IMG/VR virus record: IMGVR_UViG_3300008952_000024
From: an uncultured virus (IMG/VR IMGVR_UViG_3300008952_000024)
Taxonomy: Duplodnaviria > Heunggongvirae > Uroviricota > Caudoviricetes
Strand: one strand, 5' to 3'
Length of the DNA stretch: 64,000 nt
Shown here one piece after another: positions 1-64,000 of the stretch (the first letter of the stretch is position 1; the number at the start of each line of letters is the position of its first letter). The position numbers were made by a program, and so were the translations under genes. The notes under the pieces are model-generated. The model had not been told where the DNA came from. It saw nothing but the letters and a program-made list of their open reading frames with translations, and made no database searches.

Positions 1-2310
1 AGCCAACTTTTTCTCAAATTCTGCTAACTTGAGTTCCGCCTTCATGCGCTTTTCAACTAGTTTTTGATGCTCTTTGCTGACCCGCTCATCCGCATCCGCC
101 TTCTCATTGGCAACTCGTATAGCTTCATCTAATTCCTGCTTTTGTACCCTTCGCATATTGTCTTGATATATACGGGCTTGATTTTCCGCTTTCTTTTGCC
201 TTTCAGCTATCTTTTTATCATTAGCTTCGGCCTTCGCTTCCGCATCATCAAGCTGTACGCCAAATTGTCTATGAAACTTCCTACGAAGATCCGCATGTGT
301 TGCCCACGCACCCATCGACCGGTTAATAAGCTCATTATAGTTTTCTGCCTTTCGCCTCATATAATCAGTTTGAGACGCTAACTTTGCCACCTCGCTGCTT
401 TCGTTTCTTATCTCTTCCTGCAACAACTTATGAAGCTCGATTCCTTTATCTGTGCCCTTATTATACAAATCCCAAATTACCGATTGGGATAATGTTACCT
501 TTTCCCCATTCTGCATTACCTCAACCCATTTGCCACCCTCAATATTCATCGCCATTTGAGCACCCGTCATTTGCTCTAAATGCTTCATATGGCCTTCGGT
601 TGTCTGATCTAAATTTTCTGTTTGGGCCAACTCGTTTCTTAATGCCGCAATATAAACTTTAGATCCTTCCGCACTCTTTTTGTATCCCTCCAATTGACTG
701 GCTTTACGCTTTTCATCTATTGCCAAAAATTTATCTAATGCCGTTGCCGCCTCATTACTCGCACCCGGCAACAGACCCAATGTCGTAACCAAAGCAACGA
801 CTGCACTTGAGATCGCTAAAATAACAGGAAGTATACCACCAGTCGCAAAAGCCGCTGCCGCCTGTGCCGCAATAATACTTGCTCTAATTCCATAAATCGT
901 AGCGACTAATGTTCTTGCAACACCGATTAATCCAATCAACGCCGTAGTGTATGCATGTACTTTTGTTGCCACAAAAACCGCTGCTAACACCGCCGCAATT
1001 ATCCGGCCCCAACGAGCCACTTCAACCATTACACTTATTAGTGTGCCAATGAGATTTATCATATCCTCAATAAACTTGGCAAAATACGCCTGATTGTTCT
1101 GCAACCACTCTGTCATTGACCGGAGCATATCGGCGACACCACCACCCAATTCTTCGCTTCTAGAAAGATATTGCGCGGTAAATGCTAAAGTCGCGGCCAA
1201 CTGCGTAAAAAATTCTTTTAGTGCCTCACCATACGTTTGAAAAATGACAATCATCAATTCTTCAAATGCAGATTTCATAATCGTAAACTGCGCACTAACC
1301 GTATCCAATATACGGTTATACATATCCTCCGTAGTCCCACCAGCACCTATTAATGCCTCTGTGAACTCATTAAATTCATCCTTACCCTGCTTCATGTTCT
1401 CCACGAGAACCTGAACAACCGGTCCAGCACGGACACCAAATATTCGCTCCATAGCACCAGCGGCCTTTGGAATATCCGCGTCCGCTAAATTTTTCAGTAC
1501 ACCAGCAAAATTATTAGTTTTAAGGCTAATACTTTTAGTGGTTAATCCGTACTTCTTTAGTTCTTTTTCCGCCTCGGGAGTAACCTTGCCTGTTTTAGCT
1601 AACATCATTCGGAAATAGACACCGGCCTGATGCGCCTCTAGACCAATATTTCTGAACTCCATCATTCCGGCGACGGCTTCCTCAAGGGACATACCATAAG
1701 CACGGGCCTGTGGTCCACCATACTTCATAGCGGTAAGTAACCCAGTTAGGTTAAATAACGATCGCCGCGTTGCAAGTGCCAAAACATCTGATACTCTGCT
1801 TGCCTCTGACGTATCTAAACCAAACTGTTTAAGTGTGGCCGACATACCTTGCGTGGCAGTCGCCATATCGGTCATTGTCGCACCTGCAAGCAACATCGCG
1901 GGTCTAGATGCACCAATAATCTCATTAGTTGTCATACCGGCACGAGCAAACTCGGTCATTCCCTGCGCTGCTTGACGGGCCGAAAATAACGTGCTTGATC
2001 CAATATCTCTTGCTTCTTTCTCAAGAGCCTTCATCTCCACGCCAGTGGCATTTGCTGTCGCGCCGACAAACTGCATCGCTGACTCAAACTCTGATCCAAC
2101 CTTGGCCGATGCTGCCCCAAACGCTGTCAGTGCCGCCGTGCCAGCCATCATGCCCCGAACAAAGATCCGGTTCATCTCATCGCCAACCCTTCCGATCTTG
2201 GCACTGAAATTTCGTGCATTCTTTTGCGCCTTATCAAAGCCCTTTTGCATCTGCGTAGCATCAGCAGCCAATATGACTTTTAGTTTTCCAAGTACGCCAG
2301 AAGCAGCCAT
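1..2310 (-). CDS. Tape measure protein, TP901 family (3' end runs off the window)
   Basis: Not in the ORF track because it is truncated. ATG at 2310 reads MAASGVLGKLKVILAADATQMQKGFDKAQKNARNF...EFESAMQFVGATANATGVEMKALEKEARDIGSSTLFSARQAAQGMTEFARAG, a typical TP901 TMP core; lies directly after the tail chaperones. Confidence 0.93.
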   Translation of the reverse strand, partial: MAASGVLGKLKVILAADATQMQKGFDKAQKNARNFSAKIGRVGDEMNRIFVRGMMAGTAALTAFGAASAKVGSEFESAMQFVGATANATGVEMKALEKEARDIGSSTLFSARQAAQGMTEFARAGMTTNEIIGASRPAMLLAGATMTDMATATQGMSATLKQFGLDTSEASRVSDVLALATRRSLFNLTGLLTAMKYGGPQARAYGMSLEEAVAGMMEFRNIGLEAHQAGVYFRMMLAKTGKVTPEAEKELKKYGLTTKSISLKTNNFAGVLKNLADADIPKAAGAMERIFGVRAGPVVQVLVENMKQGKDEFNEFTEALIGAGGTTEDMYNRILDTVSAQFTIMKSAFEELMIVIFQTYGEALKEFFTQLAATLAFTAQYLSRSEELGGGVADMLRSMTEWLQNNQAYFAKFIEDMINLIGTLISVMVEVARWGRIIAAVLAAVFVATKVHAYTTALIGLIGVARTLVATIYGIRASIIAAQAAAAFATGGILPVILAISSAVVALVTTLGLLPGASNEAATALDKFLAIDEKRKASQLEGYKKSAEGSKVYIAALRNELAQTENLDQTTEGHMKHLEQMTGAQMAMNIEGGKWVEVMQNGEKVTLSQSVIWDLYNKGTDKGIELHKLLQEEIRNESSEVAKLASQTDYMRRKAENYNELINRSMGAWATHADLRRKFHRQFGVQLDDAEAKAEANDKKIAERQKKAENQARIYQDNMRRVQKQELDEAIRVANEKADADERVSKEHQKLVEKRMKAELKLAEFEKKLA

Positions 2311-2339
2311 TTGATTATCTCCGAGGGTATTCTACACTA

Positions 2340-2720
2340 TTATGTATCAATAACGGGAATACCAACAGCACGAAACTTATGCATGAGCATCTGTTCCTTT
2401 TGTGCGGGTGTCATCTTTGTATTGCGATTATTATTGCCCTGTTTGTTCTTTGTTATTTTGCTCTTTTTGAATTTACCACCAAGGATAGTAATAACCGGCT
2501 CCAGCACCATATTAAGTGCTTCGGTTTTATGTAGTAAAATAGCTTCCGCAGATAAATGTATCTGCGCCCAAGTCATATCCAAAATATCGTCTAGGGTATG
2601 TCCTGCTGATAGTAGAACACCCAAGATATTTTTAATATCGGCTATGCCATCCCTGCTGTCGCCTGATTCAGAGTCGCTATCGCGCTCGTGCCTTTCCGAA
2701 CTAGGCGTATAAATAAAGGG
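2340..2720 (-). CDS. Tail assembly chaperone, frameshifted (GT-like) C-terminal part
   Basis: The reading frame of ORF 2340..2624 stays open upstream to the slippery heptamer at 2714-2720; lies between chaperone G and the TMP. Confidence 0.75.
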   Translation of the reverse strand, partial: PFIYTPSSERHERDSDSESGDSRDGIADIKNILGVLLSAGHTLDDILDMTWAQIHLSAEAILLHKTEALNMVLEPVITILGGKFKKSKITKNKQGNNNRNTKMTPAQKEQMLMHKFRAVGIPVIDT

Positions 2721-3187
2721 ACAACGGCCCCTGCCAGCTCCTCAACAGAAAAGAGATCCGCCGCATCTTGATATTCAATATCCTGCTCTTTTGCTGCGGC
2801 ACATGTAGATCGGTATGGCTTTGGGTGAGCCAAAGCGAAAGCATTAGCAATACCTTCCATCACTTCGGGATCTGCTGCAACGCCCACAATAATTCCGACC
2901 AATTCAGAAATCTCATTGAAATCTAATCCATCTTTCAGTGCACTTTGGACAGCTTCATTATTTTTTAATTTATTAAGTTGTTGGAGTATTTTCACTTGCG
3001 CTCGAGCGGAGCAAGCAGATGGAATACTGTATTCATTACCAAATATATCGGTAATCTTAATATTTGTTGGCGGAACAAGAACATCCAGTAATTGCTGGAG
3101 ATCCATATTCGGGGTTTGCTGTACAATATCTTCGGGTTCGGCTATCACCGTAGATTCATTTGTCACCTGTACCTCCTTCGGCATCAA
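2642..3187 (-). CDS. Tail assembly chaperone (lambda G-like)
   Basis: 181-aa helical protein between tail tube and TMP, with a slippery site near its 3' end. Confidence 0.75.
   Translation of the reverse strand: MMPKEVQVTNESTVIAEPEDIVQQTPNMDLQQLLDVLVPPTNIKITDIFGNEYSIPSACSARAQVKILQQLNKLKNNEAVQSALKDGLDFNEISELVGIIVGVAADPEVMEGIANAFALAHPKPYRSTCAAAKEQDIEYQDAADLFSVEELAGAVVPLFIRLVRKGTSAIATLNQATAGMA
2714..2720 (-). other. -1 programmed ribosomal frameshift heptamer C CCT TTA
   Basis: In-frame GTC CCT TTA matches X XXY YYZ; the -1 frame (CCC TTT ATT TAT ACG CCT AGT TCG GAA AGG...) has no stop until 2340. Confidence 0.8.
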
Positions 3188-3255
3188 TAGGCTATGCTAG
3201 AATAGCATGATACCGAAGAAGGAACCAGATGGTCCTGATACTTATAGGGTAACTA

Positions 3256-3807
3256 TCAGGTCACTCGCTCAATTTTGACAAGCTGCTCATTAGATGCCAG
3301 CGGATCACCAGCCCAGTCCGTAGTGGACCGCTGTGCCTTCCATTTGTATTCAAATGTATGCTCATCAGCACCCATAGCAATAGCATATCCGGCTTCTGAT
3401 GCAGCCTTCCATACATAACAATTCAGGGTATTGCCAGAAACAGCCATCTGATGCTGAACATGGATCGCAACTGTGGTTACAATGGGGTCACCACCATAAG
3501 AGAATGTCTCCGCGCCCGCAGGGGCAGCGGTCACACCAGCACCAATCGCTCTGGTAAAGTTATCAAAATCCCATTCAATAGAGGACAAGCTAACCATCAC
3601 ACCTTGTTGTTGGCTAAACGTATACTCAATTAGTTTTGGGTTTCCCTGCATAATATCTTTTGTTTCATTTGAAATTTCAAAAGATACGCCATCTTCACTG
3701 ATAAATCCCACATCGACAGTTGGCGTTGTACCTGCAATCCCAAGAAATAAAATTGCCGGTCCAAAGCTAATATCGGTAGTACTACCAGTAGGTATATTCA
3801 AAGGCAT
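3256..3807 (-). CDS. Major tail (tube) protein
   Basis: 183-aa beta-rich acidic protein (ISFGPAILFLG...DVGFISEDGVSFEIS) in the canonical position before the chaperones. Confidence 0.8.
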   Translation of the reverse strand: MPLNIPTGSTTDISFGPAILFLGIAGTTPTVDVGFISEDGVSFEISNETKDIMQGNPKLIEYTFSQQQGVMVSLSSIEWDFDNFTRAIGAGVTAAPAGAETFSYGGDPIVTTVAIHVQHQMAVSGNTLNCYVWKAASEAGYAIAMGADEHTFEYKWKAQRSTTDWAGDPLASNEQLVKIERVT

Positions 3808-3918
3808 TACGCCCTCCTTTCTCTACAAAAGTGTATGTTCTACTGTAGCACCTTTAGTGGCGTCTTGACAAACGATAGCACGAGCAGCCTTTCAATGCTA
3901 CCCCGCACATTAATTTGA

Positions 3919-4281
3919 TTAGGCTCCTTCCCGAACATTTATTTCTTGAGAGTTTGCCTCTTCCCATGTCGCCTTATTCATTTCGGAACATGATCTACAG
4001 AGTACCTTCACAAATCCCCCAGTTCCAATATGTATATAGGTAACAAAATCTTTATAACGGACACGCAATATATCTTCGACTGGATCATAAAACCCAAGAC
4101 GAGCACCACACTTGCGACACACCCAAATATGGTCTGGGTTCGCACTACCAGATGATTCGTCCTGATCTGTCTGCTCTTTATTTTGCATCGCCGCTGCCAC
4201 CGCTGATAGCGTGTTAATCTCTTGGTCCATACCTCTAATGTGGCGTTCCAACTTAACTAATCTATCATCTACTGTTGCCAT
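3919..4281 (-). CDS. Zinc-ribbon protein with N-terminal coiled coil (Com-like)
   Basis: Probable start MATVDDR at 4281; CRKC...CRSC motifs. Confidence 0.55.
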   Translation of the reverse strand: MATVDDRLVKLERHIRGMDQEINTLSAVAAAMQNKEQTDQDESSGSANPDHIWVCRKCGARLGFYDPVEDILRVRYKDFVTYIHIGTGGFVKVLCRSCSEMNKATWEEANSQEINVREGA

Positions 4282-4478
4282 TATGCTGCTCCATCCACCA
4301 AACACAAAACCACGAGCTTTGAGCATCTTGGACATTTAATAGATGCTCTTACCGACTTACTGTTAGTGCGTCCGCCCATTAATAATTCTTTACCCGCAGG
4401 GATGGTGTATATCTCTTCACCGCAACAGAAGAGGTGAGCTGGCTTGTCTTTATTAGTTTGTATGCCACGAGTTCTCAT
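4281..4478 (-). CDS. Small zinc-ribbon protein (Com-like)
   Basis: 65 aa with FCCG...IKCPRC; tightly coupled to its neighbours. Confidence 0.5.
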   Translation of the reverse strand: MRTRGIQTNKDKPAHLFCCGEEIYTIPAGKELLMGGRTNSKSVRASIKCPRCSKLVVLCLVDGAA

Positions 4479-4479
4479 T

Positions 4480-4893
4480 TTATCCTGCTGCGGCTACATG
4501 CCAAGATCCACGGACCCACCATGACATTAATCGGTCATTATAGCCACTAACTGGCCTACTACGTTCTGTTATCAGACCCTTGGTACTAACACCATCTAAC
4601 GATAAACGGCACGCCTGTAGTGCATCATAAGCAGCATTATAAACCTGCATCGCTTCGGCTTGGCTTATCTTTGAATAAGCATACAAATCGTAATCCTGAA
4701 ATTGCACTGTTCGGTTATACATACCAAACCCTGATTCAAGTTCTAAAATCAGGCATGGCATCGGGACTGTCCCAGCATCAGCATCATAGATGTGGGCCGT
4801 ATGTATATTATCACCCACAAAACCAGACACAACCGAATCAGAAATAAGCAGTGACCGCAGGACTTGTACAATATTTGTAAGTGAATTTGCCAA
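4480..4893 (-). CDS. Tail terminator / tail completion protein (DUF3168-like)
   Basis: LRSLLISDSVVSGFVGDNIH...PCLIL...QDYDLYAYS pattern; size and position fit. Confidence 0.7.
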   Translation of the reverse strand: MANSLTNIVQVLRSLLISDSVVSGFVGDNIHTAHIYDADAGTVPMPCLILELESGFGMYNRTVQFQDYDLYAYSKISQAEAMQVYNAAYDALQACRLSLDGVSTKGLITERSRPVSGYNDRLMSWWVRGSWHVAAAG

Positions 4894-4904
4894 CTTAAAC
4901 CACC

Positions 4905-5429
4905 TTAATCAAATCGAACGACTGCTTTCATTCTCATATCTTTACCAAGTACACCAACAACCGCCTTCATCATTTTCTTTTTCACACCACGTTCATTCAT
5001 TGTGAGCCAAAGAAAATCACGTCCAAGCATCACGGTTTTGGTGCCCTGAATAACATATTTCGCATACGGGTGACTGGGTAATACATAAACGTGGTATTCA
5101 CGTTTAGTCTTTATCAATCGTTGTTTAATTCCTTTATGAAGATTTTTGCTATGCTTACGGGTTCCCTGCTTATGTACAACATATGGCTTACGAGTATGGA
5201 TTTGTATACTTCCATGTCGTTTTGCATATGGGTGGTCTAACGCCTCTAGCCTTTTTAGACTGTGATCTGTATACGAAGCATTTTTCACAATCTCTGTATG
5301 CAAAATTTGACCAGCCGCATCTAAAGACTTCAATGCAGCCTTTTGTATTTTTGACTTCATGCCACCAATTCGCATGACGGTCATACGGAGAGAACCCGCA
5401 TCAACCTGCATTACCGCTGCTTTTGCCAT
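4905..5429 (-). CDS. Neck / tail-completion protein (HK97 gp10-like)
   Basis: Basic 174-aa protein with PYAKYVIQGTK motif, upstream of the terminator gene. Confidence 0.6.
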   Translation of the reverse strand: MAKAAVMQVDAGSLRMTVMRIGGMKSKIQKAALKSLDAAGQILHTEIVKNASYTDHSLKRLEALDHPYAKRHGSIQIHTRKPYVVHKQGTRKHSKNLHKGIKQRLIKTKREYHVYVLPSHPYAKYVIQGTKTVMLGRDFLWLTMNERGVKKKMMKAVVGVLGKDMRMKAVVRFD

Positions 5430-5436
5430 AGTTACC

Positions 5437-8319
5437 TCAAGTATGAATTTGTGAAGGACTACCTTTAGCTAAAGATACCATAGAACTACTTGTTCCATTA
5501 TCACTATCGGTATTAGTTTCCTCGTTTTCAATTAATTGGTCAAATGGAAAATCTGGTAACGGTTGATCACCAATAATATTCTTACCTGTTCCAACGTATG
5601 GCTGACCGGGAGCAACCATTTGAAGAAAATCAAGAGTCTTCTCTGCAACCTTATGCACCTCATGTCCATCAGTTGTATATTTTATAACTTCCAGCATAAG
5701 AGCTTTCGCTATACGCAAATGATACAAACCAAGTTCTCTAAATGGCAGATAACTTGTTCCCGCGCACATTACGCCACGTTCAAAACATGCTTTTGCCAAC
5801 TCTGGGTTGCCATCATTATTATATTGCAAGCCAAGAGTTACCCACGCACCGGGATTAAATGGGTTGTCCTCCAAATCCAATACGCACATTTCGTGATAAC
5901 TTTTTAGCTTTGTATAAAGCTCGTCTCTGTCTTTATATAAGCCCATATTCAACGTATTAAATGGCGCATAACGAAAGTTTGGGTGCTCTCCTCGACCCTG
6001 TATTAGTTTAACCGCATCATTAAAACTCTCGTGAACACGGCCATTCATTCGCATAATGCCATCACGGTCCAGCTTGCTCATGCGTACTGATTCAGACTTT
6101 GATGATCCACCACCCTTCATTGGGTTTAAGAACGTAAACAACCAGCCCCATGTGTCCGTACACAACGCTAACTCCCGTATTGACGCAAGTGCTTTGCTGG
6201 TAAACTCAAACATTTCGTCTGGATCAAAAAATATCGCCCAACCTAGACCCTCATTTCGATACTGATGCAAATACTGAATCCCCGCGCTTCTAGCCGCAGA
6301 GATATTCTTATCTAGTGGCTTATGTACCCACTCGACCTCATGCATCGCCGCGAATGTCGCAAGTTCCCGCGATGGCCCCGTGTCTGGCCACACTTCTGCA
6401 TCCAAGTTGATCTGATGCTCATCGTCCCATTTGCCTGTCCAAACTAGGACAATACGATCCATTAACCCATGAAGATCGTCTAACCACCGAGCAACATCAT
6501 CTGGAGATTCACCTTCATACACAAGCATATGCATCCCAATACCATTTTGAGGCATAAAAGGACGCATCAACATCTTCTCTTCATTAATCAAATGCCCATA
6601 GCCAGATCCCCCAATCAAACTAGAGTCTGGGTTAGGGTCTTTATTTTGATAATCGTGAAATTTTCTCACACGATCAACTGCACGGACATAACCAAAATGC
6701 CTAAACCGTAGTGCCGAGTGCCTACGACTCATATTTGAAGAATCTGGGCAATTACCACAGTGCAAACCATTTGCTGTGCCACCAGTAATACGAGCCTTAT
6801 AGCCCCTCTTAACGCGCCAGAACCTACAACCCCTCATTCCACCCGTATAGGTCGCGCCATCGCCCCACGGCAGGTCTATACGCGCTGTACGGGCAGTGTC
6901 CCAGTGATTGATCCAACCCAATTCCCAACTGTCTACCATTGGGTTAGGATGGTTCATCATCTTATCTAAATGCCGTCGCCGGATACGGTCCTCTAGCATC
7001 TCGTCATGGTCTACGGAAATAATCCACGTTGCACCCATATCTTCGGCCATTTCAATTACAAGATTCCTCTCGTCTCTCTCATTGAACTCTTGGGTCCAAA
7101 CATCTACAACCACCTCTGGTTTGCGCGAATCTCGTGTATGATCGAAAATCCATGACTGAACCGCCTTGGCTACTCCATTAGCATCGACACCACTGCAATC
7201 TTTAAGTAGTTGTTGATCTCTAGGGATAAGCAAGCCCTTACAATCTTCCCAATCATTACCATCCATTATCTCAAGAGGATTGTTGGTCATTAATACCGCA
7301 AAACCATCTACTAATTCCGCATGTCGGATCAACGAAGTTTTCCATACATGCAAATCGTTAATGGATGTCATCTTTACGCGATAGTTGGCCACCAACTTAT
7401 CTTCACTGCGTACATGATCACTCCACTTATTATAGAAGTTCAATCTATTCTTCATACCACGCATATGGTCTTGAAAGTATTTATCAAAACTCTGATGACC
7501 CAAATGCCCAACAAATACATCCCATGCAATAGCAAGTCTCCAACCAGCTATGTCGGCTCGCACACAAAGATCATTGTCTTCATAGCCACCTACCGGGAAG
7601 TTCTCTTCATCAAATAAACCAATCCAATTTGTACCATCATCCAGCATTAAGTCTTTAACAAAATCATGCTTCATACACAGCACAAATCCAGATAGAAACT
7701 GCGTTGTTATCCGTTGTCCAGTATTATCTTTATTATGCTTATGATTATGAGCATATAAATCATAACCAATTTTATTCACTTCACTTGTTGGACCCACTCG
7801 CTGCACACCCGCAACATTATCACTTACCGGGCCGACCATTCCGATCTTCCCATATACCTCCACAGGACGATCCTTCCTGCGGTTAGTTACCGGATTCGGT
7901 GGCTCTGTGGCAAAATTCACATGCGTCGTTTCTAATGCTGAAACTAAACCCTCTACCCATCCATCTGTAGCACGAGCATCATCGTTAAAAACGATTATGT
8001 ACTTTTGAAGTCCATCTTTTTTGATAGAATTAAGCAAACCTGCATTTACAGCAGCACCAAACCCTATTGGACTGTCTTCCCAACAATAATCAAGTGAACA
8101 AGTTGCGGGAAACTTTGCACCAAGCAACGCCGAAAGAACCCTCTTCGACTTTTCAGCATCAACTGGGTTAAAGGACAACATTAACTTTGTCCTAGATGGC
8201 ATGTTTTTAACTAGACTATGGAATGTTGGTATTAGAACATCTGGATCACCAACTGTTGGAACAACAATCAAATAATCATGATTAGCGTCATCTACGATCT
8301 CTTCACTTTTGAGCAGCAT
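5437..8319 (-). CDS. Multi-domain family-2 glycosyltransferase with C-terminal TPR-like helices
   Basis: Three GT-A-like segments with DxD-type motifs (GFGAAVNAG...VFNDDA...GGYEDNDLC; ERDERN...ISVDHDE; ISAARSAG...FFDPDE...GRVHE), then PFNPGAWVTLGLQYNNDGNPELAKACFERG (TPR-like). Confidence 0.88.
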   Translation of the reverse strand: MLLKSEEIVDDANHDYLIVVPTVGDPDVLIPTFHSLVKNMPSRTKLMLSFNPVDAEKSKRVLSALLGAKFPATCSLDYCWEDSPIGFGAAVNAGLLNSIKKDGLQKYIIVFNDDARATDGWVEGLVSALETTHVNFATEPPNPVTNRRKDRPVEVYGKIGMVGPVSDNVAGVQRVGPTSEVNKIGYDLYAHNHKHNKDNTGQRITTQFLSGFVLCMKHDFVKDLMLDDGTNWIGLFDEENFPVGGYEDNDLCVRADIAGWRLAIAWDVFVGHLGHQSFDKYFQDHMRGMKNRLNFYNKWSDHVRSEDKLVANYRVKMTSINDLHVWKTSLIRHAELVDGFAVLMTNNPLEIMDGNDWEDCKGLLIPRDQQLLKDCSGVDANGVAKAVQSWIFDHTRDSRKPEVVVDVWTQEFNERDERNLVIEMAEDMGATWIISVDHDEMLEDRIRRRHLDKMMNHPNPMVDSWELGWINHWDTARTARIDLPWGDGATYTGGMRGCRFWRVKRGYKARITGGTANGLHCGNCPDSSNMSRRHSALRFRHFGYVRAVDRVRKFHDYQNKDPNPDSSLIGGSGYGHLINEEKMLMRPFMPQNGIGMHMLVYEGESPDDVARWLDDLHGLMDRIVLVWTGKWDDEHQINLDAEVWPDTGPSRELATFAAMHEVEWVHKPLDKNISAARSAGIQYLHQYRNEGLGWAIFFDPDEMFEFTSKALASIRELALCTDTWGWLFTFLNPMKGGGSSKSESVRMSKLDRDGIMRMNGRVHESFNDAVKLIQGRGEHPNFRYAPFNTLNMGLYKDRDELYTKLKSYHEMCVLDLEDNPFNPGAWVTLGLQYNNDGNPELAKACFERGVMCAGTSYLPFRELGLYHLRIAKALMLEVIKYTTDGHEVHKVAEKTLDFLQMVAPGQPYVGTGKNIIGDQPLPDFPFDQLIENEETNTDSDNGTSSSMVSLAKGSPSQIHT

Positions 8320-8352
8320 GTCACCTCCAAGGCGTAAAGCTACATTAATTTA

Positions 8353-9012
8353 TTAAACTGAACCCTGACGCCTTTGCGCCCACGCTTCATAATGGCTTAC
8401 GCGGTTGTAGCCTTCTAACATTGGTGTACCAGTTACTACAAACTGTTCACTACTATAATCGTCAACCAGAACATCACCTTCTCGGGGTGCCCATGTGTCC
8501 GACCATTGGATCATAACAAACACAGGCTCCTCTTCCGCAGAACCCGACCTCTCACCCTTCCAAACCGCCCTAGATGGCCTACTCCTATCCATATACATAG
8601 GCCACCCTGCAACTACATTGTATGGCTTATTTTGAAGGCTTCCGTCTGGACCCAAGCTCTTGATCTCTATTGTTGGTTTGGTAGCCTCATCAGCTAAACC
8701 CGTTGTCGTAATCCCATCAGAATTAATTGAAACATATAAATTAACTGACTGCTTATAACCACCAGTAGCAAATGTAATGGTTTCACTAATGGCTAAACCA
8801 TCCTTATCTAAACCATCTAGTGTTACCGTACCTGTATTATCCGAACCACCATACACTCGAATCTGCAACATTGATTCCCGTACAGGTTGTCTAGTCAAAC
8901 TCATCGTAGCTGCTGCTGCTGACGCATCTAGAACAAACGCCGTCATTCGCTTTACTGTAAATGTTCGATGTGCACTACTTATTATCATTTTCTGTCTTTG
9001 CTTTAGTCTCAA
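8353..9012 (-). CDS. Putative head-closure (stopper) protein with N-terminal extension
   Basis: C-terminus PREGDVLVD...FVVTG...SHYEAWAQR resembles gp16-type stoppers; start may be the internal MIISSAHR. Confidence 0.5.
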   Translation of the reverse strand: MRLKQRQKMIISSAHRTFTVKRMTAFVLDASAAAATMSLTRQPVRESMLQIRVYGGSDNTGTVTLDGLDKDGLAISETITFATGGYKQSVNLYVSINSDGITTTGLADEATKPTIEIKSLGPDGSLQNKPYNVVAGWPMYMDRSRPSRAVWKGERSGSAEEEPVFVMIQWSDTWAPREGDVLVDDYSSEQFVVTGTPMLEGYNRVSHYEAWAQRRQGSV

Positions 9013-9538
9013 CGACTACAACAGTTTCATTATCTTTTTTTACTACCTCTATTTCTTTTACGGGCGGCTTTGCTTTTGTTTTGGATTTTGCTGCCTTCTT
9101 TGGTTTCGTGCCATTTTCATAACTGATTTGGGCTTTCCCATCTAAACACGCCACCATCACAAGCCTACCAGATGAAACAATTTCAACCAGTGCTCCAATT
9201 TTTTTAGCTGCTTTAGTCGCAGAACCATCACCACTGCCCGTAATGACTACTACTGATGTACTGCCAGCAATGCCCGACAAAATAAGTTCAGATAATTCTT
9301 TACTATCTGGCCCCCAGAAAACATGCACACCAATCAATCGTCTTGAACCAACGCTCTTTTTGGCGACCACCAATGGTGAGTGTCGCCAATTCTTTGGTGC
9401 AACTTCACCAACTCTATGAGGCTCAAACGTACTTGGCCAATCACCAAAGATTACAAAATCAACCTTACGCACTAATTCCGCATCTGGATGCATGGGTCCG
9501 TCTGTTATACCAATAATTGTTGGCCTATCCATGAGCAC
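8975..9538 (-). CDS. Hypothetical protein with alpha/beta core and Lys-rich tail
   Basis: 187-aa ORF coupled to its neighbours in the glycosylation module. Confidence 0.55.
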   Translation of the reverse strand: MLMDRPTIIGITDGPMHPDAELVRKVDFVIFGDWPSTFEPHRVGEVAPKNWRHSPLVVAKKSVGSRRLIGVHVFWGPDSKELSELILSGIAGSTSVVVITGSGDGSATKAAKKIGALVEIVSSGRLVMVACLDGKAQISYENGTKPKKAAKSKTKAKPPVKEIEVVKKDNETVVVVETKAKTENDNK

Positions 9539-10286
9539 TCCTTTTGCTTCGAACTCTATCTGGCTGCATTATAGCAACACTATTTTCAGAATTGTTAGTC
9601 TCTACTCGTTTTGTTGGGGCTGGCTTTGCACTTTTATGCTTATAAATAACTTCCGGCTCACTAACTAGTCTTGGTGTAGAATGTTGTTTTTTAGAACCAA
9701 CAAAAAAACTACGACCCAACTCTGTTGCAATTTGTTGGTATGTCCGTGCTTTTAATGCATATAGGTCTACAAATGAATCTGGGCCAAGAGGCAAATCTAA
9801 AGTTCTAACTTCTCTTTTGTTTGCAACTTCAATTGCCAGCTTGTGTGCCCTCCTGCACCATTTTCTTAAATTCTTATCTGCATACTCTTGAGGCGGCACC
9901 ACCGGAAGAATAAGGATCGGATCTACATCTGCCGCATACACCATGCAGATCAAATGGTCCAGCATCCCCGCCCACGCATCTAATGGGATACCGCCACTCT
10001 TCGACTCACCTACGCCAACCCAAATAATTGCAGTATACCGGTCTGCCTCATAAGAAAACATGTCTGCAAAGGCATCTGCTGTGCTATTTACAACAGATTT
10101 AATTCCACCAAGAGAACCATGACTTAATACCGACCAGCATGTAGAAGGATCAAGCTCTGATAGCTCTATGAATAATCGGTTATTAAGACCACACAAATCT
10201 CGTGGCCCTTGCGCGTAATGATCACCAATGATTGATATAACGTTCTTTTTCATTGCATTAGCCACTGTTTGTTTTCTAACGTCCAC
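9525..10286 (-). CDS. SGNH/GDSL-like fold protein, catalytic motifs degenerate
   Basis: SIIGDHYAQG resembles block I (GDS becomes GDH); AIIWVGVGES resembles block III; PILILPVVP. Probable start MKKNVISIIGD. Confidence 0.45.
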   Translation of the reverse strand: MDVRKQTVANAMKKNVISIIGDHYAQGPRDLCGLNNRLFIELSELDPSTCWSVLSHGSLGGIKSVVNSTADAFADMFSYEADRYTAIIWVGVGESKSGGIPLDAWAGMLDHLICMVYAADVDPILILPVVPPQEYADKNLRKWCRRAHKLAIEVANKREVRTLDLPLGPDSFVDLYALKARTYQQIATELGRSFFVGSKKQHSTPRLVSEPEVIYKHKSAKPAPTKRVETNNSENSVAIMQPDRVRSKRSAHG

Positions 10287-11260
10287 TCAATCACTTCTCT
10301 CAACCTATCATTGAGAGACTTGCTTGGTTCCCATCCCAACTCTCGCATCTTATTGCCACATAAAGCATACCGTAAGTCATGCCCCGGTCGCGACGAATGA
10401 AAATCTACCATTTCGTAGATTAACTCTCCATTCATAATATCAGCAATGATCTGGCAAAGTTCTAAATTATCGGTTTCTCGTCTACCAACAATATTATATT
10501 TCTCGCCAACCTTGAAATTATCTACAAGAAATAGAACTGCATCAGCCACATCGTCTGCACTGATATAATGTCTAGATCCTGCTTTGGTACACTCTGAATT
10601 GGAATGTATATAGATCTTCTCTCCATCCCGAACCCTCTTGATTACTAGTGGAATAAACTTCTCTGGGTGCTGCCTTTTACCAAACACATTCATTGTATGG
10701 GTAACAACAATTGGCATCCCGTAAGTATTCTCGTATGCGATTGCCAACTCTTCCGCGCCCGCCTTCGTCGCCGAATATGGATTACCACTTTTATAACGGT
10801 CATCCTCTTTATAAAAGACTCCCTCTGGGGCCGTTCCAAATACTTCATCTGTACTAAAATAAAGAAACAACTTGAGACTATCGGATAAATGATTTCGTGC
10901 AAAATCTAAAATATTGCAAGTACCAACAACATTATCCATTACAAATTCCATAGGATTCTCGATGCTTCTATCTACATGAGAACCCGCCGCCAGATGGAAC
11001 ACATAATCGATTTTACCTATCTTCTCCGCCGTATAATCGTTGACAGGAGCCTTTAAGTCATGCCACACAACCCGAAGCCTACTTCGCCAATCCTGAACCA
11101 ACTGCTCTTTATTACAATCTAAAACCTCGGCCAAACGACCAAGCGTACCCGATGTATCCAGCCTATCTAATGAAACTATTTCCCAATCTGTACGTTTTAA
11201 TATGTGATGAATTAAGTGATGACCTATAAACCCAGCTCCACCAGTAATCAATACTCGCAC
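10250..11260 (-). CDS. rfbB: dTDP-glucose 4,6-dehydratase-like NAD-dependent epimerase/dehydratase
   Basis: TGGAGFIG, HLAAGSHVDRSI, STDEVFG, YSATKA, QHPEKFIP, RPGHDLRY: extended SDR RmlB signature. Confidence 0.9.
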   Translation of the reverse strand: MRVLITGGAGFIGHHLIHHILKRTDWEIVSLDRLDTSGTLGRLAEVLDCNKEQLVQDWRSRLRVVWHDLKAPVNDYTAEKIGKIDYVFHLAAGSHVDRSIENPMEFVMDNVVGTCNILDFARNHLSDSLKLFLYFSTDEVFGTAPEGVFYKEDDRYKSGNPYSATKAGAEELAIAYENTYGMPIVVTHTMNVFGKRQHPEKFIPLVIKRVRDGEKIYIHSNSECTKAGSRHYISADDVADAVLFLVDNFKVGEKYNIVGRRETDNLELCQIIADIMNGELIYEMVDFHSSRPGHDLRYALCGNKMRELGWEPSKSLNDRLREVIEWTLENKQWLMQ

Positions 11261-11330
11261 GATCCCTCCTAGATACGCAGTCCATACCGCGTACCCTTAT
11301 ATAACCGAAAACAACTAAAAATAAAGCTGA

Positions 11331-11660
11331 TTATTTAGGATTATCCGAATTGGAGTACATCAAAATACTTAATTTACTCTTACATTCTGACAATTCCGCC
11401 TCTAGCTCAATCTCTCTTGGTGTCTGCTTAATTGCCGCTTTTGGTAATTCGTTTTGCTGCACCTGTTGGATTCGACGCTCTAAATCAGTCATTTGCTCCA
11501 TGCCATAACTATCATCCTGTTGGTCCTCCTCGACCTCCAAGACCGGCTCGCTGGCATGTGACTGCTGGTTATCACAACCAGAAAACGCTGAAATACATAG
11601 CAACCCAAAACCAAAAACTATAAAAACACCACCAAATTTAGTTATTAATGGCACCCTCAT
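11331..11660 (-). CDS. Lipoprotein, candidate o-spanin
   Basis: Hydrophobic N-terminus ending in lipobox-like FSG-C, then a coiled coil; 4-nt overlap with the upstream TM gene. Confidence 0.45.
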   Translation of the reverse strand: MRVPLITKFGGVFIVFGFGLLCISAFSGCDNQQSHASEPVLEVEEDQQDDSYGMEQMTDLERRIQQVQQNELPKAAIKQTPREIELEAELSECKSKLSILMYSNSDNPK

Positions 11661-11896
11661 TTTGCAGCCTCACGTTTTGCATGTTTAACTAGTGTCTCGC
11701 AATCCTGAATAATGTCTTCCATTACCTCTAACCGGACTTCTAGTTTGGCCTTATCTACGCGCAACTGGGTAATTGATTCTGGCTCAATCGTATATCCCAT
11801 TAAAGAACCGCCACCAATACCACCGCCCACTAAAGCTAATACAACTAGCACGCCCGAAACTACTGTCTTTGGATTGCTTGTATCTAGTTGTGCCAT
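11657..11896 (-). CDS. N-terminal TM plus coiled-coil protein, candidate i-spanin
   Basis: VVSGVLVVLALVGGGIGGG then heptad ITQLRVDKAKLEVRLEVMED. Confidence 0.4.
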   Translation of the reverse strand: MAQLDTSNPKTVVSGVLVVLALVGGGIGGGSLMGYTIEPESITQLRVDKAKLEVRLEVMEDIIQDCETLVKHAKREAAK

Positions 11897-12222
11897 TATT
11901 TTTTCTTCGTGGGCTTTTTAGCCGACTTTTTCTTTGGCGGCTTCCACGCTTCATCTACATCCGGTGTAGAAGGATCATCACCCTTAAACTGACCATCCTC
12001 ATCACGCGCACGTTTTGGCTTTGGCTTTGGTTTTGGCTTTGACTTTTTAGGTGCCTCTGGTGCCAAAACAAACCCACGCTTTTCCAGTGCCCGACGAGCA
12101 TTTGTACCGCTACACTTTGCAATAATTAGTGGTCCATCAAACTCACATCTGACAATTTCAGACGGCGTATGAACAACCGCTTTATCGCCAGCCCTTCTTT
12201 TTTTTACCATTCTAAATGACAT
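11896..12222 (-). CDS. Basic phage protein
   Basis: Lys/Pro-rich, with a KRARDEDGQFKGDDPSTPDVDEAW segment of the kind seen in small phage head-region proteins. Confidence 0.6.
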   Translation of the reverse strand: MSFRMVKKRRAGDKAVVHTPSEIVRCEFDGPLIIAKCSGTNARRALEKRGFVLAPEAPKKSKPKPKPKPKRARDEDGQFKGDDPSTPDVDEAWKPPKKKSAKKPTKKK

Positions 12223-12231
12223 GCAAACCTC

Positions 12232-12819
12232 CTACGGTCGCGCAAATACTCGCTTATATTTTGCCAAAATACGATTTACTATAGAAGGCATACCAATACC
12301 TTGCCCAAGATTCGCTAATTTATAATTATAGGTTCCTAATTTTTCAGTTTGAAAACCTATATGTGGTCCCTCATTAAAATGATGCACCGCTATAAGTGTT
12401 GCGGCATGTCGCAAGTCATTTGGGATACGAGAAAAACCGGCAGTATATGTAATATGTACTATTTGACGACCTGCTGGATAGTATGAACCATCTGGGATCA
12501 AACGGACCTGCCCATAATCCGTAATATAATAGTCATCTGATCCAATAAGTGACCCATTCGAGCCACCAAACGTCATTGCCACCACACTCACAAGAGGTGT
12601 GTAATTGACTGCTAGATCTTTCTGTCCTGCGGTATGTATATCAAAAGATTCCGAATACGTCGCAACCCTAGCACCATTAGTAAGCGGCAAGTTAATTTCA
12701 TCAAATATCACAGAGTCAGCTACATCTACCAGCGTCTCGAGCAACTCGTCGTAAACAGTTACACCACTGGCTAAACCCAGTAAATTACGCACCCTTAAAG
12801 CTGATGTGAATACCGCCAC
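12232..12819 (-). CDS. Head-tail adaptor (gp6/gp15-like)
   Basis: PLVSVVAM...ITYTAGFSRIPNDLRHAATLIAVHHF motif; follows the capsid gene. Confidence 0.82.
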   Translation of the reverse strand: MAVFTSALRVRNLLGLASGVTVYDELLETLVDVADSVIFDEINLPLTNGARVATYSESFDIHTAGQKDLAVNYTPLVSVVAMTFGGSNGSLIGSDDYYITDYGQVRLIPDGSYYPAGRQIVHITYTAGFSRIPNDLRHAATLIAVHHFNEGPHIGFQTEKLGTYNYKLANLGQGIGMPSIVNRILAKYKRVFARP

Positions 12820-12821
12820 GC

Positions 12822-13157
12822 CTACTTACCCTTTTTACTCTGCTTGCGTCGCCGAGGAGCCTTCTTGTCTGGTCCTGCAATACTTGTTCGCTGCTTGGGC
12901 GTACGAAACGATGCCGTCTCATCCTTCCAGCCCATCTTCTTTGCCCTGTCGCGAGCTGGCTGGGTATTAAGAAACAATGTCGGCGCAATAACGCCATCTA
13001 CATTGATAGACCTGCTCGTTGTATTTTCCCCGTAACACACAAAGCGAAATGCTAATCGGTGATTACGGTCATACCTACGCATTACAAATTGGAAACTTTC
13101 TGGAATAGTAGAAGATACTGCTGGCATAAGCCCTCCCTTAATAGAACCATAACACAA
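12822..13157 (-). CDS. Hypothetical basic protein
   Basis: ORF after the capsid gene; likely start MPAVSST after GGAGG. Confidence 0.5.
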   Translation of the reverse strand: MCYGSIKGGLMPAVSSTIPESFQFVMRRYDRNHRLAFRFVCYGENTTSRSINVDGVIAPTLFLNTQPARDRAKKMGWKDETASFRTPKQRTSIAGPDKKAPRRRKQSKKGK

Positions 13158-13196
13158 AGCCCCCGCATGTAACAGATAAGCTACATACGAGGGCTT
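13157..13196 (-). terminator. Long hairpin / probable terminator after the capsid gene
   Basis: AAGCCCTCGTATGTAGC-TTATCT-GTTACATGCGGGGGCTT: 17-bp stem with G-U pairs on the minus strand. Confidence 0.6.
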
Positions 13197-13220
13197 CGAA
13201 ATTGCTCTACCGACTAGGTA

Positions 13221-14213
13221 TTACAACGACAAACCACCAAGAATTGCTGCACCATTTGTGTTCGCAAGCGGAACAACAAGGTCGGTGAACATATCAAATT
13301 GGTCGTACTGGCTTGAATCCTTCGCAAGCGGCATAACTGTCATTGGAGTAAGCTCCTCAATCCAAGTATACCGTTTGTTGATTACAAACAACGCTGTCGT
13401 AGTACCACCAGTAAAAGCGGTAATGCGGTCGTCAGTTCCATTCCATACATATGTATCATTCACGCCGGTACTGGTGACCATTGGAATACCATCATATGTA
13501 CGGACTCGGAAACCCGCAGCAATTTCAGTTACGTCATTGAACTGCTGGTCTGCTTGCAATGCAGCATTAACTTTACGAAGTCCCGCAAAGCTACCGAGGA
13601 TAATACAATCTGACCGTGAGCCAGATCCCTTAACCCTATCAATAGCCTGATCTAGCTTCGCCAAAGTCAAGTCATCTCCAGCCGCAGCCGTCGTATTACC
13701 GACAGTTTGACCGGAAACATTGCCAATCTGGGTCAGAAGGCCATCAATTTCCGCAGCAGTAACCGAGCTATCACCATTAATAATGGTTGCTTCCAACAAA
13801 GCAGCCATATCTTCGGCTTTAGCGGCAATTTCGCCAGCAAGAATATCACCGTAAGTCGCGCCAACAGCTTGAGCTTTACGGGTAATCTTACCACGGGAAA
13901 CAGCGGTCTTGTAGTTAAACGCGACCTGTGCGTATGTACCAGTCTCTTCGGTCGGAACAGCTGTATCAGTTACCCACTCACCACCAGTTGCACCAGCAGT
14001 ACGTCGGTTAATATAACAAGCCAAACCAGAACCAGCGCGATGGTCCATAGTTGCCCATGCACCAAACTCACGCAATGTAAGCTGCTGCACAACACGGTTA
14101 ATATATTGCTGCATAAGAACAGATCCAACATTGGATACGTTCATTGCACGCTCGAAGGCTTCACGGCGTGCCGGATCAACAGCGCCAAGCCAACCTGTTT
14201 GATAATTAGACAT
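13221..14213 (-). CDS. Major capsid protein (HK97 fold)
   Basis: About 330 aa, downstream of the protease; EIDGLLTQI, LTLAKLDQAIDRV, VRTYDGIPMV, PLAKDSSQYDQF. ATG at 14213 follows AAGGGG. Confidence 0.9.
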   Translation of the reverse strand: MSNYQTGWLGAVDPARREAFERAMNVSNVGSVLMQQYINRVVQQLTLREFGAWATMDHRAGSGLACYINRRTAGATGGEWVTDTAVPTEETGTYAQVAFNYKTAVSRGKITRKAQAVGATYGDILAGEIAAKAEDMAALLEATIINGDSSVTAAEIDGLLTQIGNVSGQTVGNTTAAAGDDLTLAKLDQAIDRVKGSGSRSDCIILGSFAGLRKVNAALQADQQFNDVTEIAAGFRVRTYDGIPMVTSTGVNDTYVWNGTDDRITAFTGGTTTALFVINKRYTWIEELTPMTVMPLAKDSSQYDQFDMFTDLVVPLANTNGAAILGGLSL

Positions 14214-14224
14214 TACATGCCCCC

Positions 14225-16117
14225 TTATTGCCACTTGGCGGTTGAATTTCCGATAAGACCATCATTAACCGCTGCACGAAGTCCAGCACCCAGAAGATCT
14301 CGCAATTGAGAAATGGTCATTTTATTCATGCCCTGTTCCTCTGCAAGCGTTTCTTTGTGACGCTCCATAATTGCACATAAAGTTGGAGCAGTCTCCAATT
14401 CACGCGCACGATTGATCATCGTATCAATTTGTGTTGTTGCACCAATACCAGCACGAATATTTGTGGTTGCAACACCACGACGAACCGGTTGCTCGGACAG
14501 TCTAGCCAATGCAGCTTCCGCTGCCGCTAAACGTCGCTCAATAGGCTCCACAGTAGTTTCAGTGGCCTTGGTCGGTTCCGGTACAGGCTCTTGAGCAATA
14601 GGCTCATTTGCCCGTGCTTCAAGGTTCTGTACCCGCTCGACCAGCCCACCAATACTACGGTTAAGCATCTCTTCAAATTTGCTGATCATTTCATCAGACA
14701 TTTCTGCTCCCGAATTAGTTTGGGTGGTTGGGTTGGACCGAACCGCGCTTCCAAGAGCGTCTGTCGGATCTACGGATAAACTATTTGTATCTTGATCATC
14801 CTGCACTGTTTGAACAGAAACGTCAAGTGCACGTTCTTCACTAACGCCATTGGACGAATTTTCTACCAAATCCTGCCCACTATCTCTATTCACAATTTCA
14901 GCATTATCGTTATCATCTGACATAAGATCATTCTCCAGTATGGATTGAAGCTCCGGTGGCTGCTTATCGAATTTATCATAGTATTTAGAAATATTTTCGT
15001 ACACCTTTTGCCGCTCGGAGTCTGGAATATCCACACCGCCACGGGCGCCATTTAGTGCGGCCATTGCAGCACTCACGCCCCTAAAAACAGCCCTTAACTC
15101 ATCCCCATACATTCGTGCAATTGGTAATTTATACCCAGACTTAACTTCTGCGTTCTCTGGATCGTACCACAAATGGGCTTTCCGATACATTTCCCAATTA
15201 TCACCATCTGGTCCAAGAATTTCATTTTGTGATTTTGTATTCCAAGCCCAACTATCATTTTCCGGCGCAAGAGGAAGATTTTGAAACGACACAACATCAC
15301 GTTCATTTAATTCTACATTTGAACGACTCATTTCATCATCATCTTTATCTTCATCTTCATGCTTCTCAAATACAACTGTAACCGTGCCATCTTCATTGTC
15401 AGAAACATCCACCACATGCCTATCTTCCGGCTTAATTGCTTCTTGTAAACGACTACGCAAAGTATACAGCCCGCTTGAATCAGGATTTGCTGGTGCCCGC
15501 GTAAGGGCTAGGTGGTCAAGTTCTACATCATCCACAATAACCCGCTCAACTTCATCTTCACTATTTGTGATGACCCTCACCGACAGAAACCATCCCCCAA
15601 TAGACTGGCCCACTGGCTGTCCCAGCTCTAGTCTATTCAATAGTTTGTCTGCCACTGCATCATCCGAGTAAAGCATTGACGTGACACGCAACACATATTG
15701 TGGCTCTAGCGAATTTGCTGCTCCAACAACTTCCGCCCGTTCAACATCACCCTTAATTGTGCGACCAATTACCTCATCCCACTCTACTGGGCGACCCATT
15801 CCGTTATTATGTCTTGGTAGCAGAGGAATACCATTTTCCATTTGGGTCTGCATACGAAGAAGTCCCTCACGAGACATTTCCGTACCATAAGAATCTACAG
15901 ACGTAGAGCTTGCGGTGCCCTCAACTATTCGTCCACCATATTTGTCATCTGGTTCGTCTGACAACCCATCTCGCTCTACTGGTGCGATCGACCGCGTTAC
16001 CAGTTCAAGCGGAATAGAGATTTTCTCTCTACACTTAAAAGTTCTTACAACCTTTCCATCATCAGTAATGGTTGTTCCTGCATCATTTTGCTCTAACAAG
16101 CCACTTATAGTGTCCAT
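14225..16117 (-). CDS. Prohead protease fused to an inserted domain and a C-terminal scaffold
   Basis: IVEGTASSTSVDSYG...H...QSIGG...LDHLALTRAPANPDS (HK97-type protease), acidic linker, YRKAHLWYD...YKLPIA...LNGARGGVDIP domain, coiled-coil tail. Confidence 0.88.
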   Translation of the reverse strand: MDTISGLLEQNDAGTTITDDGKVVRTFKCREKISIPLELVTRSIAPVERDGLSDEPDDKYGGRIVEGTASSTSVDSYGTEMSREGLLRMQTQMENGIPLLPRHNNGMGRPVEWDEVIGRTIKGDVERAEVVGAANSLEPQYVLRVTSMLYSDDAVADKLLNRLELGQPVGQSIGGWFLSVRVITNSEDEVERVIVDDVELDHLALTRAPANPDSSGLYTLRSRLQEAIKPEDRHVVDVSDNEDGTVTVVFEKHEDEDKDDDEMSRSNVELNERDVVSFQNLPLAPENDSWAWNTKSQNEILGPDGDNWEMYRKAHLWYDPENAEVKSGYKLPIARMYGDELRAVFRGVSAAMAALNGARGGVDIPDSERQKVYENISKYYDKFDKQPPELQSILENDLMSDDNDNAEIVNRDSGQDLVENSSNGVSEERALDVSVQTVQDDQDTNSLSVDPTDALGSAVRSNPTTQTNSGAEMSDEMISKFEEMLNRSIGGLVERVQNLEARANEPIAQEPVPEPTKATETTVEPIERRLAAAEAALARLSEQPVRRGVATTNIRAGIGATTQIDTMINRARELETAPTLCAIMERHKETLAEEQGMNKMTISQLRDLLGAGLRAAVNDGLIGNSTAKWQ

Positions 16118-16233
16118 ATTACCACCAATTCGCTAGGTATTTGCATACGGGCACCTCAAGGGTGTCAGGTAGACCGTAGCCTATTTCTATATAATTCGTC
16201 AAGTTACGTTATCCAATCAAAAGAATTATACTA

Positions 16234-18663
16234 TTAGTTTAATGATTCCGCCAACCCACGGTCAACCTCTTGTTTTGTCCACAAAACAATCACACATCGG
16301 CACCGAGCACCACAAACTGTTCCCCCGCCCGGTTCAACTTTTAATGAGGTTAGTGGCCTAAATCCAGCGTTACCCTCAACCACACAAGTTGGGCATGTCC
16401 GGTTATCGCCAACTGATACCCATTCATAATACCATTCAACCCGACCGTCTTCTGTAGTCGCTGTGCCAGCTGCAATCATCCCTTCCCGAAATAACTCATT
16501 TGCCAACGCAACAAGTTTGCCAGACCAGTTAGATATACGAAATTCGTTCCTATCAAATATCTTTGCTGTAATCTCAACGGCAGTCTTGGCGGCGATCCCG
16601 GCTTCCGCACCCTTCGGCGTTGTAATATTAGGCTGCTCTGGATCTGTTCTTGTCTGCAAGTCAGACAAGTCTTTGCCTCGAGTTAATGCATCTACCATTA
16701 ACATAAGTTCTGTTTTAATTACACCAAGCATACCCTCTGGGTTTGATAACCAAAACATGGCATCATCAGCATACATATCTGCACGCTCATTCCACATTTC
16801 AAATAAATCCTGACCAGCATACTTAATTACCGCAGACTGCGAGATAGCCGCTGCCTCTCGATATAATGGTCTAGTAACAATAGACCACTGTGTTACTAAC
16901 TTATCAATAAGTTTGGCCAACTCTCGTTGCACCAAGGGTGCTGCATACTGATCAATGGCCCCATCAATATAATGTGCACTAATAACCGACATGGCCGAAT
17001 CTCTGGCCTCTAACCAAAACGGCGTAACTGCTCGTTTATAATTAATAGTGGTCCAGCCTAATGAGTTTAGATCCATTGATCTGTAGCCACTAAACTTACC
17101 TTCTGGTTGCCATTCGCTTGGGAGATCTTTTTCAAACTCGTTAATGTTTGCTTTGCGAATTTGGTGCCCAACTACCTGTCCAGTTGATTCTGTAACCACT
17201 TCGCCGGGTGCATCCTCATCCTCTATTGGACCCGGTGACACCTTCCCACCATCTGGGACAACATCAAGCGGCTCGATGACCAAGCCGCCTACTGGACCCT
17301 CGGTAATCAATACATCCAATGGAATTGGACCCTGTGCGGTGTCAACCGTCGTTACGTCGCCATTAACTATAGGCAAGTAGCCCATTTCTTTTCTGACTTC
17401 ATTTCTAGTAAGGACACCAATTCCAATAAGCCTTTGGTACTTTTGGGCTAACAGTTGAGCATCTTCCGCTGTTGGCCTCATCCCTCTATCAAACTCAAAT
17501 GTTACAAGTCTTGCTAACTCTGAATCTCCAACAACTAGTGGCAAAATACGAGTATTGATTTTTGCTTGTATCATTTCCAACATTGGCGTAACCAAGTGTG
17601 ATGACGACACATCAATCTGCACTTGCGCCGTTGCACGGGGCATTTCATCTGATGCACCCATCTCTACCGGCATAACTCCAAACACTCGCCACACTACTCG
17701 CCTGATTTGATCAATCAGTGTCTCAAATTCCAAGTCTTTAGGTGTACGGCGCAACTCTACCCATTTTGCACCAGCACCGGATGGATCTGGTGTAGTCAGG
17801 ACTCGGATCTTTGTATCCTGCCCTTTAAGGTTAGTGAAATCCGAGCGGGCCTCTCTAGCCGCATTACCGGCAAGCCCAGTCAACACCAAGATTCCGGGTG
17901 GTATCTCATCAGCATCATAGGCAAGCATCAAGTGCTCTGACGAACGCATCAATGTGATTATTTCATTCACAATGGATTCAATCAGTGGATTACCATAACC
18001 GGCAGATGCATTGTTTGGAAACAATTGGAACATTACCAATTCAGATGGCTTAAACGTCGGCCTGTTATCTGACTCATACGTTGTGCCCGTCATATTGTCC
18101 GATCCACCGGGAACAGTCTCTTGCTGATATTCTATCAAACGACCATGCTCATCTATTACTGGCCTAATTGAAGAACCTAGAAGTGGAACCAGCTCTTGAA
18201 GCACACCTTTAGAATCATGTGCTAATTCAATAACTCCAGCATCATATACGAGCAGGTCTGTCAAAACCGCAGTCATAATATCTTGCCATGTGTCACCATT
18301 TTTATTTGGTGCCGACATAAAACGCTGGCAACGGGCAGATATTTCTGCTGCTTCTAAATAGTATTCACTATTCGGGTCTACTGTAGGACGTACCGTCCAA
18401 TCAAATGTGGCCACACGACGAACTACAGAATCAATACAGGCCCGAACATCCGGCGTCCTACGATAAACAGACCAAAGCTCTGCATCCGATAAATATCTAT
18501 CTGGACGAACATCACTTAAAAATGGGGTATCAATACTGTATAAATTATTATTCGGAACGATACCCTTACGTTTTCTTATCTGGGGATGACTTAACCATCC
18601 ACCAACAGATGGAACGTCCTTCCTTCTAACTACCGTAGTACCTGTACCAATAATACGGGCCAT
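16234..18663 (-). CDS. Portal protein with C-terminal MuF-like (gp7) domain
   Basis: GYGNPLIE, IPPGIL, VFGVMPVEMG, GVLTRNEVRKEMGYLPI; C-terminal WVSVGDNRTCPTC...CGARCRC. Confidence 0.88.
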   Translation of the reverse strand: MARIIGTGTTVVRRKDVPSVGGWLSHPQIRKRKGIVPNNNLYSIDTPFLSDVRPDRYLSDAELWSVYRRTPDVRACIDSVVRRVATFDWTVRPTVDPNSEYYLEAAEISARCQRFMSAPNKNGDTWQDIMTAVLTDLLVYDAGVIELAHDSKGVLQELVPLLGSSIRPVIDEHGRLIEYQQETVPGGSDNMTGTTYESDNRPTFKPSELVMFQLFPNNASAGYGNPLIESIVNEIITLMRSSEHLMLAYDADEIPPGILVLTGLAGNAAREARSDFTNLKGQDTKIRVLTTPDPSGAGAKWVELRRTPKDLEFETLIDQIRRVVWRVFGVMPVEMGASDEMPRATAQVQIDVSSSHLVTPMLEMIQAKINTRILPLVVGDSELARLVTFEFDRGMRPTAEDAQLLAQKYQRLIGIGVLTRNEVRKEMGYLPIVNGDVTTVDTAQGPIPLDVLITEGPVGGLVIEPLDVVPDGGKVSPGPIEDEDAPGEVVTESTGQVVGHQIRKANINEFEKDLPSEWQPEGKFSGYRSMDLNSLGWTTINYKRAVTPFWLEARDSAMSVISAHYIDGAIDQYAAPLVQRELAKLIDKLVTQWSIVTRPLYREAAAISQSAVIKYAGQDLFEMWNERADMYADDAMFWLSNPEGMLGVIKTELMLMVDALTRGKDLSDLQTRTDPEQPNITTPKGAEAGIAAKTAVEITAKIFDRNEFRISNWSGKLVALANELFREGMIAAGTATTEDGRVEWYYEWVSVGDNRTCPTCVVEGNAGFRPLTSLKVEPGGGTVCGARCRCVIVLWTKQEVDRGLAESLN

Positions 18664-18695
18664 TCTAACCCCCAAACTATTTAACTATAACTTAT

Positions 18696-20342
18696 CTACG
18701 CAGAAAAATATCCACCACCACACTCGCTTACATCATAAGCGATTCTGTCATAAATACCAGCATGTCGGTAGTGGTCCGGTGCCTTGCCCTCGGTCCAGAC
18801 AATCCTACTCTTATTCTCGTTAAGCACTCTGACCGGCGCGCGCATTTGCTGTGACCAACCCAAAACAGTCAATGCGTCTTCTGGAAAGATTCTCGCACCA
18901 TCTTTAATCTCATCAAATGTAGCATCAAATACCTGCGTCCTATCTACGGTTACAACTCGAGTTTTATAATTTAGCTTCATACCATACCGCTGCTGACCAA
19001 CACGGGGCGTTGGGTGATACCGACATAGCCACACTTGGCAATTACCTTCTGTCTGAAACAAATCCCGAAGCTCCTGTGCCTTTCTCGTTTCTGGCATCGC
19101 GTCAATTACGCAACAGTCCACATGGTATCGCCTAATAATATCTGCAATTTCATTAAATGTTCGTACTGCACCAATATGTTTAGCTGTTCGGACAGTCTTG
19201 CCGTTTTCATCCTCACTCACAATGCTCAAAGCAAAATTTAATACTGAACCAACATCCACTCCAAGCGTAACGAGTCGTCCCAGATAATCTGAACCACCAC
19301 CATAATCTAACGATTCACCGATAGATGCATTGTTTAACATCTCCATTGTAAGCCTAGATCCACTAAATTCAAATGGAACCCCCAACACCGATGTATAGAA
19401 AGTGGACAACATCTCACTGTGTCCTTGCGCACTCATCCATTCCTTAAATAATGAGCGCAGATTTTCTGATGTAACATCTAATCGGCTAATCGTATAGCCA
19501 CGCCAATGCTCTTCTGTTTTTTTAGCGACCCAACACCCCTTTGCGGCTTCCCGATTAATTGGTTCCTTACATTTGATACAAATTGGCCGCACCCTACCAT
19601 CACCGAAGCCCCTGTCTGTGTCTCGCAGTTGCCAGTCGCCCCTATCGTTCTTTTCGATTATATTTGCAAACCAATCAATCGGTTGCCAATGATTGCAGTG
19701 ATCGCACTTGGTAAACCACGACCGCTGGTCGGTATGCTCATATAATCTAGATACACCCACACGAGGCATCGTTGGGTTTCCTAACCTAAACATCTGTGGT
19801 GCTGTCGAAGCACGGAGTCGGTCTTTTGCTTTCGCCAAGTTTGCTGGATCACATTGATCAAATTCATCAATAACTAAAATATCAGCGGAAAATTCAATAA
19901 AATCAGAAACGGTATTGGAACCAAGAAACATCATTGCCCCATTACCAAATCTTTTTAGCTTTAAGTTACCGGAGCCTTTACCATCGACTCCAGCCCTTGC
20001 CTTATACGCCGGTACGGTCTGCAATAATGGGTCTATTCTGTTCTGAACGAATCTATCTCTAATTGTGAATGTTGGCAGCACATAGGCACAAATTTTTCCG
20101 GCCCACCCAGCCCTCTCAAGAATTAGTTGGATAAACAGTTCCGACAAGCCTGTCTGCACCGCCTTGCGTATATCTGCGCCAGGAAGTTTGGGAAGATCTG
20201 TATACAGTTCTACCAAGTAGGGCTTGTCCTTAAAAGACATCGGTGCCCCACGAGTATTCTGGTGTGTTGTCATGGCAAGGTGGAACAGTGGATAACGATT
20301 TACTACTTGCGACATTAACGAATGGTATGCATTAGAATCCAC
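18696..20342 (-). CDS. Terminase large subunit (lambda GpA-like)
   Basis: KAVQTGLSE (Walker A variant), LVIDEFD (Walker B), GNPT, CxxC zinc motifs, GVDVG RNase-H motif, PDHYRHA. Confidence 0.92.
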   Translation of the reverse strand: MDSNAYHSLMSQVVNRYPLFHLAMTTHQNTRGAPMSFKDKPYLVELYTDLPKLPGADIRKAVQTGLSELFIQLILERAGWAGKICAYVLPTFTIRDRFVQNRIDPLLQTVPAYKARAGVDGKGSGNLKLKRFGNGAMMFLGSNTVSDFIEFSADILVIDEFDQCDPANLAKAKDRLRASTAPQMFRLGNPTMPRVGVSRLYEHTDQRSWFTKCDHCNHWQPIDWFANIIEKNDRGDWQLRDTDRGFGDGRVRPICIKCKEPINREAAKGCWVAKKTEEHWRGYTISRLDVTSENLRSLFKEWMSAQGHSEMLSTFYTSVLGVPFEFSGSRLTMEMLNNASIGESLDYGGGSDYLGRLVTLGVDVGSVLNFALSIVSEDENGKTVRTAKHIGAVRTFNEIADIIRRYHVDCCVIDAMPETRKAQELRDLFQTEGNCQVWLCRYHPTPRVGQQRYGMKLNYKTRVVTVDRTQVFDATFDEIKDGARIFPEDALTVLGWSQQMRAPVRVLNENKSRIVWTEGKAPDHYRHAGIYDRIAYDVSECGGGYFSA

Positions 20343-20653
20343 TATACCCCCAAAATACGCACTGGTTCGGGCTTATCGCCAATCACGCGCCAAACCTCAT
20401 AGTGGTGTCCATTCTCATCTTTATATACTTGAATACACAAACCAGCACGCCCAACAAAAGCCGTTCGTGATGCTGCCATCCGTGCAACTTCCAGTAGGTG
20501 CGAAAGTGTTTTCACATCCACATAAAACCGCACATCCCTACCTGCCTCTGGTCCACCAAACACCGTTTCCCGCACAAGCTCATGCTGGTTGGCTCGTTGC
20601 AGCGGATTATGATTTACTTTTAGCTGATACTTTGGATCTAGCGGATTCGACAT
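20342..20653 (-). CDS. Hypothetical protein
   Basis: 103-aa ORF coupled to the terminase gene; no recognisable small-terminase motif. Confidence 0.55.
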   Translation of the reverse strand: MSNPLDPKYQLKVNHNPLQRANQHELVRETVFGGPEAGRDVRFYVDVKTLSHLLEVARMAASRTAFVGRAGLCIQVYKDENGHHYEVWRVIGDKPEPVRILGV

Positions 20654-21216
20654 ATTTTCTCCCTTTCACGCTGACGCATTTCAAACTTTGAACGCATAGG
20701 TATATCAATACTATTCGGTGCTTCATTCCCGAACACATCCCACCCATCATCACTGTCTCTCGCAAACATTTCCAGCTTATTTTGGGTTGGAAACATCTTG
20801 CTTATTAATTTCCTAAAAATTTTTGGCTTTACGCTATGGGCACCCTTCTCTATCGAATAGTGCTGCCGAACATTCTGGGCACCTCGCGGTTTTGGAATGT
20901 TTCCACGTTTGCCGACGAGTACCAGCTCGCACATTGGCATTGTGTATTTTCCAAATGCGGGACGCTTCTTGTTCCAGATAAAGGCTATTGTTCTATACTT
21001 AAAGCCCCAAGCTGCCATTAACTCCAACGAATCCTCGAGCAAGGCTCCGCTGCTCCACATAAACAACAATGAGTTGTCGTCAGAAATACCTTCTACATTC
21101 ATACGCTTCATTTCATCAAGCGGCATCGTACAATATTCTTGTTGCCCCATAGTTGGGGCTGACGGTCTACCATAAGACCACGGGGGATCTGCATAGATAA
21201 CCCCGTACTTTTTCAT
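20638..21216 (-). CDS. MT-A70 family adenine-N6 methyltransferase
   Basis: VIYADPPWSY, LFMW, AWGFKYRT, HSVKP, LEMFAR, GWDVFGNE. Confidence 0.9.
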   Translation of the reverse strand: MKKYGVIYADPPWSYGRPSAPTMGQQEYCTMPLDEMKRMNVEGISDDNSLLFMWSSGALLEDSLELMAAWGFKYRTIAFIWNKKRPAFGKYTMPMCELVLVGKRGNIPKPRGAQNVRQHYSIEKGAHSVKPKIFRKLISKMFPTQNKLEMFARDSDDGWDVFGNEAPNSIDIPMRSKFEMRQREREKICRIR

Positions 21217-21761
21217 GACCGGGCCACTACTGTTAAACCATTATTGTTATCAAAATGTTCTTTGATAAACCACTCTTGGTGCAGTTCCATAAATTCGTAC
21301 AACGCTGGCATTAATCCACGCCCCTTACTGTTACCCATATCAGTAAATCCATAAATTTGCGTATCATGCAATATAATATACTTTGAAACCTTGCTTCCAT
21401 GCTTGGCAAGTTCGGCCTGTAGCTGCCCATAGCTATGATGAGTATCAATGAATAGCAATTCAGTCTCTTCAATCTCCACCTTACGGGTATCACCAAGAAT
21501 AAATGTATAATTTATCCCTGCATCTTTAGTAACCGAATTTAGTAACTTGTGATCTCCACCAGCAAATGCCGGATGCGTAATATCAATTGAAACCATCTTC
21601 TCTGGTCTGCCAGCAAGCAGCCCATAGGTACTAACGATCGACCTCACTCCCATTTCTGTCACATGAGAGCACTCCTCCGCATATCTCTTTAATGTAGGAA
21701 GATGCTCGTTAATATCACTGCGCTGTTTGCATTTCAATTCATATACTTCATCAAGATTCAT
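21213..21761 (-). CDS. Class I SAM-dependent methyltransferase (Methyltransf_24-like)
   Basis: SDINEHLPTL, VTEMGVRSIVST, LLFIDTHHSY, IILHDT, NNNGLTV; start MNLDEV at 21761. Confidence 0.8.
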   Translation of the reverse strand: MNLDEVYELKCKQRSDINEHLPTLKRYAEECSHVTEMGVRSIVSTYGLLAGRPEKMVSIDITHPAFAGGDHKLLNSVTKDAGINYTFILGDTRKVEIEETELLFIDTHHSYGQLQAELAKHGSKVSKYIILHDTQIYGFTDMGNSKGRGLMPALYEFMELHQEWFIKEHFDNNNGLTVVARS

Positions 21762-21960
21762 TTTTCCCCTCACCGGAAGTTTTAAGTCCGTACCCATCAC
21801 GGAACCAACCGCGACCCTTTAAGATGAAACCAGACGCACTAATCATCTTACGGGCCTCTCCCGCCCCACAGTCTGGACACTGTGGGTCCGCATCTCCGAA
21901 CTTCATTAGCTTTTCAAAAGCAGCATTACACGACGAACACCTATACTCGTAGATCGGCAT
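21751..21960 (-). CDS. FmdB-family zinc-ribbon protein
   Basis: MPIYEYRCSSC...CPDCG...FILKGRGWFRDGY. Confidence 0.85.
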   Translation of the reverse strand: MPIYEYRCSSCNAAFEKLMKFGDADPQCPDCGAGEARKMISASGFILKGRGWFRDGYGLKTSGEGKNES

Positions 21961-22532
21961 TAGTCTTCCAGAACACGGAAAATACCAATGGCGTCCTTCC
22001 AATGATCTCTGGGATCAATATAACTCTCGAGCAACTTCACATTATCTACCCAAGACTCCAGAGCTGGGTACGCACCCGATAAGAACCTCCATCGGTCTGG
22101 ACGACAATGCTCATTGCCAGAAGAAGGCGTACAAATATAAATCAAGCCACCGGGCTGAACGACCCGCGCCATTTCCTTAAAGGTTTCCCAAAACGCCGCA
22201 TCATGCTCGAAGCAAGACGTGGAAACAACCACATGAAACTCATTATCCTCAAACGGCATCGAACCATGCGTGGAAACAACGTCCACACCCGGCCCCTTCC
22301 GTATATCTAAACCCACATACTCGTAATAAGGTATCTCGGATAGATTCTTAAAAAGTGGCCTCAAAGTACCATTTACATCATAACTACCAACATCAAGTAT
22401 CCGAACCTTTGGACGATCTTCTGTTGGAGTAGTTGGACCCCGCTGACCGGCCAACTCTGCTAAATACTTGCCATACTTTACCGCAAACTTATTTGCGTTC
22501 TGTTTCGCAGAACCATGCACACCGCTCTCCAA
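21960..22532 (-). CDS. Class I SAM-dependent methyltransferase (Methyltransf_11-like)
   Basis: ILDVGSYDVNG, YVGLDIRKGPGVDVV, STSCFEHD, ARVVQPGG, PDRWRF. Confidence 0.85.
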   Translation of the reverse strand: MESGVHGSAKQNANKFAVKYGKYLAELAGQRGPTTPTEDRPKVRILDVGSYDVNGTLRPLFKNLSEIPYYEYVGLDIRKGPGVDVVSTHGSMPFEDNEFHVVVSTSCFEHDAAFWETFKEMARVVQPGGLIYICTPSSGNEHCRPDRWRFLSGAYPALESWVDNVKLLESYIDPRDHWKDAIGIFRVLED

Positions 22533-22535
22533 TCA

Positions 22536-22751
22536 TTAAAGCTGATTAACAACTAGAGCTTCTTTAGCTCTAACAAGATCACCATAGGTAATAGTAAACT
22601 CACCCCGGCAACATATAACAACATCTGCGTGGTCTTCATCACCCGGTTGCGCCATGTCTGCAAACGGACGCAGAGCAGTCACCATATAGTCTTCACTATT
22701 ATTTGAAGCAATCGAAAATACCGTCTTCGGTGTTGTCTTTTTCCGTGCCAT
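22536..22751 (-). CDS. Hypothetical protein
   Basis: 71-aa ORF with GGAGG RBS. Confidence 0.55.
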   Translation of the reverse strand: MARKKTTPKTVFSIASNNSEDYMVTALRPFADMAQPGDEDHADVVICCRGEFTITYGDLVRAKEALVVNQL

Positions 22752-22796
22752 TACATCCTCCTATACAGGTGCATAGTAACAGATAATGGCAACTAA

Positions 22797-23000
22797 TCAA
22801 ACTTCACAATTGTTATCTACATCCGCCACCCAATCGGCCATTCGTTCAACGACCGCCGTGGTGTTCCTGTAAGTTTTAATCTTAAATTCTCCGTCTACAA
22901 ACTCTACTTGTATCCAGTTCTCATTGTCGATAACCACATATACCTTCTCCACTTGGTCGATATTCTTTACATCAGTTTGAACCTTCATATTATTACCCAT
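22797..23000 (-). CDS. Hypothetical protein
   Basis: 67-aa ORF with GAGGAG RBS. Confidence 0.55.
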   Translation of the reverse strand: MGNNMKVQTDVKNIDQVEKVYVVIDNENWIQVEFVDGEFKIKTYRNTTAVVERMADWVADVDNNCEV

Positions 23001-23001
23001 A

Positions 23002-24273
23002 CTATTCTCCTCGTAAGTCCTGTAGTTGTTTTTTTAGTTGCTCTCTATTTTCTCCGTAATGGAGTTCTCGGTGGTGATTGGCACAAACGCAAACCATATT
23101 CTCCATCGTGTCTGGACCACCTTCCGCCATCATAATCAAATGGTGAACCTCTACATACGGTAGACCATCTGGCTTAATAAAAAGCTCTACCGCACAACCA
23201 TCGACCTCACACGCGTAACCAGCTCGCTTCTTAACCAAATCGACTAACTTATGGTTTCTCTCGTAACCACGCTCAACAACACGAGACTTTCTACGCGGCT
23301 CTAGGTTCTCCTCCAGTTTTGCTAATGCTTCAAGGTTGGCTAGAGTTTCGCGCCCCTCCTCTGTCAGAGCTATCCGCGTATCACCCTCTGGCTCTTGCGC
23401 AAAATTACGCATAATAAACTGATCAACGAGAAAGGCCCACCTCTCCAATGCATCTGGCGCATCAGCATCGAAGTCCACAGTTTCACCTGAAACAACCTGC
23501 GCACCATCAGCCCCATCGTACTCCACTCCAAGAGCAAGGGTGCCGGGTCCATGAAACTCTGGCGTAGCATAAACAGACACCCCAGAATACTCTGGGTTAA
23601 TAAGTTCAATTGTCAATATCTCTGGGTTGAGTGTTGGCACCCATCCCTGAACACCACCACTGGACAAAATCGCATCCGTTAATGTTGTAACTCCACTGAC
23701 TTGCTTACTAGCAAGCATAACCGGATCGCTATTAACAACATCCATCTGAATTTGGTGTTTCGGAGCGGGAAAAACACCCTCTGGCTCATCATCGTCTTTA
23801 TGCCACGACACGCCGGTAACATTACCCTCGTCATCCGTCATAACATTCACTTTGCCGTCTGGATGATTATTTCCAAAGTGCTCTGTCATAAAATCTATCA
23901 GTTCGTCTGGCTCATAACCACGATCGGATATATCCAAATATAAAGTCTTATCCTCATCATCTATTGCAATATTTTCCATTGGAATATCCAGATCACGCAG
24001 ATCTGGCTTTTCCTCTACCACGTCTGGCAAATGACCCCTTCTACGGGCACGACGTTTAGCAAGCAGCCTATTCCGTCGCTGCATTGCCTTATCTGCCCTA
24101 GAGTTCGGATGCTCCGCACCCATACCCGCCTCCTGCACATTAAAACCCTTACTGCCCCTCCTTTGAGCACGGTTACCGCCTCCACGCTCATTTGCTTGAC
24201 CAGCAGCACCCCTCTTCATTAAACCGCCCCCCTCGCTATCCCTCTTCCTACCTACAGCCCTTCGTTTTCCCAT
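23002..24273 (-). CDS. HNH endonuclease with long N-terminal extension
   Basis: C-terminal YERN...ACEVDGC...YVEVHHLIMMAEGGPDTMENMVCVCANHHRELHYG; Arg/Gly-rich N-terminus, acidic middle. Confidence 0.8.
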   Translation of the reverse strand: MGKRRAVGRKRDSEGGGLMKRGAAGQANERGGGNRAQRRGSKGFNVQEAGMGAEHPNSRADKAMQRRNRLLAKRRARRRGHLPDVVEEKPDLRDLDIPMENIAIDDEDKTLYLDISDRGYEPDELIDFMTEHFGNNHPDGKVNVMTDDEGNVTGVSWHKDDDEPEGVFPAPKHQIQMDVVNSDPVMLASKQVSGVTTLTDAILSSGGVQGWVPTLNPEILTIELINPEYSGVSVYATPEFHGPGTLALGVEYDGADGAQVVSGETVDFDADAPDALERWAFLVDQFIMRNFAQEPEGDTRIALTEEGRETLANLEALAKLEENLEPRRKSRVVERGYERNHKLVDLVKKRAGYACEVDGCAVELFIKPDGLPYVEVHHLIMMAEGGPDTMENMVCVCANHHRELHYGENREQLKKQLQDLRGE

Positions 24274-24506
24274 CAGTACACCTCATTCTCGTCTGGAAAC
24301 ACACGTTCCGGCTCATACGCACCCGGTCGTAACTTCACTGGCTCCAAACCCTTTGATACCCTGTGAACCTCATTCCATAACTTAAAACAACCACGACAGA
24401 CCGGCTCACGCTCTCCGTTCACCCTTAACGACGGAACCAGCTCTGGATTGAAGGAAATGGACCGCTCACACGACACACAAAACCCATGCATTATCATCCA
24501 ACTCAT
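24273..24506 (-). CDS. Small Cys-containing phage protein
   Basis: CVSC...CRGC motifs. Confidence 0.55.
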   Translation of the reverse strand: MSWMIMHGFCVSCERSISFNPELVPSLRVNGEREPVCRGCFKLWNEVHRVSKGLEPVKLRPGAYEPERVFPDENEVY

Positions 24507-25157
24507 TTAACGACCCCACTGCATAGCCATAGCTTTGGCAATACCCACATACGTCTCTGACCGTATCCTCCACCTATCTTCCGATGGACCCAACACATTC
24601 TGACCACTCAATGTCTGATTGTCCCATACACCACATTTTGGGATCTTTAGAACATTCGTTGGCTGCAACGGCGGCAAACGCTTTAACCACAAACCCGTTT
24701 TCTTGGAATGAGGATGACCGAACTCATACGGATGGATATACTGGTCTGGTGGCCTAATCGCTGTTGAAATACGTCCTACAGGATTCTCAATACATATTCG
24801 GCCAATAGGCGCGTTCATCAAATGACGAACAAACTTTAATGCCTCTTCCGTCTTATGGCTCCGACCAAAACGACGCTTATTCCAATGTAATCCACTACCA
24901 GACAAATAAGTGCAAGGCGGATGAGCTATCATCAAATCCCAACCCTTATTTAGTACAAATCGTACATCACACTTGAGATGAGGACCGCCAACCACGCTTG
25001 GAAGCACATCGCAAGACCAAGCATCATGGCCACGCCGCAGAAATTGATCTCGCACAATCCCGCTGGATTCACATGCAACCAATACCCTCACAACGACTCC
25101 AAAAAAGAAATTTGCGGGACGGCTCGCTTCAAACAGCTTACCTGACGACACCCGCAA
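24507..25157 (-). CDS. Phage DNA cytosine-5 methyltransferase-like protein
   Basis: VLVACESSG (motif I variant), DLMIAHPPC (catalytic PC), IENP, KKTGLWL, RSETYVGIAKAMAMQW. Confidence 0.8.
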   Translation of the reverse strand: MRVSSGKLFEASRPANFFFGVVVRVLVACESSGIVRDQFLRRGHDAWSCDVLPSVVGGPHLKCDVRFVLNKGWDLMIAHPPCTYLSGSGLHWNKRRFGRSHKTEEALKFVRHLMNAPIGRICIENPVGRISTAIRPPDQYIHPYEFGHPHSKKTGLWLKRLPPLQPTNVLKIPKCGVWDNQTLSGQNVLGPSEDRWRIRSETYVGIAKAMAMQWGR

Positions 25158-25275
25158 TTACCGGCGTACTCTCTCGGCCCCCAAATGATTACAAGAACCG
25201 TAACTGGTGGCAGGGGTTAGGGACTCGTACACAAAGTTTTGGAATAGCCACCCCACACATTCGATAATAAAACAA

Positions 25276-25620
25276 TTACTTTGCTGCATACTTATTCTTA
25301 CGTTTGTTGACGACCCTATCACACTCTCGCTTCGCCGCTTTGAGGTTATAGGTGCCGCCGCCTCCTACCCATCTATCATTCGTTGGAATTTCAGAATGGT
25401 GATCCTTGTCCAACCATAAATGATAGGTGGCCGCGCAAAGGCCATTACCGATCGTAATTGTCGCTCCGATTACTTCATTGTCGGTTTCATACTTCTTTTT
25501 ATAAACCATGTTTCCATAGCCATCATCAGTGCCGCGACTCCATCGCCCAGCCATAACTTCCTCCAAGTCTGGTTTGAACCACATGAGGGACCACCACCCT
25601 GCGTAGGAAAATTCCCACAA
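25276..25620 (-). CDS. Hypothetical protein
   Basis: 114-aa ORF in the gene row. Confidence 0.45.
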   Translation of the reverse strand: MWEFSYAGWWSLMWFKPDLEEVMAGRWSRGTDDGYGNMVYKKKYETDNEVIGATITIGNGLCAATYHLWLDKDHHSEIPTNDRWVGGGGTYNLKAAKRECDRVVNKRKNKYAAK

Positions 25621-25664
25621 GTGGACACCTGTGCAGGGTTGGTGGCGGTCCTATACCCTATAAA

Positions 25665-26486
25665 TCAGGAAACCGGACCTTTTGCAAGCCATGACTTTAT
25701 GCTTTGGGGATCTATCGCTAATCTTACCATATGGACCCCAACTTTCGACTCAATCCTACCGGTCCAAGTCTGGGTCACACGGTCCACCCAGTTCGGGCCG
25801 GGGTTCAACACGTCCCTCAATGGACCAATCTGACCCCAACCAGCCCCATTAATACTTCCCACAGCCTCTAACGTCAGAATCTTATCCGTCGCCGGATCAT
25901 AATCCAAAACTATCAAACTATGACCACCACTAGAGGTAAAATACTGCAACAAGTATGCACCCTCACCGGGAGCCGTAGTACCCACACCCCACTGGAGTAT
26001 TACCCTCGGACCCCAGTTCGGCACCACCGGAACAGAACCACTGTCACTTGTGGAAACCATCCACAACTTCCACTGCTCACTTGTAAACGATACACCCTCA
26101 AAAGCATACGCCAACAACCAAGAAGTAAACTGCACGCAATTCGTCCACTCATCACCAATATTACGCAAACTCATTCCCGGTGGATTACTCGGACACTGGG
26201 CATCGCTTAAACGATACTCCTGCGGCAACATCTGTGGAAACAAGTCAGCCACCACTTGGAAGTCTATCGGCAAACCTAAATCCACACCACCACTACGCAA
26301 TGCATCCCAAGTCTTCGAACCCACAACACCATCCGCCACTAAACCACTAGCAGACTGAAAAGACTTCACATTCGCTTCCGTTCCCGAACCAAATACACCA
26401 TCCACCGTCGTCCGATAACCACTCTCGGTCAACAACGTCTGGCACTCCTTCACCTCTATACCACTGTCACCCTTACGCAATACCAT
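25665..26486 (-). CDS. Endolysin: peptidoglycan-binding domain plus Cys/His peptidase-like domain
   Basis: MVLRKGDSGIEVKECQTLL...DGVFGSGTEANVKSFQSASGLVADGVVGSKTW (PG_binding_1); TNCVQF...GGHSLIV...LEA suggests a CHAP/NlpC-like triad; ATG 26486 after GAGGAG. Confidence 0.8.
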   Translation of the reverse strand: MVLRKGDSGIEVKECQTLLTESGYRTTVDGVFGSGTEANVKSFQSASGLVADGVVGSKTWDALRSGGVDLGLPIDFQVVADLFPQMLPQEYRLSDAQCPSNPPGMSLRNIGDEWTNCVQFTSWLLAYAFEGVSFTSEQWKLWMVSTSDSGSVPVVPNWGPRVILQWGVGTTAPGEGAYLLQYFTSSGGHSLIVLDYDPATDKILTLEAVGSINGAGWGQIGPLRDVLNPGPNWVDRVTQTWTGRIESKVGVHMVRLAIDPQSIKSWLAKGPVS

Positions 26487-26923
26487 TACCAACTCCTCGA
26501 CACTAGCAAACCACCCACCGAACCAATCACACATAAAAGTATATCCCACCAATCAAATGTACCACGGAACATAGATAGACTTTGGAGGACTTCAATACAC
26601 CCTACAAGGCATCCCGGCAGTAAAACCGACCCAAGGTATATCCAACCCCCCTCGGATCGCCACAAACGGCAAAAGAATCCCGTACAGGCATATACCCATA
26701 CTCCTAGAGGCAAACTATAAACGAACCACAAAGGAAATAGGCTCCTATACGGATTCGCCAACTCCCTAACCCAACTCAATACACCGTCAGGACGGTAGCA
26801 CCCCACCGCGCCCATTACTTCAAATATGAGCAAATGGTCTGGACGCCACAATAAATAGATAATCGACCCCAAACAAATTGGGATAACACAATTCCAAAGG
26901 AAAAATTTTCTATTTACAGGCAA
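26486..26923 (-). CDS. Multi-pass membrane protein
   Basis: About four hydrophobic segments; SLPLGVW and EVLQ...GTFDWWD motifs. Confidence 0.6.
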   Translation of the reverse strand: MPVNRKFFLWNCVIPICLGSIIYLLWRPDHLLIFEVMGAVGCYRPDGVLSWVRELANPYRSLFPLWFVYSLPLGVWVYACTGFFCRLWRSEGGWIYLGSVLLPGCLVGCIEVLQSLSMFRGTFDWWDILLCVIGSVGGLLVSRSW

Positions 26924-27002
26924 AACGTAGAAAGGAGGACAAAACCCCCCACGGCGTAGATGGTGACCAACACTTTAGAATCTAAATTAAACATGGAACC
27001 TC

Positions 27003-27302
27003 CTAAATAAATTTAGCTATCAGCCCGGTTACGGAAAGCACCAGACCTATATAGGCCAAACGCTTCGCACGGGTCGCGGTACTGTATGCGTCTCCCAAGT
27101 TATCCCGTTTGATTTTGTAATCAAAATGTTGGAGCGGGCTTAATTTGGGTATGGCTTCAAAGAAGTCGGGACAATCACGCTGTTCGTACTCATCTTGTCG
27201 CGCCAAACGGTGCTGATACCACAAACAGACCCCAGAATACTTATTTTCATGGTGTTCATCGGGGTATTTATTATATAGGCCACATCGACCACATCTAGCC
27301 AT
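27003..27302 (-). CDS. Cys-rich protein with C-terminal TM helix
   Basis: CGRC...C...C plus hydrophobic C-terminus. Confidence 0.55.
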   Translation of the reverse strand: MARCGRCGLYNKYPDEHHENKYSGVCLWYQHRLARQDEYEQRDCPDFFEAIPKLSPLQHFDYKIKRDNLGDAYSTATRAKRLAYIGLVLSVTGLIAKFI

Positions 27303-27303
27303 T

Positions 27304-27531
27304 CTATTGCCCCATACACGGTATCAAGCTCTCACCTGCGTCGGATACTATCACAACCGTATTGGGGAGTATACGGTCTACTACCCAACCATCTGCCAGC
27401 TCTAACCCTTCACTAAAGGCTCTACAATGCGGAATGTCACCAAATAAGAGGTAGGACTCCAAAGGGGAGTGGCTATGAGGGCTACAGTTTATGAGAATAG
27501 TCATCATGGTTAGGATTAGGAACATTTGCAT
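27304..27531 (-). CDS. Small putative exported/lipoprotein
   Basis: Hydrophobic N-terminus ending LINC. Confidence 0.4.
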   Translation of the reverse strand: MQMFLILTMMTILINCSPHSHSPLESYLLFGDIPHCRAFSEGLELADGWVVDRILPNTVVIVSDAGESLIPCMGQ

Positions 27532-27694
27532 TACTCGGAGGGTAGGGAGAGGCGGCTACATATATCAGCCAACAGCAACATCTTACAAGTAATGGGATGA
27601 CGCCAAATGTAAACACCCACCCTACTAAAACGTAAAAAGATACAACTAATGCTAACTCGAAAGATCCTATGTAGTCTGGGTTAGATGTGTACAA
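27482..27694 (-). CDS. Small membrane protein
   Basis: Hydrophobic 70-aa ORF. Confidence 0.3.
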   Translation of the reverse strand: MYTSNPDYIGSFELALVVSFYVLVGWVFTFGVIPLLVRCCCWLIYVAASPYPPSNANVPNPNHDDYSHKL

Positions 27695-28987
27695 ATTTTA
27701 CCGGGGAAAAGATTAAAAATACCTTGGTCCCCCCACGGGGGACTATGGGGGAAGAATAATTTTATATAAATAGATCTTAATACAAATCATATATCTCTTA
27801 ATATATCTTATTATATATCTATTATTCTCACAATGGGCATATCGACCTTTAAACCCCCATTATAAGAGGGGTAAATTATACAATTATCTCTAAAACAGGT
27901 TTAATGGATAAACTTATAAGGGGTATAGACTCACTAGGTCCAAAAATTTTAGAAAAAAAAATTCAAGACTCACTAGATGATAAAAAGTATGAAAAATCGG
28001 TCGGCAGGAGGTGTCCCTCAAATATCATATTCTTGGAATCATATTCTGTAGGGGGGAGAGGTGAGGTTCAACCTATGATATGAGGCATTACCTCATGTGG
28101 ATTCTAGGGTCATCATATCTATTGGCAATGGCAACTATCATACTCTCCTGGCCCATATCATAGGTTGTAAGGTCATTATCATAGGATAAACCCCTATAAA
28201 ATAGGCCAAAATCATAGGGCATAGGCGGTCCAAAGTGGGCATATACCCTCATTAATAGGCATATCACCAACATCATATTCATAGGCACAAAGGGATATTC
28301 CTACTACAACCATTCATATCCTTTGAGCGCTCATGGTGTTTCTAGGGAACGGCCAATATCATAGGACTCCCCTCCACTATGGTGTGGGTCTACCCCATAC
28401 AGGTTTCACCAATTCATATCCAATATCCAATAAACATAGGTCATAACTTCACTTTCATAGGCTAACTCAACCTTCCTATTCATAGGTACAACATACTCAA
28501 TCTGTCATTCCTGGCCTACAACCTACATTTATTCCATACACAGGATTTCAAACCATATCCTACCATCGGCAAAAGTTGGCTAGGTAATTACCATATCATC
28601 AAAAGGAAAATAATTTTCCTATTATCGGCTCCCATATCCATACTCTCAATTCTATAAAAGGGGGCTGGCATATGCGGCATTGTACCTACAAAATCGGCTA
28701 TTTGGCTCAAAATTTTAATATCTATCAAACGGCTATTAATACCCTTCCATCCATGTCAATACTCGGTTCAATCATATTCATACCATCAACCTCATATCTC
28801 ATATTCTCACCATACAATCCCCCACCTACCAACACCAATAAACATACCCTTTACAGGCTCACATTACCCCCTGGAGGGACTTCACCGGCAATCTGCGGGT
28901 CTGGGCAAGGGTAAACCCCTTGGACGGCTTCTGGGGGCATTCTAGGGGCTACAATCGGCATGGTTGGTTTGGTGGGTCAATATACAG

Positions 28988-29190
28988 GATAGGATCGGTC
29001 CATATCCATACTCGGATCGGATACCGGATCGGATCGGATCATAGGGCTAGGGTCCACGGAATAGGGGATACAGGCTATCCCTAGGATCATAGGGACCGGA
29101 TACAGGGAAACCCGGCACCATAGGATAGGGACCGGGTTCATAGGGCTAGGGATCGGATCATAGGGGATCGGATCGGATCATAGGGATCCC
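28988..29190 (+). repeat. GGATC / CATAGGG repeat array
   Basis: About 12 GGATC and several CATAGGG units, e.g. GGATCGGATCGGATCATAGGG. Confidence 0.85.
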
Positions 29191-29228
29191 CAAACCAAAA
29201 TACCCCTATCCGGTTAGGGATAGGGGTA
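29191..29228 (-). terminator. Rho-independent terminator
   Basis: 11-bp stem TACCCCTATCC / GGATAGGGGTA (29201-29228), followed on the minus strand by TTTTGGTTTG. Confidence 0.7.
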
Positions 29229-29360
29229 CTGGGGATCGGCTAGGCTATCGGGTTAATCGGTTACACAACTCCACACGGATAATAGGATCAGGAAGGTATA
29301 AAGGCTTGGCAGGGTAATCACAAGGTTAATCATAGGGTACTCCAATAGGGGCTAGGGGTG

Positions 29361-29386
29361 GCCCCTACCCGGTATTGGGTAGGGGC
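29361..29386 (-). terminator. Hairpin just downstream of the island gene
   Basis: Perfect 10-bp stem GCCCCTACCC-ggtatt-GGGTAGGGGC; no U-tract. Confidence 0.5.
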
Positions 29387-29402
29387 TAGGGGTTAGGGGT
29401 TA

Positions 29403-30047
29403 TTACTTGGCTAGGGATTCACGGGAAACCAATTCCCATACCAACAAACCATTGGGATCAATTGGGGTATCCTTATCGGTGGGATTGGTATTCTCTACGG
29501 TCCAAACCATATCCTTCCCGGTTCCAAATAATCCCTTGGTGGAAATGGAATACAGGGCTTTATGGCCACTATTGGCTCTCTTACCGGGTTCTTTGGTAGG
29601 GTTACCAAAATACTCTTTATATTTCACACAGGATACGGGAAACCCACGGGCCAACATATCGGCATGGGAAACCATAATACAGGTTTCACCGGTATCACCT
29701 ACCAATTCGGTCAATAGGGATACAACCCGGTCTAGGAATTTTGGCTTCGGGGTATTTTTCCGGATTTTGGCTACTTTGGCCTCAATTACCTTCATGGCAA
29801 AATCCCATACATTGGTGGGATCATCGGAAAACTTACCTATTCCCAACTCATTACAGGGACCGGCATACTTCATATCACCATAACGGGTAACCTTGGAATA
29901 CAGGGGATCGGCTACTAGGGCCGGTCCAAAATTATCTCGGGTCCAATCGGTGGATTCACATATGGCGGATACAATATCCTCAATTCGGAAACCGGTTAGG
30001 GCTAGGATTAGGGTAGGGGTTTCAACTTTTTTATTGGCTTTGGCCAT
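29403..30047 (-). CDS. Orphan 214-aa protein encoded entirely inside the GG island
   Basis: ATG 30047 (MAKANKKVETP) after an AAAGGAAG RBS; downstream hairpins; shares a motif with the 47494..48744 protein. Confidence 0.75.
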   Translation of the reverse strand: MAKANKKVETPTLILALTGFRIEDIVSAICESTDWTRDNFGPALVADPLYSKVTRYGDMKYAGPCNELGIGKFSDDPTNVWDFAMKVIEAKVAKIRKNTPKPKFLDRVVSLLTELVGDTGETCIMVSHADMLARGFPVSCVKYKEYFGNPTKEPGKRANSGHKALYSISTKGLFGTGKDMVWTVENTNPTDKDTPIDPNGLLVWELVSRESLAK

Positions 30048-30547
30048 TTCATCACTTCCTTTCAATTTGGGATCATTCCCAACCGGTCGGGACTCATTCC
30101 CTATCGGCACAACCATAATAACCGGATATGGAAATAATTCATAAACATAACTAACCGGAAAATCATACACCGGGAATAAACATAGGGAGAACCGGCAATA
30201 TCATCGGCTCAAAATAATTCTTTTTTTTTTATATTCCAAGGATCACCTCAAAATATCCAATTTTTAATCGGCCTATTCCATAGGATGTAACTACAATATC
30301 CTTTGGCACCACGGCATTTCAATCCAGGCTATTCGGTTATATGGTAGGAAGGAAGGGGATTTATCGGGATAGGGTCCACCAGGTATCCTATTAATTCGGG
30401 TATTGGATGGGGGCAAAATCGGATCGGCTCAAAATCGGGCCATTCATACCTCTATATATAGGGACAACAAAATCATACATACCCATTCTGGCCATATCAT
30501 AGGGTCTAACTACCATACCTCTGGAATGGATGGATATTCCATATCCT

Positions 30548-30770
30548 AGGATCTCGGATCATAGGGGATCGGATCAAAATCATAGGATCTCGGATCTTTC
30601 ATATTTTGGATTTCAAAATCATAGGATCTCGGATCTCAAAATATCAGGATCTCAAAATCATAGGATCGGATCAAAATCATAGGATCGGATCAAAATCATA
30701 GGATCTCGGATTTTCAATATCTCGGATCTCGGGATCATAGGATCGGCCAAAATCGGATCGGATTTCGGTC
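30548..30770 (+). repeat. Iteron-like array of CAAAATCATAGGATC with dense GGATC
   Basis: 15-mer at 30575, 30614, 30653, 30672, 30691 (spacing 39, 39, 19, 19); about 18 GATC sites. Confidence 0.9.
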
Positions 30771-31255
30771 GGAAAAATTTTGTCCCGGTCATGGAAAATA
30801 TTGTCCCAACCTCCAAAATTCCTAGGATTCACATTAAGGGTACTAGTGGCACGGTCAAGGGAAAATCCACCCTTAAAGGATATTCTAGGGCCACTAGTGA
30901 CGAGGCAACCGGCCCAAAACCGAGGCTGCATAGGAATGAAGTTGTCCTCTTTTTCTGGGAGAAAATAAATAAGTTTAGCGCTTAATAAAAACGTTTACGT
31001 TTTTATTATTCATATTCCTAAATCCAGGCCCCAGCTCTCTTTTGGAAAACTTTTGAAGTTCTCTGTCGGACAAAATCCGAAGCGCTTACAAATTCACCGA
31101 AGGCGAGCGCTGAAAATAAATGACGATGAAAGAAAAAATATGCCGTCACGGTGAAGCTGTGCCCCGTGGCAGAGCGCTCGAGCGCTAACCAAGAAAACGA
31201 ATCCAGAAAAAGAACCTCGATTTAAGTTGGCTAACCAAATTTGAGCGGCCAGCTT

Positions 31256-31350
31256 TTTGGCCAAGTTTTGAGCTGGCGTTTGAAGTTTGCGTTTGTCGAG
31301 TGCGTGTGAGTGTCGCCGCGTGCGCCGCGCGTCGTGTTTGGCCAAGTTTT
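31256..31350. other. Candidate genome terminus / cos-like site
   Basis: 14-bp direct repeat TTTGGCCAAGTTTT (31256 and 31337) brackets a GC-rich core GTCGCCGCGTGCGCCGCGCGTCG in non-coding DNA; terminase is GpA-like. Confidence 0.3.
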
Positions 31351-31741
31351 AAGTGGAGTTTGTATTAAATTAAATTAATAATACTCAATACTATATATAA
31401 TATATAATACATTATAACTACATTATAGTAAGTTTTGAAAGTCTCTCACTCACCCCCATTAAAGTTGACACTCAACTCTGCTCATACCCTTACTTAAAGT
31501 GTATAGGTTTTTTAATTTTAAGTAATGGCACCGACAAATCATTTTAATTTTCACCCTACCCCTAACCACCAACAACCAGTCAAAACCTCACCACGGGGCC
31601 GTTAGGCGGCCGATACGGTACAAGTACGGGCACCCCACTCCTCCTACCCCCTCCTACCCCCTACCCTACCCTACTGGGTACGCCTCCGACCTATATACAG
31701 AATTTGTTATGGTTTTTAGCTTGGAGCGTATTGGATATTGA

Positions 31742-31753
31742 AACTAGGGGGGT
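31742..31753. promoter_or_regulatory. Dispersed motif AACTAGGGGGGT, copy 1 of 4
   Basis: Exact 12-mer also at 32025, 38268 and 50159. Confidence 0.6.
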
Positions 31754-32024
31754 ATAAAAGACAGGGTGTTGAGGGGAAGGCGACCATAATCACATTATCC
31801 GTGTGTACAGCGCGGTTAAAGTGAACAACATGGGCATGGTTGTCTATCCCCCCAACACTGTGGCCATACCCCCGTATAAAGATCCTATCGGCACACCCAA
31901 CCTTCTATTTAACGACAAACATCACTGTTAAAGAAAGCTGGTGGTCCGAATATATAGGTATAGGTATACATATACTCATTCAGGATTTTTTTTGAAAATC
32001 AAACCCCCGAAGTTCGAAAAACGA

Positions 32025-32036
32025 AACTAGGGGGGT
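32025..32036. promoter_or_regulatory. Dispersed motif AACTAGGGGGGT, copy 2
   Basis: Just downstream of the last early-gene stop (32065). Confidence 0.6.
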
Positions 32037-32064
32037 TAAAATAGGTGGTTATTCGAGGTTTAGT

Positions 32065-32562
32065 TTAGTATGGGTGCTCTTCACGGAAGTAATACGGAAT
32101 ACCTACACGTTCCCCCATTACTTGTATAGTTACATCAGTCTCTACTAGAAGTCCGTTGCAGCAAAGGTCACCGAGGTAATCTTCTACGATTTCCTCTAGG
32201 GTTTCGTATCCCTCAACGGTATCTTCGTTTATCCCACAAAGAAACTCAACCGCATCGTCGCGGTCAGACACAAGATCAGGCTCCTCCCGCTTTAGCAGGA
32301 TTACTAACCCTTCTACGATTTGATCTATATTCGCCATGTATTGGTGGTGGTACTTATCGACTCGGTAACCACCATTTACGACGGAGCCACCGCTATGGGC
32401 GTTAATGGTTTCCAACGCCGCACGAAATACTATTGTCCGTGCCAACAAATATGGGAGTCCAGAACCTCCCGGTTCAGCATCGACCTTCACACTATCTTTC
32501 CAGAGATTTTCCTGGGCATAGTTGAGGGTTCTATCTTGTAACGTTTGTACGGGTCTAGACAT
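32065..32562 (-). CDS. Hypothetical early protein
   Basis: N-terminus MSRPVQTLQDRTL is duplicated in the upstream gene. Confidence 0.65.
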   Translation of the reverse strand: MSRPVQTLQDRTLNYAQENLWKDSVKVDAEPGGSGLPYLLARTIVFRAALETINAHSGGSVVNGGYRVDKYHHQYMANIDQIVEGLVILLKREEPDLVSDRDDAVEFLCGINEDTVEGYETLEEIVEDYLGDLCCNGLLVETDVTIQVMGERVGIPYYFREEHPY

Positions 32563-32989
32563 ATTGGTTTCCCCACCACTGACGAATCATCTTTGCATCT
32601 TGAGGAGTTACTGTTTCTCCTGAAATGCTGGAAGAGTTCCCTTCGTGCAGAAAATAGTCTGGGATTATTGGTCCCGATGTTAGTTGGTGTTTTATGCAGA
32701 AGCGACACAGGGTAATGTAGTCCACTGTCCCGTAAGCGTCGTACTGCCGCCTTATCTCAAGTGCATCCGGCAACCCCGTAAGTTGTCGGATACCTTCAAT
32801 GTCATCGACCGCCGCATTGGTTACCCTTTTCGGGTGGAGGTAATGCGATCTATAAGGCTCATTTAGTTCCAACGCTTTCTGTACGTTGGAAAGAATAAAG
32901 TACTCCATAGGGTCTATCCTGTACTTTATCTCCTGAACGTACTCTTCAACGAGGGTTCTATCTTGTAACGTTTGTACTGCTCTAGACAT
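32555..32989 (-). CDS. Hypothetical early protein
   Basis: Start MSRAVQTLQDRTL at 32989 after GGGAGG. Confidence 0.65.
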   Translation of the reverse strand: MSRAVQTLQDRTLVEEYVQEIKYRIDPMEYFILSNVQKALELNEPYRSHYLHPKRVTNAAVDDIEGIRQLTGLPDALEIRRQYDAYGTVDYITLCRFCIKHQLTSGPIIPDYFLHEGNSSSISGETVTPQDAKMIRQWWGNQYV

Positions 32990-32990
32990 A

Positions 32991-33689
32991 TCATCCTCCC
33001 ACAAATGAGTGGCTACCAACCACAAAAGCGTTCATGAATCCCTTATCGTTACGCCAATCTTTATGGACTTGATTAATAGCCCATTGTAAGTCATGCATCC
33101 CACCCCATGACTGGGTTACCGTCATCAGAAACAGTAGGCCATTGGCCCGTTGTCGGCTGACGCGGCCGTCAAGTGGGAGCATCGTCATCTTCTTCAAAAA
33201 GTAGTGGTGTAGGTTTTCGCAGTTATTTTTCTGGATATAGCCGTCTGGACCCACCTCGAAAGTGAATCCATCCAAGGGATTCAGTCGGCGACAGGACGGG
33301 ACATGCTCTCCGTGGAAGGCCATATCATAGACTTCCCAATTTCGTAGTACTTCTGGTTGTAGCGACATAGTAGTCGCAATATAAACTTCACGAAGTAGCC
33401 GTGGTCGTAAATCGGGTAGCATAAAAGTCTTTATACAATCCGCCTCATAACCATATCCGTTACGTCGGATCTCCCCAACTAACCCCATAAGAACCTGCCA
33501 TTCCGCATCTGCTGGTTCTAGGTCGTTAGAAATTACCCGGTATAGCGCAGACACAAGGTGTACCGTTTTATACTCTGGGTAGTAATGCATTACCTTATCG
33601 GCGCCCGACAAGGTAAAGTGGTCGGAGTTCATAACTAACTCCAAACTGTTTGCGGCCATTACGAACCGTGTGGTTTCCATATCCATCAT
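32991..33689 (-). CDS. Hypothetical protein
   Basis: 232 aa, AAGGAAGG RBS. Confidence 0.65.
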   Translation of the reverse strand: MMDMETTRFVMAANSLELVMNSDHFTLSGADKVMHYYPEYKTVHLVSALYRVISNDLEPADAEWQVLMGLVGEIRRNGYGYEADCIKTFMLPDLRPRLLREVYIATTMSLQPEVLRNWEVYDMAFHGEHVPSCRRLNPLDGFTFEVGPDGYIQKNNCENLHHYFLKKMTMLPLDGRVSRQRANGLLFLMTVTQSWGGMHDLQWAINQVHKDWRNDKGFMNAFVVGSHSFVGG

Positions 33690-33757
33690 ATTCCTTCCTT
33701 TAAGTGCCTAAATGCACATTATTCGACACCCATCTCTGGGTGCCGAATCAAGTGGAC

Positions 33758-33985
33758 TTACGCCTTCTGCTGACTCCAGAATCGGTTGTTGTGGAATACC
33801 ACACACACACCGAGGAGCCGTTCCCAAAGCCCGAACAGCATCACCATATGATGTGGCTGCACGGGGTGTCCCGCTTCCGCCAGCTCCCTATAGATACGGG
33901 ATTCATCCCCATCTAGATAGGCTCCTGTACGTTGGTGACTAAACAGGCGGGTAACCGCCGCATCAATTTCTTGTTGTGTCATCAT
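33758..33985 (-). CDS. Hypothetical protein
   Basis: Likely start MMTQQEID after GGGAG. Confidence 0.45.
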   Translation of the reverse strand: MMTQQEIDAAVTRLFSHQRTGAYLDGDESRIYRELAEAGHPVQPHHMVMLFGLWERLLGVCVVFHNNRFWSQQKA

Positions 33986-34304
33986 TTCTCCCGTCACAGT
34001 CATAGTTCCATAATGGAGCTTTGTAATAAGCAAGGGTGTCATTACCCCATGCACACGAGGCCGCAGCAGCGGCACACTCGAGTCGAATCTCATTTTCCTC
34101 ATCGCCGTCAGGAAACTTATTGATCCGACGATAATAATCATATCCAGCATTCTCGCAAAGGTTCACGAGGTTCTTATACTGGGATTCGCGGCCCATCTGG
34201 TCGATGGCATCCGGCATTTTGTATATGATAAAGGCCACGCCAATTACCAACACAACCCACGATTTGCTTTGGAAAAACAATCCGATTCGGTCTATACGCC
34301 TCAT
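33963..34304 (-). CDS. Membrane-anchored protein
   Basis: N-terminal TM WVVLVIGVAFII; ATGA coupling. Confidence 0.55.
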   Translation of the reverse strand: MRRIDRIGLFFQSKSWVVLVIGVAFIIYKMPDAIDQMGRESQYKNLVNLCENAGYDYYRRINKFPDGDEENEIRLECAAAAASCAWGNDTLAYYKAPLWNYDCDGRNDDTTRN

Positions 34305-34678
34305 GACACCCCCAAATCATTTTGGTATGCCATCCAAACGTGTTCAGTAAGGAAACCTTCTGTGTAGAAGTGGCTCACCAGAGGAGCGGTGAAGGCCAGA
34401 TCCTCTATGTTTTTGGCATGATTCGCCAAACTTCCTGGATATATCCGAAGCACATCTCCAGATATTGTTGGGTCACTAGAAAGTTCAAGTCGGGCTTCAA
34501 CTGAAGCAAGACCCTTTGGGGTTAGCCATGCTGGTTCAACAACCAGAAGCCACTGGTGGCCATCGCAGTCATTGGCACGGAGTAAACAAACCTCTTGGAT
34601 TAGTCTAGTCATTTCATTCCTCACAGTTACATTCTTCATTTCATTCCTCACAGTTACGTTACTCATTTTCTTCCTCAC
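34301..34678 (-). CDS. Hypothetical protein with repeated N-terminus
   Basis: MSNVTVRNEMKNVTVRNEMT arises from a 27-bp tandem repeat. Confidence 0.6.
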   Translation of the reverse strand: MRKKMSNVTVRNEMKNVTVRNEMTRLIQEVCLLRANDCDGHQWLLVVEPAWLTPKGLASVEARLELSSDPTISGDVLRIYPGSLANHAKNIEDLAFTAPLVSHFYTEGFLTEHVWMAYQNDLGVS

Positions 34679-34683
34679 AGTTA
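34609..34683 (-). repeat. Three 27-bp tandem units, each with RBS plus ATG
   Basis: TAACTGTGAGGAA(G/T)...AAATGA units at 34609, 34636 and 34663. Confidence 0.85.
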
Positions 34684-35111
34684 GGGCATGGTCGATATGT
34701 AGTTTCGACCATATGGGTTTCGCACAGGGTCAACCCCGCACGATCCGCAATCTCAAACAACACTAATTGGCACAACGCCAGATCATTCTCGGTTTCCATC
34801 TGCTTTAGCCACTTCTCATCAGATAAGAGCTGGTCCTTTACTTCCGACAACTCCGTATCGAACTTATCTGCAATATAATATTCCAAATAATGGAAGTAAC
34901 CTTTTTCGATTATATCGTTCCGTACCGACTCTGGCCGATCAATGAACTCTATCGAAGGGTCTATTTCATAATCAATATCGTAATGTTTTGGATAGGCTTC
35001 GACCGATTCGAAACACGGCCAAAAAATATCCCACTGCTGTTTATGGGATAATTTCTTACCCCGTTCAACAATGGAAAGCGCTCGTTTCATAACTTCCTCT
35101 TTAGACATCAT
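34659..35111 (-). CDS. Hypothetical protein with C-terminal Cys motif
   Basis: 150 aa, CETH...CPNC. Confidence 0.6.
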   Translation of the reverse strand: MMSKEEVMKRALSIVERGKKLSHKQQWDIFWPCFESVEAYPKHYDIDYEIDPSIEFIDRPESVRNDIIEKGYFHYLEYYIADKFDTELSEVKDQLLSDEKWLKQMETENDLALCQLVLFEIADRAGLTLCETHMVETTYRPCPNCEEENE

Positions 35112-35656
35112 GCCTCCAATGAAAGTAGGATTTGCAACAACTCACGACAATATTCTTTATCAATGTGCCATCGATCCATATCCACTTCATTTTGGATAAA
35201 ATCAGAATGACTATTTCTGATCCGCATAAGCTCCGCCCCCACCACATGGGCGTAGGGATTAACCATTTCAGCTTCTGCAAGACTGATAGGACTCTTTAGA
35301 TCCGGTGTGATTTTATCATAACCGTGGTGGTTCCACGCGCTGATGAAGCTCTCCAGCATGGCGATGCCTTCGGTATCGAACCCCATATCGCCAAGGTTAT
35401 CATGCATCGCCCAAAATGATTCTTCGCAGAACTCCTCTAGGGACTTACTGCTCGGTCCTGGGCACGTTTCGTCCTCACACTGGCCGCCGCGAATATCATC
35501 GGCATCCGTTAAGCCGACCTTTAGGTCAGCAGAGCATACGATACATTTATGCCGATAGGATTCCATATAACCATCGAGGACGTATGCCTTGGCCGCGACA
35601 GGTAAATCCTCATAAATACGTGATATTACTTCATCTATTCCAAATAGGTTACTCAT
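35108..35656 (-). CDS. Hypothetical protein with CxxC motif
   Basis: 182 aa, AAGGGAAG RBS. Confidence 0.6.
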   Translation of the reverse strand: MSNLFGIDEVISRIYEDLPVAAKAYVLDGYMESYRHKCIVCSADLKVGLTDADDIRGGQCEDETCPGPSSKSLEEFCEESFWAMHDNLGDMGFDTEGIAMLESFISAWNHHGYDKITPDLKSPISLAEAEMVNPYAHVVGAELMRIRNSHSDFIQNEVDMDRWHIDKEYCRELLQILLSLEA

Positions 35657-35731
35657 GTTTTCTTCCCTTATCCCGCGTTAATTGCGGATAATAACCCGTA
35701 ACCTTATTCGGTTACGAGTTACTAACCATAA

Positions 35732-35998
35732 TTAAATCGATCCTATGGCATCCATTGCAAGTTCCTGACTTATAGGCGGCAAGCTCCAGAGGAGCGCTGC
35801 AAATTTGAATTGGCTTTCAACCTGCGCCGTCCGTAGGTTGGAATAAAATTCCTCTTGGGCCTCTTGGTCGTGGTTAAACCAATATTCATCGGATGGATCT
35901 CGGTCATCATACCAAGCATCCAAGTCTACGAAATTCACAAATCCTTCCAGAACCTTTGGCTCTGGTGGGAGTTCCATTAAAAAACTACTACGCATCAC
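35732..35998 (-). CDS. Hypothetical protein
   Basis: 88 aa, GGAGG RBS. Confidence 0.55.
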   Translation of the reverse strand: MMRSSFLMELPPEPKVLEGFVNFVDLDAWYDDRDPSDEYWFNHDQEAQEEFYSNLRTAQVESQFKFAALLWSLPPISQELAMDAIGSI

Positions 35999-36134
35999 TC
36001 ACCTCCGATTTATTCACCCAACGGCGAATCATCCCCTCATAGGGATGGTAATATTCAATACGGATTCGCTCCGTACCAACTTCCAAAATATGCCCTCGGC
36101 GGTTGCCGAACATTACTGCATCACCACGCTTCAT
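35988..36134 (-). CDS. Small beta-rich (SH3-like) protein
   Basis: MKRGDAVMFGNRRGHILEVG; ATGA overlap at 36131-36134. Confidence 0.5.
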   Translation of the reverse strand: MKRGDAVMFGNRRGHILEVGTERIRIEYYHPYEGMIRRWVNKSEVSDA

Positions 36135-36766
36135 CGCTGGCTCCCAATGATCCGCACTGCGGTTTCCATATCTGTTGGGGTGGTTCCATGTGGAACCAAC
36201 ACCATTCGGGAGTCCCGATGGCGGTCGGTATTCCAAGTCACCGGTTCGAGGAGCCAAAAGGCACCATGAATCATCTCGGTTTGGTAGTTGTCATCATCAA
36301 CAATCACTGAAAATTCTGTGGTTTTCAGTTCATCTTGGATCTCTGGGAGACATATATGGGCCAATTCACATACGGCCCAATTAATCGTTTCCTCATAGGA
36401 ATTGAAGAGGTAATAATGGCCGTAGGCATTATCATACTCATCCAAATTACTATAATACTCATAAACGTCTGCCATCAGTTCCGCTACGAACCCTTGGATT
36501 GCCAGAGCTTCGGTTGGCGGGCAGTTGCCGTTCATCACGGCTACGAGGGTACGGGACACCAAGTCCCATTCGGCCTTCTCAAGATCATCTCCCTCCACCT
36601 TGTGGAGCAGGATGGAGGCGAGAACTCCTGGCCCCCACAGTTCTCGGACGGTATGGCCGTGGCTGCTTTCGGCTAAATATTCTTCGAGGATAACCCCCGA
36701 AATTTCAACACCTTTCTTCGTGGCTCGGCCACCAAAAGAGTACATACGGTTCTCAAAATGTTTCAT
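36131..36766 (-). CDS. Hypothetical protein
   Basis: Start MKHFENR downstream of the sigma70 promoter at 36832-36860. Confidence 0.6.
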   Translation of the reverse strand: MKHFENRMYSFGGRATKKGVEISGVILEEYLAESSHGHTVRELWGPGVLASILLHKVEGDDLEKAEWDLVSRTLVAVMNGNCPPTEALAIQGFVAELMADVYEYYSNLDEYDNAYGHYYLFNSYEETINWAVCELAHICLPEIQDELKTTEFSVIVDDDNYQTEMIHGAFWLLEPVTWNTDRHRDSRMVLVPHGTTPTDMETAVRIIGSQR

Positions 36767-36831
36767 TTTTTCATTCCTATTCTCATGTGGGTTCAACGTG
36801 GGTTTCAACTTATCTTCCAACTTAACACCCT

Positions 36832-36860
36832 ATTTTACCATATAAAAACCAGTGGGTCAA
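36832..36860 (-). promoter_or_regulatory. Sigma70-type promoter
   Basis: TTGACC-17 nt-TAAAAT with extended TG. Confidence 0.7.
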
Positions 36861-36980
36861 CCCCATAATTTCATAATACACTAGTTTTAACCCGGTTTTT
36901 CACCGACAGGCACACGTCTACCCTCCCTTTTACCCGATATGGTGGGGTTCAAGGCGAAGGAAAATTATGGTAGTTTATTA

Positions 36981-37217
36981 CTAATGAATAAGAAAAACGC
37001 CGAAGATACAATTATCATATTGTAAATCCAGGTTAATGTTCTCATTTATTATACAGGAGCCACGGTCGGATTCTTCCGATTCAATTTCGGTAGGCCAGCT
37101 CTGGCTTTCACTATTTTCGATTTGAATTGGAATTTGTGATCGCTCGATCTGGGATCTTGAGCGCTCACTACGGTTGCGCTGGTCGATAATAAATGGCGAT
37201 GGCATTTCCCTATTCAT
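36981..37217 (-). CDS. Hypothetical protein
   Basis: 78-aa ORF in the gene row. Confidence 0.4.
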   Translation of the reverse strand: MNREMPSPFIIDQRNRSERSRSQIERSQIPIQIENSESQSWPTEIESEESDRGSCIINENINLDLQYDNCIFGVFLIH

Positions 37218-37220
37218 GAA

Positions 37221-37403
37221 TCAAGATCCTTGTGGATATTCTAGTACATTTTGTTCGTCAGCCTCATCATTTTCTTCTTCCAGTAGCCACTCCAACGCTC
37301 TGATTGGGAAGAATACTACGGAAGCTCCTATAAATCCGCCAACAGCACCGATTACTGTTCCAATTATTAAAAGCATGAATACAAATGACTCTATCATTTT
37401 CAC
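37221..37403 (-). CDS. Small membrane protein
   Basis: Hydrophobic N-terminal half, acidic tail. Confidence 0.45.
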   Translation of the reverse strand: MKMIESFVFMLLIIGTVIGAVGGFIGASVVFFPIRALEWLLEEENDEADEQNVLEYPQGS

Positions 37404-37514
37404 TCCAGTTGTTTTTAGTTTAAGTTTATGATTTCATAAAAAGAATAAAGAATACGACTCATAAGGGCACGTTTGCCGTTTGTTTGGGGAAGTTTTGTTT
37501 GTTTGTTTCTTTTT

Positions 37515-38300
37515 TCATTGTTTTGCTTTTTCCCAAACAATTCCAATTTCTGCCAAGCCAGTTGAGTGATGATGTTTTTCCCATCGTCTTTGTTTGGATT
37601 TTGAATTGTCTGGATCAAAACCAAACGCCCTTAACTGCCTTTCTAGCTCTGCTCTGGCTTCTGGGGTATCGTCAGTCAATCTCCCATCATTGAACCCCCA
37701 CGGAAACTTAAAACCCGGTTCAAGACACCATAGGTGGTATTGGTTTGCTGTATCAGCCAGTCTGTCTTCCGCAGGAAATAGCTCACAGGCTTCCGCCATA
37801 GTACCGCACAGCTCATTCTTAATCCTCTGAAGGTCACGCCAATCTCTTATTGGCTCCCTATCATGTCGCTTTATACTCAAATGAGCCATGCGCGGCACAT
37901 CAGGGCTAGTCGGTTCTGGAAAGTATACCATCACCTGATAGCGGCTATTTACCCAAACGTATTTGGTATCTACACCAGCTATACCCGTAACCTTTATTTG
38001 GTCAGCCTCACTAAACAGAGTCCAGTCGGGATCTGGCAGCGGTCTGTCTATCTTACCCTTACCAATAATTAGATGATACTCCTCACCCTGCGACGTAATG
38101 ATAAGTTCGCACTCACTATTACTAAACCGCAGCTGGCGGCAGTTATCATTAAACGCATCTACGAGGAACTCCCCCATAAGAAAAGCAGCCGGGAACACAT
38201 CCTCGAGTGTTCCCGGCTTTTGTCCAGAATTTTGTCTGGATTTTGTATGGGCCTCCCCCCCATTATGAACTAGGGGGGTATTTTTTCGCCTAGCCATCAC
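37515..38300 (-). CDS. Conserved phage protein
   Basis: HLSIKRHDREPIRDWRDLQRIKNELCG...ELFPAEDRLADTANQYHLW, a motif I recognise from small phage proteins of unknown function. Confidence 0.7.
   Translation of the reverse strand: MMARRKNTPLVHNGGEAHTKSRQNSGQKPGTLEDVFPAAFLMGEFLVDAFNDNCRQLRFSNSECELIITSQGEEYHLIIGKGKIDRPLPDPDWTLFSEADQIKVTGIAGVDTKYVWVNSRYQVMVYFPEPTSPDVPRMAHLSIKRHDREPIRDWRDLQRIKNELCGTMAEACELFPAEDRLADTANQYHLWCLEPGFKFPWGFNDGRLTDDTPEARAELERQLRAFGFDPDNSKSKQRRWEKHHHSTGLAEIGIVWEKAKQ
38268..38279. promoter_or_regulatory. Dispersed motif AACTAGGGGGGT, copy 3
   Basis: Exact match, inside the 5' end of 37515..38300. Confidence 0.5.
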
Positions 38301-38869
38301 TCCCCTCCAACAAATAAATCGACAGTCCAGTGCTTCAGATTCCTGATTGATACAATCTTGAACCGAAATGTAGTTCCAATAAACCGATTTGGAACACTAC
38401 CTGGATACCAAGAAGGAACAAAATCAGACGGGAAACCATCGGTGTCAATACAGATATGGGTTCCATCACGATGGGGAAGCCATATAACCTCACTTCCAAC
38501 CCCGAAGTTGTCTTCAACTCCGTGGATAACCATAGCATCATGGTACAAATCACCATGATAGCTTTCTACACCCTTTGCAAGTTTTACCATTATACCAAAC
38601 AGACTATTGGCATAGCATCGAGCCGATGGCATATTGGATATGTAAACCGGCTCCATGACCTCTTCGAATAGCTTTCCATCCGAAAACGCTCTCGCATGGG
38701 CTTCTTTATTAAGCTCGTAGTCTAACGCCGCACACGCTAAATTTGCTTCGTTACCCATCCAAAACACAACAGCACCACCGCATGTATAGCTACATGATGA
38801 ATCGCTATTTACAATCGGTTGTCCTGATGTCAGGGCGTCCCGCCAATATATATTTTTACTCGTACTCAT
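38297..38869 (-). CDS. Hypothetical protein
   Basis: Start MSTSKNIYW after AGGAGG. Confidence 0.6.
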   Translation of the reverse strand: MSTSKNIYWRDALTSGQPIVNSDSSCSYTCGGAVVFWMGNEANLACAALDYELNKEAHARAFSDGKLFEEVMEPVYISNMPSARCYANSLFGIMVKLAKGVESYHGDLYHDAMVIHGVEDNFGVGSEVIWLPHRDGTHICIDTDGFPSDFVPSWYPGSVPNRFIGTTFRFKIVSIRNLKHWTVDLFVGGE

Positions 38870-38879
38870 TTTCTTCCTC

Positions 38880-39242
38880 CTACTTCCAGAAAAGAGCCAC
38901 AGCTTGTGGCCCAAAGTTTTCAGCAATCAAATCTTCCTGTCTTCCGCATCGTCTACAAATTCGCTTACCAGTGCGGCTATAAACATGATCTGTCATGAAC
39001 CCCATCTTCTCATGTTCAAAACATTTCTTATGTTCACAGACATAAAGCACTTCCTTTACTCGTCCCACACCGCCGCATCGGAGCTTCACCTTAATACCGT
39101 GCGGATGGGACTCGGCTTTCGTCCAAATTTCGGAAACCACGCCCATATCATCTTCATGTTTGCGGTGATCATGTATGACAACATGTGCTCCAACCAGAAT
39201 CTCGCTTCGCTTTGGATATTTACTCATCACGCCCCCAATCAA
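38880..39242 (-). CDS. YwbE-like protein with C-terminal Cys/His extension
   Basis: GVVSEIWTKAESHPHGIKVKLRCGGVGRVKEV matches the YwbE HPHGIKV...GRV motif. Confidence 0.7.
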   Translation of the reverse strand: MIGGVMSKYPKRSEILVGAHVVIHDHRKHEDDMGVVSEIWTKAESHPHGIKVKLRCGGVGRVKEVLYVCEHKKCFEHEKMGFMTDHVYSRTGKRICRRCGRQEDLIAENFGPQAVALFWK

Positions 39243-39655
39243 TATTCCAAGAGGTCAATCATTGCAGAAAGCTGGTGCAGCACCGGGAGATCCCTAACCG
39301 CACAGTGGGCGGTGCTTGGCATAGTTGCTTCCTCATCCCCGATGATGGCACGCCAATCCTCTACATCTGTTCCGTCATCACATAGTATTTGCGACAGGAT
39401 CGTCATCGAAAATAGCGCTCTTACGGTAATATGAACACGCTTAAACCCCACACGACTGGTGTTGGTGATCCAACCAAGGAAGGTTGTCGAACACTCCTTG
39501 GGGATTGTACGATTATCAAACAACGAAGTAGCCAGCTCCTTATAGGGGGCGTACTGCTCAAGGTGGTCATCCGAAATCTCTTCCGCCACCAGTTCCGCCA
39601 TCGCTACGATAAACGTAACGGGAAGCCAAATAGTTAATCTTGTAGTTCCAGTCAT
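39239..39655 (-). CDS. Hypothetical protein
   Basis: Start MTGTTRL after GGAGG. Confidence 0.55.
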   Translation of the reverse strand: MTGTTRLTIWLPVTFIVAMAELVAEEISDDHLEQYAPYKELATSLFDNRTIPKECSTTFLGWITNTSRVGFKRVHITVRALFSMTILSQILCDDGTDVEDWRAIIGDEEATMPSTAHCAVRDLPVLHQLSAMIDLLEY

Positions 39656-39695
39656 TTTTCCTCCAAATTGTAAGAACTTCTTTACCTTACACTCC

Positions 39696-39724
39696 ATTCT
39701 ACCACAAAATCGGTTAGAATACAA
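39696..39724 (-). promoter_or_regulatory. Sigma70-type promoter
   Basis: TTGTAT-17 nt-TAGAAT with extended TG; spacer nearly identical to that of the promoter at 46792. Confidence 0.7.
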
Positions 39725-39766
39725 GGGTCTTTTCCCAGAATTAACCAGTTAAATCCAGGTTTTTCG

Positions 39767-40030
39767 TTAGGCTTCTGGCATCCCGCTAGGACAGAGAAAT
39801 GGAGCCTCAAATCCCGCATCGGACAACATGGAGCCGAGGGCCATCAACATGACAATCGGTCCCTTTAGGTACACAAGGTGGTGCCCGTCTATCCCATTGA
39901 AGCCAAAGTCAATTGTAATATCGAGCTGGTTCAAAACCACGTCAATACCCCTCTCTTCCGCAAAGAGCATAAACATTTCTGGTGTCATCCAGATAGGAAC
40001 AACCATTATTATGTAATCGGATTGCCCCAT
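39767..40030 (-). CDS. Hypothetical protein
   Basis: 87-aa ORF. Confidence 0.5.
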   Translation of the reverse strand: MGQSDYIIMVVPIWMTPEMFMLFAEERGIDVVLNQLDITIDFGFNGIDGHHLVYLKGPIVMLMALGSMLSDAGFEAPFLCPSGMPEA

Positions 40031-40036
40031 ATATAC

Positions 40037-40381
40037 TCATAACGTGGACTCAAGATTATACGCATATTCATGATTCTCTATCAAGACCTTCGCCATTTCC
40101 GCCCAATTAACTTTATCAAGAGCACACTTAAACAGGACTTGCGCCCACGGGGCCATATCTTTATGCCACCTAAATCTCTTTAGATCGCGGTTAAATTCGG
40201 ACTTTATAAAATCCGCCAGCTCTGCTGTTGCCGCATCACGACGCGAAAATACACTGCATCGCTTATGGTTGTTGTATATAACCGGCACCTGACGCTGGAT
40301 AATATGATAACACTCGTACTCATTACCAATGAATACCCACATATGCATCGTTTCTACGTTTGACCACTCGCTACCCATCAC
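40037..40381 (-). CDS. Hypothetical protein
   Basis: 114 aa, GGAGG RBS, ALDKVNWAEMA segment. Confidence 0.6.
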   Translation of the reverse strand: MMGSEWSNVETMHMWVFIGNEYECYHIIQRQVPVIYNNHKRCSVFSRRDAATAELADFIKSEFNRDLKRFRWHKDMAPWAQVLFKCALDKVNWAEMAKVLIENHEYAYNLESTL

Positions 40382-41040
40382 TACCTCCTAGCTATTAATC
40401 GCACCAACGCCTTCCTGTCCTTCTTAAACAGAGGCAAAAACCACCGATCTCTCGGCGAAGTCTTAATACATGTAAACCCAAGCTCATCCCTAGCCGCCGC
40501 TATAGATATGTCCTTTCGCTTTGCCAGTCTGTAGGCCACCCTACGGTGCCTACGAACACCATCTTTGTCAACTACATGCATCTCGGCCTTGGTCTTGCCA
40601 ATATGGATATAGTTAGCCGCCTTATACAAGGTGCCAGTATGCCCTTGGTCGGGATCTGAAAAGCTGATCACATACCTAACTCTATTTTCATCTCGCAATA
40701 CACGATGGCAACTAGACATAAACCTAGTCATTGGATATTTTTCTTTCGGACTAGACCTAGCAAGTCTCTTCAACTCAACCAAGTTCTTTAACGTCACCGT
40801 GAGTCCTGTCACCCTAGTTAAATAACTCTCTTGGTATGGGTTCACGCCATTTCCAAATACCGCCACTGCATACAAAACTGTATTCTTATACAAGCCGAAA
40901 CAAATATTGCGGCCCCGTGGCATACACCCACTGTAATGCCACCTAACAACATGGGCAGATGCCTCATCATAACCTATACGCACACACAACCAACAGTCTG
41001 ATACTGCTGGCCGCTTCCGTGAAAATAGGTCTAACTGCAA
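40381..41040 (-). CDS. Mom-family (GNAT-fold) DNA adenine-modifying protein
   Basis: VRWHYSG, FGLY...AVAVFG, VELKRL, VISFSDPDQGHTGTLYKAANYIHIG: motif order of the Mu Mom family. Confidence 0.78.
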   Translation of the reverse strand: MQLDLFSRKRPAVSDCWLCVRIGYDEASAHVVRWHYSGCMPRGRNICFGLYKNTVLYAVAVFGNGVNPYQESYLTRVTGLTVTLKNLVELKRLARSSPKEKYPMTRFMSSCHRVLRDENRVRYVISFSDPDQGHTGTLYKAANYIHIGKTKAEMHVVDKDGVRRHRRVAYRLAKRKDISIAAARDELGFTCIKTSPRDRWFLPLFKKDRKALVRLIARR

Positions 41041-41043
41041 GGC

Positions 41044-41700
41044 TTACTCCACATCATATCCCATAAGCTCATTATACGAAAACTTACTTCCTAACGCCCT
41101 TCGGATATTGGTTGTAGTTTCTGAAAACCTCTCAACCTTATTACTCATTAACAAAACATGTGAGGGAACATCTAGTTTCCCTTCAACAAAATCCATACCA
41201 TCATTTGTAATACGGTACAGACCAGATGTACGCTTATCTTCATCATCCGATATGGACTTTTCTTTCGCTAAATTCCAAACCGCCAGCCTACTAATCTCAT
41301 TTGTACGAAGGACATAGGTAGGAGCTACGTCTGCAACCTTCACCCATCGCTGACCTGTTTCTCTCTGGTAGTGGTACAACCATATTAATGTTCTGCACAT
41401 CCCCGAATTTAGCTTCCGCTTATAGCGCTTAATAAAACGATTGCACGTCGGGCAATGCGTTCCATCATCGGCATTAGCAAGCATCTCCGCTCTCTGTTTA
41501 GAACGGGTCAGACTTTCTAGCAATACTGTATAAACCCTCGTCGCGGATATTCTTGTATCGAAATCCCATCTGTGAAGATTTGTTTGTATATATAGGCAGC
41601 ACTTCTCCATCTGATCTAAATTAGTTGGTAACCTAGACAAATCGTTCGATACTGCAATTATGTATTCTAACTTCTTCCTATCGTCAGAATGAACATTCAT
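41044..41700 (-). CDS. Zinc-ribbon plus winged-helix-like protein
   Basis: CPTC, RKLNSGM, SGLYRITNDGMDFV. Confidence 0.6.
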   Translation of the reverse strand: MNVHSDDRKKLEYIIAVSNDLSRLPTNLDQMEKCCLYIQTNLHRWDFDTRISATRVYTVLLESLTRSKQRAEMLANADDGTHCPTCNRFIKRYKRKLNSGMCRTLIWLYHYQRETGQRWVKVADVAPTYVLRTNEISRLAVWNLAKEKSISDDEDKRTSGLYRITNDGMDFVEGKLDVPSHVLLMSNKVERFSETTTNIRRALGSKFSYNELMGYDVE

Positions 41701-41708
41701 AGTTCACC

Positions 41709-41999
41709 TCACTGTTCTACTATTTTCACCATATCTGGACGCATCTCAATATAACGTCCGCACTCGTGGCATAGCCTATTAATGGCCCACCAAGGCGGTT
41801 CACGACGATCGCTACCACTAGCCCACTGGCTAACAGCCTGTTCACGCACATCCAGAAGTGCAGCGAGGTCTTTAGACTTCCTACGCTCACCGTTAGAAGC
41901 ACCCTGCTCTATCCACATGTCCCGCAACATTCTAAACAAACTATTACGCGGTGGATCATTACCACGAATTGCAAATATCGGAATTTGTTTACCCATCAC
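41709..41999 (-). CDS. Cro/CI-type HTH regulator
   Basis: SKDLAALLDVREQAVSQWASG. Confidence 0.75.
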   Translation of the reverse strand: MMGKQIPIFAIRGNDPPRNSLFRMLRDMWIEQGASNGERRKSKDLAALLDVREQAVSQWASGSDRREPPWWAINRLCHECGRYIEMRPDMVKIVEQ

Positions 42000-42481
42000 C
42001 CTAGCCTCCGTTTACGGTGGAACGAACCACCAAGTTTATAAAGGTGATCGTTTCTGCATTGAGGAGACATATTAATGACCTCACGCAACTCACGACCACT
42101 CAATCCGTTCAACACAGAAAAACAAGCCTCGGCTTGCTTTGGAGTTGCAACGGAAAGTATCTCTTTAATCCGAATACCTTGTTCAATTTTACTTGGCGTA
42201 CTATCTGAAGCTGGCTGTAATGACAAAATTGACTCATCAGTCAATACCGTATTCTTTGTTTCCCTAAACATATAAATACGCACCTTTCTAGCCCGCCAAT
42301 ACACCCACGAAACCGCAGTTCCACGGTCTTGGTCGTATGAATCAAAGCTCTCAACCAGCTCTATTAATAACCTAGAGCACAAATCATCTGCACAAAGCCC
42401 TTTCGAGCATTTCGCTGCTACACGCTCAATCATCTGGTGATGCTCTAACACCCAACACCACGCCGCACTTTTATCCTGCAT
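41996..42481 (-). CDS. ECF-like sigma factor
   Basis: Region-2-like ADDLCSRLLIELVESFDSYDQDRGTAVSWVYWRAR and region-4-like TPKQ...GLSGRELREVINMS. Confidence 0.65.
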   Translation of the reverse strand: MQDKSAAWCWVLEHHQMIERVAAKCSKGLCADDLCSRLLIELVESFDSYDQDRGTAVSWVYWRARKVRIYMFRETKNTVLTDESILSLQPASDSTPSKIEQGIRIKEILSVATPKQAEACFSVLNGLSGRELREVINMSPQCRNDHLYKLGGSFHRKRRLG

Positions 42482-42532
42482 TTGTCTTCCCTCACATATT
42501 AAATAACCGATTTCGGTAAACTTATCAACTCA

Positions 42533-43099
42533 CTATTTTCCAACGATCCTGTATGCTTGTGGGCATCTGGGGTCTACGGGTGGCCGTTCTTCATACAATT
42601 CCACCTTTGGATAATTCCTCTCACACGCCGTACACACACCCTTTTGTTCCCAGTAACTCCAGTGGTGACAATCAAGAAGTTCAACACCAACTTTACGACT
42701 ATTCCTGGAGGCCCGTACTGGCCCCGACAGGGCTTCAACTGGTTTTACGGGTACTGGCACCGGGTTTGTATCCAAATCACCCACAGGGGGCGTTACGGCA
42801 CCGACAGGTACATCTTTTGGCCTTGGTTGGTTAAACTGCAACCCCACGGGGTTCTTATCGTTGCAAACTGGACACCAAGAGTGTGGCTTCCCAACTGTGT
42901 CACGGCAGACCCTCTGGCCGCGCCTCTCTACGGCTACGTCGTGGGTTTCACACACAAGTAGCCACGGCCCAATAGAGCCATAGCCAGCCTGTTCCGCATG
43001 GTATATGCCAACAGTTAGTCCTGTTTTTGTTTTACGTCGGAGCACGCATCCGGCTTTACCGTCTGTCCTCCACATCTTCCTGCATACGCGAGCCATCAT
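42533..43099 (-). CDS. Cys-rich hypothetical protein
   Basis: CETH, WCPVC, CTAC motifs. Confidence 0.55.
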   Translation of the reverse strand: MMARVCRKMWRTDGKAGCVLRRKTKTGLTVGIYHAEQAGYGSIGPWLLVCETHDVAVERRGQRVCRDTVGKPHSWCPVCNDKNPVGLQFNQPRPKDVPVGAVTPPVGDLDTNPVPVPVKPVEALSGPVRASRNSRKVGVELLDCHHWSYWEQKGVCTACERNYPKVELYEERPPVDPRCPQAYRIVGK

Positions 43100-43538
43100 T
43101 TCTCCGTACTTGTATTGCTGTTAAATTTGGGATCAACTCCATAGATGGTTGGCATCCATAACGTCGAACCCACCTTTCTGAAATCCTCATATAAGTAGCG
43201 GTGTTCGGTCGAAACCAAACATCAGCGTCTAATATCTTCCATAAAATTGTATCAATCAAAACTTGATCTGATTTTGTCTGTTCAAGTTCCCAGTGACTTT
43301 CAAGAATGTAAAACTCACAAACACGTTCATGCATACAACGCCACCGCTTGGACCACTTCCGCAGCCTTAATAACTCTTGTTCAGTTAATCCCTCGGAGCT
43401 ACGAACCGCACCATCACCGCAGAACTCCATCACATTGGCATCGATCAGCTCAAATAGTGAGCCAACCGGCTGCCAATTCTGTAGCGACCGTAACGGTGCG
43501 ACCTCAAGCCACACCGCCATCAAGATGCTGGTTTTCAT
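43056..43538 (-). CDS. Hypothetical protein
   Basis: 160-aa ORF in the gene row. Confidence 0.5.
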   Translation of the reverse strand: MKTSILMAVWLEVAPLRSLQNWQPVGSLFELIDANVMEFCGDGAVRSSEGLTEQELLRLRKWSKRWRCMHERVCEFYILESHWELEQTKSDQVLIDTILWKILDADVWFRPNTATYMRISERWVRRYGCQPSMELIPNLTAIQVRRNDGSRMQEDVEDRR

Positions 43539-43541
43539 TAG

Positions 43542-43886
43542 CTACTCCCTCTGCATAGCGTACCCGCCCTCTAGCAGATCATTTACAACATTATCAACCA
43601 AGTCATTAATTTCATTCGTAAGAAAATCCATAGCCCGCTCGACCTGCTGGTTCCAATAATCCTGTCCTCCGGCAGCCATAGTTGGATCACTGGGATCAAA
43701 GACTACATGGTTCTTAACCCTGTCAATTAACTTATCTCGCGCACAACCAAAATCAAATGAGTCAGCATCCTCAACCGACCCATTTGACTCCAACACATCT
43801 GCAATACGCTTTAGCTGTAAAGCAATCTCTGGCATCGTGCCGCGTATTAATTGTACGCCCATTCTAGTATCGTGTAAGTTTGCCAT
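43542..43886 (-). CDS. Hypothetical protein
   Basis: 114 aa; TRMG...GTMPEIALQLKRIADVLE. Confidence 0.6.
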   Translation of the reverse strand: MANLHDTRMGVQLIRGTMPEIALQLKRIADVLESNGSVEDADSFDFGCARDKLIDRVKNHVVFDPSDPTMAAGGQDYWNQQVERAMDFLTNEINDLVDNVVNDLLEGGYAMQRE

Positions 43887-44046
43887 TTCTATTCCGCTCC
43901 CTCTTAATAAGTATGCGGCGACCGCTTGGAAATACTCTCCAAACAGATCCCCGCATCAATTGAAAGGACAACGCAAACTCTAGGCTGCGCGTCCTCAACC
44001 TGCATTTATGACCACTACGGTCTGTCCCGACAATCAGGTAATACAT
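43864..44046 (-). CDS. Small basic protein
   Basis: 60 aa, coupled to the vWA gene. Confidence 0.4.
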   Translation of the reverse strand: MYYLIVGTDRSGHKCRLRTRSLEFALSFQLMRGSVWRVFPSGRRILIKRERNRNGKLTRY

Positions 44047-44048
44047 GA

Positions 44049-45575
44049 CTACCCCTTCGGAACAAACGCCTTTGCCAACGCCGCTTCTTTATCTTCTGTT
44101 GCATCAAGATCTAAAATCTCATCACAACATTGCTGTAGGGTATCCAGAAGCCCACCACCGACTGTCACACCCATCATGTGAAGTCCGCAGTCCTTCTTTA
44201 CAGACTGTAAGCGCTTTATCGTTTCGTCCGAAACAGCGGCGCATCCATCTGTGACAATAATCAGATCTGCACGATCATTATGACCACCCAGATCTAATCC
44301 AGCATTAATTGGATCATCAAACGTTGTACCACCCGCCGCATTTGTGGTGGCCACCATTAACGATGCCGCTATTGGACCATTCAGTTCCTCGCCGGACAAG
44401 CTACCATTATGGCTAATAAAGATCTGGCGTGCATTACCATGTTTATCTACTTGGACAATATCCCGTATACGGGAATTAAATCCAATAATGGTCACCGACC
44501 GCTTCTGGATTAACCCTGTAGAAATAGCCACAAGCCCAAATGCTCGAGCCAACTCATGGCGACCACCCGTATTCATCGAACCACTCTCATCAAGCAGCAC
44601 AATAATGGGTCCACGCCCAAGAGATTCATTTCCTTCCAGTTTATACTGTAGGAGTTTGCCCTCACTGTACTTTTGAAGAAACAGCTTACGGTACAGTGGG
44701 TGTTTCATCATCGCCAGCTCGCTTGGAACAACACGAGCAAGGTCGCGACCCATCTCGATGTCGACCACTTCCTCGACCGCATAAGAGGAACGCATCTTCT
44801 TATCATTCTCCGCAATGCGGCGCATACGCCCCGCCTTACGCATGATCTCTTTCATACGTTCATTATCCTTCAACAGTTCCGCTAACTTCATGCGATCTGA
44901 TGAATCCTGATCGTGACTTGGTGGCACAGCTTCCGAACCGGGCAACATACCAGACATTGCTTTTTTCGTTTCCGCTGTCTCCTTCGAGGCCGCTTTAACA
45001 GCCTTTCGCAACGCTCCACGAGCCGCCGCCTTTGCCATTTCCAGTGGGCCTGGAAGACCATCCGAATCTTTTTTATGCTGTTCCCGTTCCTCATCGCTCA
45101 TTTGGTCGAGCTTTTCATCTTCTTCCCGCTGCTTCTCGGCGGCGTTTAGAAGATCTGGGAGCTTTTCAGCCAGTTCCGCCACCAATTTACCCGCCGCTAA
45201 AGCAGAAAAGTCGGGGTCACCACTGACCTGCTTACGCAGATTCTCAAAGTCGGAAATCTCGCCCAGGAGATCTTGGGCCATAGGGTGAAACTGTGGCCCG
45301 TTAATCTCGTCCATACGCTCTGGTTTGTTATAGAGCTGGCTGAAAACTTCCAGACCAAGCACCTTGGCTTCGTCCTGTACACTACCCAACTCTATATCGC
45401 TCTCTTCCGTTTCGCGGATATGTGACTGGAGGGTACGAGAAACCGCACCCTCCGAGTCTGACACCACGCCACCATCGAAACGCCTCTTGTTATAGAGGAC
45501 GTTTTGCCACCGAGATGTATCAAACACTCGTTTGTCATGTCCTCTTGTCAGTAGTTTCTTTTTATTATTAGACAT
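44049..45575 (-). CDS. vWA-domain protein (ViaA/CoxE-like)
   Basis: GRDLARVVPSEL, GPIIVLLDESGSM (MIDAS DxSxS), GGTTFD, ADLIIVTDG. Confidence 0.9.
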   Translation of the reverse strand: MSNNKKKLLTRGHDKRVFDTSRWQNVLYNKRRFDGGVVSDSEGAVSRTLQSHIRETEESDIELGSVQDEAKVLGLEVFSQLYNKPERMDEINGPQFHPMAQDLLGEISDFENLRKQVSGDPDFSALAAGKLVAELAEKLPDLLNAAEKQREEDEKLDQMSDEEREQHKKDSDGLPGPLEMAKAAARGALRKAVKAASKETAETKKAMSGMLPGSEAVPPSHDQDSSDRMKLAELLKDNERMKEIMRKAGRMRRIAENDKKMRSSYAVEEVVDIEMGRDLARVVPSELAMMKHPLYRKLFLQKYSEGKLLQYKLEGNESLGRGPIIVLLDESGSMNTGGRHELARAFGLVAISTGLIQKRSVTIIGFNSRIRDIVQVDKHGNARQIFISHNGSLSGEELNGPIAASLMVATTNAAGGTTFDDPINAGLDLGGHNDRADLIIVTDGCAAVSDETIKRLQSVKKDCGLHMMGVTVGGGLLDTLQQCCDEILDLDATEDKEAALAKAFVPKG

Positions 45576-45584
45576 AACTACCCC

Positions 45585-46751
45585 CTACAAGCGGTGAACG
45601 GCTTTGGAAACCGCCGTTGCCAACTTCTGTTGCATGGACATTACTTCATTGGTAAGATCAACGACCTGACCCTGTTGTTCAAGGTCTTGGATTTCGTGAA
45701 TCATCCCCATTAATTCGCCATTGGCTTCCGCCATGCGTCCAATATCATTATTAGTAATATTGGTTAGGTTCAGTTCTACGAACATTTCGGCCGCAGCATC
45801 ACGAATCTCAATCGCCTTACTCAAGTCTGGGCTAACAAGTTCCGCAATCTCGGAGAAAATCGTCGCCCTATCTTCGGGCTTATCCCACAAGCAATCCGCC
45901 AACGGGAAGAAGTCATTGACCGTAGCTGTACTACGACCTTCCAAGACCGCGTTTGCTTGGATGAACTTGATGATTTTCCCCCACCTTCTGTCGCTGGCAA
46001 TAATGCTATGTTTCTCACCCAAGGCGTCTCGAAGATCCATCAGCGGTTCAATAATGTCATCTACATCTACAGAGACTCTAGCCGCCCGCAAGACATTAAG
46101 ATCTTGGTCTGTCAGCTTCGCCGTGATGGATGGGTTACCCGTTGCCGCAATACGCTTGAGCAGTCCACCAAGGGCATCACGGTCGCTGATGTAGCTTACC
46201 CAACGCCGGATGACGAAGCGGTCATACAAGGCGTTTAGTGACTCATCCTCGGGGAGTTCGTTGGACGCCCCAATCGCCATCTTCAATGGAATATCGTGTC
46301 GCTTCCCACCATTGTCGAACTTACGCTCGTTCAGGGCGGTCAGCATCGAATTTAACAATGCTGCATTGGACTTGAAAATCTCGTCCAGAAAAGCAATGTC
46401 AGCTTCCGGCAGGTAACCCGCCGTGTTCCGCTCGAAGCGGCTCTGCTCAAGAGCACCCATATCCAGTGGCCCGTTGATCTCCTCTGGTGTGGAGAACTTA
46501 CTCAACAGGACTTCGAACAATTGGCTATCCATCGACCCGGCCAGCATCTTCGCCAAGAGGCTTTTCGCCGTTCCCGGTGGACCCAACAGTAAGATATGCT
46601 CCTCTGCAACGAGGGCCAACAACGCGGCACGCACATCCACCGTCCTCTCTACCAAGGCAGCATTAAATTGGGTTTCCAGTTCATTTATATTTCCAACCGC
46701 CACACCCACGTCGGGCGCGATGGTCAAGTTAGGGTTTGTTACTTTCGACAT
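45585..46751 (-). CDS. MoxR/RavA-family AAA+ ATPase
   Basis: LLGPPGTAKS, FSTPEE, FLDEIFKSNAALLNSML, ASNELP, ALYDRF, SDRRW. Confidence 0.92.
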   Translation of the reverse strand: MSKVTNPNLTIAPDVGVAVGNINELETQFNAALVERTVDVRAALLALVAEEHILLLGPPGTAKSLLAKMLAGSMDSQLFEVLLSKFSTPEEINGPLDMGALEQSRFERNTAGYLPEADIAFLDEIFKSNAALLNSMLTALNERKFDNGGKRHDIPLKMAIGASNELPEDESLNALYDRFVIRRWVSYISDRDALGGLLKRIAATGNPSITAKLTDQDLNVLRAARVSVDVDDIIEPLMDLRDALGEKHSIIASDRRWGKIIKFIQANAVLEGRSTATVNDFFPLADCLWDKPEDRATIFSEIAELVSPDLSKAIEIRDAAAEMFVELNLTNITNNDIGRMAEANGELMGMIHEIQDLEQQGQVVDLTNEVMSMQQKLATAVSKAVHRL

Positions 46752-46791
46752 TTTTCCTCCTCAATGATCGAATCTTTCAATCATTAATTAC

Positions 46792-46821
46792 ATTATACCA
46801 CAAATTTGGTTAGAACTGCAA
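46792..46821 (-). promoter_or_regulatory. Sigma70-type promoter
   Basis: TTGCAG-18 nt-TATAAT with extended TG; GAGGAGG RBS downstream. Confidence 0.75.
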
Positions 46822-46881
46822 CCCCCCAAAACAAGTTAATCATATTTTTTTACAAGCAACAGGGCTTGGGGGGAGACAAAC

Positions 46882-47430
46882 TTAATTAAAATTATCGCCC
46901 TCCATAGCTAGTTTCATCCCCTCATTCCACATGCCATTAAACACACCAGACATGCCATCAGGCGGCTCCTCTACGTCATTAATTTCTGGTGGGAATACTG
47001 GCCTACCATTAACAATTTCGGAAATATACGTCCGTAATACGCCATTCCCCTCAACCATAAGATTAAGTATTTCCTTTGCGCCAGGATATTCGGACAACGG
47101 CGCATTTGGAAACGAGCGCTTATATGCCATAACCGCCGCAAATTCCGCATCAGTAGCTGGCATTACTACCCACGCTTCTGTGGCGGTTAGTAGGTACTCT
47201 GGCCTAATTGTAGCTACAGAATATACAACCGCCGCACGCACCCTATCCTTATCCATGCCTTGCCAACTATCGTTCGGGTCGGGTGGTGGTATGAAGGCAG
47301 TTTCAACTTTTCCATCATATTCATCTAATATGACAAAGTGAAGCTCTATCTCTTCATTCGTTTCTACCCTATACCCGCACATAAAACTAAAATAGTGATC
47401 CGCGAAATCAAACGCTTCCTTAACTTCCAT
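46882..47430 (-). CDS. Hypothetical protein
   Basis: 182 aa; ATEAWV...KEILNLMVE. Confidence 0.6.
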   Translation of the reverse strand: MEVKEAFDFADHYFSFMCGYRVETNEEIELHFVILDEYDGKVETAFIPPPDPNDSWQGMDKDRVRAAVVYSVATIRPEYLLTATEAWVVMPATDAEFAAVMAYKRSFPNAPLSEYPGAKEILNLMVEGNGVLRTYISEIVNGRPVFPPEINDVEEPPDGMSGVFNGMWNEGMKLAMEGDNFN

Positions 47431-47442
47431 TACTGTACCTCT

Positions 47443-47480
47443 AAAGCAAACCGCGCCCAGAACTCATATCTGGGCGCGGT
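47443..47480 (-). terminator. Rho-independent terminator
   Basis: 12-bp stem ACCGCGCCCAGA / TCTGGGCGCGGT, followed on the minus strand by TTGCTTT. Confidence 0.75.
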
Positions 47481-47493
47481 ATTATGTTTTTAT

Positions 47494-48744
47494 TTATGCA
47501 GCCGCTGACTCATCAGCAGATTCAACTTGTGGCAAACGAACGATCGCCAAAATCCCTTCTTTTGCTTTCAATGTTGCTCGATACCCCAATTCCGCCAAAG
47601 CAGAACCGCCTCCATTCTTTCTGGAGTAAAAACTCTGCCACTTCAAGCCAGATGGCGGCACTCCAGCAGCCTCAAGATCCGCAATTGGAACATCGTAATC
47701 ATCTGGATCGAACCCAATATCCTTAATCAGCTTTTCACGAGCAGCCTCGATAATCGCCTTGAACTTTCGCACATTTCCTGGCGAGGCGTTACTTGTAGAC
47801 TGATCAAAGAGTAGGCCATGCAGAACCTTCTCGCACTCCTCGATCTCCTTATTAAGATCTTCCATCTTAATTTGGAGAGCCTGTCCATATAGGTTCGATT
47901 GGTCCTTCAATTCCTTGAACTGAACAAACACGCTTCCTACCGCATCGGTGCGGGGTCGTGATGCGGAGTCTTTCCAGTTATCAATCTTCTGTTGAAGTTC
48001 GGAAAGGGAATTTCCTAGACTATTCCTCACTCCATGCTCAACCGCTTTCTTGGCACGCGGTGTACTATTAATATCCAGAATAGACAACACACAACCATTA
48101 ATTTGGTCGCAAATTCGCTCAAGACGGTTCAGTTTATCCATCCCATGTGACGTTACATAGTATGGACCACCGCCTGTATTTTTCAGCTTCAATGCACCAG
48201 CCAATCCCAGTTCTGTCTGGATTAACCACGGGCGCAAGAACTCATGACCATAATAGGTTTGGGCCTGTTCAATCTTACCCATCAGGACGCTGATAGCCCC
48301 CTTCACCGACTCCTCTTGGTTGGTGCCAGTCGATAACCACAAATTCGACTTTTTATCCCAAGTGATCGAATCTACTTGGTCATACGCTACCCGTTTCTCA
48401 CCGGGCCGCTTCTTTTGTAGGATACCGACAACAACCATATCATCATCGTCATGGGCAATTTCACCCATGAACTTATCTTTCTTACCACGTCCCAACCGGA
48501 ACGCTCGTCCAACATCCTTCACGGCTTGAGTGGGAACGATCGAAGGCGCAGCACCTCCCCCTTCCGACTTCATCACCGCCGTAAGATCATCTGGCGTAAT
48601 ACGGCATCCAGAAAATTCATAAAAGACAATAGCACCAATGTCGGTGCCAGCCCCTTTCACTTTCTGTGCCGCAGTTTTTTTCTTCCGTGCTCGTGGCTTG
48701 GTAGCCGCTTTTGGCTTTGCAGCCGCTTTTGTTTTCGTAGGCAT
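47494..48744 (-). CDS. First gene of the early cluster; DUF6744-like protein (tentative) with an extra C-terminal domain
   Basis: Lys/Ala-rich N-terminus, IGAIVFYE, GGGPYYV and a coiled coil; strong AAGGAGG RBS; family name is tentative. Confidence 0.6.
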   Translation of the reverse strand: MPTKTKAAAKPKAATKPRARKKKTAAQKVKGAGTDIGAIVFYEFSGCRITPDDLTAVMKSEGGGAAPSIVPTQAVKDVGRAFRLGRGKKDKFMGEIAHDDDDMVVVGILQKKRPGEKRVAYDQVDSITWDKKSNLWLSTGTNQEESVKGAISVLMGKIEQAQTYYGHEFLRPWLIQTELGLAGALKLKNTGGGPYYVTSHGMDKLNRLERICDQINGCVLSILDINSTPRAKKAVEHGVRNSLGNSLSELQQKIDNWKDSASRPRTDAVGSVFVQFKELKDQSNLYGQALQIKMEDLNKEIEECEKVLHGLLFDQSTSNASPGNVRKFKAIIEAAREKLIKDIGFDPDDYDVPIADLEAAGVPPSGLKWQSFYSRKNGGGSALAELGYRATLKAKEGILAIVRLPQVESADESAAA

Positions 48745-49011
48745 GATCGCCCTCCTTCTTCCGAGGTCAGTAACAAACTACGTTACCGGGTAGGTCAACC
48801 CATTCATCAGGCTGACCCTCTCTATATATCATCCACCATACAAACATTGAAACCGATTTAACGGAAAAAACTACACTCGGCCAAAACACCCTTCAAACCA
48901 GGATTTTCGGGGGCAATTTTTTTAACTTTTTTTTCCAGAACACACTTGGCCAGGAATCCGAACGGGGCAAAAGGCACGAACAAAGGGAGTTTTCATTAAC
49001 TCTCAATAAGA

Positions 49012-49251
49012 TTACCTAGAAGAAACGTTTTTATCAACTTTAGTATCTGCCAGCTCTTTTACTGGATTCGAACCGTCAACTGCCTTTCCATCAACATATG
49101 CTTGGCCAAAAATATAACTAATTAAGATAGCGCTAGATGCTGTAAGAGCTTGTTCTAGCGTAAATTCTTGCGATAGATATTGTCCAAGAATTGGTCCGAC
49201 TGCACCAATGATTGCCAGCCAGAATTTTCTAGATTTAAGTTTGTCCATCAT
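49012..49251 (-). CDS. Holin-like protein
   Basis: MDKLKSRKFWLAII, two TM segments, YIFGQAYVD. Confidence 0.7.
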   Translation of the reverse strand: MMDKLKSRKFWLAIIGAVGPILGQYLSQEFTLEQALTASSAILISYIFGQAYVDGKAVDGSNPVKELADTKVDKNVSSR

Positions 49252-49380
49252 GCACCTCGTTTTATGTTTTTTAGCATTGTTTTAGAGGTAATTGCAAATT
49301 TGTCGAGTTGAGTTTTCGAATTGAGAAAAAGAATAAAAAAATTTCTTTATTAAGGAGAAATTTTCGTCGTGTTTGGCGGC

Positions 49381-49465
49381 GTTTTTTTTCGTTTTGTTGT
49401 TTTGTTGTTTTGTTGTTTTGTTTGTTGGGTGGTTTTTGAAGTTTTTTTAATTTTTTTTAATTTTG
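49381..49465 (+). repeat. T/G low-complexity tract with TTTTGTTG tandem units
   Basis: gttttgttgttttgttgttttgttgttttg at the strand-switch intergenic region. Confidence 0.8.
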
Positions 49466-49547
49466 TGGTCAGATAAAAGGGGTTTTGTCACCAAGGTAAT
49501 AGGGCGGGAATGGTTCCCCCTTTAATCAAAATAAATGACAGGTCATA

Positions 49548-49997
49548 ATGCAATTACTCAATCAAATTGAACCCACTTTACTAGGACTCTATACAAATGA
49601 GTCATTCAACTTAATCAAAACAGTTATCCCGCATTGGTCTTATGAGGAGAACAACAATCCAGATCAAACGGACAACCAAACCTATTTACTCTCACCAGAC
49701 TTCTTGACACCTATACCAATACGGTCATTGTTCGGATGGACAATTGAGTCATTCGACAATGCACTTATCGAAGTATGCAGGACCATTGTTGAAACACAAC
49801 ACGGTGATAACTGTCATTGGATAATACCTAATCCAGACTTCAATACATGGTATCCAGAAGAACTTAATGAACTACGCCAGCTCCTATCTGTTGGCGGCAC
49901 CGGGATAGTCATACCAGACTGGATGGATGCCTTTGTCCTTAATGGGATTTTGAATAGGATCGGGTGGAGGCTGCAACGGTTGTTTGAACTACCCTAG
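49548..49997 (+). CDS. Hypothetical protein, the only credible plus-strand gene
   Basis: 149 aa, not overlapping any minus-strand gene, protein-like composition. Confidence 0.55.
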   Translation: MQLLNQIEPTLLGLYTNESFNLIKTVIPHWSYEENNNPDQTDNQTYLLSPDFLTPIPIRSLFGWTIESFDNALIEVCRTIVETQHGDNCHWIIPNPDFNTWYPEELNELRQLLSVGGTGIVIPDWMDAFVLNGILNRIGWRLQRLFELP

Positions 49998-50158
49998 CAC
50001 CCCACCTATAGGGACTCATGGCTTGTAAGTCTTTGGCACTACAGGCAAAGCACACCTAGTCACCAGTCCTAGCTTATGGGCCGCTACAAACCCAGTGCAC
50101 CTATATATTAATACATAGGATTTGTTATGGGTTTTTGTATATGCCATACCCTATATTG

Positions 50159-50170
50159 AACTAGGGGGGT
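50159..50170. promoter_or_regulatory. Dispersed motif AACTAGGGGGGT, copy 4
   Basis: Just downstream of the stop at 50176; upstream context (ACCTATATA...ATTTGTTATGG...ATATTGAA) matches 31689-31745. Confidence 0.65.
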
Positions 50171-50175
50171 TAAAA

Positions 50176-50766
50176 TCACATATTGAGATACGGGTCTGCC
50201 GCCTGTTGTGCACTAGCAACATCTGTCGCTGCCAAGACATTCGTTATATATGTCTGCGCAAGTGAGCGCTCTGCTAAAACCGATGTCGAAATTGTCCCAA
50301 TAATATTTGTAAGGTCTGCACTATCTACAACATTATACGAACCACGCTCGTCATTCGTAGTAACGGAAAATGGATATGTTACCAAGCCCCGGCTATCCAT
50401 TGTTCCCAACTTTGACCAGTTGTCTTGGCTGGTTAATGAACAGGAAAAGAAATTGCCACTACCGGGCGGGTATTCAGCTACTATTTCGTATTTTAGCCTA
50501 TCATCGTCACGTTTCATTTTAATCTGTACCACCAAGCTATTTTGAACACCCACCAAGCTAGAGTGTGCCGCTACAATAGCATCACACTGCGCCTGTTCTT
50601 GCACTGTAGGTGTGCTATCAAATGCTAATGTAAAATCGGTTCCTGTTGTATTAATGCCATCAAACGGCGTAGTAATTGCTGGGTCTGATTCGATCTGTTC
50701 ATGCATTAATACTGGATCAAATGTCCCATCCAACGTATCCGATGTATTGTAATCTGGGAATGACAT
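50176..50766 (-). CDS. Putative tail-fibre assembly/accessory protein (DUF4376-like C-terminus)
   Basis: QIKMKRDDDRL...SLTSQDNW...VLAATDVASA; last gene of the structural-like module. Confidence 0.5.
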   Translation of the reverse strand: MSFPDYNTSDTLDGTFDPVLMHEQIESDPAITTPFDGINTTGTDFTLAFDSTPTVQEQAQCDAIVAAHSSLVGVQNSLVVQIKMKRDDDRLKYEIVAEYPPGSGNFFSCSLTSQDNWSKLGTMDSRGLVTYPFSVTTNDERGSYNVVDSADLTNIIGTISTSVLAERSLAQTYITNVLAATDVASAQQAADPYLNM

Positions 50767-50767
50767 T

Positions 50768-51631
50768 TCAACTCACTCTATAAATTGCAATCGTTGACAG
50801 ATGTATGGACGCCAGAATGCCACCTGACGACGAGGCCACATCAATGTCAATAACATGCACTCCTGCCGTTAGTGTCTTATCTGCCCAAAAAGCAGCTACA
50901 TGTCGCTGGTCTGTTCCACCATCTCCACTGCCATCGCGATCCTTCGGCTCTTGTTGTTGGTAATCGTATGCCCCCGCTCCACCGTTGGTTTGCTCATACA
51001 ATTCAGTTGTATTATCTAGCTGTACTCGGCACTTAAAATTAGTATTTGTGGCATTATATGACCACACATAATTCCATTCAATCCTGTACGTTCCGGCATC
51101 AAGGCTGCTCGTTGTAAGTCTTTGTACTTGCGAAAATGATGTACCAGTTGTTGATCTAAAGGTTCTATCCACCACCGATTGGTAACTGTCACCAAATACA
51201 CCACCGCCAGAGCTTGGAAGATTGCCAATTCGGATTTTCTTTTTATTTGATAAATCCGCAGAATCTTCAATCATCAATATGTCTGCGGAAACAGGAGTCG
51301 TCTTTTCCGTGATTGATCGAATTTCACCGGCCACATCTACATGTATAGCATCCTCAAGTTGTGAGCTTTCTTCTGGTGAAGGCAAGTTTGCCCACGCAAA
51401 ATCTGCATCGGCAATATTAACTGTCCCTGACTGTGAACTAGTTAGGGTAACAACCAACTTGTTTCTTGGGTCTACAGAATCAATAGTAATACTGTCGATT
51501 AAATCATTACGGACTTCTCCACCTATAGTTACAAGGACTGCGACTTGAACACGGTCGGTGTTATGCGTAACGGTTACACTCGAGACAGAGGTAAAGTCTT
51601 GCTGATATAGGTTTGTCCATACACCAGCCAT
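50768..51631 (-). CDS. Fibre/virion structural protein
   Basis: Ser/Thr/Gly-rich; EKTTPVSADILMIEDSAD...KKK repeat-like motif; beta-sandwich-like C-terminus. Confidence 0.55.
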   Translation of the reverse strand: MAGVWTNLYQQDFTSVSSVTVTHNTDRVQVAVLVTIGGEVRNDLIDSITIDSVDPRNKLVVTLTSSQSGTVNIADADFAWANLPSPEESSQLEDAIHVDVAGEIRSITEKTTPVSADILMIEDSADLSNKKKIRIGNLPSSGGGVFGDSYQSVVDRTFRSTTGTSFSQVQRLTTSSLDAGTYRIEWNYVWSYNATNTNFKCRVQLDNTTELYEQTNGGAGAYDYQQQEPKDRDGSGDGGTDQRHVAAFWADKTLTAGVHVIDIDVASSSGGILASIHLSTIAIYRVS

Positions 51632-54000
51632 TAGAGCACCTTCCCGTCTGCAAACATGACTCCCTCAATAATAAGCCCCCAAACTACTATGTTCTGATTC
51701 GGAGTACCATCGTCATCAAGTTCAAACCTGACTGCTATCATATCCCCTTCGTAGTAAGAACTGACATCAATCAAACTACGATATGGTTCTGAATATATTT
51801 TGCCGCTGTAATCAAGTGGGACAGATCCCCCATTGGGCAATAAATTCGCTGGTCCTGATGACGATCCAGCCTTCGCCGTTAGCGTCTCTGTCAATGCCGC
51901 TGTTCTCGTAACTGGGGCTATACCCCCACCTGAATCAGCTATTAAGTTGCCAGCAACTTCTATCGGAATAGCCGAAATCGTTGCTTGCGGAGCCGTAGTC
52001 ACTGGTTGTACGCTTGCCGTATCTACGCCCCAAATCACTGTTATATCAAACGGAAATGCGGTACATACTCCATTGGGTAACGTGAACTGGAAATAGATGG
52101 CATCCCCATTCGAGTTCAGATTGCTATTAACTAAAATCTGATCCCATCCTGTTGGAAGCCCTCCAGACCCTACCGGAAGTGATCCAGCGGTTACACCTCC
52201 ACTTTCACCGAATACGTTTCCAGCAGCTACCAGCGTTTGTCTCCATCGGGACAAGCCCACCGCACCCCTTTGGCCAATCCCATTTATCTGCAAAGTAGAC
52301 GGAACAAGCCAACACGTCTCAAAGACAGGCAAAGTAGAAACTAATGTAACTATCTCAATCGCTACCCAGTATGCCGTAGTCCCATCAACTGACGTGGTTG
52401 ACCAACTAGTATCAGTATCCATACCATAATGGAGCAATTCAGTGCTAGATCCACGAATAAACACTTGGTCTGCATAACGATAGCTTGCTGTTTCGGATAC
52501 GGACTGCACTTGAAATTCAGACCAAGCTGCCCCATCCCAGCGCAAGAATCGATAGCTTCCCCCAGATCCTGCGGTTGTTTGAATGATGCGAGCGGCCCAA
52601 TGCTTTAGTGAGGCACTGGAGGCATCCTTTCTTTCCGTTCCAAGATAGATTCGGTGACCCGCAGCAGTTCCTTGAAAGGTAAAAGGAGTTCCACCGAGGC
52701 TTTTCGCCGCTGCCGATACGTCAGTCAAAGTTCCTGTACCGGTAGAGTCGGAAGTAACTACTTTAATCCCAAACGAATAGGGCGGCCCTTCTCCCTGATA
52801 TGTTTTCGTGCCCTTTTCAGCGAAACCAAAAGCAGCATCGACTCCAAAGGTTCTATTCTGTGAATATCTGTCGGTTCCACCTTCTTGGAAAAAGGCTAGT
52901 CCAAAGTCACTACTGACTATGGCGGGTGGAAAAGAGTAAACAGGCTCATGATTCGCTGTGATTCGGACTACTGTTCCTGTACCCGTTAGTGCCGGATCAA
53001 CCAATACAGCGTAACCAGATATAGACTGGTCCATTTTTCCACCCAGAACTCGGAGACTTATACCGTCCGACGCTATATGGATGCTATTCACGTTATTAAA
53101 CGTGTTGATTCCGAATATCAGAATTTGGCTAGTTCCATCGCAATAGATAGCATCAGTGACGAGTGGGTTACCGCAATTAAAATCCGCTAGCTGGAAACGT
53201 CCCGTACCCTCACCAAGAGCAACTATATCCGTTGTTCCTGTTCCCGGTGGGACATGTATTGATTCAAGCGCAATAACGCCTGAATCAACTCTCATAACTG
53301 AATTAAGCCCACCTTGATCAGAACGAATTTCGGCTCCGATAATTTTACCTGCGCCTGTTTTATAAATACCATCGCCCTGTCCAGTTAAAGCGTCCCCAAA
53401 TATGTTGCAGTTGTAAATGCTCGCCGTTGCCGTACCTCCCGACCCATTGTATGAAATACCCCGCAAACCAGCGGTGTCTGGAACCAATATCGTAAACCCA
53501 TCAATAGAGGATTGGTTACTCAACGCTATAATGTCAGCTACCGCTGCATGAGCACCAATAGCAGTAACCTTCCACCCGCCCACACTTACAAGGGTCACAT
53601 CAGTCGGGATTGTTAAACCACTTTCTGCATACGTTCCCGGTCGGACTTGGATGGAGTCACCTGCGGAAGATGCCGCTATAGCCGCCGCGACAGTTAGAAA
53701 CGGCTTATCAAACCTATCCGCTACACCCGTCCCATCATTGCCATTGACTGCATCTACATAAACGGCGTTGCCTACGCTAACGCTCGTCATGCCCGCTGCT
53801 CCCAACTCGGCCCAAACAGGACCAGTATCATTGGTCAACACATAGAATGTATATGGTGCAGCCGCCCCTACTCTCGCAACCCCTCCTACATCGGAGGCTG
53901 TGTACGCAACCGCGTCACGGGCAACTGTAGAGGCATACTCCCACTTCGGCAATATATGTAAGCCGTCTGCGGTTCCTTGTTCCCCATGTAAAGCACTCAT
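51631..54000 (-). CDS. Tailspike/fibre protein with parallel beta-helix (pectin-lyase-like) region
   Basis: VYVDAVNGNDGTG...KPFLTVAAAIAASSAGDSIQVRPGTYAE; Gly/Thr-rich, 789 aa. Confidence 0.7.
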   Translation of the reverse strand: MSALHGEQGTADGLHILPKWEYASTVARDAVAYTASDVGGVARVGAAAPYTFYVLTNDTGPVWAELGAAGMTSVSVGNAVYVDAVNGNDGTGVADRFDKPFLTVAAAIAASSAGDSIQVRPGTYAESGLTIPTDVTLVSVGGWKVTAIGAHAAVADIIALSNQSSIDGFTILVPDTAGLRGISYNGSGGTATASIYNCNIFGDALTGQGDGIYKTGAGKIIGAEIRSDQGGLNSVMRVDSGVIALESIHVPPGTGTTDIVALGEGTGRFQLADFNCGNPLVTDAIYCDGTSQILIFGINTFNNVNSIHIASDGISLRVLGGKMDQSISGYAVLVDPALTGTGTVVRITANHEPVYSFPPAIVSSDFGLAFFQEGGTDRYSQNRTFGVDAAFGFAEKGTKTYQGEGPPYSFGIKVVTSDSTGTGTLTDVSAAAKSLGGTPFTFQGTAAGHRIYLGTERKDASSASLKHWAARIIQTTAGSGGSYRFLRWDGAAWSEFQVQSVSETASYRYADQVFIRGSSTELLHYGMDTDTSWSTTSVDGTTAYWVAIEIVTLVSTLPVFETCWLVPSTLQINGIGQRGAVGLSRWRQTLVAAGNVFGESGGVTAGSLPVGSGGLPTGWDQILVNSNLNSNGDAIYFQFTLPNGVCTAFPFDITVIWGVDTASVQPVTTAPQATISAIPIEVAGNLIADSGGGIAPVTRTAALTETLTAKAGSSSGPANLLPNGGSVPLDYSGKIYSEPYRSLIDVSSYYEGDMIAVRFELDDDGTPNQNIVVWGLIIEGVMFADGKVL

Positions 54001-54332
54001 GGTCCTGTCACCAATAGTATGCCATTACCATTAACAAGCCAACCAGCACTTGCTGTTAATGGCTGCTCTGCCGTAAATGTTGATCCATTTGTTGAAAATA
54101 GAACTTGGCCAATTGACGTAGCCGGGACTCCTCCTCCAGAGTAGTTTGTATCACCATAATTCTTGGTAACAAAGTCTTGGAGTGCTACGGGATCTGCCCC
54201 TTGAGCTTGTGTAAGGGTTGATGCATTATCCTCCACAAGCAACTTGCCAGTATTATGGCGCAGAACTACTCCAGAAGGGCCACCAAGCCCCAGAGTGCCC
54301 ATAACACCTGATAAGCTACTGAAAAATCCCAT
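53997..54332 (-). CDS. Small structural protein, paralogous to the N-terminus of 54340..55158
   Basis: MGFF...GGPSG...ADPVALQDFVTKNYGD. Confidence 0.6.
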   Translation of the reverse strand: MGFFSSLSGVMGTLGLGGPSGVVLRHNTGKLLVEDNASTLTQAQGADPVALQDFVTKNYGDTNYSGGGVPATSIGQVLFSTNGSTFTAEQPLTASAGWLVNGNGILLVTGP

Positions 54333-54339
54333 TTAACAC

Positions 54340-55158
54340 CTACGCGTTAGGCACACTATAAAATACCGTCGCTACTCCTGCACCTGATGTGGCAGAAATA
54401 GTTGCCCTTACAGCAGCCGCACTTACACCCCAGCTCGTATCCTGCTCTTTAACGTAAGTATTCCCAAATTGAGCAACATTATCGGTGGTCGCCTGAACCA
54501 GATCTGTTGTTCCCCCGGCAACACCTAATTCTATTGTCGCACCAGCATTATACGGCGTAGTAATATCTACCCATGCTTGTGTTACTCTGGCATTTGCTGG
54601 AACACTAGAACTACTATCCACTGTCGCTGTACCAATAGTGAATCTAATAATTCTATCCGCACCAGTGACCGACCCAACATCACCAACCTTAATCCAAGAC
54701 GTACCATCATCGTCCCAAATATAAATACTATCGGCATCGAACTCTACCGTTCCGCCAGTCAACGCATCGGTGACAGCGATAGTGCGTCCCTCGACCGCAG
54801 CCAGGATTGACATTGTACCAGAACCACTACCGTCATCGTAAAGCACATCCCCAATGGCTGCACCTGTACCCGGTGTAGTTACAACAACAAATCCCCGAAC
54901 TCCAGTATTGGCTGGTAGCGATGCGGAAGTATCTGCTTGTCTAGCAACAATAAGAGGCTTTTCAAGTGTATCCGCATATAGTTTGGTAACTGCATCATCA
55001 TCTGCCGTTGGTGTTGCAACCTGAAACCTAACAAACGCAGTATCATCACTATTTCTAGATTGAAATACTCCCGCATTATTCTTGACTCTTGGACCAGATG
55101 GACCACCTATTTGGAAGTAGTCGCTCATCGTACCAACTAAATTCTTGAAAAATCCCAC
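54340..55158 (-). CDS. Structural fibre/spike-base-like protein
   Basis: MGFF...GGPSG...ATPTADDDAVTKLYAD; C-terminal VPANARVTQAWVDITTPYNAGATIELG. Confidence 0.6.
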   Translation of the reverse strand: MGFFKNLVGTMSDYFQIGGPSGPRVKNNAGVFQSRNSDDTAFVRFQVATPTADDDAVTKLYADTLEKPLIVARQADTSASLPANTGVRGFVVVTTPGTGAAIGDVLYDDGSGSGTMSILAAVEGRTIAVTDALTGGTVEFDADSIYIWDDDGTSWIKVGDVGSVTGADRIIRFTIGTATVDSSSSVPANARVTQAWVDITTPYNAGATIELGVAGGTTDLVQATTDNVAQFGNTYVKEQDTSWGVSAAAVRATISATSGAGVATVFYSVPNA

Positions 55159-55177
55159 AACTGACTCCTAAATATTT

Positions 55178-55702
55178 CTAGCGTTTGATCACCAAAAGAA
55201 CGTACCCCGTTCCCATAATGGACGAACCGGGAGAAAGATACAAGTTCAATGTTTCTGGTGTGGTAGCAATATAATTCTCATCTGTACCATATGTATACGC
55301 AGCGGTCGCGTCAATATCCGATGTAGACATAACTCCATTTTGCGAAGCTGGTGTACCTACAGAAATTTGTGCAACTGGATCATCGAACGCAACATCAATT
55401 GCAACTTCACAGTTCATTACAATATCGCCGGTATTCAGGCTCCCCAACACTTGTGGAGAAGATGAGGCAAATGTAAACGGCAAATAAATTACTGTTGTAT
55501 CACTGCTTCCACCTGTTGATACGGTAGTACCAACCTCAATAACGGTGTATACATTTTCCTGAACAATTGCGGTTGTAACAGTCTCAACTAATGCTGTCGT
55601 AGTGTCTGTGGACTCAACAATTACGTTTCTTGTTGTCCCACTAATCGTTACATCAGTAGCCGGATCGGATACTGTAACAACCCTATAGCAATTATCAGAC
55701 AT
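55178..55702 (-). CDS. Structural protein with jelly-roll-like C-terminus
   Basis: Thr/Val-rich N-terminus; GDIVMNCEVAIDVAFDDPVAQISVGT. Confidence 0.55.
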   Translation of the reverse strand: MSDNCYRVVTVSDPATDVTISGTTRNVIVESTDTTTALVETVTTAIVQENVYTVIEVGTTVSTGGSSDTTVIYLPFTFASSSPQVLGSLNTGDIVMNCEVAIDVAFDDPVAQISVGTPASQNGVMSTSDIDATAAYTYGTDENYIATTPETLNLYLSPGSSIMGTGYVLLVIKR

Positions 55703-55703
55703 G

Positions 55704-56048
55704 CTACTGGGTTACCTGCGGGTCAACGACAAATTCACCCTCAAGTATCCGATCAACTGTACCTGATAGGAAGGTAACTTTAAGGTCATATACGCCATTC
55801 AACGTTAAACTTGCAGTATCCGACGCACTAATAGTTAAAGTTAGTTTACCATTTGGCCCATCTACGACAATTCGTCCATTGGTTGTAGACAGTTCAACCA
55901 ATACATCTGCCGCATTGACTGTTTCACGCACCTGCATGTCTGCTGTGGCCCCAGTAATATCAATTACTGCGCCAGCAGAGTCTTTTAGCACCAAAATACG
56001 GGAAAAGGTGGCACCCTGCTCACATTCTAGGTTCAGACGCGCCGCCAT
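55704..56048 (-). CDS. BppU/LtfC-like small adaptor protein
   Basis: EQGATFSRIL...DITGATADMQVR...GKLTLTISASDTA...YDL...RILEGEFVVDPQVT. Confidence 0.7.
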   Translation of the reverse strand: MAARLNLECEQGATFSRILVLKDSAGAVIDITGATADMQVRETVNAADVLVELSTTNGRIVVDGPNGKLTLTISASDTASLTLNGVYDLKVTFLSGTVDRILEGEFVVDPQVTQ

Positions 56049-56086
56049 TTAAGCCCTCCGCTAAACTAACATACCATAGGAAGGGG

Positions 56087-56215
56087 CTAGAAACACCCCG
56101 CCTTTGACAATAACAAAATAAACCCACCAAGACTTAACAATGATATGCCAAGTGAAACTGACATGGCAATTAATAATCTGGATGACTCTTCTATAGTTGG
56201 TTTTTTATTTTCCAT
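56087..56215 (-). CDS. Small TM protein
   Basis: MENKKPTIEESS plus hydrophobic C-terminus; start overlaps the queD stop. Confidence 0.45.
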   Translation of the reverse strand: MENKKPTIEESSRLLIAMSVSLGISLLSLGGFILLLSKAGCF

Positions 56216-56649
56216 CAATCTTCCCTCATTGAAAAATCTGCCCAACAATTGGGGGTTTCGTACACCCGTATTGCTGCTGTTTTTACACCATATGGCGTTA
56301 ATAACTCGTTGCTTTTCATGTACAGATACTCTGCCATGTTCTCCGCTGTCGGGTTGCTCGGTAATATATACAATTTCCAATTCTGTTCGTTGCATAGATT
56401 AATAATCTCCCCATCGTTAGTATTGACAATTGTTCCGTGATCCCACTTTTCATCAAGCCACTTGCCAAACACGGCTTTGATCACACCAAAATCGATTACC
56501 CGTCCAAGCTCATCTAGTCCCATAGAACACGCGGTCACCTCAACCACATACCTGTGACCATGTAGGTTTCTACACTTACTCTCATGTAGCATGACCCTGT
56601 GTGCGGCATCAAACTCAAGTTTCCTCGTACAATACCGCAGTCCACTCAT
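56215..56649 (-). CDS. queD: 6-carboxytetrahydropterin synthase
   Basis: FDAAHR, KCRNLHGHRY, VIDFG, WDH, NPTAENMA, VYETP. Confidence 0.93.
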   Translation of the reverse strand: MSGLRYCTRKLEFDAAHRVMLHESKCRNLHGHRYVVEVTACSMGLDELGRVIDFGVIKAVFGKWLDEKWDHGTIVNTNDGEIINLCNEQNWKLYILPSNPTAENMAEYLYMKSNELLTPYGVKTAAIRVYETPNCWADFSMRED

Positions 56650-57338
56650 CGTGCTTTTCTCCAGTCTTTAAGCATTGCGTCAATAACCACACCAACATCC
56701 GTGGTATCTAAAAACTTTGAATAAGCTTCAAATATCTGCAACCACCGCCCATAAACATCCATAGTTACCTTCCCCCGAAGGTTGCCTACCGTAAACATAG
56801 CAAATCTATGGTCCACATAAGTCTGTTCTGGCCGCTTGTGGGATCTGGTACTACCATCACCCTCTTCTTTGTTGCTGGATTCTTCTGGTGTCGTTTCTAC
56901 TGCATCAGCCAACGCACGCAAATCTGATAATGTAGCAGCATCAAAACCAGTAAGGTTCAGATCGTCAAACTCTGGGTCCACTAAATTATCAAGCTCCTCA
57001 ATATAATTTGGAAGCATTGACCAATCCCAGTCACCATCGCTCTGGTTGTCTCGTATGGCCACCATTCGGGCTTCTTGCTCTGTCCCTTCAAAGTACACCA
57101 CCGGGATGGTGTCTGGCACCTTTTCGCCCCTACCAAGCATCTCCTTTATCACATCAAGGCGCTGATTTCCCCCAATGACCACCGCCTCCTTGTCTGGGTT
57201 TTGCCAAACAAGGAGCGGCTTAAACAGACCAAATGCACGCAGGGATTCACGAAGTCTTCTACGCCCCTTTCCGTCAATGGTTCGCGGGTTATCCGCTAAT
57301 GGTCGTAATTTTTCTACACTTACATAATTAATCTGCAT
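56646..57338 (-). CDS. ParB/Srx N-terminal domain protein, paralogue 2
   Basis: DNPRTI...SLRAFGLFKPLLV...VIGGNQRL...IRDN...GDWDW. Confidence 0.85.
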   Translation of the reverse strand: MQINYVSVEKLRPLADNPRTIDGKGRRRLRESLRAFGLFKPLLVWQNPDKEAVVIGGNQRLDVIKEMLGRGEKVPDTIPVVYFEGTEQEARMVAIRDNQSDGDWDWSMLPNYIEELDNLVDPEFDDLNLTGFDAATLSDLRALADAVETTPEESSNKEEGDGSTRSHKRPEQTYVDHRFAMFTVGNLRGKVTMDVYGRWLQIFEAYSKFLDTTDVGVVIDAMLKDWRKAR

Positions 57339-58080
57339 TGATCTTCCCCACTCGTCCATTGATTTCAAGGTCATCCAACATCGCCGCAAAGATTACAGGA
57401 ATATCCGTTGATCCAAGCCTATCGGAGTACTTTTCAAAAATCTCTAGCCATTCTCCGTAGTGGTCTACCGTTATCCTCCCCCTCACATTTCCAATAACAA
57501 ACCGTGCAAACCGCTTCCTAACCTTGTCTTTTGCTGCCGCCTCTGGGCTTATGCCGGGATCTTGTTCATCCTCCATAAATGGATCTTCATTATCCTCAAC
57601 ACTTGAGTACCTATCAAGATCTGCATCTGATGATTCCGCCAGCTCTATCAAATCTTCCAGATCTTCTTTCCCAAATCCCATTAATTCTGGGTCTAGCTGA
57701 TTATCTTCTGCCATATTTGTCAACGACGACACATATGTCGGCAATTTCTGCCAATCCCAATCACCATCAGACTTATTGTCTCTCAAGGCGATAATTCTGG
57801 CTGCTTTTTCTGATCCCTTAAACTGTATTGTCGGTATTTCTGCTGGAAACTGGTCACCCGCATCTTTCATTGTTCGTAAAGCACGGAGCCTCTGATTACC
57901 TCCAATTACAACTAGGCGACCACCCGAATTTTCCCATACCAACAATGGCTTAAATAATCCAAATTGTTTAATTGAACTAATTAACTTATTAATTCCACTT
58001 TCATCAATAGAGCGAGGATTATCTTCAAAACCCGATAATAATGAAATATTCCTGTACTCTATTTCAAGCTCTTGCTCCAC
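57328..58080 (-). CDS. ParB/Srx N-terminal domain protein, paralogue 1
   Basis: DNPRSI...SIKQFGLFKPLLV...VIGGNQRL...LRDN...GDWDW. Confidence 0.85.
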   Translation of the reverse strand: MEQELEIEYRNISLLSGFEDNPRSIDESGINKLISSIKQFGLFKPLLVWENSGGRLVVIGGNQRLRALRTMKDAGDQFPAEIPTIQFKGSEKAARIIALRDNKSDGDWDWQKLPTYVSSLTNMAEDNQLDPELMGFGKEDLEDLIELAESSDADLDRYSSVEDNEDPFMEDEQDPGISPEAAAKDKVRKRFARFVIGNVRGRITVDHYGEWLEIFEKYSDRLGSTDIPVIFAAMLDDLEINGRVGKINAD

Positions 58081-58996
58081 CAGACACCTCTGCACACTGT
58101 TTGTTGATTAACGTCATTGCATACTCACAGTTGTCTCTCACAACCTCTGCCAAATATACAGTTATCTGATTTTCCGCCTTATCTACACGGACCACATTCT
58201 CATGTCGTTGGGCAGCAAGCCACGACCAAATTGAGATTTGCAACATATCCGCTCGCTGGTCGGCACTATCTCTAATAAATGCTGTCGGACGCACGCCATA
58301 TGGTCTAATTGTATACCCATACTTCATAATTCTGGGATCTCTCGCTCTAACGAGCCTCCATCTGGAATATTTCAAATCCCAGAACATTAAAGCTCCCCAC
58401 ATATATCCAGCCGCCCATGATGCTGAATCAATAGATGCCCACGGATACGCAGAAACAATATCCCAAGTCGTACATCCAAACCCATGTAGTCGGATTCCCA
58501 ACTCTTTAGCAATTGTATGGCACTCATCTAGCCAATCTAGTGCCTCACAACTCCTGCCAGCCCTTATAGCGGGAACCATCTTCATTGTTTGAGGAACCAA
58601 TCCGCCAAGGCACATATAATCATAACCATGCTTATGATACCTGACTAACTCTTCCGGCTTCGTGCCAAAATGAATAACTGGAAGTGGGCGTAACCCCATT
58701 GACTCCATCTTCAATTGGTTACGAAGGGTCAGTGCTTGATTGCCAATTTCATCAATATTAGCGTATATATCAATAACATTTGAATGTTTGCGTATAAATC
58801 TAGCATACTGTTCAACAGAGATTTCTACGTTCTTATATGAAGCTGTAAAGCCCCCTGAATCGACAAAGACACGGGGGTTATATGGCATCTCTGCCAACAT
58901 TCTACTTAAATCCGTTTTCATAAAATGAAAATAACTAAAGAGAAAACCTATTTCTTTCTCTTTAGCTGGACCTAACCATTTAGAGTATTCATCCAT
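58064..58996 (-). CDS. dpdA: DpdA, 7-deazaguanine DNA transglycosylase (TGT fold)
   Basis: LFSY, VFVDSGGFT, YANIDEIG, PLPVIHFG, MCLGGLV, LHGFG, YPWASIDSASW; adjacent to queC; start ATG 58996. Confidence 0.85.
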   Translation of the reverse strand: MDEYSKWLGPAKEKEIGFLFSYFHFMKTDLSRMLAEMPYNPRVFVDSGGFTASYKNVEISVEQYARFIRKHSNVIDIYANIDEIGNQALTLRNQLKMESMGLRPLPVIHFGTKPEELVRYHKHGYDYMCLGGLVPQTMKMVPAIRAGRSCEALDWLDECHTIAKELGIRLHGFGCTTWDIVSAYPWASIDSASWAAGYMWGALMFWDLKYSRWRLVRARDPRIMKYGYTIRPYGVRPTAFIRDSADQRADMLQISIWSWLAAQRHENVVRVDKAENQITVYLAEVVRDNCEYAMTLINKQCAEVSGGARA

Positions 58997-59705
58997 GTGC
59001 AGAACATCCAGAACCCAATCTAGCCAGTAATGGATCTTCCACTCCCGCATCAGCAAATCCCTTTGCTCGTAAGATACAAGCATGACACTTGCCACATGGT
59101 GGGACCATGCCCTTGTAGCAGGTATGCGAATGACTCATCGCTTCCATGCACCCATCTAGACCAACCGCCAGCTCCACTGTCTCACGTTTTGTTAAATGCA
59201 TCAATGGCGTATGGATTCTAACTGGCATATCTGATTCAACACCCCAAATTCCCGCCTGTAAAGCCTCTTCCATCCTTGCAATGAAGTCGGCACGACAATC
59301 TGGGTATCCACCATAGTCCTCTTCGCACACACCAGTAACCAAATTTGTATATCCCTTCACTACAGCCCTATTCGCGGCCACAGTTAGAAACAATATATTC
59401 CTGCAAGGGACAAATGTAGGCTCAATTCCACCGGGAAGCTGCTCCACATTTTCATACTGACCCACTTCATGTTCTGGATTAACTAACGGGCTAGTTCCAT
59501 GTAGCAATCTAGATAATTCTAATACCTCATGCTCTATCCCAGCATCAGCAGCTATCTTTGCTGCTGCATCAATCTCGACCACATGCCTTTGGCCATACAC
59601 AATCGTTAATGCCGATACGTTCTTCCATCTCTTCTGTGCCCAGTACAAACAGGTCGTGCTATCTTGACCACCGCTCAACAATACCAATGCGCCATCCGGT
59701 TGCAT
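58989..59705 (-). CDS. queC: 7-cyano-7-deazaguanine synthase
   Basis: LLSGGQDSTTC, YGQRH, TFVPCRN, GYPDCR, TCY...PCGKCHAC; no Gat domain. Confidence 0.95.
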   Translation of the reverse strand: MQPDGALVLLSGGQDSTTCLYWAQKRWKNVSALTIVYGQRHVVEIDAAAKIAADAGIEHEVLELSRLLHGTSPLVNPEHEVGQYENVEQLPGGIEPTFVPCRNILFLTVAANRAVVKGYTNLVTGVCEEDYGGYPDCRADFIARMEEALQAGIWGVESDMPVRIHTPLMHLTKRETVELAVGLDGCMEAMSHSHTCYKGMVPPCGKCHACILRAKGFADAGVEDPLLARLGSGCSAHG

Positions 59706-59716
59706 ATGCTCTCCTC

Positions 59717-60295
59717 CTATCTACTTTCACGTTCCACAAGTGCTAAAAACTCTGCTCTAGTTTCTGGGTTTTCCCTAAATCGACCATACATCGCCGAGGT
59801 GGTCATCACCACATTTGACTTTCTTACGCCCCTAGTCGTCATACAGTGGTGCTTCGCCTCTACCACAACTGCTACCCCTAGTGGATCTAGTACCTCGGAG
59901 ATCGCATCTGCAATCTGTCTGGTCATCTTTTCCTGTATTTGCAAACGCTTACTATACAGTTCGACAACTCGAGCTAATTTTGAAATACCCACCACTTTAT
60001 CTTTTGGTAAATACCCAACATGGGCAACACCGATAATCGGCACCATGTGGTGCTCACAATGTGATTGGAAGTCTATATTGCTCAATAAAATGATTTCATC
60101 ATAACCATTACTTTCTGAAAACGTCCTTGATAAAACATCATGCGGGTCTTGCCCGTATCCACCAAACCATTCACTATATGCTTTCGCTACCCGCTTCGGA
60201 GTATCCAATAATCCCTCTCTCATTGGATCATCACCAGCATATCGCAACAGCGTTCTAATGGCGTTTTCTGCCTCTTCTTTACTAACCTCACTCAC
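59717..60295 (-). CDS. folE: GTP cyclohydrolase I
   Basis: [44 protein letters not shown]. Confidence 0.96.
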
Positions 60296-60984
60296 GGCAA
60301 CCTCGCGTATTTATGTGTTTGAAATGACACCCGCCACCCGGCATGTTTTTTCGTCATTTCGATAGCAGCATTAATATTAGATAGCCCCTTACCATCTATA
60401 TCTTTTGGCTGGAAAAACTTATGTGGAAAGCCCCACCTATCCTTGCAAAACTCATCAATTGCGTCATCGGACCACATTGTTGGTACAATGATCTTTAAGT
60501 CCGTACCGTGACGCAATTTTATATGGTCCCAAGATACCTTCTCATCTTTAGTCGAAACATCTGATTTTGGACTCACGGTGATGTGGTCAAACAATTCCAA
60601 AACTGGATCATCAATGGTGCCATTGGTTTCTATTGCAAGCCAAACACCCTCTCCCTTTAGAGCCTTACACAACTCTACCCCCGCCGCTTTACGCAATTGA
60701 AGAAGTGGCTCTCCACCAGACATAACCACCATACAGTGGTTCCACCCATCCCGAAGTTCGTTGACCTTCGCTACAATTTCATCTGGTGTTAAAAACACAC
60801 CACTAGCAAAATCTGTGTCGCACCACTGGGCACACTCACCCCTCCCGCTCTCCCGACTAGCCTCCAAGCCACTCCACAGGTTGCAACCACTAAAGCGTAT
60901 AAACACCGCTGGTTTACCTGTTTGGCTCCCCTCTCCCTGTACTGTTGGGAATACCTCCCTAACCTTCAACCTACCAACACTCAC
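60292..60984 (-). CDS. queE: 7-carboxy-7-deazaguanine synthase (radical SAM)
   Basis: [20 protein letters not shown]...C...[31 protein letters not shown] start 60984. Confidence 0.92.
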
Positions 60985-61244
60985 AACTGCCCCCCAAGTA
61001 ATAACATGCATGTCATAATCACGATCATTACAACCAACGCAACAATTACCCACGTCTTCCACTGATAAGACTCAACTCTAGGTGGAGCCATTATGAGTGC
61101 AATGGATACCTCATTCTTTTCCTCTACTGCAATCGGGGCAACAACAGTCCACCCCTCTGATAACAGTAAACTTAATGCTGGATCATCGACAGATCTATCA
61201 AGATCTGCTGTTGATATTCTATAAACCCTGCATCTTTCTCCCAC
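60981..61244 (-). CDS. Small protein with C-terminal TM
   Basis: LSEGWTVV then a hydrophobic tail. Confidence 0.5.
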   Translation of the reverse strand: MGERCRVYRISTADLDRSVDDPALSLLLSEGWTVVAPIAVEEKNEVSIALIMAPPRVESYQWKTWVIVALVVMIVIMTCMLLLGGQL

Positions 61245-61271
61245 TGTTCCTCCAAGGACTCTGCGTGGCTA

Positions 61272-61550
61272 TTACCAATTTCGTTTACTTATAACCCCAC
61301 TTGAATGACATGGGGATAAATCATCCCCAATAATCCCCGTGCGAAATCTTCCAAGCCACTTAAAGCCGATCCGTCGCTTGTTATGTGGATCTCTTTTCCT
61401 CATACCCTGAATAGACCCCAACTCTTCATCTGTCATTTCAGATGGCGCAAGTGCTGTAATTATTGTACCTTTTTCCAAAATACGAAAATTCTGCGCCTTG
61501 CCCGCTTCTGGATGAGAAAATCGCATATCTGATTTTATTTTGAACTTCAC
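61272..61550 (-). CDS. Hypothetical protein
   Basis: 92-aa ORF, coupled. Confidence 0.5.
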   Translation of the reverse strand: MKFKIKSDMRFSHPEAGKAQNFRILEKGTIITALAPSEMTDEELGSIQGMRKRDPHNKRRIGFKWLGRFRTGIIGDDLSPCHSSGVISKRNW

Positions 61551-61816
61551 TTCTCTTCCTGTTGTTCAGACAAACCATTTAGAAAGCCTACCGCCTCCCC
61601 TAGAAGTTTATCTACTGTGTCTTGCTTATATTCTTTTGAAAACGACTCCAGTACGTCCACAAATCGTTCCATTTGATCCACTAATCTTGGTGCCTCAACT
61701 TCAAACGTATTTGCTATCCTCTCAACTTGATTAGCTGTAAATGGTAGAGCTGGTGCAAACCTTATTAGCTTCTCCAGAGTAATTGCGATCTCTTCCATTG
61801 GTGATTGTGCAGCCAT
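61547..61816 (-). CDS. Hypothetical helical protein
   Basis: 89-aa ORF, coupled. Confidence 0.55.
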   Translation of the reverse strand: MAAQSPMEEIAITLEKLIRFAPALPFTANQVERIANTFEVEAPRLVDQMERFVDVLESFSKEYKQDTVDKLLGEAVGFLNGLSEQQEEK

Positions 61817-62130
61817 TATGACAATCCGCCAGCAAGCATTTTAACCATGTTCTTTATTCGCTCACCGGGAGTCAAATTATTAAACTCATCAGAATCCAAA
61901 CCGGGAGTCACCCCAACAAAGGCACCAAATATTCGAGCCATTAGCTTGCCCGTTCGTCTATTTTCTGCATCCTGTCCTGCCAAATACGCCACTTTAAGAA
62001 GGTCTAAAATCTGGGTCCGCTCTTGGTAATCAAGTTTAGACAATATCCCATCCATCGTTGGTGTTTGGGTCAACTTCATTGTCTCAATCACCGCCAGCAA
62101 ATCTCCTGTCCTCTCACCATCACCGCTCAT
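61816..62130 (-). CDS. Hypothetical protein
   Basis: Likely start MSGDGER after GGAGG. Confidence 0.5.
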   Translation of the reverse strand: MSGDGERTGDLLAVIETMKLTQTPTMDGILSKLDYQERTQILDLLKVAYLAGQDAENRRTGKLMARIFGAFVGVTPGLDSDEFNNLTPGERIKNMVKMLAGGLS

Positions 62131-62758
62131 CACGCCTCCCCCATAAATGACCTTGCATTGTTGCATTTTTCATCCGCTCCGCTGGCCTTTTATCCATATG
62201 GAAAAACCTTGAAACGCCAGAACCATCAAAACTATGCGCTCCCGCATCCTGACACTGCCGGATTCGCTTATTAGAATTTACCCTGCCCACATGGTAGTAG
62301 CAGTCCCTATCACGAGACATTTCACCCCACATACGCATTGAACTAATCTTAAATTCTGTTGTACCGCCCAAGAATATACCAATCCTGCTACAAAGATACG
62401 GCTCTACATCATATGGGTTCATATTATCCTGAACAGCAATTAGAAGTAATTTGATATGGGTTAGTTTATCTAACCACTTGAGACTAAAATCTAGTGACCT
62501 AGAACCCTCACCAACCACATCTGGAAGCACGACCCAATCCGCATCATCACCCATGCGGTCTATGCCATGTTGATATGCTGCTTCATCAAATGGTATCCCC
62601 TGCTTGTAGCAGGTCCATGCACCACTATCCATCGCATATGGCGTATCCGGCTTCGATAGTTTCGATGATCTATGTGCCGGAACCAACATACGCCAACCCA
62701 TATCGACAACTGGCTTACGCCGCTTCGCTGAACCTATATAGGAGGTATACCCTATCAT
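62120..62758 (-). CDS. Second, compact TGT-fold DpdA-like protein
   Basis: YAMDSGAW, WVVLPDVVG, IAVQD, IFLGGTTEFK, YHVGRVNS, SFDGSG. Confidence 0.75.
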   Translation of the reverse strand: MIGYTSYIGSAKRRKPVVDMGWRMLVPAHRSSKLSKPDTPYAMDSGAWTCYKQGIPFDEAAYQHGIDRMGDDADWVVLPDVVGEGSRSLDFSLKWLDKLTHIKLLLIAVQDNMNPYDVEPYLCSRIGIFLGGTTEFKISSMRMWGEMSRDRDCYYHVGRVNSNKRIRQCQDAGAHSFDGSGVSRFFHMDKRPAERMKNATMQGHLWGRRDER

Positions 62759-63624
62759 GAAGCACTTTTTGAATACTGTACCGCTTTATTAACAACGCCC
62801 CATGATAGCTCGCACGGATCTGCACTAATGCCGACATTATTCGAATATTCTTGCCCCATCGCCAAGATCATATGCTCCCACGTTGGCTTACCGCCAAGGT
62901 TCTTTACCTTGCTTTGAAAGGTATCAATCATGCTTGCTAGTAGCCCATTAGCTGAAATATCAAATCTTGAAATAATCCCAGACTCTTCGATCGTCGTCTC
63001 GATCCCAAAGTCATCAATACATACTATTGGAGGACAATTTCTATCCGAATCGTCAGTATACGCTAATCTTCCAAAGACCCATGCATCATTCTCATCCATA
63101 CCACTAACAATAGTCCACGGTTCCCCTTCCGCTTGTTGATCATCCTTCGGTGCAGGAAAAGTGAGCAACTGTTGTTGTTTCGTAAAGCCTAACGTTACTT
63201 TAGAACCAAGAGCCTCACAAAGCACGCCAGCACTATCAATATTTACTTCAAATAACCTAATCCTAAATACTACAGAAGCCGCACCGGGCACCGCATTATA
63301 GACAACGGTTCTTACACAAGCCCTGCCATCAAACAATTGCATCAATGCGTCCGACTGTTTTAATGAAACAAACAAATCCTCTGCGGAAGGGTTTACTCTT
63401 ACCGATGTTTTAAGTTGTTCATCCCCATCTTCGGTACGCAGATACATTGCCAATGCGCCGGGAATAAGTTTATCTACAACCTTTGCATCCAAATCTGACG
63501 CAAGCATAAATGCTAAATCCAGATCAAACAACAACTCGTTATCTGCTGTCCCATCCCGCCTAATCCCTATTTTGTTAATGAATCCCGCTGCCTCATTGGT
63601 GGCTTTCGTTAAATCAAGCATCAC
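62755..63624 (-). CDS. Hypothetical protein
   Basis: 289 aa, GGAGG RBS. Confidence 0.65.
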   Translation of the reverse strand: MMLDLTKATNEAAGFINKIGIRRDGTADNELLFDLDLAFMLASDLDAKVVDKLIPGALAMYLRTEDGDEQLKTSVRVNPSAEDLFVSLKQSDALMQLFDGRACVRTVVYNAVPGAASVVFRIRLFEVNIDSAGVLCEALGSKVTLGFTKQQQLLTFPAPKDDQQAEGEPWTIVSGMDENDAWVFGRLAYTDDSDRNCPPIVCIDDFGIETTIEESGIISRFDISANGLLASMIDTFQSKVKNLGGKPTWEHMILAMGQEYSNNVGISADPCELSWGVVNKAVQYSKSAS

Positions 63625-63666
63625 GCCTCCTAGTCTACTTATCTAAAAACCTTAAAAGTAACAGCC

Positions 63667-64000
63667 CTACCCCGGCACAATCGGTCGTAACCCCGCCTGT
63701 CCGCTTGGGGTTTCGTCCCAAGTGTCTGCAAATATACAAGCAAGGGGATCGAATGGCATAATAACATGGGCACCGGGCGACCCAAATTCACTTCTAACCT
63801 TGTCAACATAAACCTTTGCCGCAGGGAACCCCCTTTCCGCCCTTGGTGCTTGCCTTTCCACAACTAGTCCAACATGGGCATCTTGTTCAATAGCACTCGC
63901 ACCCTTTAAGTCTGATATTTTAACCCTTCGTTGTTGGCTTGCAAACGTTCTATTGGGGTGGCAAACCAATATAATAGTTACTCCATCATTCACAGCAATT
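63667..64000 (-). CDS. SF4 replicative helicase C-terminus (DnaB / T7 gp4-like), 5'-truncated
   Basis: IILVCHP...ISDLKGASAIEQDAHVGLVV...VDKVR. Confidence 0.85.
   Translation of the reverse strand, partial: IAVNDGVTIILVCHPNRTFASQQRRVKISDLKGASAIEQDAHVGLVVERQAPRAERGFPAAKVYVDKVRSEFGSPGAHVIMPFDPLACIFADTWDETPSGQAGLRPIVPG

Follow-up and report, generated by a model that had tools for sequence, protein, structure and literature searches.

The window, that is, the whole stretch of DNA analysed, comprises 64,000 nt from an uncultivated marine siphophage. Near 30 kb it carries a minus-strand gene among three arrays of short repeats, within a domain in which nearly every plus-strand G adjoins another G. 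We call a base lone if neither neighbour is the same base, and refer to the strict domain as the island. The features of the region are as follows.

28159–28486, plus strand: array A, nine CATAGG cores, outside the strict domain in a G-poor flank that tolerates lone G
28896–30781, plus strand: strict domain, each G with a G neighbour (188 runs, two of them single), maintained in the relative L131
28993–29190, plus strand: array B, on the gene's downstream side, where CATAGG cores recur every 20 nt with GGATCGGATC runs, and an extra core at 29331
29199–29230, minus strand: terminator-like 13-pair hairpin with TTTTGGTTTG after it, on the gene's downstream side and within the strict domain (consensus scan only)
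29340–29402, plus strand: G-cluster tract (TAGGGGCTAGGGG ... TAGGGGTTAGGGGTT) just beyond the stop codon
29403–30047, minus strand: gene for a 214-aa orphan protein (ORF, homologues P0002 and P0003, AF2 model, codon recoding)
30055–30061, minus strand: AAGGAAG, resembling a Shine-Dalgarno site, 7 nt ahead of the gene's ATG at 30047 (read from the sequence)
30181 and 30279, plus strand: single cores beyond array C (repeat scan)
30189, plus strand: exception in the interval that separates array C from the gene, a lone G in AGA context
30287, plus strand: exception in the same interval, a lone G in TGT context
30498–30760, plus strand: array C, on the gene's upstream side when read in gene orientation, where (A/T)TCATAGG cores recur at 19–39-nt steps with interleaved GGATC
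30842–30898, no strand assigned: inverted repeat ACTAGTGGC / GCCACTAGT, whose 9-bp arms match perfectly across a 39-nt spacer, ~60 nt beyond the right border of the domain (read from the sequence)
31411–31449, minus strand: two overlapping sigma-70-like matches (TATAAT) in an AT-rich tract (GC 0.36), directed toward the island (consensus scan only)

The repeats are concentrated at this locus. Seventeen of the window's 18 copies of ATCATAGG lie in 28000–30800, in a single orientation and in three arrays around the gene, and the 26 CATAGG cores of the same interval are 19–21 nt apart within arrays. The ATCATAGG and GGATC arrays share their orientation and a spacing of ~20 bp, with the gene between them. 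GATC occurs 38 times in the module region (10.6 expected), a 39-nt-period array of 4.4 copies is placed directly upstream of the gene, and AT-rich tracts (GC 0.28–0.36) are found at 27.8, 30.2 and 31.4 kb. The scans for promoters (16 matches, 13.3 in shuffles) and terminators (4 and 4.9) did not exceed shuffled sequence. None of the window's 23 DnaA-box-like sites falls in 27–32 kb. There are no Rfam matches in 26500–32500, no tRNA, and no insertion-type flanking repeats beyond AT-rich matches at 27765 and 31359. The module looks like a set of iterons with their binding protein, and would most likely be an origin or maintenance module.

Direct counting in the strict domain (1886 nt) found 459 G in 188 runs, and the only lone G are those at 30189 and 30287; the interval 28896–30188 (1293 nt, 339 G) has none. 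These counts agree exactly with those of the first-pass annotation. Run lengths of one to five G occur 2, 121, 47, 16 and 2 times, whereas 6473 of 8340 runs (77.6%) are single in the rest of the window (1–27000 and 32001–64000), which served as background. The binomial probability of two or fewer singles in 188 runs is 1.3e-117, so that the claimed depletion beyond a null is borne out. Among HGH triplets, TGC, CGC, AGC, AGT, TGA, CGT and CGA are absent and TGT and AGA occur once each, where 18–29 of each triplet are expected. The island contains 134 consecutive non-single G-runs; the longest non-single stretch is 11 runs in related phages and 23, for any base, in ~0.8 Mb of other viral loci. 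The latter came from a pattern search with ATCATAGG..ATCATAGG that returned at least 118 chance matches, used as control loci only.

The ban concerns one base of one strand. The other three bases stand alone as often as normal on the same strand over the same interval (C 217, A 293 and T 274 times), in line with the annotation's view that the pattern is strand-specific and is not palindrome avoidance. It also spans coding and non-coding DNA, as had been proposed: the gene, repeat arrays and the terminator-like hairpin all lie inside the strict domain. G content is 24% in the island and 18% elsewhere, GC skew is +0.06 against -0.20 elsewhere, and the constrained strand has 89 GGA and 45 GGC. 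On the sense strand (the transcript), ACA occurs once, GCU, GCA, ACU and ACG do not occur, and UAC is found 18 times, as UACC. We identified no helical or other global G periodicity beyond the repeat period. RNA folding compared with mononucleotide shuffles was uninformative (z = -4.1 to +0.5 for island segments, -2.2 to +0.25 for controls).

Both borders are discrete. On the right, the first lone G beyond the domain is at 30782, immediately after its last base, and 94 follow within 30782–31500; on the left, the strict zone ends at a lone G at 28895 that is conserved in a relative. The fading described in the first-pass annotation applies to the 15 lone G of 28081–28895, and does not apply to the edges themselves. 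The left flank (28000–28895) is G-poor with 20–30% single runs, and many of its lone G are conserved, and thus tolerated. The flank leaks are mostly in HGT context, as noted at first pass (9 of 15, 33% in the background), and TGT is the most tolerated of them (7 of 15). The composition-normalised single-run ratio has a weak dip across ~22–28 kb (0.77–0.92, compared with 0.95–1.0) and a second dip at 35–38 kb.

The mechanical ORF of the island gene extends to a GTG at 30170, and homologues start at the ATG of 30047. P0002 (43% identical) and P0003 (38–40%) align with the protein end to end without a frameshift, and with these two homologue clusters the family has three protein clusters in total among ~15 billion proteins. 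The coding DNA of P0002 and P0003 is on Logan/ENA contigs of up to 85.8 kb. Pfam returned no family at E up to 10 for any of the three family members, and the island protein had no match in PHROGs, NCBIfam, PADLOC or the ESM Atlas. A PDB sequence search gave four weak hits, with no RepE or Pi among them, and Foldseek gave no match at E <= 0.001 against PDB and BFVD. In the AF2 model (pLDDT 85), the N-terminal half is predicted to be helical and the C-terminal half to resemble a winged helix. The latter (residues ~101–210) aligns with the second winged helix of Pi (2nra_C; VIA Z 5.7, 78 residues aligned, rmsd 3.7) and of RepE (2z9o_A; VIA Z 5.4, 79 aligned, rmsd 4.3), a weak likeness (Z below 8) that is confined to the winged helix. 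Both of these structures are bound to iteron or operator DNA. The N-terminal half has generic helical or HTH domain matches only (Z 3–4).

The gene is genuine and is fully recoded against lone C. All 44 NCN codons for alanine, threonine and serine are NCC, compared with 6–61% in 31 other ORFs, and in the 255-aa ORF alanine is GCC (15/15), threonine ACC (18/18) and tyrosine TAT (10/10), glutamine is absent, and alanine, threonine and serine are at normal frequency. The gene has no lone C, whereas back-translation according to the codon preferences of the phage yields 67.2 +/- 5.5, and never fewer than 45 in 20,000 rounds. Permuting the gene's own synonymous codons still gives 14.9 +/- 2.0, and not one of 20,000 permutations is free of lone C; thus, codon placement respects the codon junctions. 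The gene has 146 C, where back-translation predicts 114. The family as a whole looks as if it had been shaped by the same rule, to judge from its sequences: histidine and glutamine make up 10 of 636 residues (5.5% in the phage), and none of these ten follows K, E, Q, M or W (22.9% in the background).

A sequencing or assembly artefact such as homopolymer mis-expansion of G has to be considered, given that subtracting one from each run length leaves a distribution (121:47:16:2) like that of ordinary runs. We rule this out, and give it practically no credence: the 214-codon frame is open and collinear with both homologues, contigs from the public run X1 have 0 differences from the stretch, G of one strand only is affected, and a diverged, independently assembled relative keeps the rule. 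This relative, L131, comes from another metagenome and differs in 28896–29320 by 43 substitutions and 31 gap columns (~83% identity). It has no lone G in 53 runs, whereas the same substitutions placed randomly produce 9.8 +/- 2.2 and 0 of 2000 trials reach 0, in a comparison that covers ~425 nt of the strict domain. Gains of G adjoin existing runs or come as pairs. Loose contig ends of relatives from other studies that lie inside the domain have no lone G in 8 complete runs. Comparison of these sequences indicates that the rule is maintained through evolution, although exchange with an allele pool shaped elsewhere could also have kept it.

The 44.6-kb record G001 is 99.99% identical to the stretch. 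The island is interior both to this record and to the window, and we saw no sign of the genome end that the annotation had offered as one possible setting. Three phages with terminases 61–72% identical (G002, G003 and G004) lack the gene and the whole 27–37 kb region. Among viral contigs, the gene and island were found in the same phage only; the gene was found in no metagenome contig and no prokaryote genome, GenBank phages and plasmids gave chance-level matches only (E 0.02–0.3), and a search with one island 19-mer returned two unrelated contigs. Among public sequencing runs, none with RNA is listed as containing the stretch. Runs X5, X6 and X9 have no contig at least 80% alike on 29505–30038 (29238–30038 in X5 and X6) and none that joins across, which is not firm on whether the gene is present there.

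This distribution raises the question of whether the module comes from a mobile or exchangeable pool of cassettes shaped in another genetic context, with its signature having no function here. The absence of the region from the three related phages, the existence of three protein clusters only, and the fall in identity to L131 toward the gene (~92%, 90% and 83% in three successive segments) would suit such an origin. So would the ORF at 36131–36820, which has a codon bias of half strength (NCC 22/36). Nevertheless, the island has the same position in strains ~8–17% apart with the ban intact in both, there are no insertion-type repeats beyond the AT-rich matches mentioned above, and an import merely shifts the cause elsewhere. 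We consider it improbable.

The best explanation, which we put forward tentatively, is that purifying selection removes each plus-strand G without a G neighbour, which is each lone C of the sense strand or transcript. The 1,886-bp domain would be a self-contained module, with one fast-evolving gene for an orphan protein, of DNA-binding type according to the model, between the (A/T)TCATAGG and GGATC arrays. A lone C (sense) or lone G (template) would be the target of an enzyme that sees one strand, and a single hit would be harmful. The attack may occur while the module is single-stranded. We consider it rather unlikely that this state is the transcript, and unlikely that it is a displaced DNA strand at an origin or R-loop. 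If CC and GG pairs are not substrates, the sequence would have come to be spelled with A, C, T and GG+ only. The raised G content fits, because no point change can take just one G from a GG pair as long as lone G is barred. The strict domain coincides with no obvious transcription unit: it runs ~300 nt past the terminator-like hairpin, and its two lone G lie between array C and the gene. Nor did the searches of the window recognise a nuclease or deaminase that might be the attacking enzyme. A cause at the level of translation or tRNA is ruled out, because 1.2 kb of non-coding repeats follow the rule.

A context-specific mutator, for example a deaminase or glycosylase converting lone C or G on an exposed strand, would yield the same end state, with selection only keeping the protein working, and the island does diverge faster than its flanks in the L131 comparison. 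This form of the first-pass proposal is very doubtful. No deaminase-like signature is seen between strains: transitions at G are not in excess, with A–G changes making up 5 of 43 substitutions in the strict zone and 27 of 97 in a control segment. Moreover, the G content of the island is raised, the gene has more C than back-translation predicts, and its alanine, threonine and serine are at normal frequency.

Alternatively, an R-loop, G-quadruplex or i-motif at an origin primed by transcription may require G-clusters on one strand, with the lack of lone G as a side effect of selection for them. The changed GC skew, G-tracts such as TAGGGGCTAGGGGTTAGGGG, and the origin-like features (iteron-like arrays, GATC clusters and AT-rich tracts) are compatible with this. 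However, lone G could coexist with any clusters that were needed, and 134 runs without a lone G, codons chosen with regard to their junctions, and a ban kept through ~17% divergence point to exclusion rather than enrichment. G has no periodicity beyond that of the repeats, and all recognised genes run in the opposite direction, so that a G-rich transcript is not predicted. We regard a structural cause as quite improbable.

The phage also encodes two ParB-like proteins and a 7-deazaguanine gene set:

56215–56649: QueD
58064–59095: DpdA
58989–59705: QueC
59717–60295: FolE
60292–61062: QueE

Since the rule concerns G, one reading, developed from a first-pass proposal, is that DpdA acts on lone G and that the island's plus strand has to stay clear of 7-deazaguanine or of a covalent DpdA–DNA intermediate. 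This might matter if the strand is the template of an immediate-early gene or is exposed at an origin. The related tRNA-guanine transglycosylase recognises U-G-U, a lone-G context that would suit such an action. TGT, the nearest DNA match, is the most tolerated leak, however. Among the relatives, G003 has the same deazaguanine gene set, lacks the island and any homologue of its gene, and has a longest non-single stretch of 9 runs (it is the one dpdA-carrying relative examined), and G002 lacks both dpdA and the island. The island's other strand retains 217 lone G. PMC10164549 proposes a covalent enzyme–DNA intermediate for DpdA and a possible need for local single-stranded DNA, which would suit the model. 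The contexts mapped for DpdA are GA and GGC in CAjan (PMC7544227) and GA in iggy (PMC10484667); these do not fit lone G, and would still strike the GGA and GGC of the constrained strand. The DpdA link is not supported, and we hold it improbable as well.

We see as possible, with considerable reserve, that one strand of a replication or maintenance module has been confined to a reduced alphabet in response to an undescribed enzyme specificity for bases without a like neighbour. Candidates are the phage's own DpdA, if it works on single strands of DNA, and a host nuclease or base modifier that targets lone C. We know of no enzyme that attacks C only where both neighbours are non-C, or G likewise. 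A search of open-access papers and preprints found no description of a lone-base ban, in agreement with the annotation's statement that no such element had been described. If the ban reflects attack on lone C or G, its agent would have a nucleic-acid-targeting specificity absent from the catalogue of defence, toxin and modification enzymes, one that reads the like-neighbour state of a base rather than a motif, and which a phage can escape by recoding a gene throughout, control DNA included. It would then be the first example in nature of an entire gene, together with flanking control DNA, synonymously recoded against a mononucleotide-context attack, and the island would be a ready-made probe for the enzyme. 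Should the ban be linked to 7-deazaguanine insertion instead, the island would be the first gap in the DNA modification pattern of a phage that is encoded in the sequence and specific to one strand. The island is a clean natural experiment, in which the same protein can be encoded with or without lone C, and further cases can be sought as long successions of non-single runs of one base on one strand.

Several known systems resemble parts of the locus. DpdA systems share with it a G-specific, context-dependent DNA enzyme and the same kind of gene set; the known contexts, however, are set by the 3' neighbour, on both strands and with G inside GG included, and predict no local one-strand lone-G ban. 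Type III toxin-antitoxin loci (ToxIN), like the phage elements that mimic them, have repeat arrays upstream of the gene, much as the 39-nt-period array precedes a gene of ~200 codons here. Unlike these loci, the module has a second array downstream and a protein predicted to be helical with a winged helix. The protein has no PHROG, Pfam or PADLOC match, and no ToxN/AbiQ-type toxin chain is among the fold matches listed.

The lambda O/ori region is an iteron origin with its initiator gene. As in iteron origins (R6K Pi, F RepE), same-orientation repeats at ~20-bp steps flank a gene of predicted winged-helix type, GATC clusters and AT-rich tracts are nearby, and the module varies between related phages. 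In contrast to them, the protein has no sequence match to Rep_3 or another family, the C-terminal winged helix alone aligns, and weakly, and there are no DnaA boxes in 27–32 kb. To our knowledge, no known origin has a lone-base ban.

Transcripts free of mRNA-interferase sites provide another comparison, and ACA-less mRNAs occur in nature. The motifs of MazF (ACA), ChpB (UAC/ACN) and MqsR (GCU) centre on lone C (PMC8546651), and the island's sense strand nearly or fully lacks ACA, GCU, ACU, ACG and GCA. The idea of an RNase-proof transcript, raised at first pass, holds insofar as the sense transcript lacks lone C; it falters on the edge leaks, which are mostly ACA, and on the 18 UAC. A MazF/ChpB-type motif alone is not the driver, because TGT, the commonest edge leak, is ACA in the transcript, and UAC remains as UACC. 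Moreover, the island bars all nine contexts rather than one motif, and its non-coding arrays obey too.

The general precedents are restriction-site avoidance in phages, the one-orientation Type III sites of T7, and dinucleotide depletion driven by APOBEC or ZAP in animal viruses. In these, as may be the case here, a short context is selected away because an enzyme attacks it, synonymous codons carry the footprint, and strand asymmetry can matter. Their footprints involve defined motifs and are genome-wide and partial, whereas the island excludes any lone G, on one strand only, over 1.9 kb and almost completely.

On the plus strand, every G between 28896 and 30188 (1293 nt, 339 G) has a G neighbour; G between two non-G bases (HGH, here lone G) is absent there and occurs only twice up to 30781, at 30189 and 30287. 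This recount is identical to that of the first-pass annotation. Other lone bases are plentiful on the same strand of these 1886 nt (C 217, A 293, T 274), which bears out the asymmetry earlier claimed from common isolated C. The island contains 188 G-runs, of lengths one (2), two (121), three (47), four (16) and five (2). Elsewhere in the window, 6473 of 8340 G-runs are single, and the depletion holds against this null (binomial P = 1.3e-117 for the island count). Seven HGH triplets are at zero and two at one, with 18-29 expected for each. The island has 134 non-single G-runs in a row; for comparison, the maximum for any base is 23 across ~0.8 Mb of unrelated viral loci and 11 across contigs of related phages. 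For G itself, the control loci reach 21 such runs at most (L057 4899-5080, a giant-virus MAG contig), probably in a simple repeat.

The lone-G ban is not an artefact. G001, the same phage, differs by 4 mismatches in 44,624 bases, and contigs of public run X1 (which may be the source sample) match 28548-29380, 29604-29983 and 29986-30634 with 0 differences. A relative with ~90-94% similarity in the flanks and arrays is present in three further seawater studies (X5, X6 and X9), and the loose ends within the domain have no lone G among eight complete runs. Such a relative was also assembled independently in two JGI metagenome contigs, L129 and L131. The L131 alignment spans window 26007-29333. 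Within 28896-29320 it shows 43 substitutions and 31 gap columns (~83% identity), and L131 has no single run among 53 G-runs. Random placement of the same substitution types there yields 9.8 +/- 2.2 lone G, and none of 2000 trials reaches zero. Gains of G adjoin existing runs (e.g., GGGC to GGGG) or come as pairs, and losses occur as pairs. The effect is weaker in the flank 28100-28895 (19 lone G observed vs 27.5 simulated; 14 of 2000 trials as low) and was not seen by the same simulation in the control interval 26600-27900 (355/2000). On this alignment, the rule is maintained through divergence. The first-pass annotation had also offered a mutator or base-attacking defence acting on one exposed strand. 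No deaminase-like signature is seen, as only 5 of the 43 changes in the strict zone are A-G, which speaks against the mutator.

A 300-nt sliding count places the strict zone at 28.9-30.8 kb. The right edge is sharp (first lone G at 30782 and 30803, both TGT), and the left edge is discrete too, given that the relative shares the lone G at 28895. The flank 28000-28895 is low in G, and 20-30% of its G-runs are single. Many lone G there are kept across strains and are therefore tolerated. The gradient described in the first-pass annotation is thus only partly right. Its statement that leaks are mostly HGT is borne out in part: 9 of 15 flank leaks are HGT (background 33%), as are the first two on the right. 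The single-run ratio normalised for G content is 0.12 in the island, 0.93 immediately to the right, 0.95-1.0 far off and 0.77-0.92 across 22-28 kb, with a further dip (0.77-0.80) at 35-38 kb. The broad dip may come from the different codon usage of the variable region (e.g., ORF 36131-36820). This minus-strand ORF (229 aa, no known family) has a half-strength bias: 22 of its 36 NCN codons are NCC, 52% of its C-runs are single, and the normalised ratio nearby falls to 0.77-0.80. Beyond the right edge, 31296-31336 is a GC-rich, mostly alternating purine-pyrimidine tract (GTGCGTGTGAGTGTCGCCGCGTGCGCCGCGCG...) adjoining an AT-rich tract (31356-31430) with two TATAAT promoter matches. Summed contig depth in run X1 is 79.7 over 31374-31640 vs about 3-8 in adjacent bins, as if this short stretch were shared with other, more abundant DNA.

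We identified one real gene in the domain, at 29403-30047 on the minus strand. The ORF as called mechanically begins with a GTG at 30170 (255 codons); both homologues begin at the ATG at 30047 (214 codons), which has AAGGAAG 7 nt upstream. Lone G on the plus strand is lone C in the sense of this gene, and the gene has been recoded to comply. Within its 214 codons, every one of the 44 NCN codons for Ala, Thr and Ser is NCC (6%-61% in 31 other ORFs). The 255-codon ORF uses GCC for Ala (15/15), ACC for Thr (18/18), TCC (12) and AGT (3) for Ser and TAT for Tyr (10/10), and has no Gln. CTN and CGN codons are present solely behind C-ending codons. Observed lone C is 0; back-translation with phage codon usage gives 67.2 +/- 5.5 (minimum 45 of 20,000), and permutation of synonymous codons within the gene gives 14.9 +/- 2.0 (0/20,000 reach zero). 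The gene has 146 C vs 114 expected from back-translation. The protein family looks to be shaped by the rule as well. His and Gln account for 10 of 636 residues (phage-wide 5.5%). Not one of the ten follows Lys, Glu, Gln, Met or Trp (background 22.9%, chance about 0.07), residues for which no codon ends in C. Inside the gene, at 29990-30020, the segment TPTLILALTG is encoded by CCCTACCCTAATCCTAGCCCTAACC (sense strand), with telomere-like CCCTAA units, and is variable or missing in both homologues.

Non-coding DNA around the gene is occupied by repeats. The window's copies of ATCATAGG lie almost all (17/18) in 28000-30800, in a single orientation, and CATAGG cores there number 26 vs 0.7 expected. 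They form three arrays:

28159-28486, array A, outside the strict zone
28993-29190, array B, downstream of the gene
30498-30760, array C, upstream of the gene

The step within arrays is 19-21 nt, with GGATC interspersed (38 GATC vs 10.6 expected), and the region is flanked by AT-rich tracts. No DnaA-box-like sites were identified in the repeat region in a scan of the window. The left end of array A has a 19-nt inverted repeat (28069-28087 / 28149-28167, 89%), in which the only reverse-orientation CCTATG of the 28000-30800 repeat region sits. In an IMG/VR relative with a 69% identical endolysin, L009, positions 1-450 at the contig end hold a dense GGTTGGA(C/G)GTTGGA array upstream of the lysis genes, a different repeat in an analogous place, without a lone-base ban.

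Exhaustive searches recovered only three clusters of the island protein: the window's own, P0002 (43% identical) and P0003 (38-40%), the last encoded on a contig of up to 85.8 kb. The protein has no match in Pfam, PHROG, NCBIfam, PADLOC, PDB sequences or Atlas, and its AlphaFold model (pLDDT 85.4, 3-row alignment) has no Foldseek match in PDB and BFVD at E <= 0.001. A wide structural scan placed first the Pi initiator on iteron DNA (2nra_C, Z 5.7, 78 aligned, rmsd 3.7) and second RepE on operator DNA (2z9o_A, Z 5.4), values in the range where the tool warns of common arrangements. Other winged-helix proteins follow, and all these matches cover residues about 101-210. The N-terminal half matched generic helical DNA-binding domains only (Z 3-4). 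Given the modest Z range, we limit our claim to a predicted winged-helix-type DNA-binding protein and do not claim Rep_3 membership. By analogy, the layout is that of iterons and their binding protein, and may serve the corresponding function.

All recognised genes of this tailed phage are on the minus strand, including:

18696-20342, minus strand, large terminase
23002-24273, minus strand, HNH
25665-26552, minus strand, endolysin

Further structural genes encode tape measure, capsid and portal. Rightward are genes for Mom-like and sigma-like proteins, a MoxR ATPase, two ParB-like proteins, DpdA, QueC, FolE, QueE, QueD and a helicase/primase fragment. The terminase shares only about 25% identity with that of any cultured phage. 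Besides deazaguanine genes, the phage has a Mom-like protein, an MT-A70 methyltransferase, another DNA methyltransferase and two adjacent ParB-like proteins (40381-41040, 20638-21216, 24507-25157, 56646-58095), so several DNA modifications are likely from gene content. A 960-aa family-2 glycosyltransferase and a GDP-mannose-dehydratase-like epimerase lie among the head and tail genes (5437-8319, 10250-11260).

Three related phages, G002 (76 kb), G003 (85.8 kb) and G004 (terminase 61-72% identical), lack a homologue of the island gene, the island (consecutive non-single runs <=9) and anything corresponding to window 27-37 kb. FolE, QueE, QueC, DpdA and QueD are present in G003 and absent from G002. 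The island is therefore an accessory module of the variable region and does not travel with dpdA among these relatives. This bears on an attractive reading, already in the first-pass annotation, by which DpdA, the 7-deazaguanine-inserting enzyme, acts on lone G and the island plus strand is kept clear of it. The rule does concern G, and DpdA is proposed to form a covalent DNA intermediate, possibly acting on locally single-stranded DNA (PMC10164549). However, the contexts mapped in two studies (GA and GGC, PMC7544227; GA, PMC10484667) would still hit the constrained strand at 89 GGA and 45 GGC. Furthermore, 217 lone G remain on the opposite strand, TGT is the best-tolerated leak, and G003 carries dpdA without island or gene homologue; these four points make the reading unlikely.

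Avoidance of MazF-type mRNA interferases by the sense transcript, also proposed earlier, fits in part. Absence of GCU, ACU, ACG and GCA and a single ACA agree with it (PMC8546651), but 18 UAC are left, the edge leaks are mostly of ACA type, and the repeat arrays obey the ban too.

The reading we favour, though it is less likely than not, is that the ban reflects avoidance of an enzyme acting on lone C (sense) or lone G (template) when the module is single-stranded. Any explanation has to account for near-total strictness, one-strandedness, indifference to neighbour identity, a discrete 1.9-kb domain of coding and non-coding DNA, and active maintenance. Near-total strictness suggests that one site alone may be harmful, as would be true of sites of cleavage or base attack. 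From one-strandedness we infer either that the substrate is single-stranded or that template and non-template strands differ; the module could be single-stranded as transcript, or as DNA displaced at an origin or in an R-loop. The higher G content of the island (24% vs 18%; skew +0.06 vs -0.20) need not be a separate requirement, because a lone-G ban would stop GG from losing one G by point change while runs could still grow. We know of no enzyme with lone-base specificity.

Open-access papers and preprints yielded no account of a lone-base ban, in agreement with the first-pass statement that no such element had been described. Motif-avoidance footprints and iteron origins are among the nearest known things and do not predict the island pattern; in anatomy, the island resembles plasmid and phage origins, where iterons likewise occur with a binding protein.

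What the first reader, a model, noticed from the sequence alone, without database searches (positions are those of the whole stretch)
29403..30047. Orphan gene written with a restricted codon vocabulary
Seen: a 214-aa ORF with RBS and downstream hairpins whose coding strand has no isolated C; the protein contains no Gln. Keeping a protein under that constraint implies strong selection on the nucleic acid itself. Inference: a stand-alone, possibly first-expressed gene (anti-defence, host takeover, or the factor that reads or enforces the rule).
Basis: partly seen in the sequence, partly recalled or inferred. Interest (0 to 1): 0.7.

Follow-up and report, generated by a model that had tools for sequence, protein, structure and literature searches.

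The report
Phage cassette written without lone G
A marine phage keeps a 2.7-kb control region, including one complete protein gene, written so that on one DNA strand every G touches another G; a sister strain with a very different version of the gene obeys the same rule, so something still unidentified must act on isolated G (or C).

Summary
On the + strand, no G stands alone between 28,896 and 30,188 (0 of 134 G-runs; about 78% are lone elsewhere in the window). Across 28,098-30,781 only 15 of 245 G-runs are lone. The + strand's C-runs are normal there, so the rule holds on one strand only.

The minus-strand ORF 29,403-30,047 is a real, stand-alone gene with an RBS and two terminator hairpins. 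It encodes a 214-aa protein and has four family members in 5.8 billion protein clusters. The AlphaFold model has pLDDT 85, and its C-terminal domain looks like a winged helix. All Ala are GCC, all Thr are ACC, and 11 of 12 Ser are TCC. Recoding the protein with the phage's own codon usage would give 68 +/- 5.5 lone C.

A metagenome variant about 89% identical in the flanks carries a 28%-identical allele at the same start codon. It keeps the rule: 3 lone G of 100 G-runs (226 G), against about 23 expected from its 83 substitutions. Selection therefore acts on the locus, not on the protein. The absence of Gln is incidental.

The region holds 26 same-sense CATAGG iterons. The phage encodes a 7-deazaguanine pathway (DpdA plus Que genes).

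The factor that reads the rule is unknown. My best reading is a self-contained, fast-evolving early or control cassette that escapes a strand-specific activity on lone G/C.

The parts
28098..30781 (+). Zone in which the + strand carries G almost only in runs of two or more. The right edge is sharp at 30,782. The left part, 28,098-28,895, is leaky.
   Evidence: 15 lone of 245 G-runs, against 2,980 of 3,761 and 3,493 of 4,579 in the rest of the window. C-runs on the + strand of the core are normal: 142 lone of 204.
28896..30188 (+). Core of the zone, with no lone G at all.
   Evidence: 0 lone of 134 G-runs: 79 of length 2, 40 of length 3, 14 of length 4, 1 of length 5; 339 G in total. GAG is also absent here.
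29403..30047 (-). Gene for P0001, 214 aa, written with no lone C on the coding strand.
   Evidence: Translation. Codon table: GCC 15 of 15 Ala, ACC 18 of 18 Thr, TCC 11 of 12 Ser. Homologues P0003, P0004 and P0008. AlphaFold model with pLDDT 85.4.
30052..30060 (-). Ribosome-binding site AGGAAGTGA. It is conserved in the variant L039, although the coding sequence diverges right after the ATG.
   Evidence: Upstream sequence. L039 sequence and alignment.
30293..30322 (-). Sigma-70-like promoter candidate (TTGAAA, 16-18 nt spacer, GATATT/TATTGT). It lies in the block best conserved between the window and L039.
   Evidence: Consensus scan, where the number of sites did not exceed shuffles. Conservation. 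Not shown to be functional.
29361..29386 (-). First hairpin after the stop codon: a 10-bp G+C-rich stem.
   Evidence: Fold. Coordinates.
29199..29230 (-). Terminator-like hairpin: a 13-bp stem followed by UUUUGGUUUGG.
28926..29244 (+). Iteron array downstream of the gene (GGATC and CATAGG units, about 20-nt steps).
   Evidence: Repeat families D1, D3 and D6. CATAGG positions.
30421..30768 (+). Iteron array upstream of the gene, including three exact copies of a 24-mer, GGATCGGATCAAAATCATAGGATC.
   Evidence: Repeat families D2, D4 and D7. CATAGG positions.
28146..28490 (+). Third set of same-sense ATCATAGG units, in the leaky left part of the zone.
   Evidence: Repeat families D5 and D8. CATAGG positions.
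30189..30189 (+). Lone G that is tolerated and conserved. It lies in CATAGGGAGAAC, just 3' of an iteron core.
   Evidence: Present in the window and in L039 at position 489.
30287..30287 (+). Second conserved lone G. It lies in CATAGGATGTAAC, at or near the predicted transcription start of the promoter candidate.
   Evidence: Present in the window and in L039 at position 587.
29377..29399 (+). Canonical G-quadruplex-type motif GGGTAGGGGCTAGGGGTTAGGGG on the G-run strand, directly behind the stop codon.
   Evidence: Pattern search. Formation of the structure was not tested.

Best explanation
What is shown:
- The ORF is a real, self-contained gene with an RBS, a promoter-like site and two terminator hairpins.
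- It encodes a 214-aa, two-domain protein from a very rare family. The C-terminal domain is winged-helix-like.
- It sits in the middle of a 2.7-kb, otherwise non-coding module packed with 26 same-sense CATAGG/GGATC iterons.
- The module lies between the lysis genes and a block of ORFan genes in a marine siphophage (contig on record about 84 kb) that also encodes a 7-deazaguanine DNA-modification pathway.
- The whole module, not just the gene, is written so that the + strand carries G only in runs. That strand is the template strand of the gene.
- The rule is kept by purifying selection. It holds through 11% divergence of the flanks and through replacement of the gene by a 28%-identical allele.

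What I infer:
- The module is an autonomous, fast-evolving early or control cassette. It must keep working in the presence of an activity that acts on one strand only, or on the transcript, at a G whose neighbours are not G. In the mRNA that target is a lone C.
- Removing every target from that strand makes the cassette immune, whatever happens to the rest of the genome. This is the logic of restriction-site-free, first-entering phage DNA, but applied to a three-letter class (H-G-H) on one strand.
- Because the clean strand is the gene's template strand, the simplest working model is this: nicks, adducts or base exchanges at lone G would stop RNA polymerase on the template, whereas hits on the other strand do not.
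- An RNA-level version is equally open: an RNase or RNA-modifying toxin that hits lone C.
- The agent itself is unidentified.
For: Size and strand-specificity of the rule:
- Core 0 of 134 G-runs lone, zone 15 of 245, rest of the window 76-79% lone. C-runs on the same strand are normal.

Cost to the gene:
- It uses GCC, ACC and TCC, which make up 15%, 18% and 11% of Ala, Thr and Ser codons elsewhere in the phage.
- 0 lone C observed against 67.8 +/- 5.5 expected.

Selection:
- In the 751 aligned zone bases, L039 differs by 83 substitutions and 77 indel columns.
- 26 substitutions gain or lose a G, yet only one makes a lone G.
- 20,000 simulations with the same substitution spectrum give 22.9 +/- 2.7 lone G, minimum 12.
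- Inserted sequence in the variant also obeys the rule.

A property of the locus:
- The variant's allele is P0008: 28% identity over 144 aa, E 2e-12. It starts at the same conserved RBS and ATG.
- It has 0 lone G in 32 G-runs over the 345 nt that could be seen.
- All 16 of 16 Gln/His residues in the four family members follow a residue that has an NNC codon, as the rule demands. This includes 11 in stretches whose DNA I could not see. That is weak support; by my arithmetic the chance is about 0.05.

Self-contained cassette:
- RBS, hairpins with z = -4.0, and a promoter-like site.

Fast evolution in a variable region:
- Window genes between 26.5 and 37.5 kb have no counterpart in the relatives G002 and G003.

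Polarity:
- The edge is sharp on the gene's upstream side (30,782, the same place in L039). The rule decays gradually downstream.

Leads, not support:
- Earlier notes of this scan describe other phage cassettes with banned short words.
Against: - No agent that tells lone G from clustered G is known to me, and none turned up in my searches.
- Early or first-entering status is not shown. Genome ends are unknown and no RNA data were available.
- The rule runs 735 nt upstream of the ATG. It also stays perfect for about 300 nt past the second terminator hairpin, which a pure mRNA explanation does not predict.
- All other genes of the phage carry lone G on the same template strand. The model therefore needs this cassette to act at a time or place where the rest of the genome does not matter.
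- The two complete relatives examined have neither the gene nor any such zone (0 of 2; G003 carries the same modification genes). The feature is therefore not general to the lineage.
- The earlier notes of this scan report the ban on the coding strand. Here it is on the template strand.
Confidence: 0.4

Rival explanations
1. Footprint of the phage's own guanine-exchange system. The phage's DpdA works with two adjacent ParB-like genes, which I read as possible DpdB counterparts by analogy to the bacterial system. It would replace G by a 7-deazaguanine only, or never, when the G has non-G neighbours. The cassette would then keep one strand entirely free of that modification, or entirely subject to it. 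That would let the proteins or polymerases that must read this strand do so: G N7 is the main major-groove contact, and it is also needed for Hoogsteen pairing.
For: - The window encodes FolE, QueD, QueE, QueC and a DpdA/TGT-like protein, plus two ParB-like genes next to it.
- Published phage DpdAs are context-specific: GA and GGC in CAjan (PMC7544227, title and start of abstract in the search listing); GA in iggy (PMC10484667, start of abstract).
- The bacterial DpdAB system modifies a site inside CAGCTG, where both G's are lone within or at the edge of the site (PMC10164549, passage).
- The zone is full of repeats that look like protein-binding sites.
Against: - No known DpdA motif corresponds to 'lone G'. 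GGA, which contains the published GA motif, occurs 55 times on the clean strand of the core.
- The other strand of the zone carries lone G at normal frequency, so the duplex would still be modified.
- Relative G003 has the same Que/DpdA cluster but no such zone.
- Putative operator palindromes (AGCGCT) elsewhere contain lone G.
- 7-Deazaguanines are not known to block polymerases (recalled, not checked).
Confidence: 0.2
2. Replication origin or copy-control module of the iteron type. P0001 would be the initiator or regulator that binds the flanking iterons, as in the rep-plus-iterons layouts of P1, F and R6K or the ori inside lambda O (recalled). The one-strand G-run pattern would serve the origin itself. 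Possible roles are R-loop or G-quadruplex formation, or reading of one unwound strand.
For: - 26 of the window's 42 CATAGG copies lie in the zone. Only 1 copy lies in the opposite sense there. They sit at steps of about 20 nt on both sides of the gene.
- GATC is 3.6-fold enriched.
- The best structural matches of residues 102-210 are the winged-helix domains of the iteron-binding initiators Pi (2nra_C, Z 5.7, 78 residues aligned, rmsd 3.7) and RepE (2z9o_A, Z 5.4).
- There is a canonical G-quadruplex motif right after the stop codon.
- I recognised no DNA polymerase, helicase or primase among the family hits of the 60 ORFs of at least 99 aa scanned in the 64-kb window.
Against: - Z below 8 may reflect only a common fold arrangement (note). 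Foldseek found nothing at E <= 0.001 in PDB or BFVD.
- Pfam Rep families do not match.
- The iterons are nearly identical in the window and in L039. Yet the predicted recognition helix differs almost completely between P0001 and P0008. This argues against a cognate protein-iteron pair.
- G-clusters, R-loops and quadruplexes need G-runs, but they do not explain a total ban on lone G.
- About 20 kb of the genome lies outside the window and may hold replication genes.
Confidence: 0.12
3. The protein itself is the agent. It would be a nuclease or modifying enzyme that attacks lone C in RNA (or lone G/C in DNA) for host takeover, and its own gene is written to be immune. This resembles the artificial ACA-less genes used with MazF (recalled).
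For: Every allele whose DNA could be seen obeys the rule. The protein-level signature holds in all four family members (16 of 16 Gln/His), so the rule travels with the gene family.
Against: - The 16 invariant positions of the family include no His or Asp. By my reading they form no recognisable catalytic motif.
- There is no match to any nuclease or toxin family in Pfam, PHROGs, NCBIfam or PADLOC.
- The fold reads as a helical domain plus a winged helix.
- All other phage genes would be targets.
- More than 2 kb of non-coding DNA also obeys the rule.
Confidence: 0.07
4. A mutational rather than selective origin. Either a locus-targeted mutator removes lone C/G, or constant gene conversion among the repeats copies sequences that happen to lack lone G.
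For: - Several differences between the window and L039 are multi-base or repeat-unit changes: a 22-nt insertion, a 19-nt deletion, and GG to AA changes. These fit copying among iterons.
- The gene is hypervariable.
Against: - A removing mutator should deplete G. Instead the clean strand is G-enriched: 33.7% in the non-coding part downstream of the gene and 22.6% in the CDS, against 17-18% in the rest of the window.
- The gene is not a repeat, and it keeps a folded, conserved protein while using rare codons. That requires selection.
- No reverse transcriptase or deaminase appeared among the family hits of the 60 ORFs scanned.
Confidence: 0.05

Closest known systems
Site-free, first-entering phage DNA: the first-step-transfer (pre-early) region of phage T5, and early-injected regions that decide sensitivity to Type I restriction
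   Same: A short, self-contained stretch with its own genes lies between late and early modules. Its sequence vocabulary is restricted, apparently so that it can act before the rest of the genome is safe. The T5 region is also rich in repeats. Sources: start of the abstracts of bioRxiv 10.1101/866236 and PMC12455610 in the listing. That T5 first-step DNA lacks certain restriction sites is recalled, not checked.
   Different: In those cases specific 4-8-bp sites are avoided on both strands. Here a whole class of nine trinucleotides (H-G-H) is banned on one strand only, strongly enough to dictate codons. Whether this zone enters first is unknown.
Motif-specific 7-deazaguanine DNA modification by phage DpdA (CAjan: GA and GGC; iggy: GA) and by bacterial DpdA/DpdB
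   Same: It is a guanine-directed, context-dependent enzyme system, and it is encoded in this very genome. Sources: PMC7544227 and PMC10484667 (search listing); PMC10164549 (passages).
   Different: No published motif distinguishes lone from clustered G. Modification there is not known to be strand-restricted or excluded from a locus.
Iteron-controlled replicons (Pi of R6K, RepE of F, RepA of P1; lambda O with ori inside the gene)
   Same: A small DNA-binding-type protein gene is embedded in arrays of same-sense repeats about 20 bp apart, with GATC clusters. There is a weak winged-helix resemblance.
   Different: There is no sequence membership. Only one domain matches, at Z 5.4-5.7. Alleles differ in the putative recognition helix while the iterons stay the same. 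Those replicons have no one-strand base rule (recalled).
[quoted passage not shown]
   Same: Escape works by deleting a 2-3-letter target from the sequence that must survive. DarT1 shows that strand-specific (single-strand) guanine-directed defence enzymes exist, and that it does not doubly modify a GG (PMC11543638, passages).
   Different: DarT1 still modifies one G of a GG and has no defined motif. The other examples are recalled, not checked. None reads 'lone G' or 'lone C'.
Helicase-associated (HA) domain, PF03457
   Same: The conserved stretch GFPVSCVKYKEYFGNP of P0001 matches repeats of an HA-domain protein: P0005, E 4.6e-4. P0005 is HA x8 by Pfam.
   Different: P0001, P0003 and P0004 do not match the Pfam model, even at E <= 1. 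The resemblance covers about 34 residues.

Membership tests
Iteron-binding replication initiators (Rep_3 / RepE / Pi type) | Sequence match to the family model | tested here: not met
   Pfam-A scan of the 255-aa ORF found 0 families at E <= 1. PHROGs and NCBIfam also found 0.
Iteron-binding replication initiators (Rep_3 / RepE / Pi type) | Two winged-helix domains with the initiator fold | tested here: inconclusive
   Only residues 102-210 align, to 2nra_C (Z 5.7) and 2z9o_A (Z 5.4). The N-terminal domain matches other helical domains at Z about 4. Foldseek found nothing at E <= 0.001.
Iteron-binding replication initiators (Rep_3 / RepE / Pi type) | Arrays of same-sense iterons next to the gene | tested here: met
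   26 CATAGG cores in one orientation on both sides of the gene, at steps of about 20 nt.
Iteron-binding replication initiators (Rep_3 / RepE / Pi type) | The protein binds its iterons and starts replication | not testable with these tools
   No DNA-protein prediction or assay was available. The allele comparison argues against a cognate pair.
Helicase-associated domain (PF03457) | Match to the Pfam model above its cut-off | tested here: not met
   No Pfam hit for P0001, P0003 or P0004 at E <= 1. There is only a phmmer hit to an HA-repeat protein, E 4.6e-4.
First-step-transfer / pre-early region of T5-type phages | Lies at the genome end that enters first (terminal repeat) and is expressed first | not testable with these tools
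   Genome ends are unknown. The relatives' contigs are classed linear, with no end repeats found. Contig depths from the laid runs cannot rank parts. No RNA run was listed.
First-step-transfer / pre-early region of T5-type phages | Restricted sequence vocabulary relative to the rest of the genome | tested here: met
   The lone-G ban is confined to 28,098-30,781.
DpdA-dependent 7-deazaguanine modification | DpdA and the preQ0 pathway genes are present in the genome | tested here: met
   PHROG matches for FolE, QueD, QueE, QueC and TGT/DpdA-like, plus two ParB-like genes at 56.2-61.1 kb. tblastn hits to phage genes annotated as 'DpdA-like'.
DpdA-dependent 7-deazaguanine modification | The target context of the enzyme corresponds to the banned word (G with non-G neighbours) | not testable with these tools
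   This needs modification mapping. The published motifs GA and GGC do not correspond (listing).
CsrB/Rsm-type GGA-repeat sponge RNA (considered for the + strand) | Match to an Rfam family | tested here: not met
   Rfam scan of 26,500-32,500 on both strands found 0 matches at E <= 1.

The most novel reading that the evidence does not exclude
Infected cells contain an as yet unknown enzyme activity that tells an isolated guanine (or, in RNA, an isolated cytosine) from one that has a like neighbour, on a single strand. It could be host immunity or a phage takeover tool. Phages would answer it with 'vocabulary-restricted' cassettes, in which genes, leaders and flanks are rewritten to contain no target. 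This 2.7-kb module and its tiny, hypervariable protein family would be one such cassette, and the protein could be the antidote expressed from it. Together with the other restricted-word cassettes noted in this scan, it would define a general and undescribed layer of phage-host conflict that can be read directly from sequence.
Probability: 0.35. Interest if true: 0.88.

Novelty: new variant of a known kind. Interest (0 to 1): 0.77.

Why it matters
A complete protein gene, plus 2 kb of flanking DNA, rewritten to avoid nine trinucleotides on one strand is a very strong signal of selection on the nucleic acid itself. It holds at the cost of rare codons, and it survives an allele swap. No known enzyme explains it.

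It may be a new kind of nucleic-acid-targeting immunity or takeover enzyme. Or it may be a new specificity class of the 7-deazaguanine system.

The rule can be computed from raw sequence. It could therefore be used to find such cassettes, and the genes they protect, across viromes. The four-member protein family would then be a prime candidate for a new anti-defence or control function.

Tried and rejected
**Family and fold searches that gave nothing usable**
- Pfam, PHROGs, NCBIfam and PADLOC on P0001, P0003 and P0004.
- PDB sequence profile: best E 0.11.
- Foldseek against PDB and BFVD: 0 hits at E <= 0.001.
- ESM Atlas: no usable hit.

**Looking for DNA of the homologues**
- IMG/VR, JGI metagenome contigs and GTDB genomes, searched with P0001 or alignment A1, returned only the phage's own contig or nothing.
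- INPHARED phages, by blastn and tblastn: no match.
- Iteron and leader patterns in IMG/VR found only the phage's own contig.
- The P0008 fragment in IMG/VR found nothing.
- Codon use in P0003, P0004 and the 3' half of P0008 could therefore not be read.

**Relatives**
- G002, G003, G004, G005 and G006 have no homologue of the gene (0 of 5).
- G002-G004 have no lone-base desert for any base.
- Loci L006-L024 also have none, but most do not reach the equivalent region.

**RNA and expression**
- No RNA holder was listed, so nothing can be said about expression.

**Laid contigs**
- X5 and X6 contigs at 80% likeness or more do not cover 29,116-30,095. A part without cover is no evidence, so I could not place the left border of the swapped segment.
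- Depth gives no sign of a terminal repeat, but contig depth cannot be used for that.

**Other negative results**
- Rfam: nothing in 26.5-32.5 kb.
- RNA folds of both strands of the iteron arrays are more stable than shuffles on both strands: z = -4.7 and -2.6 for the upstream array, and -3.3 for the + strand of the downstream array. This does not tell the strands apart.
- A general dinucleotide-desert scan of the window and relatives found nothing comparable.
- The window's own genome is not held.

**Ideas considered and dropped**
- Sequencing or assembly artefact. The ORF is intact with homologues, and the same rule appears in a divergent contig and in contigs of runs from three studies.
- tRNA or codon-level explanation. 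The rule crosses codon borders and covers non-coding DNA.
- Cytosine-deaminase footprint. The strand is G-enriched, not depleted.
- Avoidance of palindromic restriction sites. GATC, CCGG, GGCC and CTAG are enriched.
Full report
**1. What the window is**

Almost all long ORFs lie on the minus strand, and no tRNA gene was found. PHROG matches on 60 ORFs show a tailed-phage layout:
- tape-measure protein, major head protein, portal, and large terminase (18,699-20,342);
- several DNA methyltransferases, an HNH protein, and an endolysin (25,668-26,552);
- a block of ORFans;
- a Mom-like gene (40,384-41,040);
- a 7-deazaguanine cluster at 56.2-61.1 kb: QueD, two ParB-like genes, a TGT/DpdA-like gene, QueC, GTP cyclohydrolase and QueE.

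The terminase is at most 26% identical to those of cultured phages. The stretch occurs in marine and seawater metagenomes. Contigs of four runs from three studies were laid on it. The protein is on record on contigs of 84.1 and 84.2 kb.

**2. The observation**

- It has an AGGAAGTGA ribosome-binding site.
- Two hairpins lie behind the stop. The second is a 13-bp stem with a U tract. The fold has z = -4.0.
- Its coding strand has 0 lone C among 60 C-runs. All 15 Ala are GCC, all 18 Thr are ACC, and 11 of 12 Ser are TCC.
- Elsewhere in the phage these codons make up 15%, 18% and 11% of their sets.
- Rewriting the protein with the phage's own usage gives 67.8 +/- 5.5 lone C, minimum 49 in 5,000 trials.
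- Every codon that starts with a single C (Leu CTN, Arg CGN, His CAT) follows a codon ending in C. Every N[not C]C codon is followed by a C. The rule therefore crosses codon borders and is not a tRNA matter.

**3. The rule belongs to the locus, not the gene**

On the + strand the longest gap between lone G's in the window runs from 28,895 to 30,189. That is 1,293 bases holding 339 G in 134 runs, none single. Counts of lone G among G-runs:

| Region | Lone G of G-runs |
|---|---|
| Whole zone 28,098-30,781 | 15 of 245 |
| Left part 28,098-28,895 | 13 of 57 |
| Core 28,896-30,188 | 0 of 134 |
| Right part 30,189-30,781 | 2 of 54 |
| Rest of window | 2,980 of 3,761 and 3,493 of 4,579 |

- The binomial probability is about 1e-87 for the core. 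2,000 shuffles of the core never gave fewer than 151 lone G.
- The same strand's C-runs are ordinary: 142 lone of 204. The rule is therefore strictly one-stranded, and the clean strand is the template strand of the gene.
- All flanking contexts of the G-runs occur. The nine H-G-H trinucleotides are absent, and so is GAG.
- The clean strand is not G-poor: 33.7% G downstream of the gene and 22.6% in the CDS, against 17-18% elsewhere.
- The right edge is sharp at 30,782. The left edge is gradual.

**4. What else is in the zone**

Apart from the gene it is non-coding and repetitive.
- 26 of the window's 42 CATAGG copies lie in the zone. Only one copy there has the opposite sense. They usually appear as ATCATAGG at steps of about 20 nt, on both sides of the gene.
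- GGATC units accompany them. Three exact 24-mers lie upstream of the gene.
- GATC is 3.6 times denser than elsewhere.
- Rfam finds nothing.
- A canonical G-quadruplex-type motif sits directly behind the stop, on the G-run strand.

**5. Selection**

A metagenome contig, L039 (9,687 bp), is a variant of the phage covering window 30,032-38,298 at 88-92% identity.
- In the 751 aligned bases of the zone it differs by 83 substitutions and 77 indel columns.
- 26 substitutions create or remove a G, often in pairs (TAA to GGG, GG to AA). Only one makes a lone G.
- Placing 83 substitutions of the same spectrum at random gives 22.9 +/- 2.7 lone G, never fewer than 12 in 20,000 trials. The variant has 3.
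- Two of these are the same two exceptions as in the window (30,189 and 30,287). Both lie just 3' of an iteron core, in the best conserved block.
- The zone ends at the same place in the variant.
- The same variant is seen in contigs of two runs from other studies. Its 22-nt insertion also obeys the rule.

**6. The allele swap**

Left of the conserved ribosome-binding site and ATG, L039 stops resembling the window. It encodes a different protein.
- The full-length form is P0008, also 214 aa.
- It is 28% identical to P0001 over 144 residues, E 2e-12. That is less than P0003 (43%) and P0004 (about 40%).
- The 345 nt of this allele that can be seen contain 32 G-runs on the + strand, none lone, while C-runs are ordinary.
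- P0008 has five Gln, so the absence of Gln from P0001 is incidental.
- One protein-level consequence of the rule can be checked without DNA: Gln and His must follow a residue that has an NNC codon. This holds for 16 of 16 such residues in the four family members, 11 of them in sequence whose DNA I could not see. By my arithmetic the chance is about 0.05, so this is weak support.

**7. The protein**

- Only four family members exist among 5.8 billion clusters and 1.8 billion representatives. No library family matches.
- The AlphaFold model, built from a three-sequence alignment, has mean pLDDT 85.4 and pTM 0.56. It shows a helical N-domain and an alpha1-beta1-alpha2-alpha3-beta2-beta3 C-domain, which is the winged-helix order.
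- Foldseek finds nothing at E <= 0.001.
- The exhaustive aligner's three best chains (Z >= 5) all align to residues 102-210: Pi initiator (Z 5.7), RepE (Z 5.4) and Stn1 (Z 5.1). Further winged-helix DNA binders follow lower down. Such Z values can reflect only a common arrangement.
- The most conserved stretch weakly resembles helicase-associated (HA) repeats, E 4.6e-4.
- The family's 16 invariant positions hold no His or Asp.
- The putative recognition helix differs almost completely between P0001 and P0008, while the iterons are the same in both strains. I therefore do not claim that the protein binds these iterons.

**8. Relatives**

- Two complete relatives were examined: G002 (terminase 72% identical) and G003 (61%, with the full Que/DpdA cluster). 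Three fragments were also searched. None has the gene (0 of 5).
- G002, G003 and the fragment G004 were scanned for lone-base deserts and have none, for any base.
- Window genes between 26.5 and 37.5 kb have no counterpart in them, so the zone lies in the variable part of the genome.

**9. How it most likely works**

Shown:
- a self-contained gene inside a repeat-rich module;
- a one-strand ban on lone G that costs rare codons;
- purifying selection on the ban;
- persistence of the ban through an allele swap.

Inferred:
- The module must function in the presence of an activity that hits G with non-G neighbours on one strand, or lone C in the transcript. It has been cleared of targets.
- Because the clean strand is the template strand of the only gene, damage, nicks or base exchange at lone G would block transcription there and nowhere else in the module.
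- The sharp upstream edge and gradual downstream decay follow the gene's direction.

Against a purely RNA-level reading:
- The ban runs 735 nt upstream of the ATG.
- It stays perfect for about 300 nt beyond the second terminator hairpin.

I rank the readings as follows:

| Reading | Confidence |
|---|---|
| Escape of an early/control cassette from an unidentified host or phage activity | 0.40 |
| A context rule of the phage's own DpdA system | 0.20 |
| An iteron origin whose function needs the pattern | 0.12 |
| The protein as the agent | 0.07 |
| A mutational origin | 0.05 |

**10. What is known**

- Published DpdA motifs are GA and GGC (PMC7544227 and PMC10484667, seen as the listing and start of the abstracts).
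- Bacterial DpdAB modifies a site in CAGCTG (PMC10164549, passages).
- DarT1 ADP-ribosylates guanine in single-stranded DNA without a defined motif. It does not modify both G's of a GG (PMC11543638, passages).
- Early-entering phage DNA with restricted sites is known: bioRxiv 10.1101/866236 and PMC12455610, start of the abstracts.
- I found no paper on a lone-G or lone-C rule. Two searches were run: 'isolated guanine' with 'bacteriophage' gave 1 unrelated paper. A six-term search on strand-specific dinucleotide avoidance in phage early genes gave 2 unrelated papers.
- These two searches are narrow, so absence from print is not established. I opened no supplements.
- Earlier notes of this scan describe phage cassettes without lone G on the coding strand, and cassettes without GG/CC or CA/TG. 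They are unchecked leads. Here the banned strand is the opposite one relative to the gene.

**11. Verdict**

The finding is real, highly non-random, conserved and unexplained. The gene is a new, tiny family of probable winged-helix proteins. The remarkable object is the 2.7-kb one-strand vocabulary rule around it.

Noticed in passing
window 56,215-61,062: Complete 7-deazaguanine DNA-modification cluster: QueD, two adjacent ParB-like genes (which I read as possible DpdB counterparts), a TGT/DpdA-like gene, QueC, GTP cyclohydrolase I and QueE. Relative G003 has the same set. G002 keeps only the ParB-like pair.
   Followed up: partly
window 20,638-25,157 and 40,384-41,040: Three further DNA methyltransferase-type genes and a Mom-family gene (Pfam PF25680, E 3e-29). 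The phage therefore appears to invest in modifying several bases.
   Followed up: no
window 30,960-31,360: Just right of the zone's sharp edge lies a G+C-rich non-coding stretch. It holds five AGCGCT palindromes (30,977-31,181) and a run of alternating GT/GC, followed by an A+T-rich stretch with the two best promoter-like sites of the region (31,411-31,449, minus strand). A sixth AGCGCT sits inside the zone at 28,326 and accounts for a cluster of the zone's exceptions.
   Followed up: partly
window 49,255-49,491: A T/G-rich intergenic stretch almost free of C, with (TTTTG/TTG)n repeats. It lies between the minus-strand genes and the long + strand ORF at 49,548-49,997.
   Followed up: no
G002 (L028) 75,520-75,712 of the contig: The 76-kb relative has an array of about 28 heptamers TTAATCN (N = A, C or G), flanked by GATC-containing motifs, about 0.5 kb from the contig end.
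   Followed up: no
G003 (L033, L029) 85,140-85,772 and 1-300 of the contig: The 86-kb relative's contig ends in about 900 nt of strongly G+T-rich repeats of the type GGTCGTGNTGG. The first 80 bases of the contig are a poly-G run, possibly a sequencing artefact. Lone G is common here, so it is not the same rule.
   Followed up: no
L004 / L009 1-420: A relative whose endolysin is 69% identical has a TTGGAGG / TTGGACG repeat array upstream of the endolysin, right at its contig end. That is the position equivalent to the zone.
   Followed up: no
window 28,896-30,188: GAG is absent from the G-run strand of the core. By my estimate from the counts, about 7 would be expected from the number of G-runs followed by A. 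GCG occurs once. GGAGG-type Shine-Dalgarno words therefore never occur on that strand.
   Followed up: partly
window 27,950-27,985 and 31,268-31,500: In the laid runs, short A+T-rich pieces here have 5- to 30-fold higher summed contig depth and loose ends on both sides. They seem to be shared with other, more abundant sequences in the same samples.
   Followed up: no
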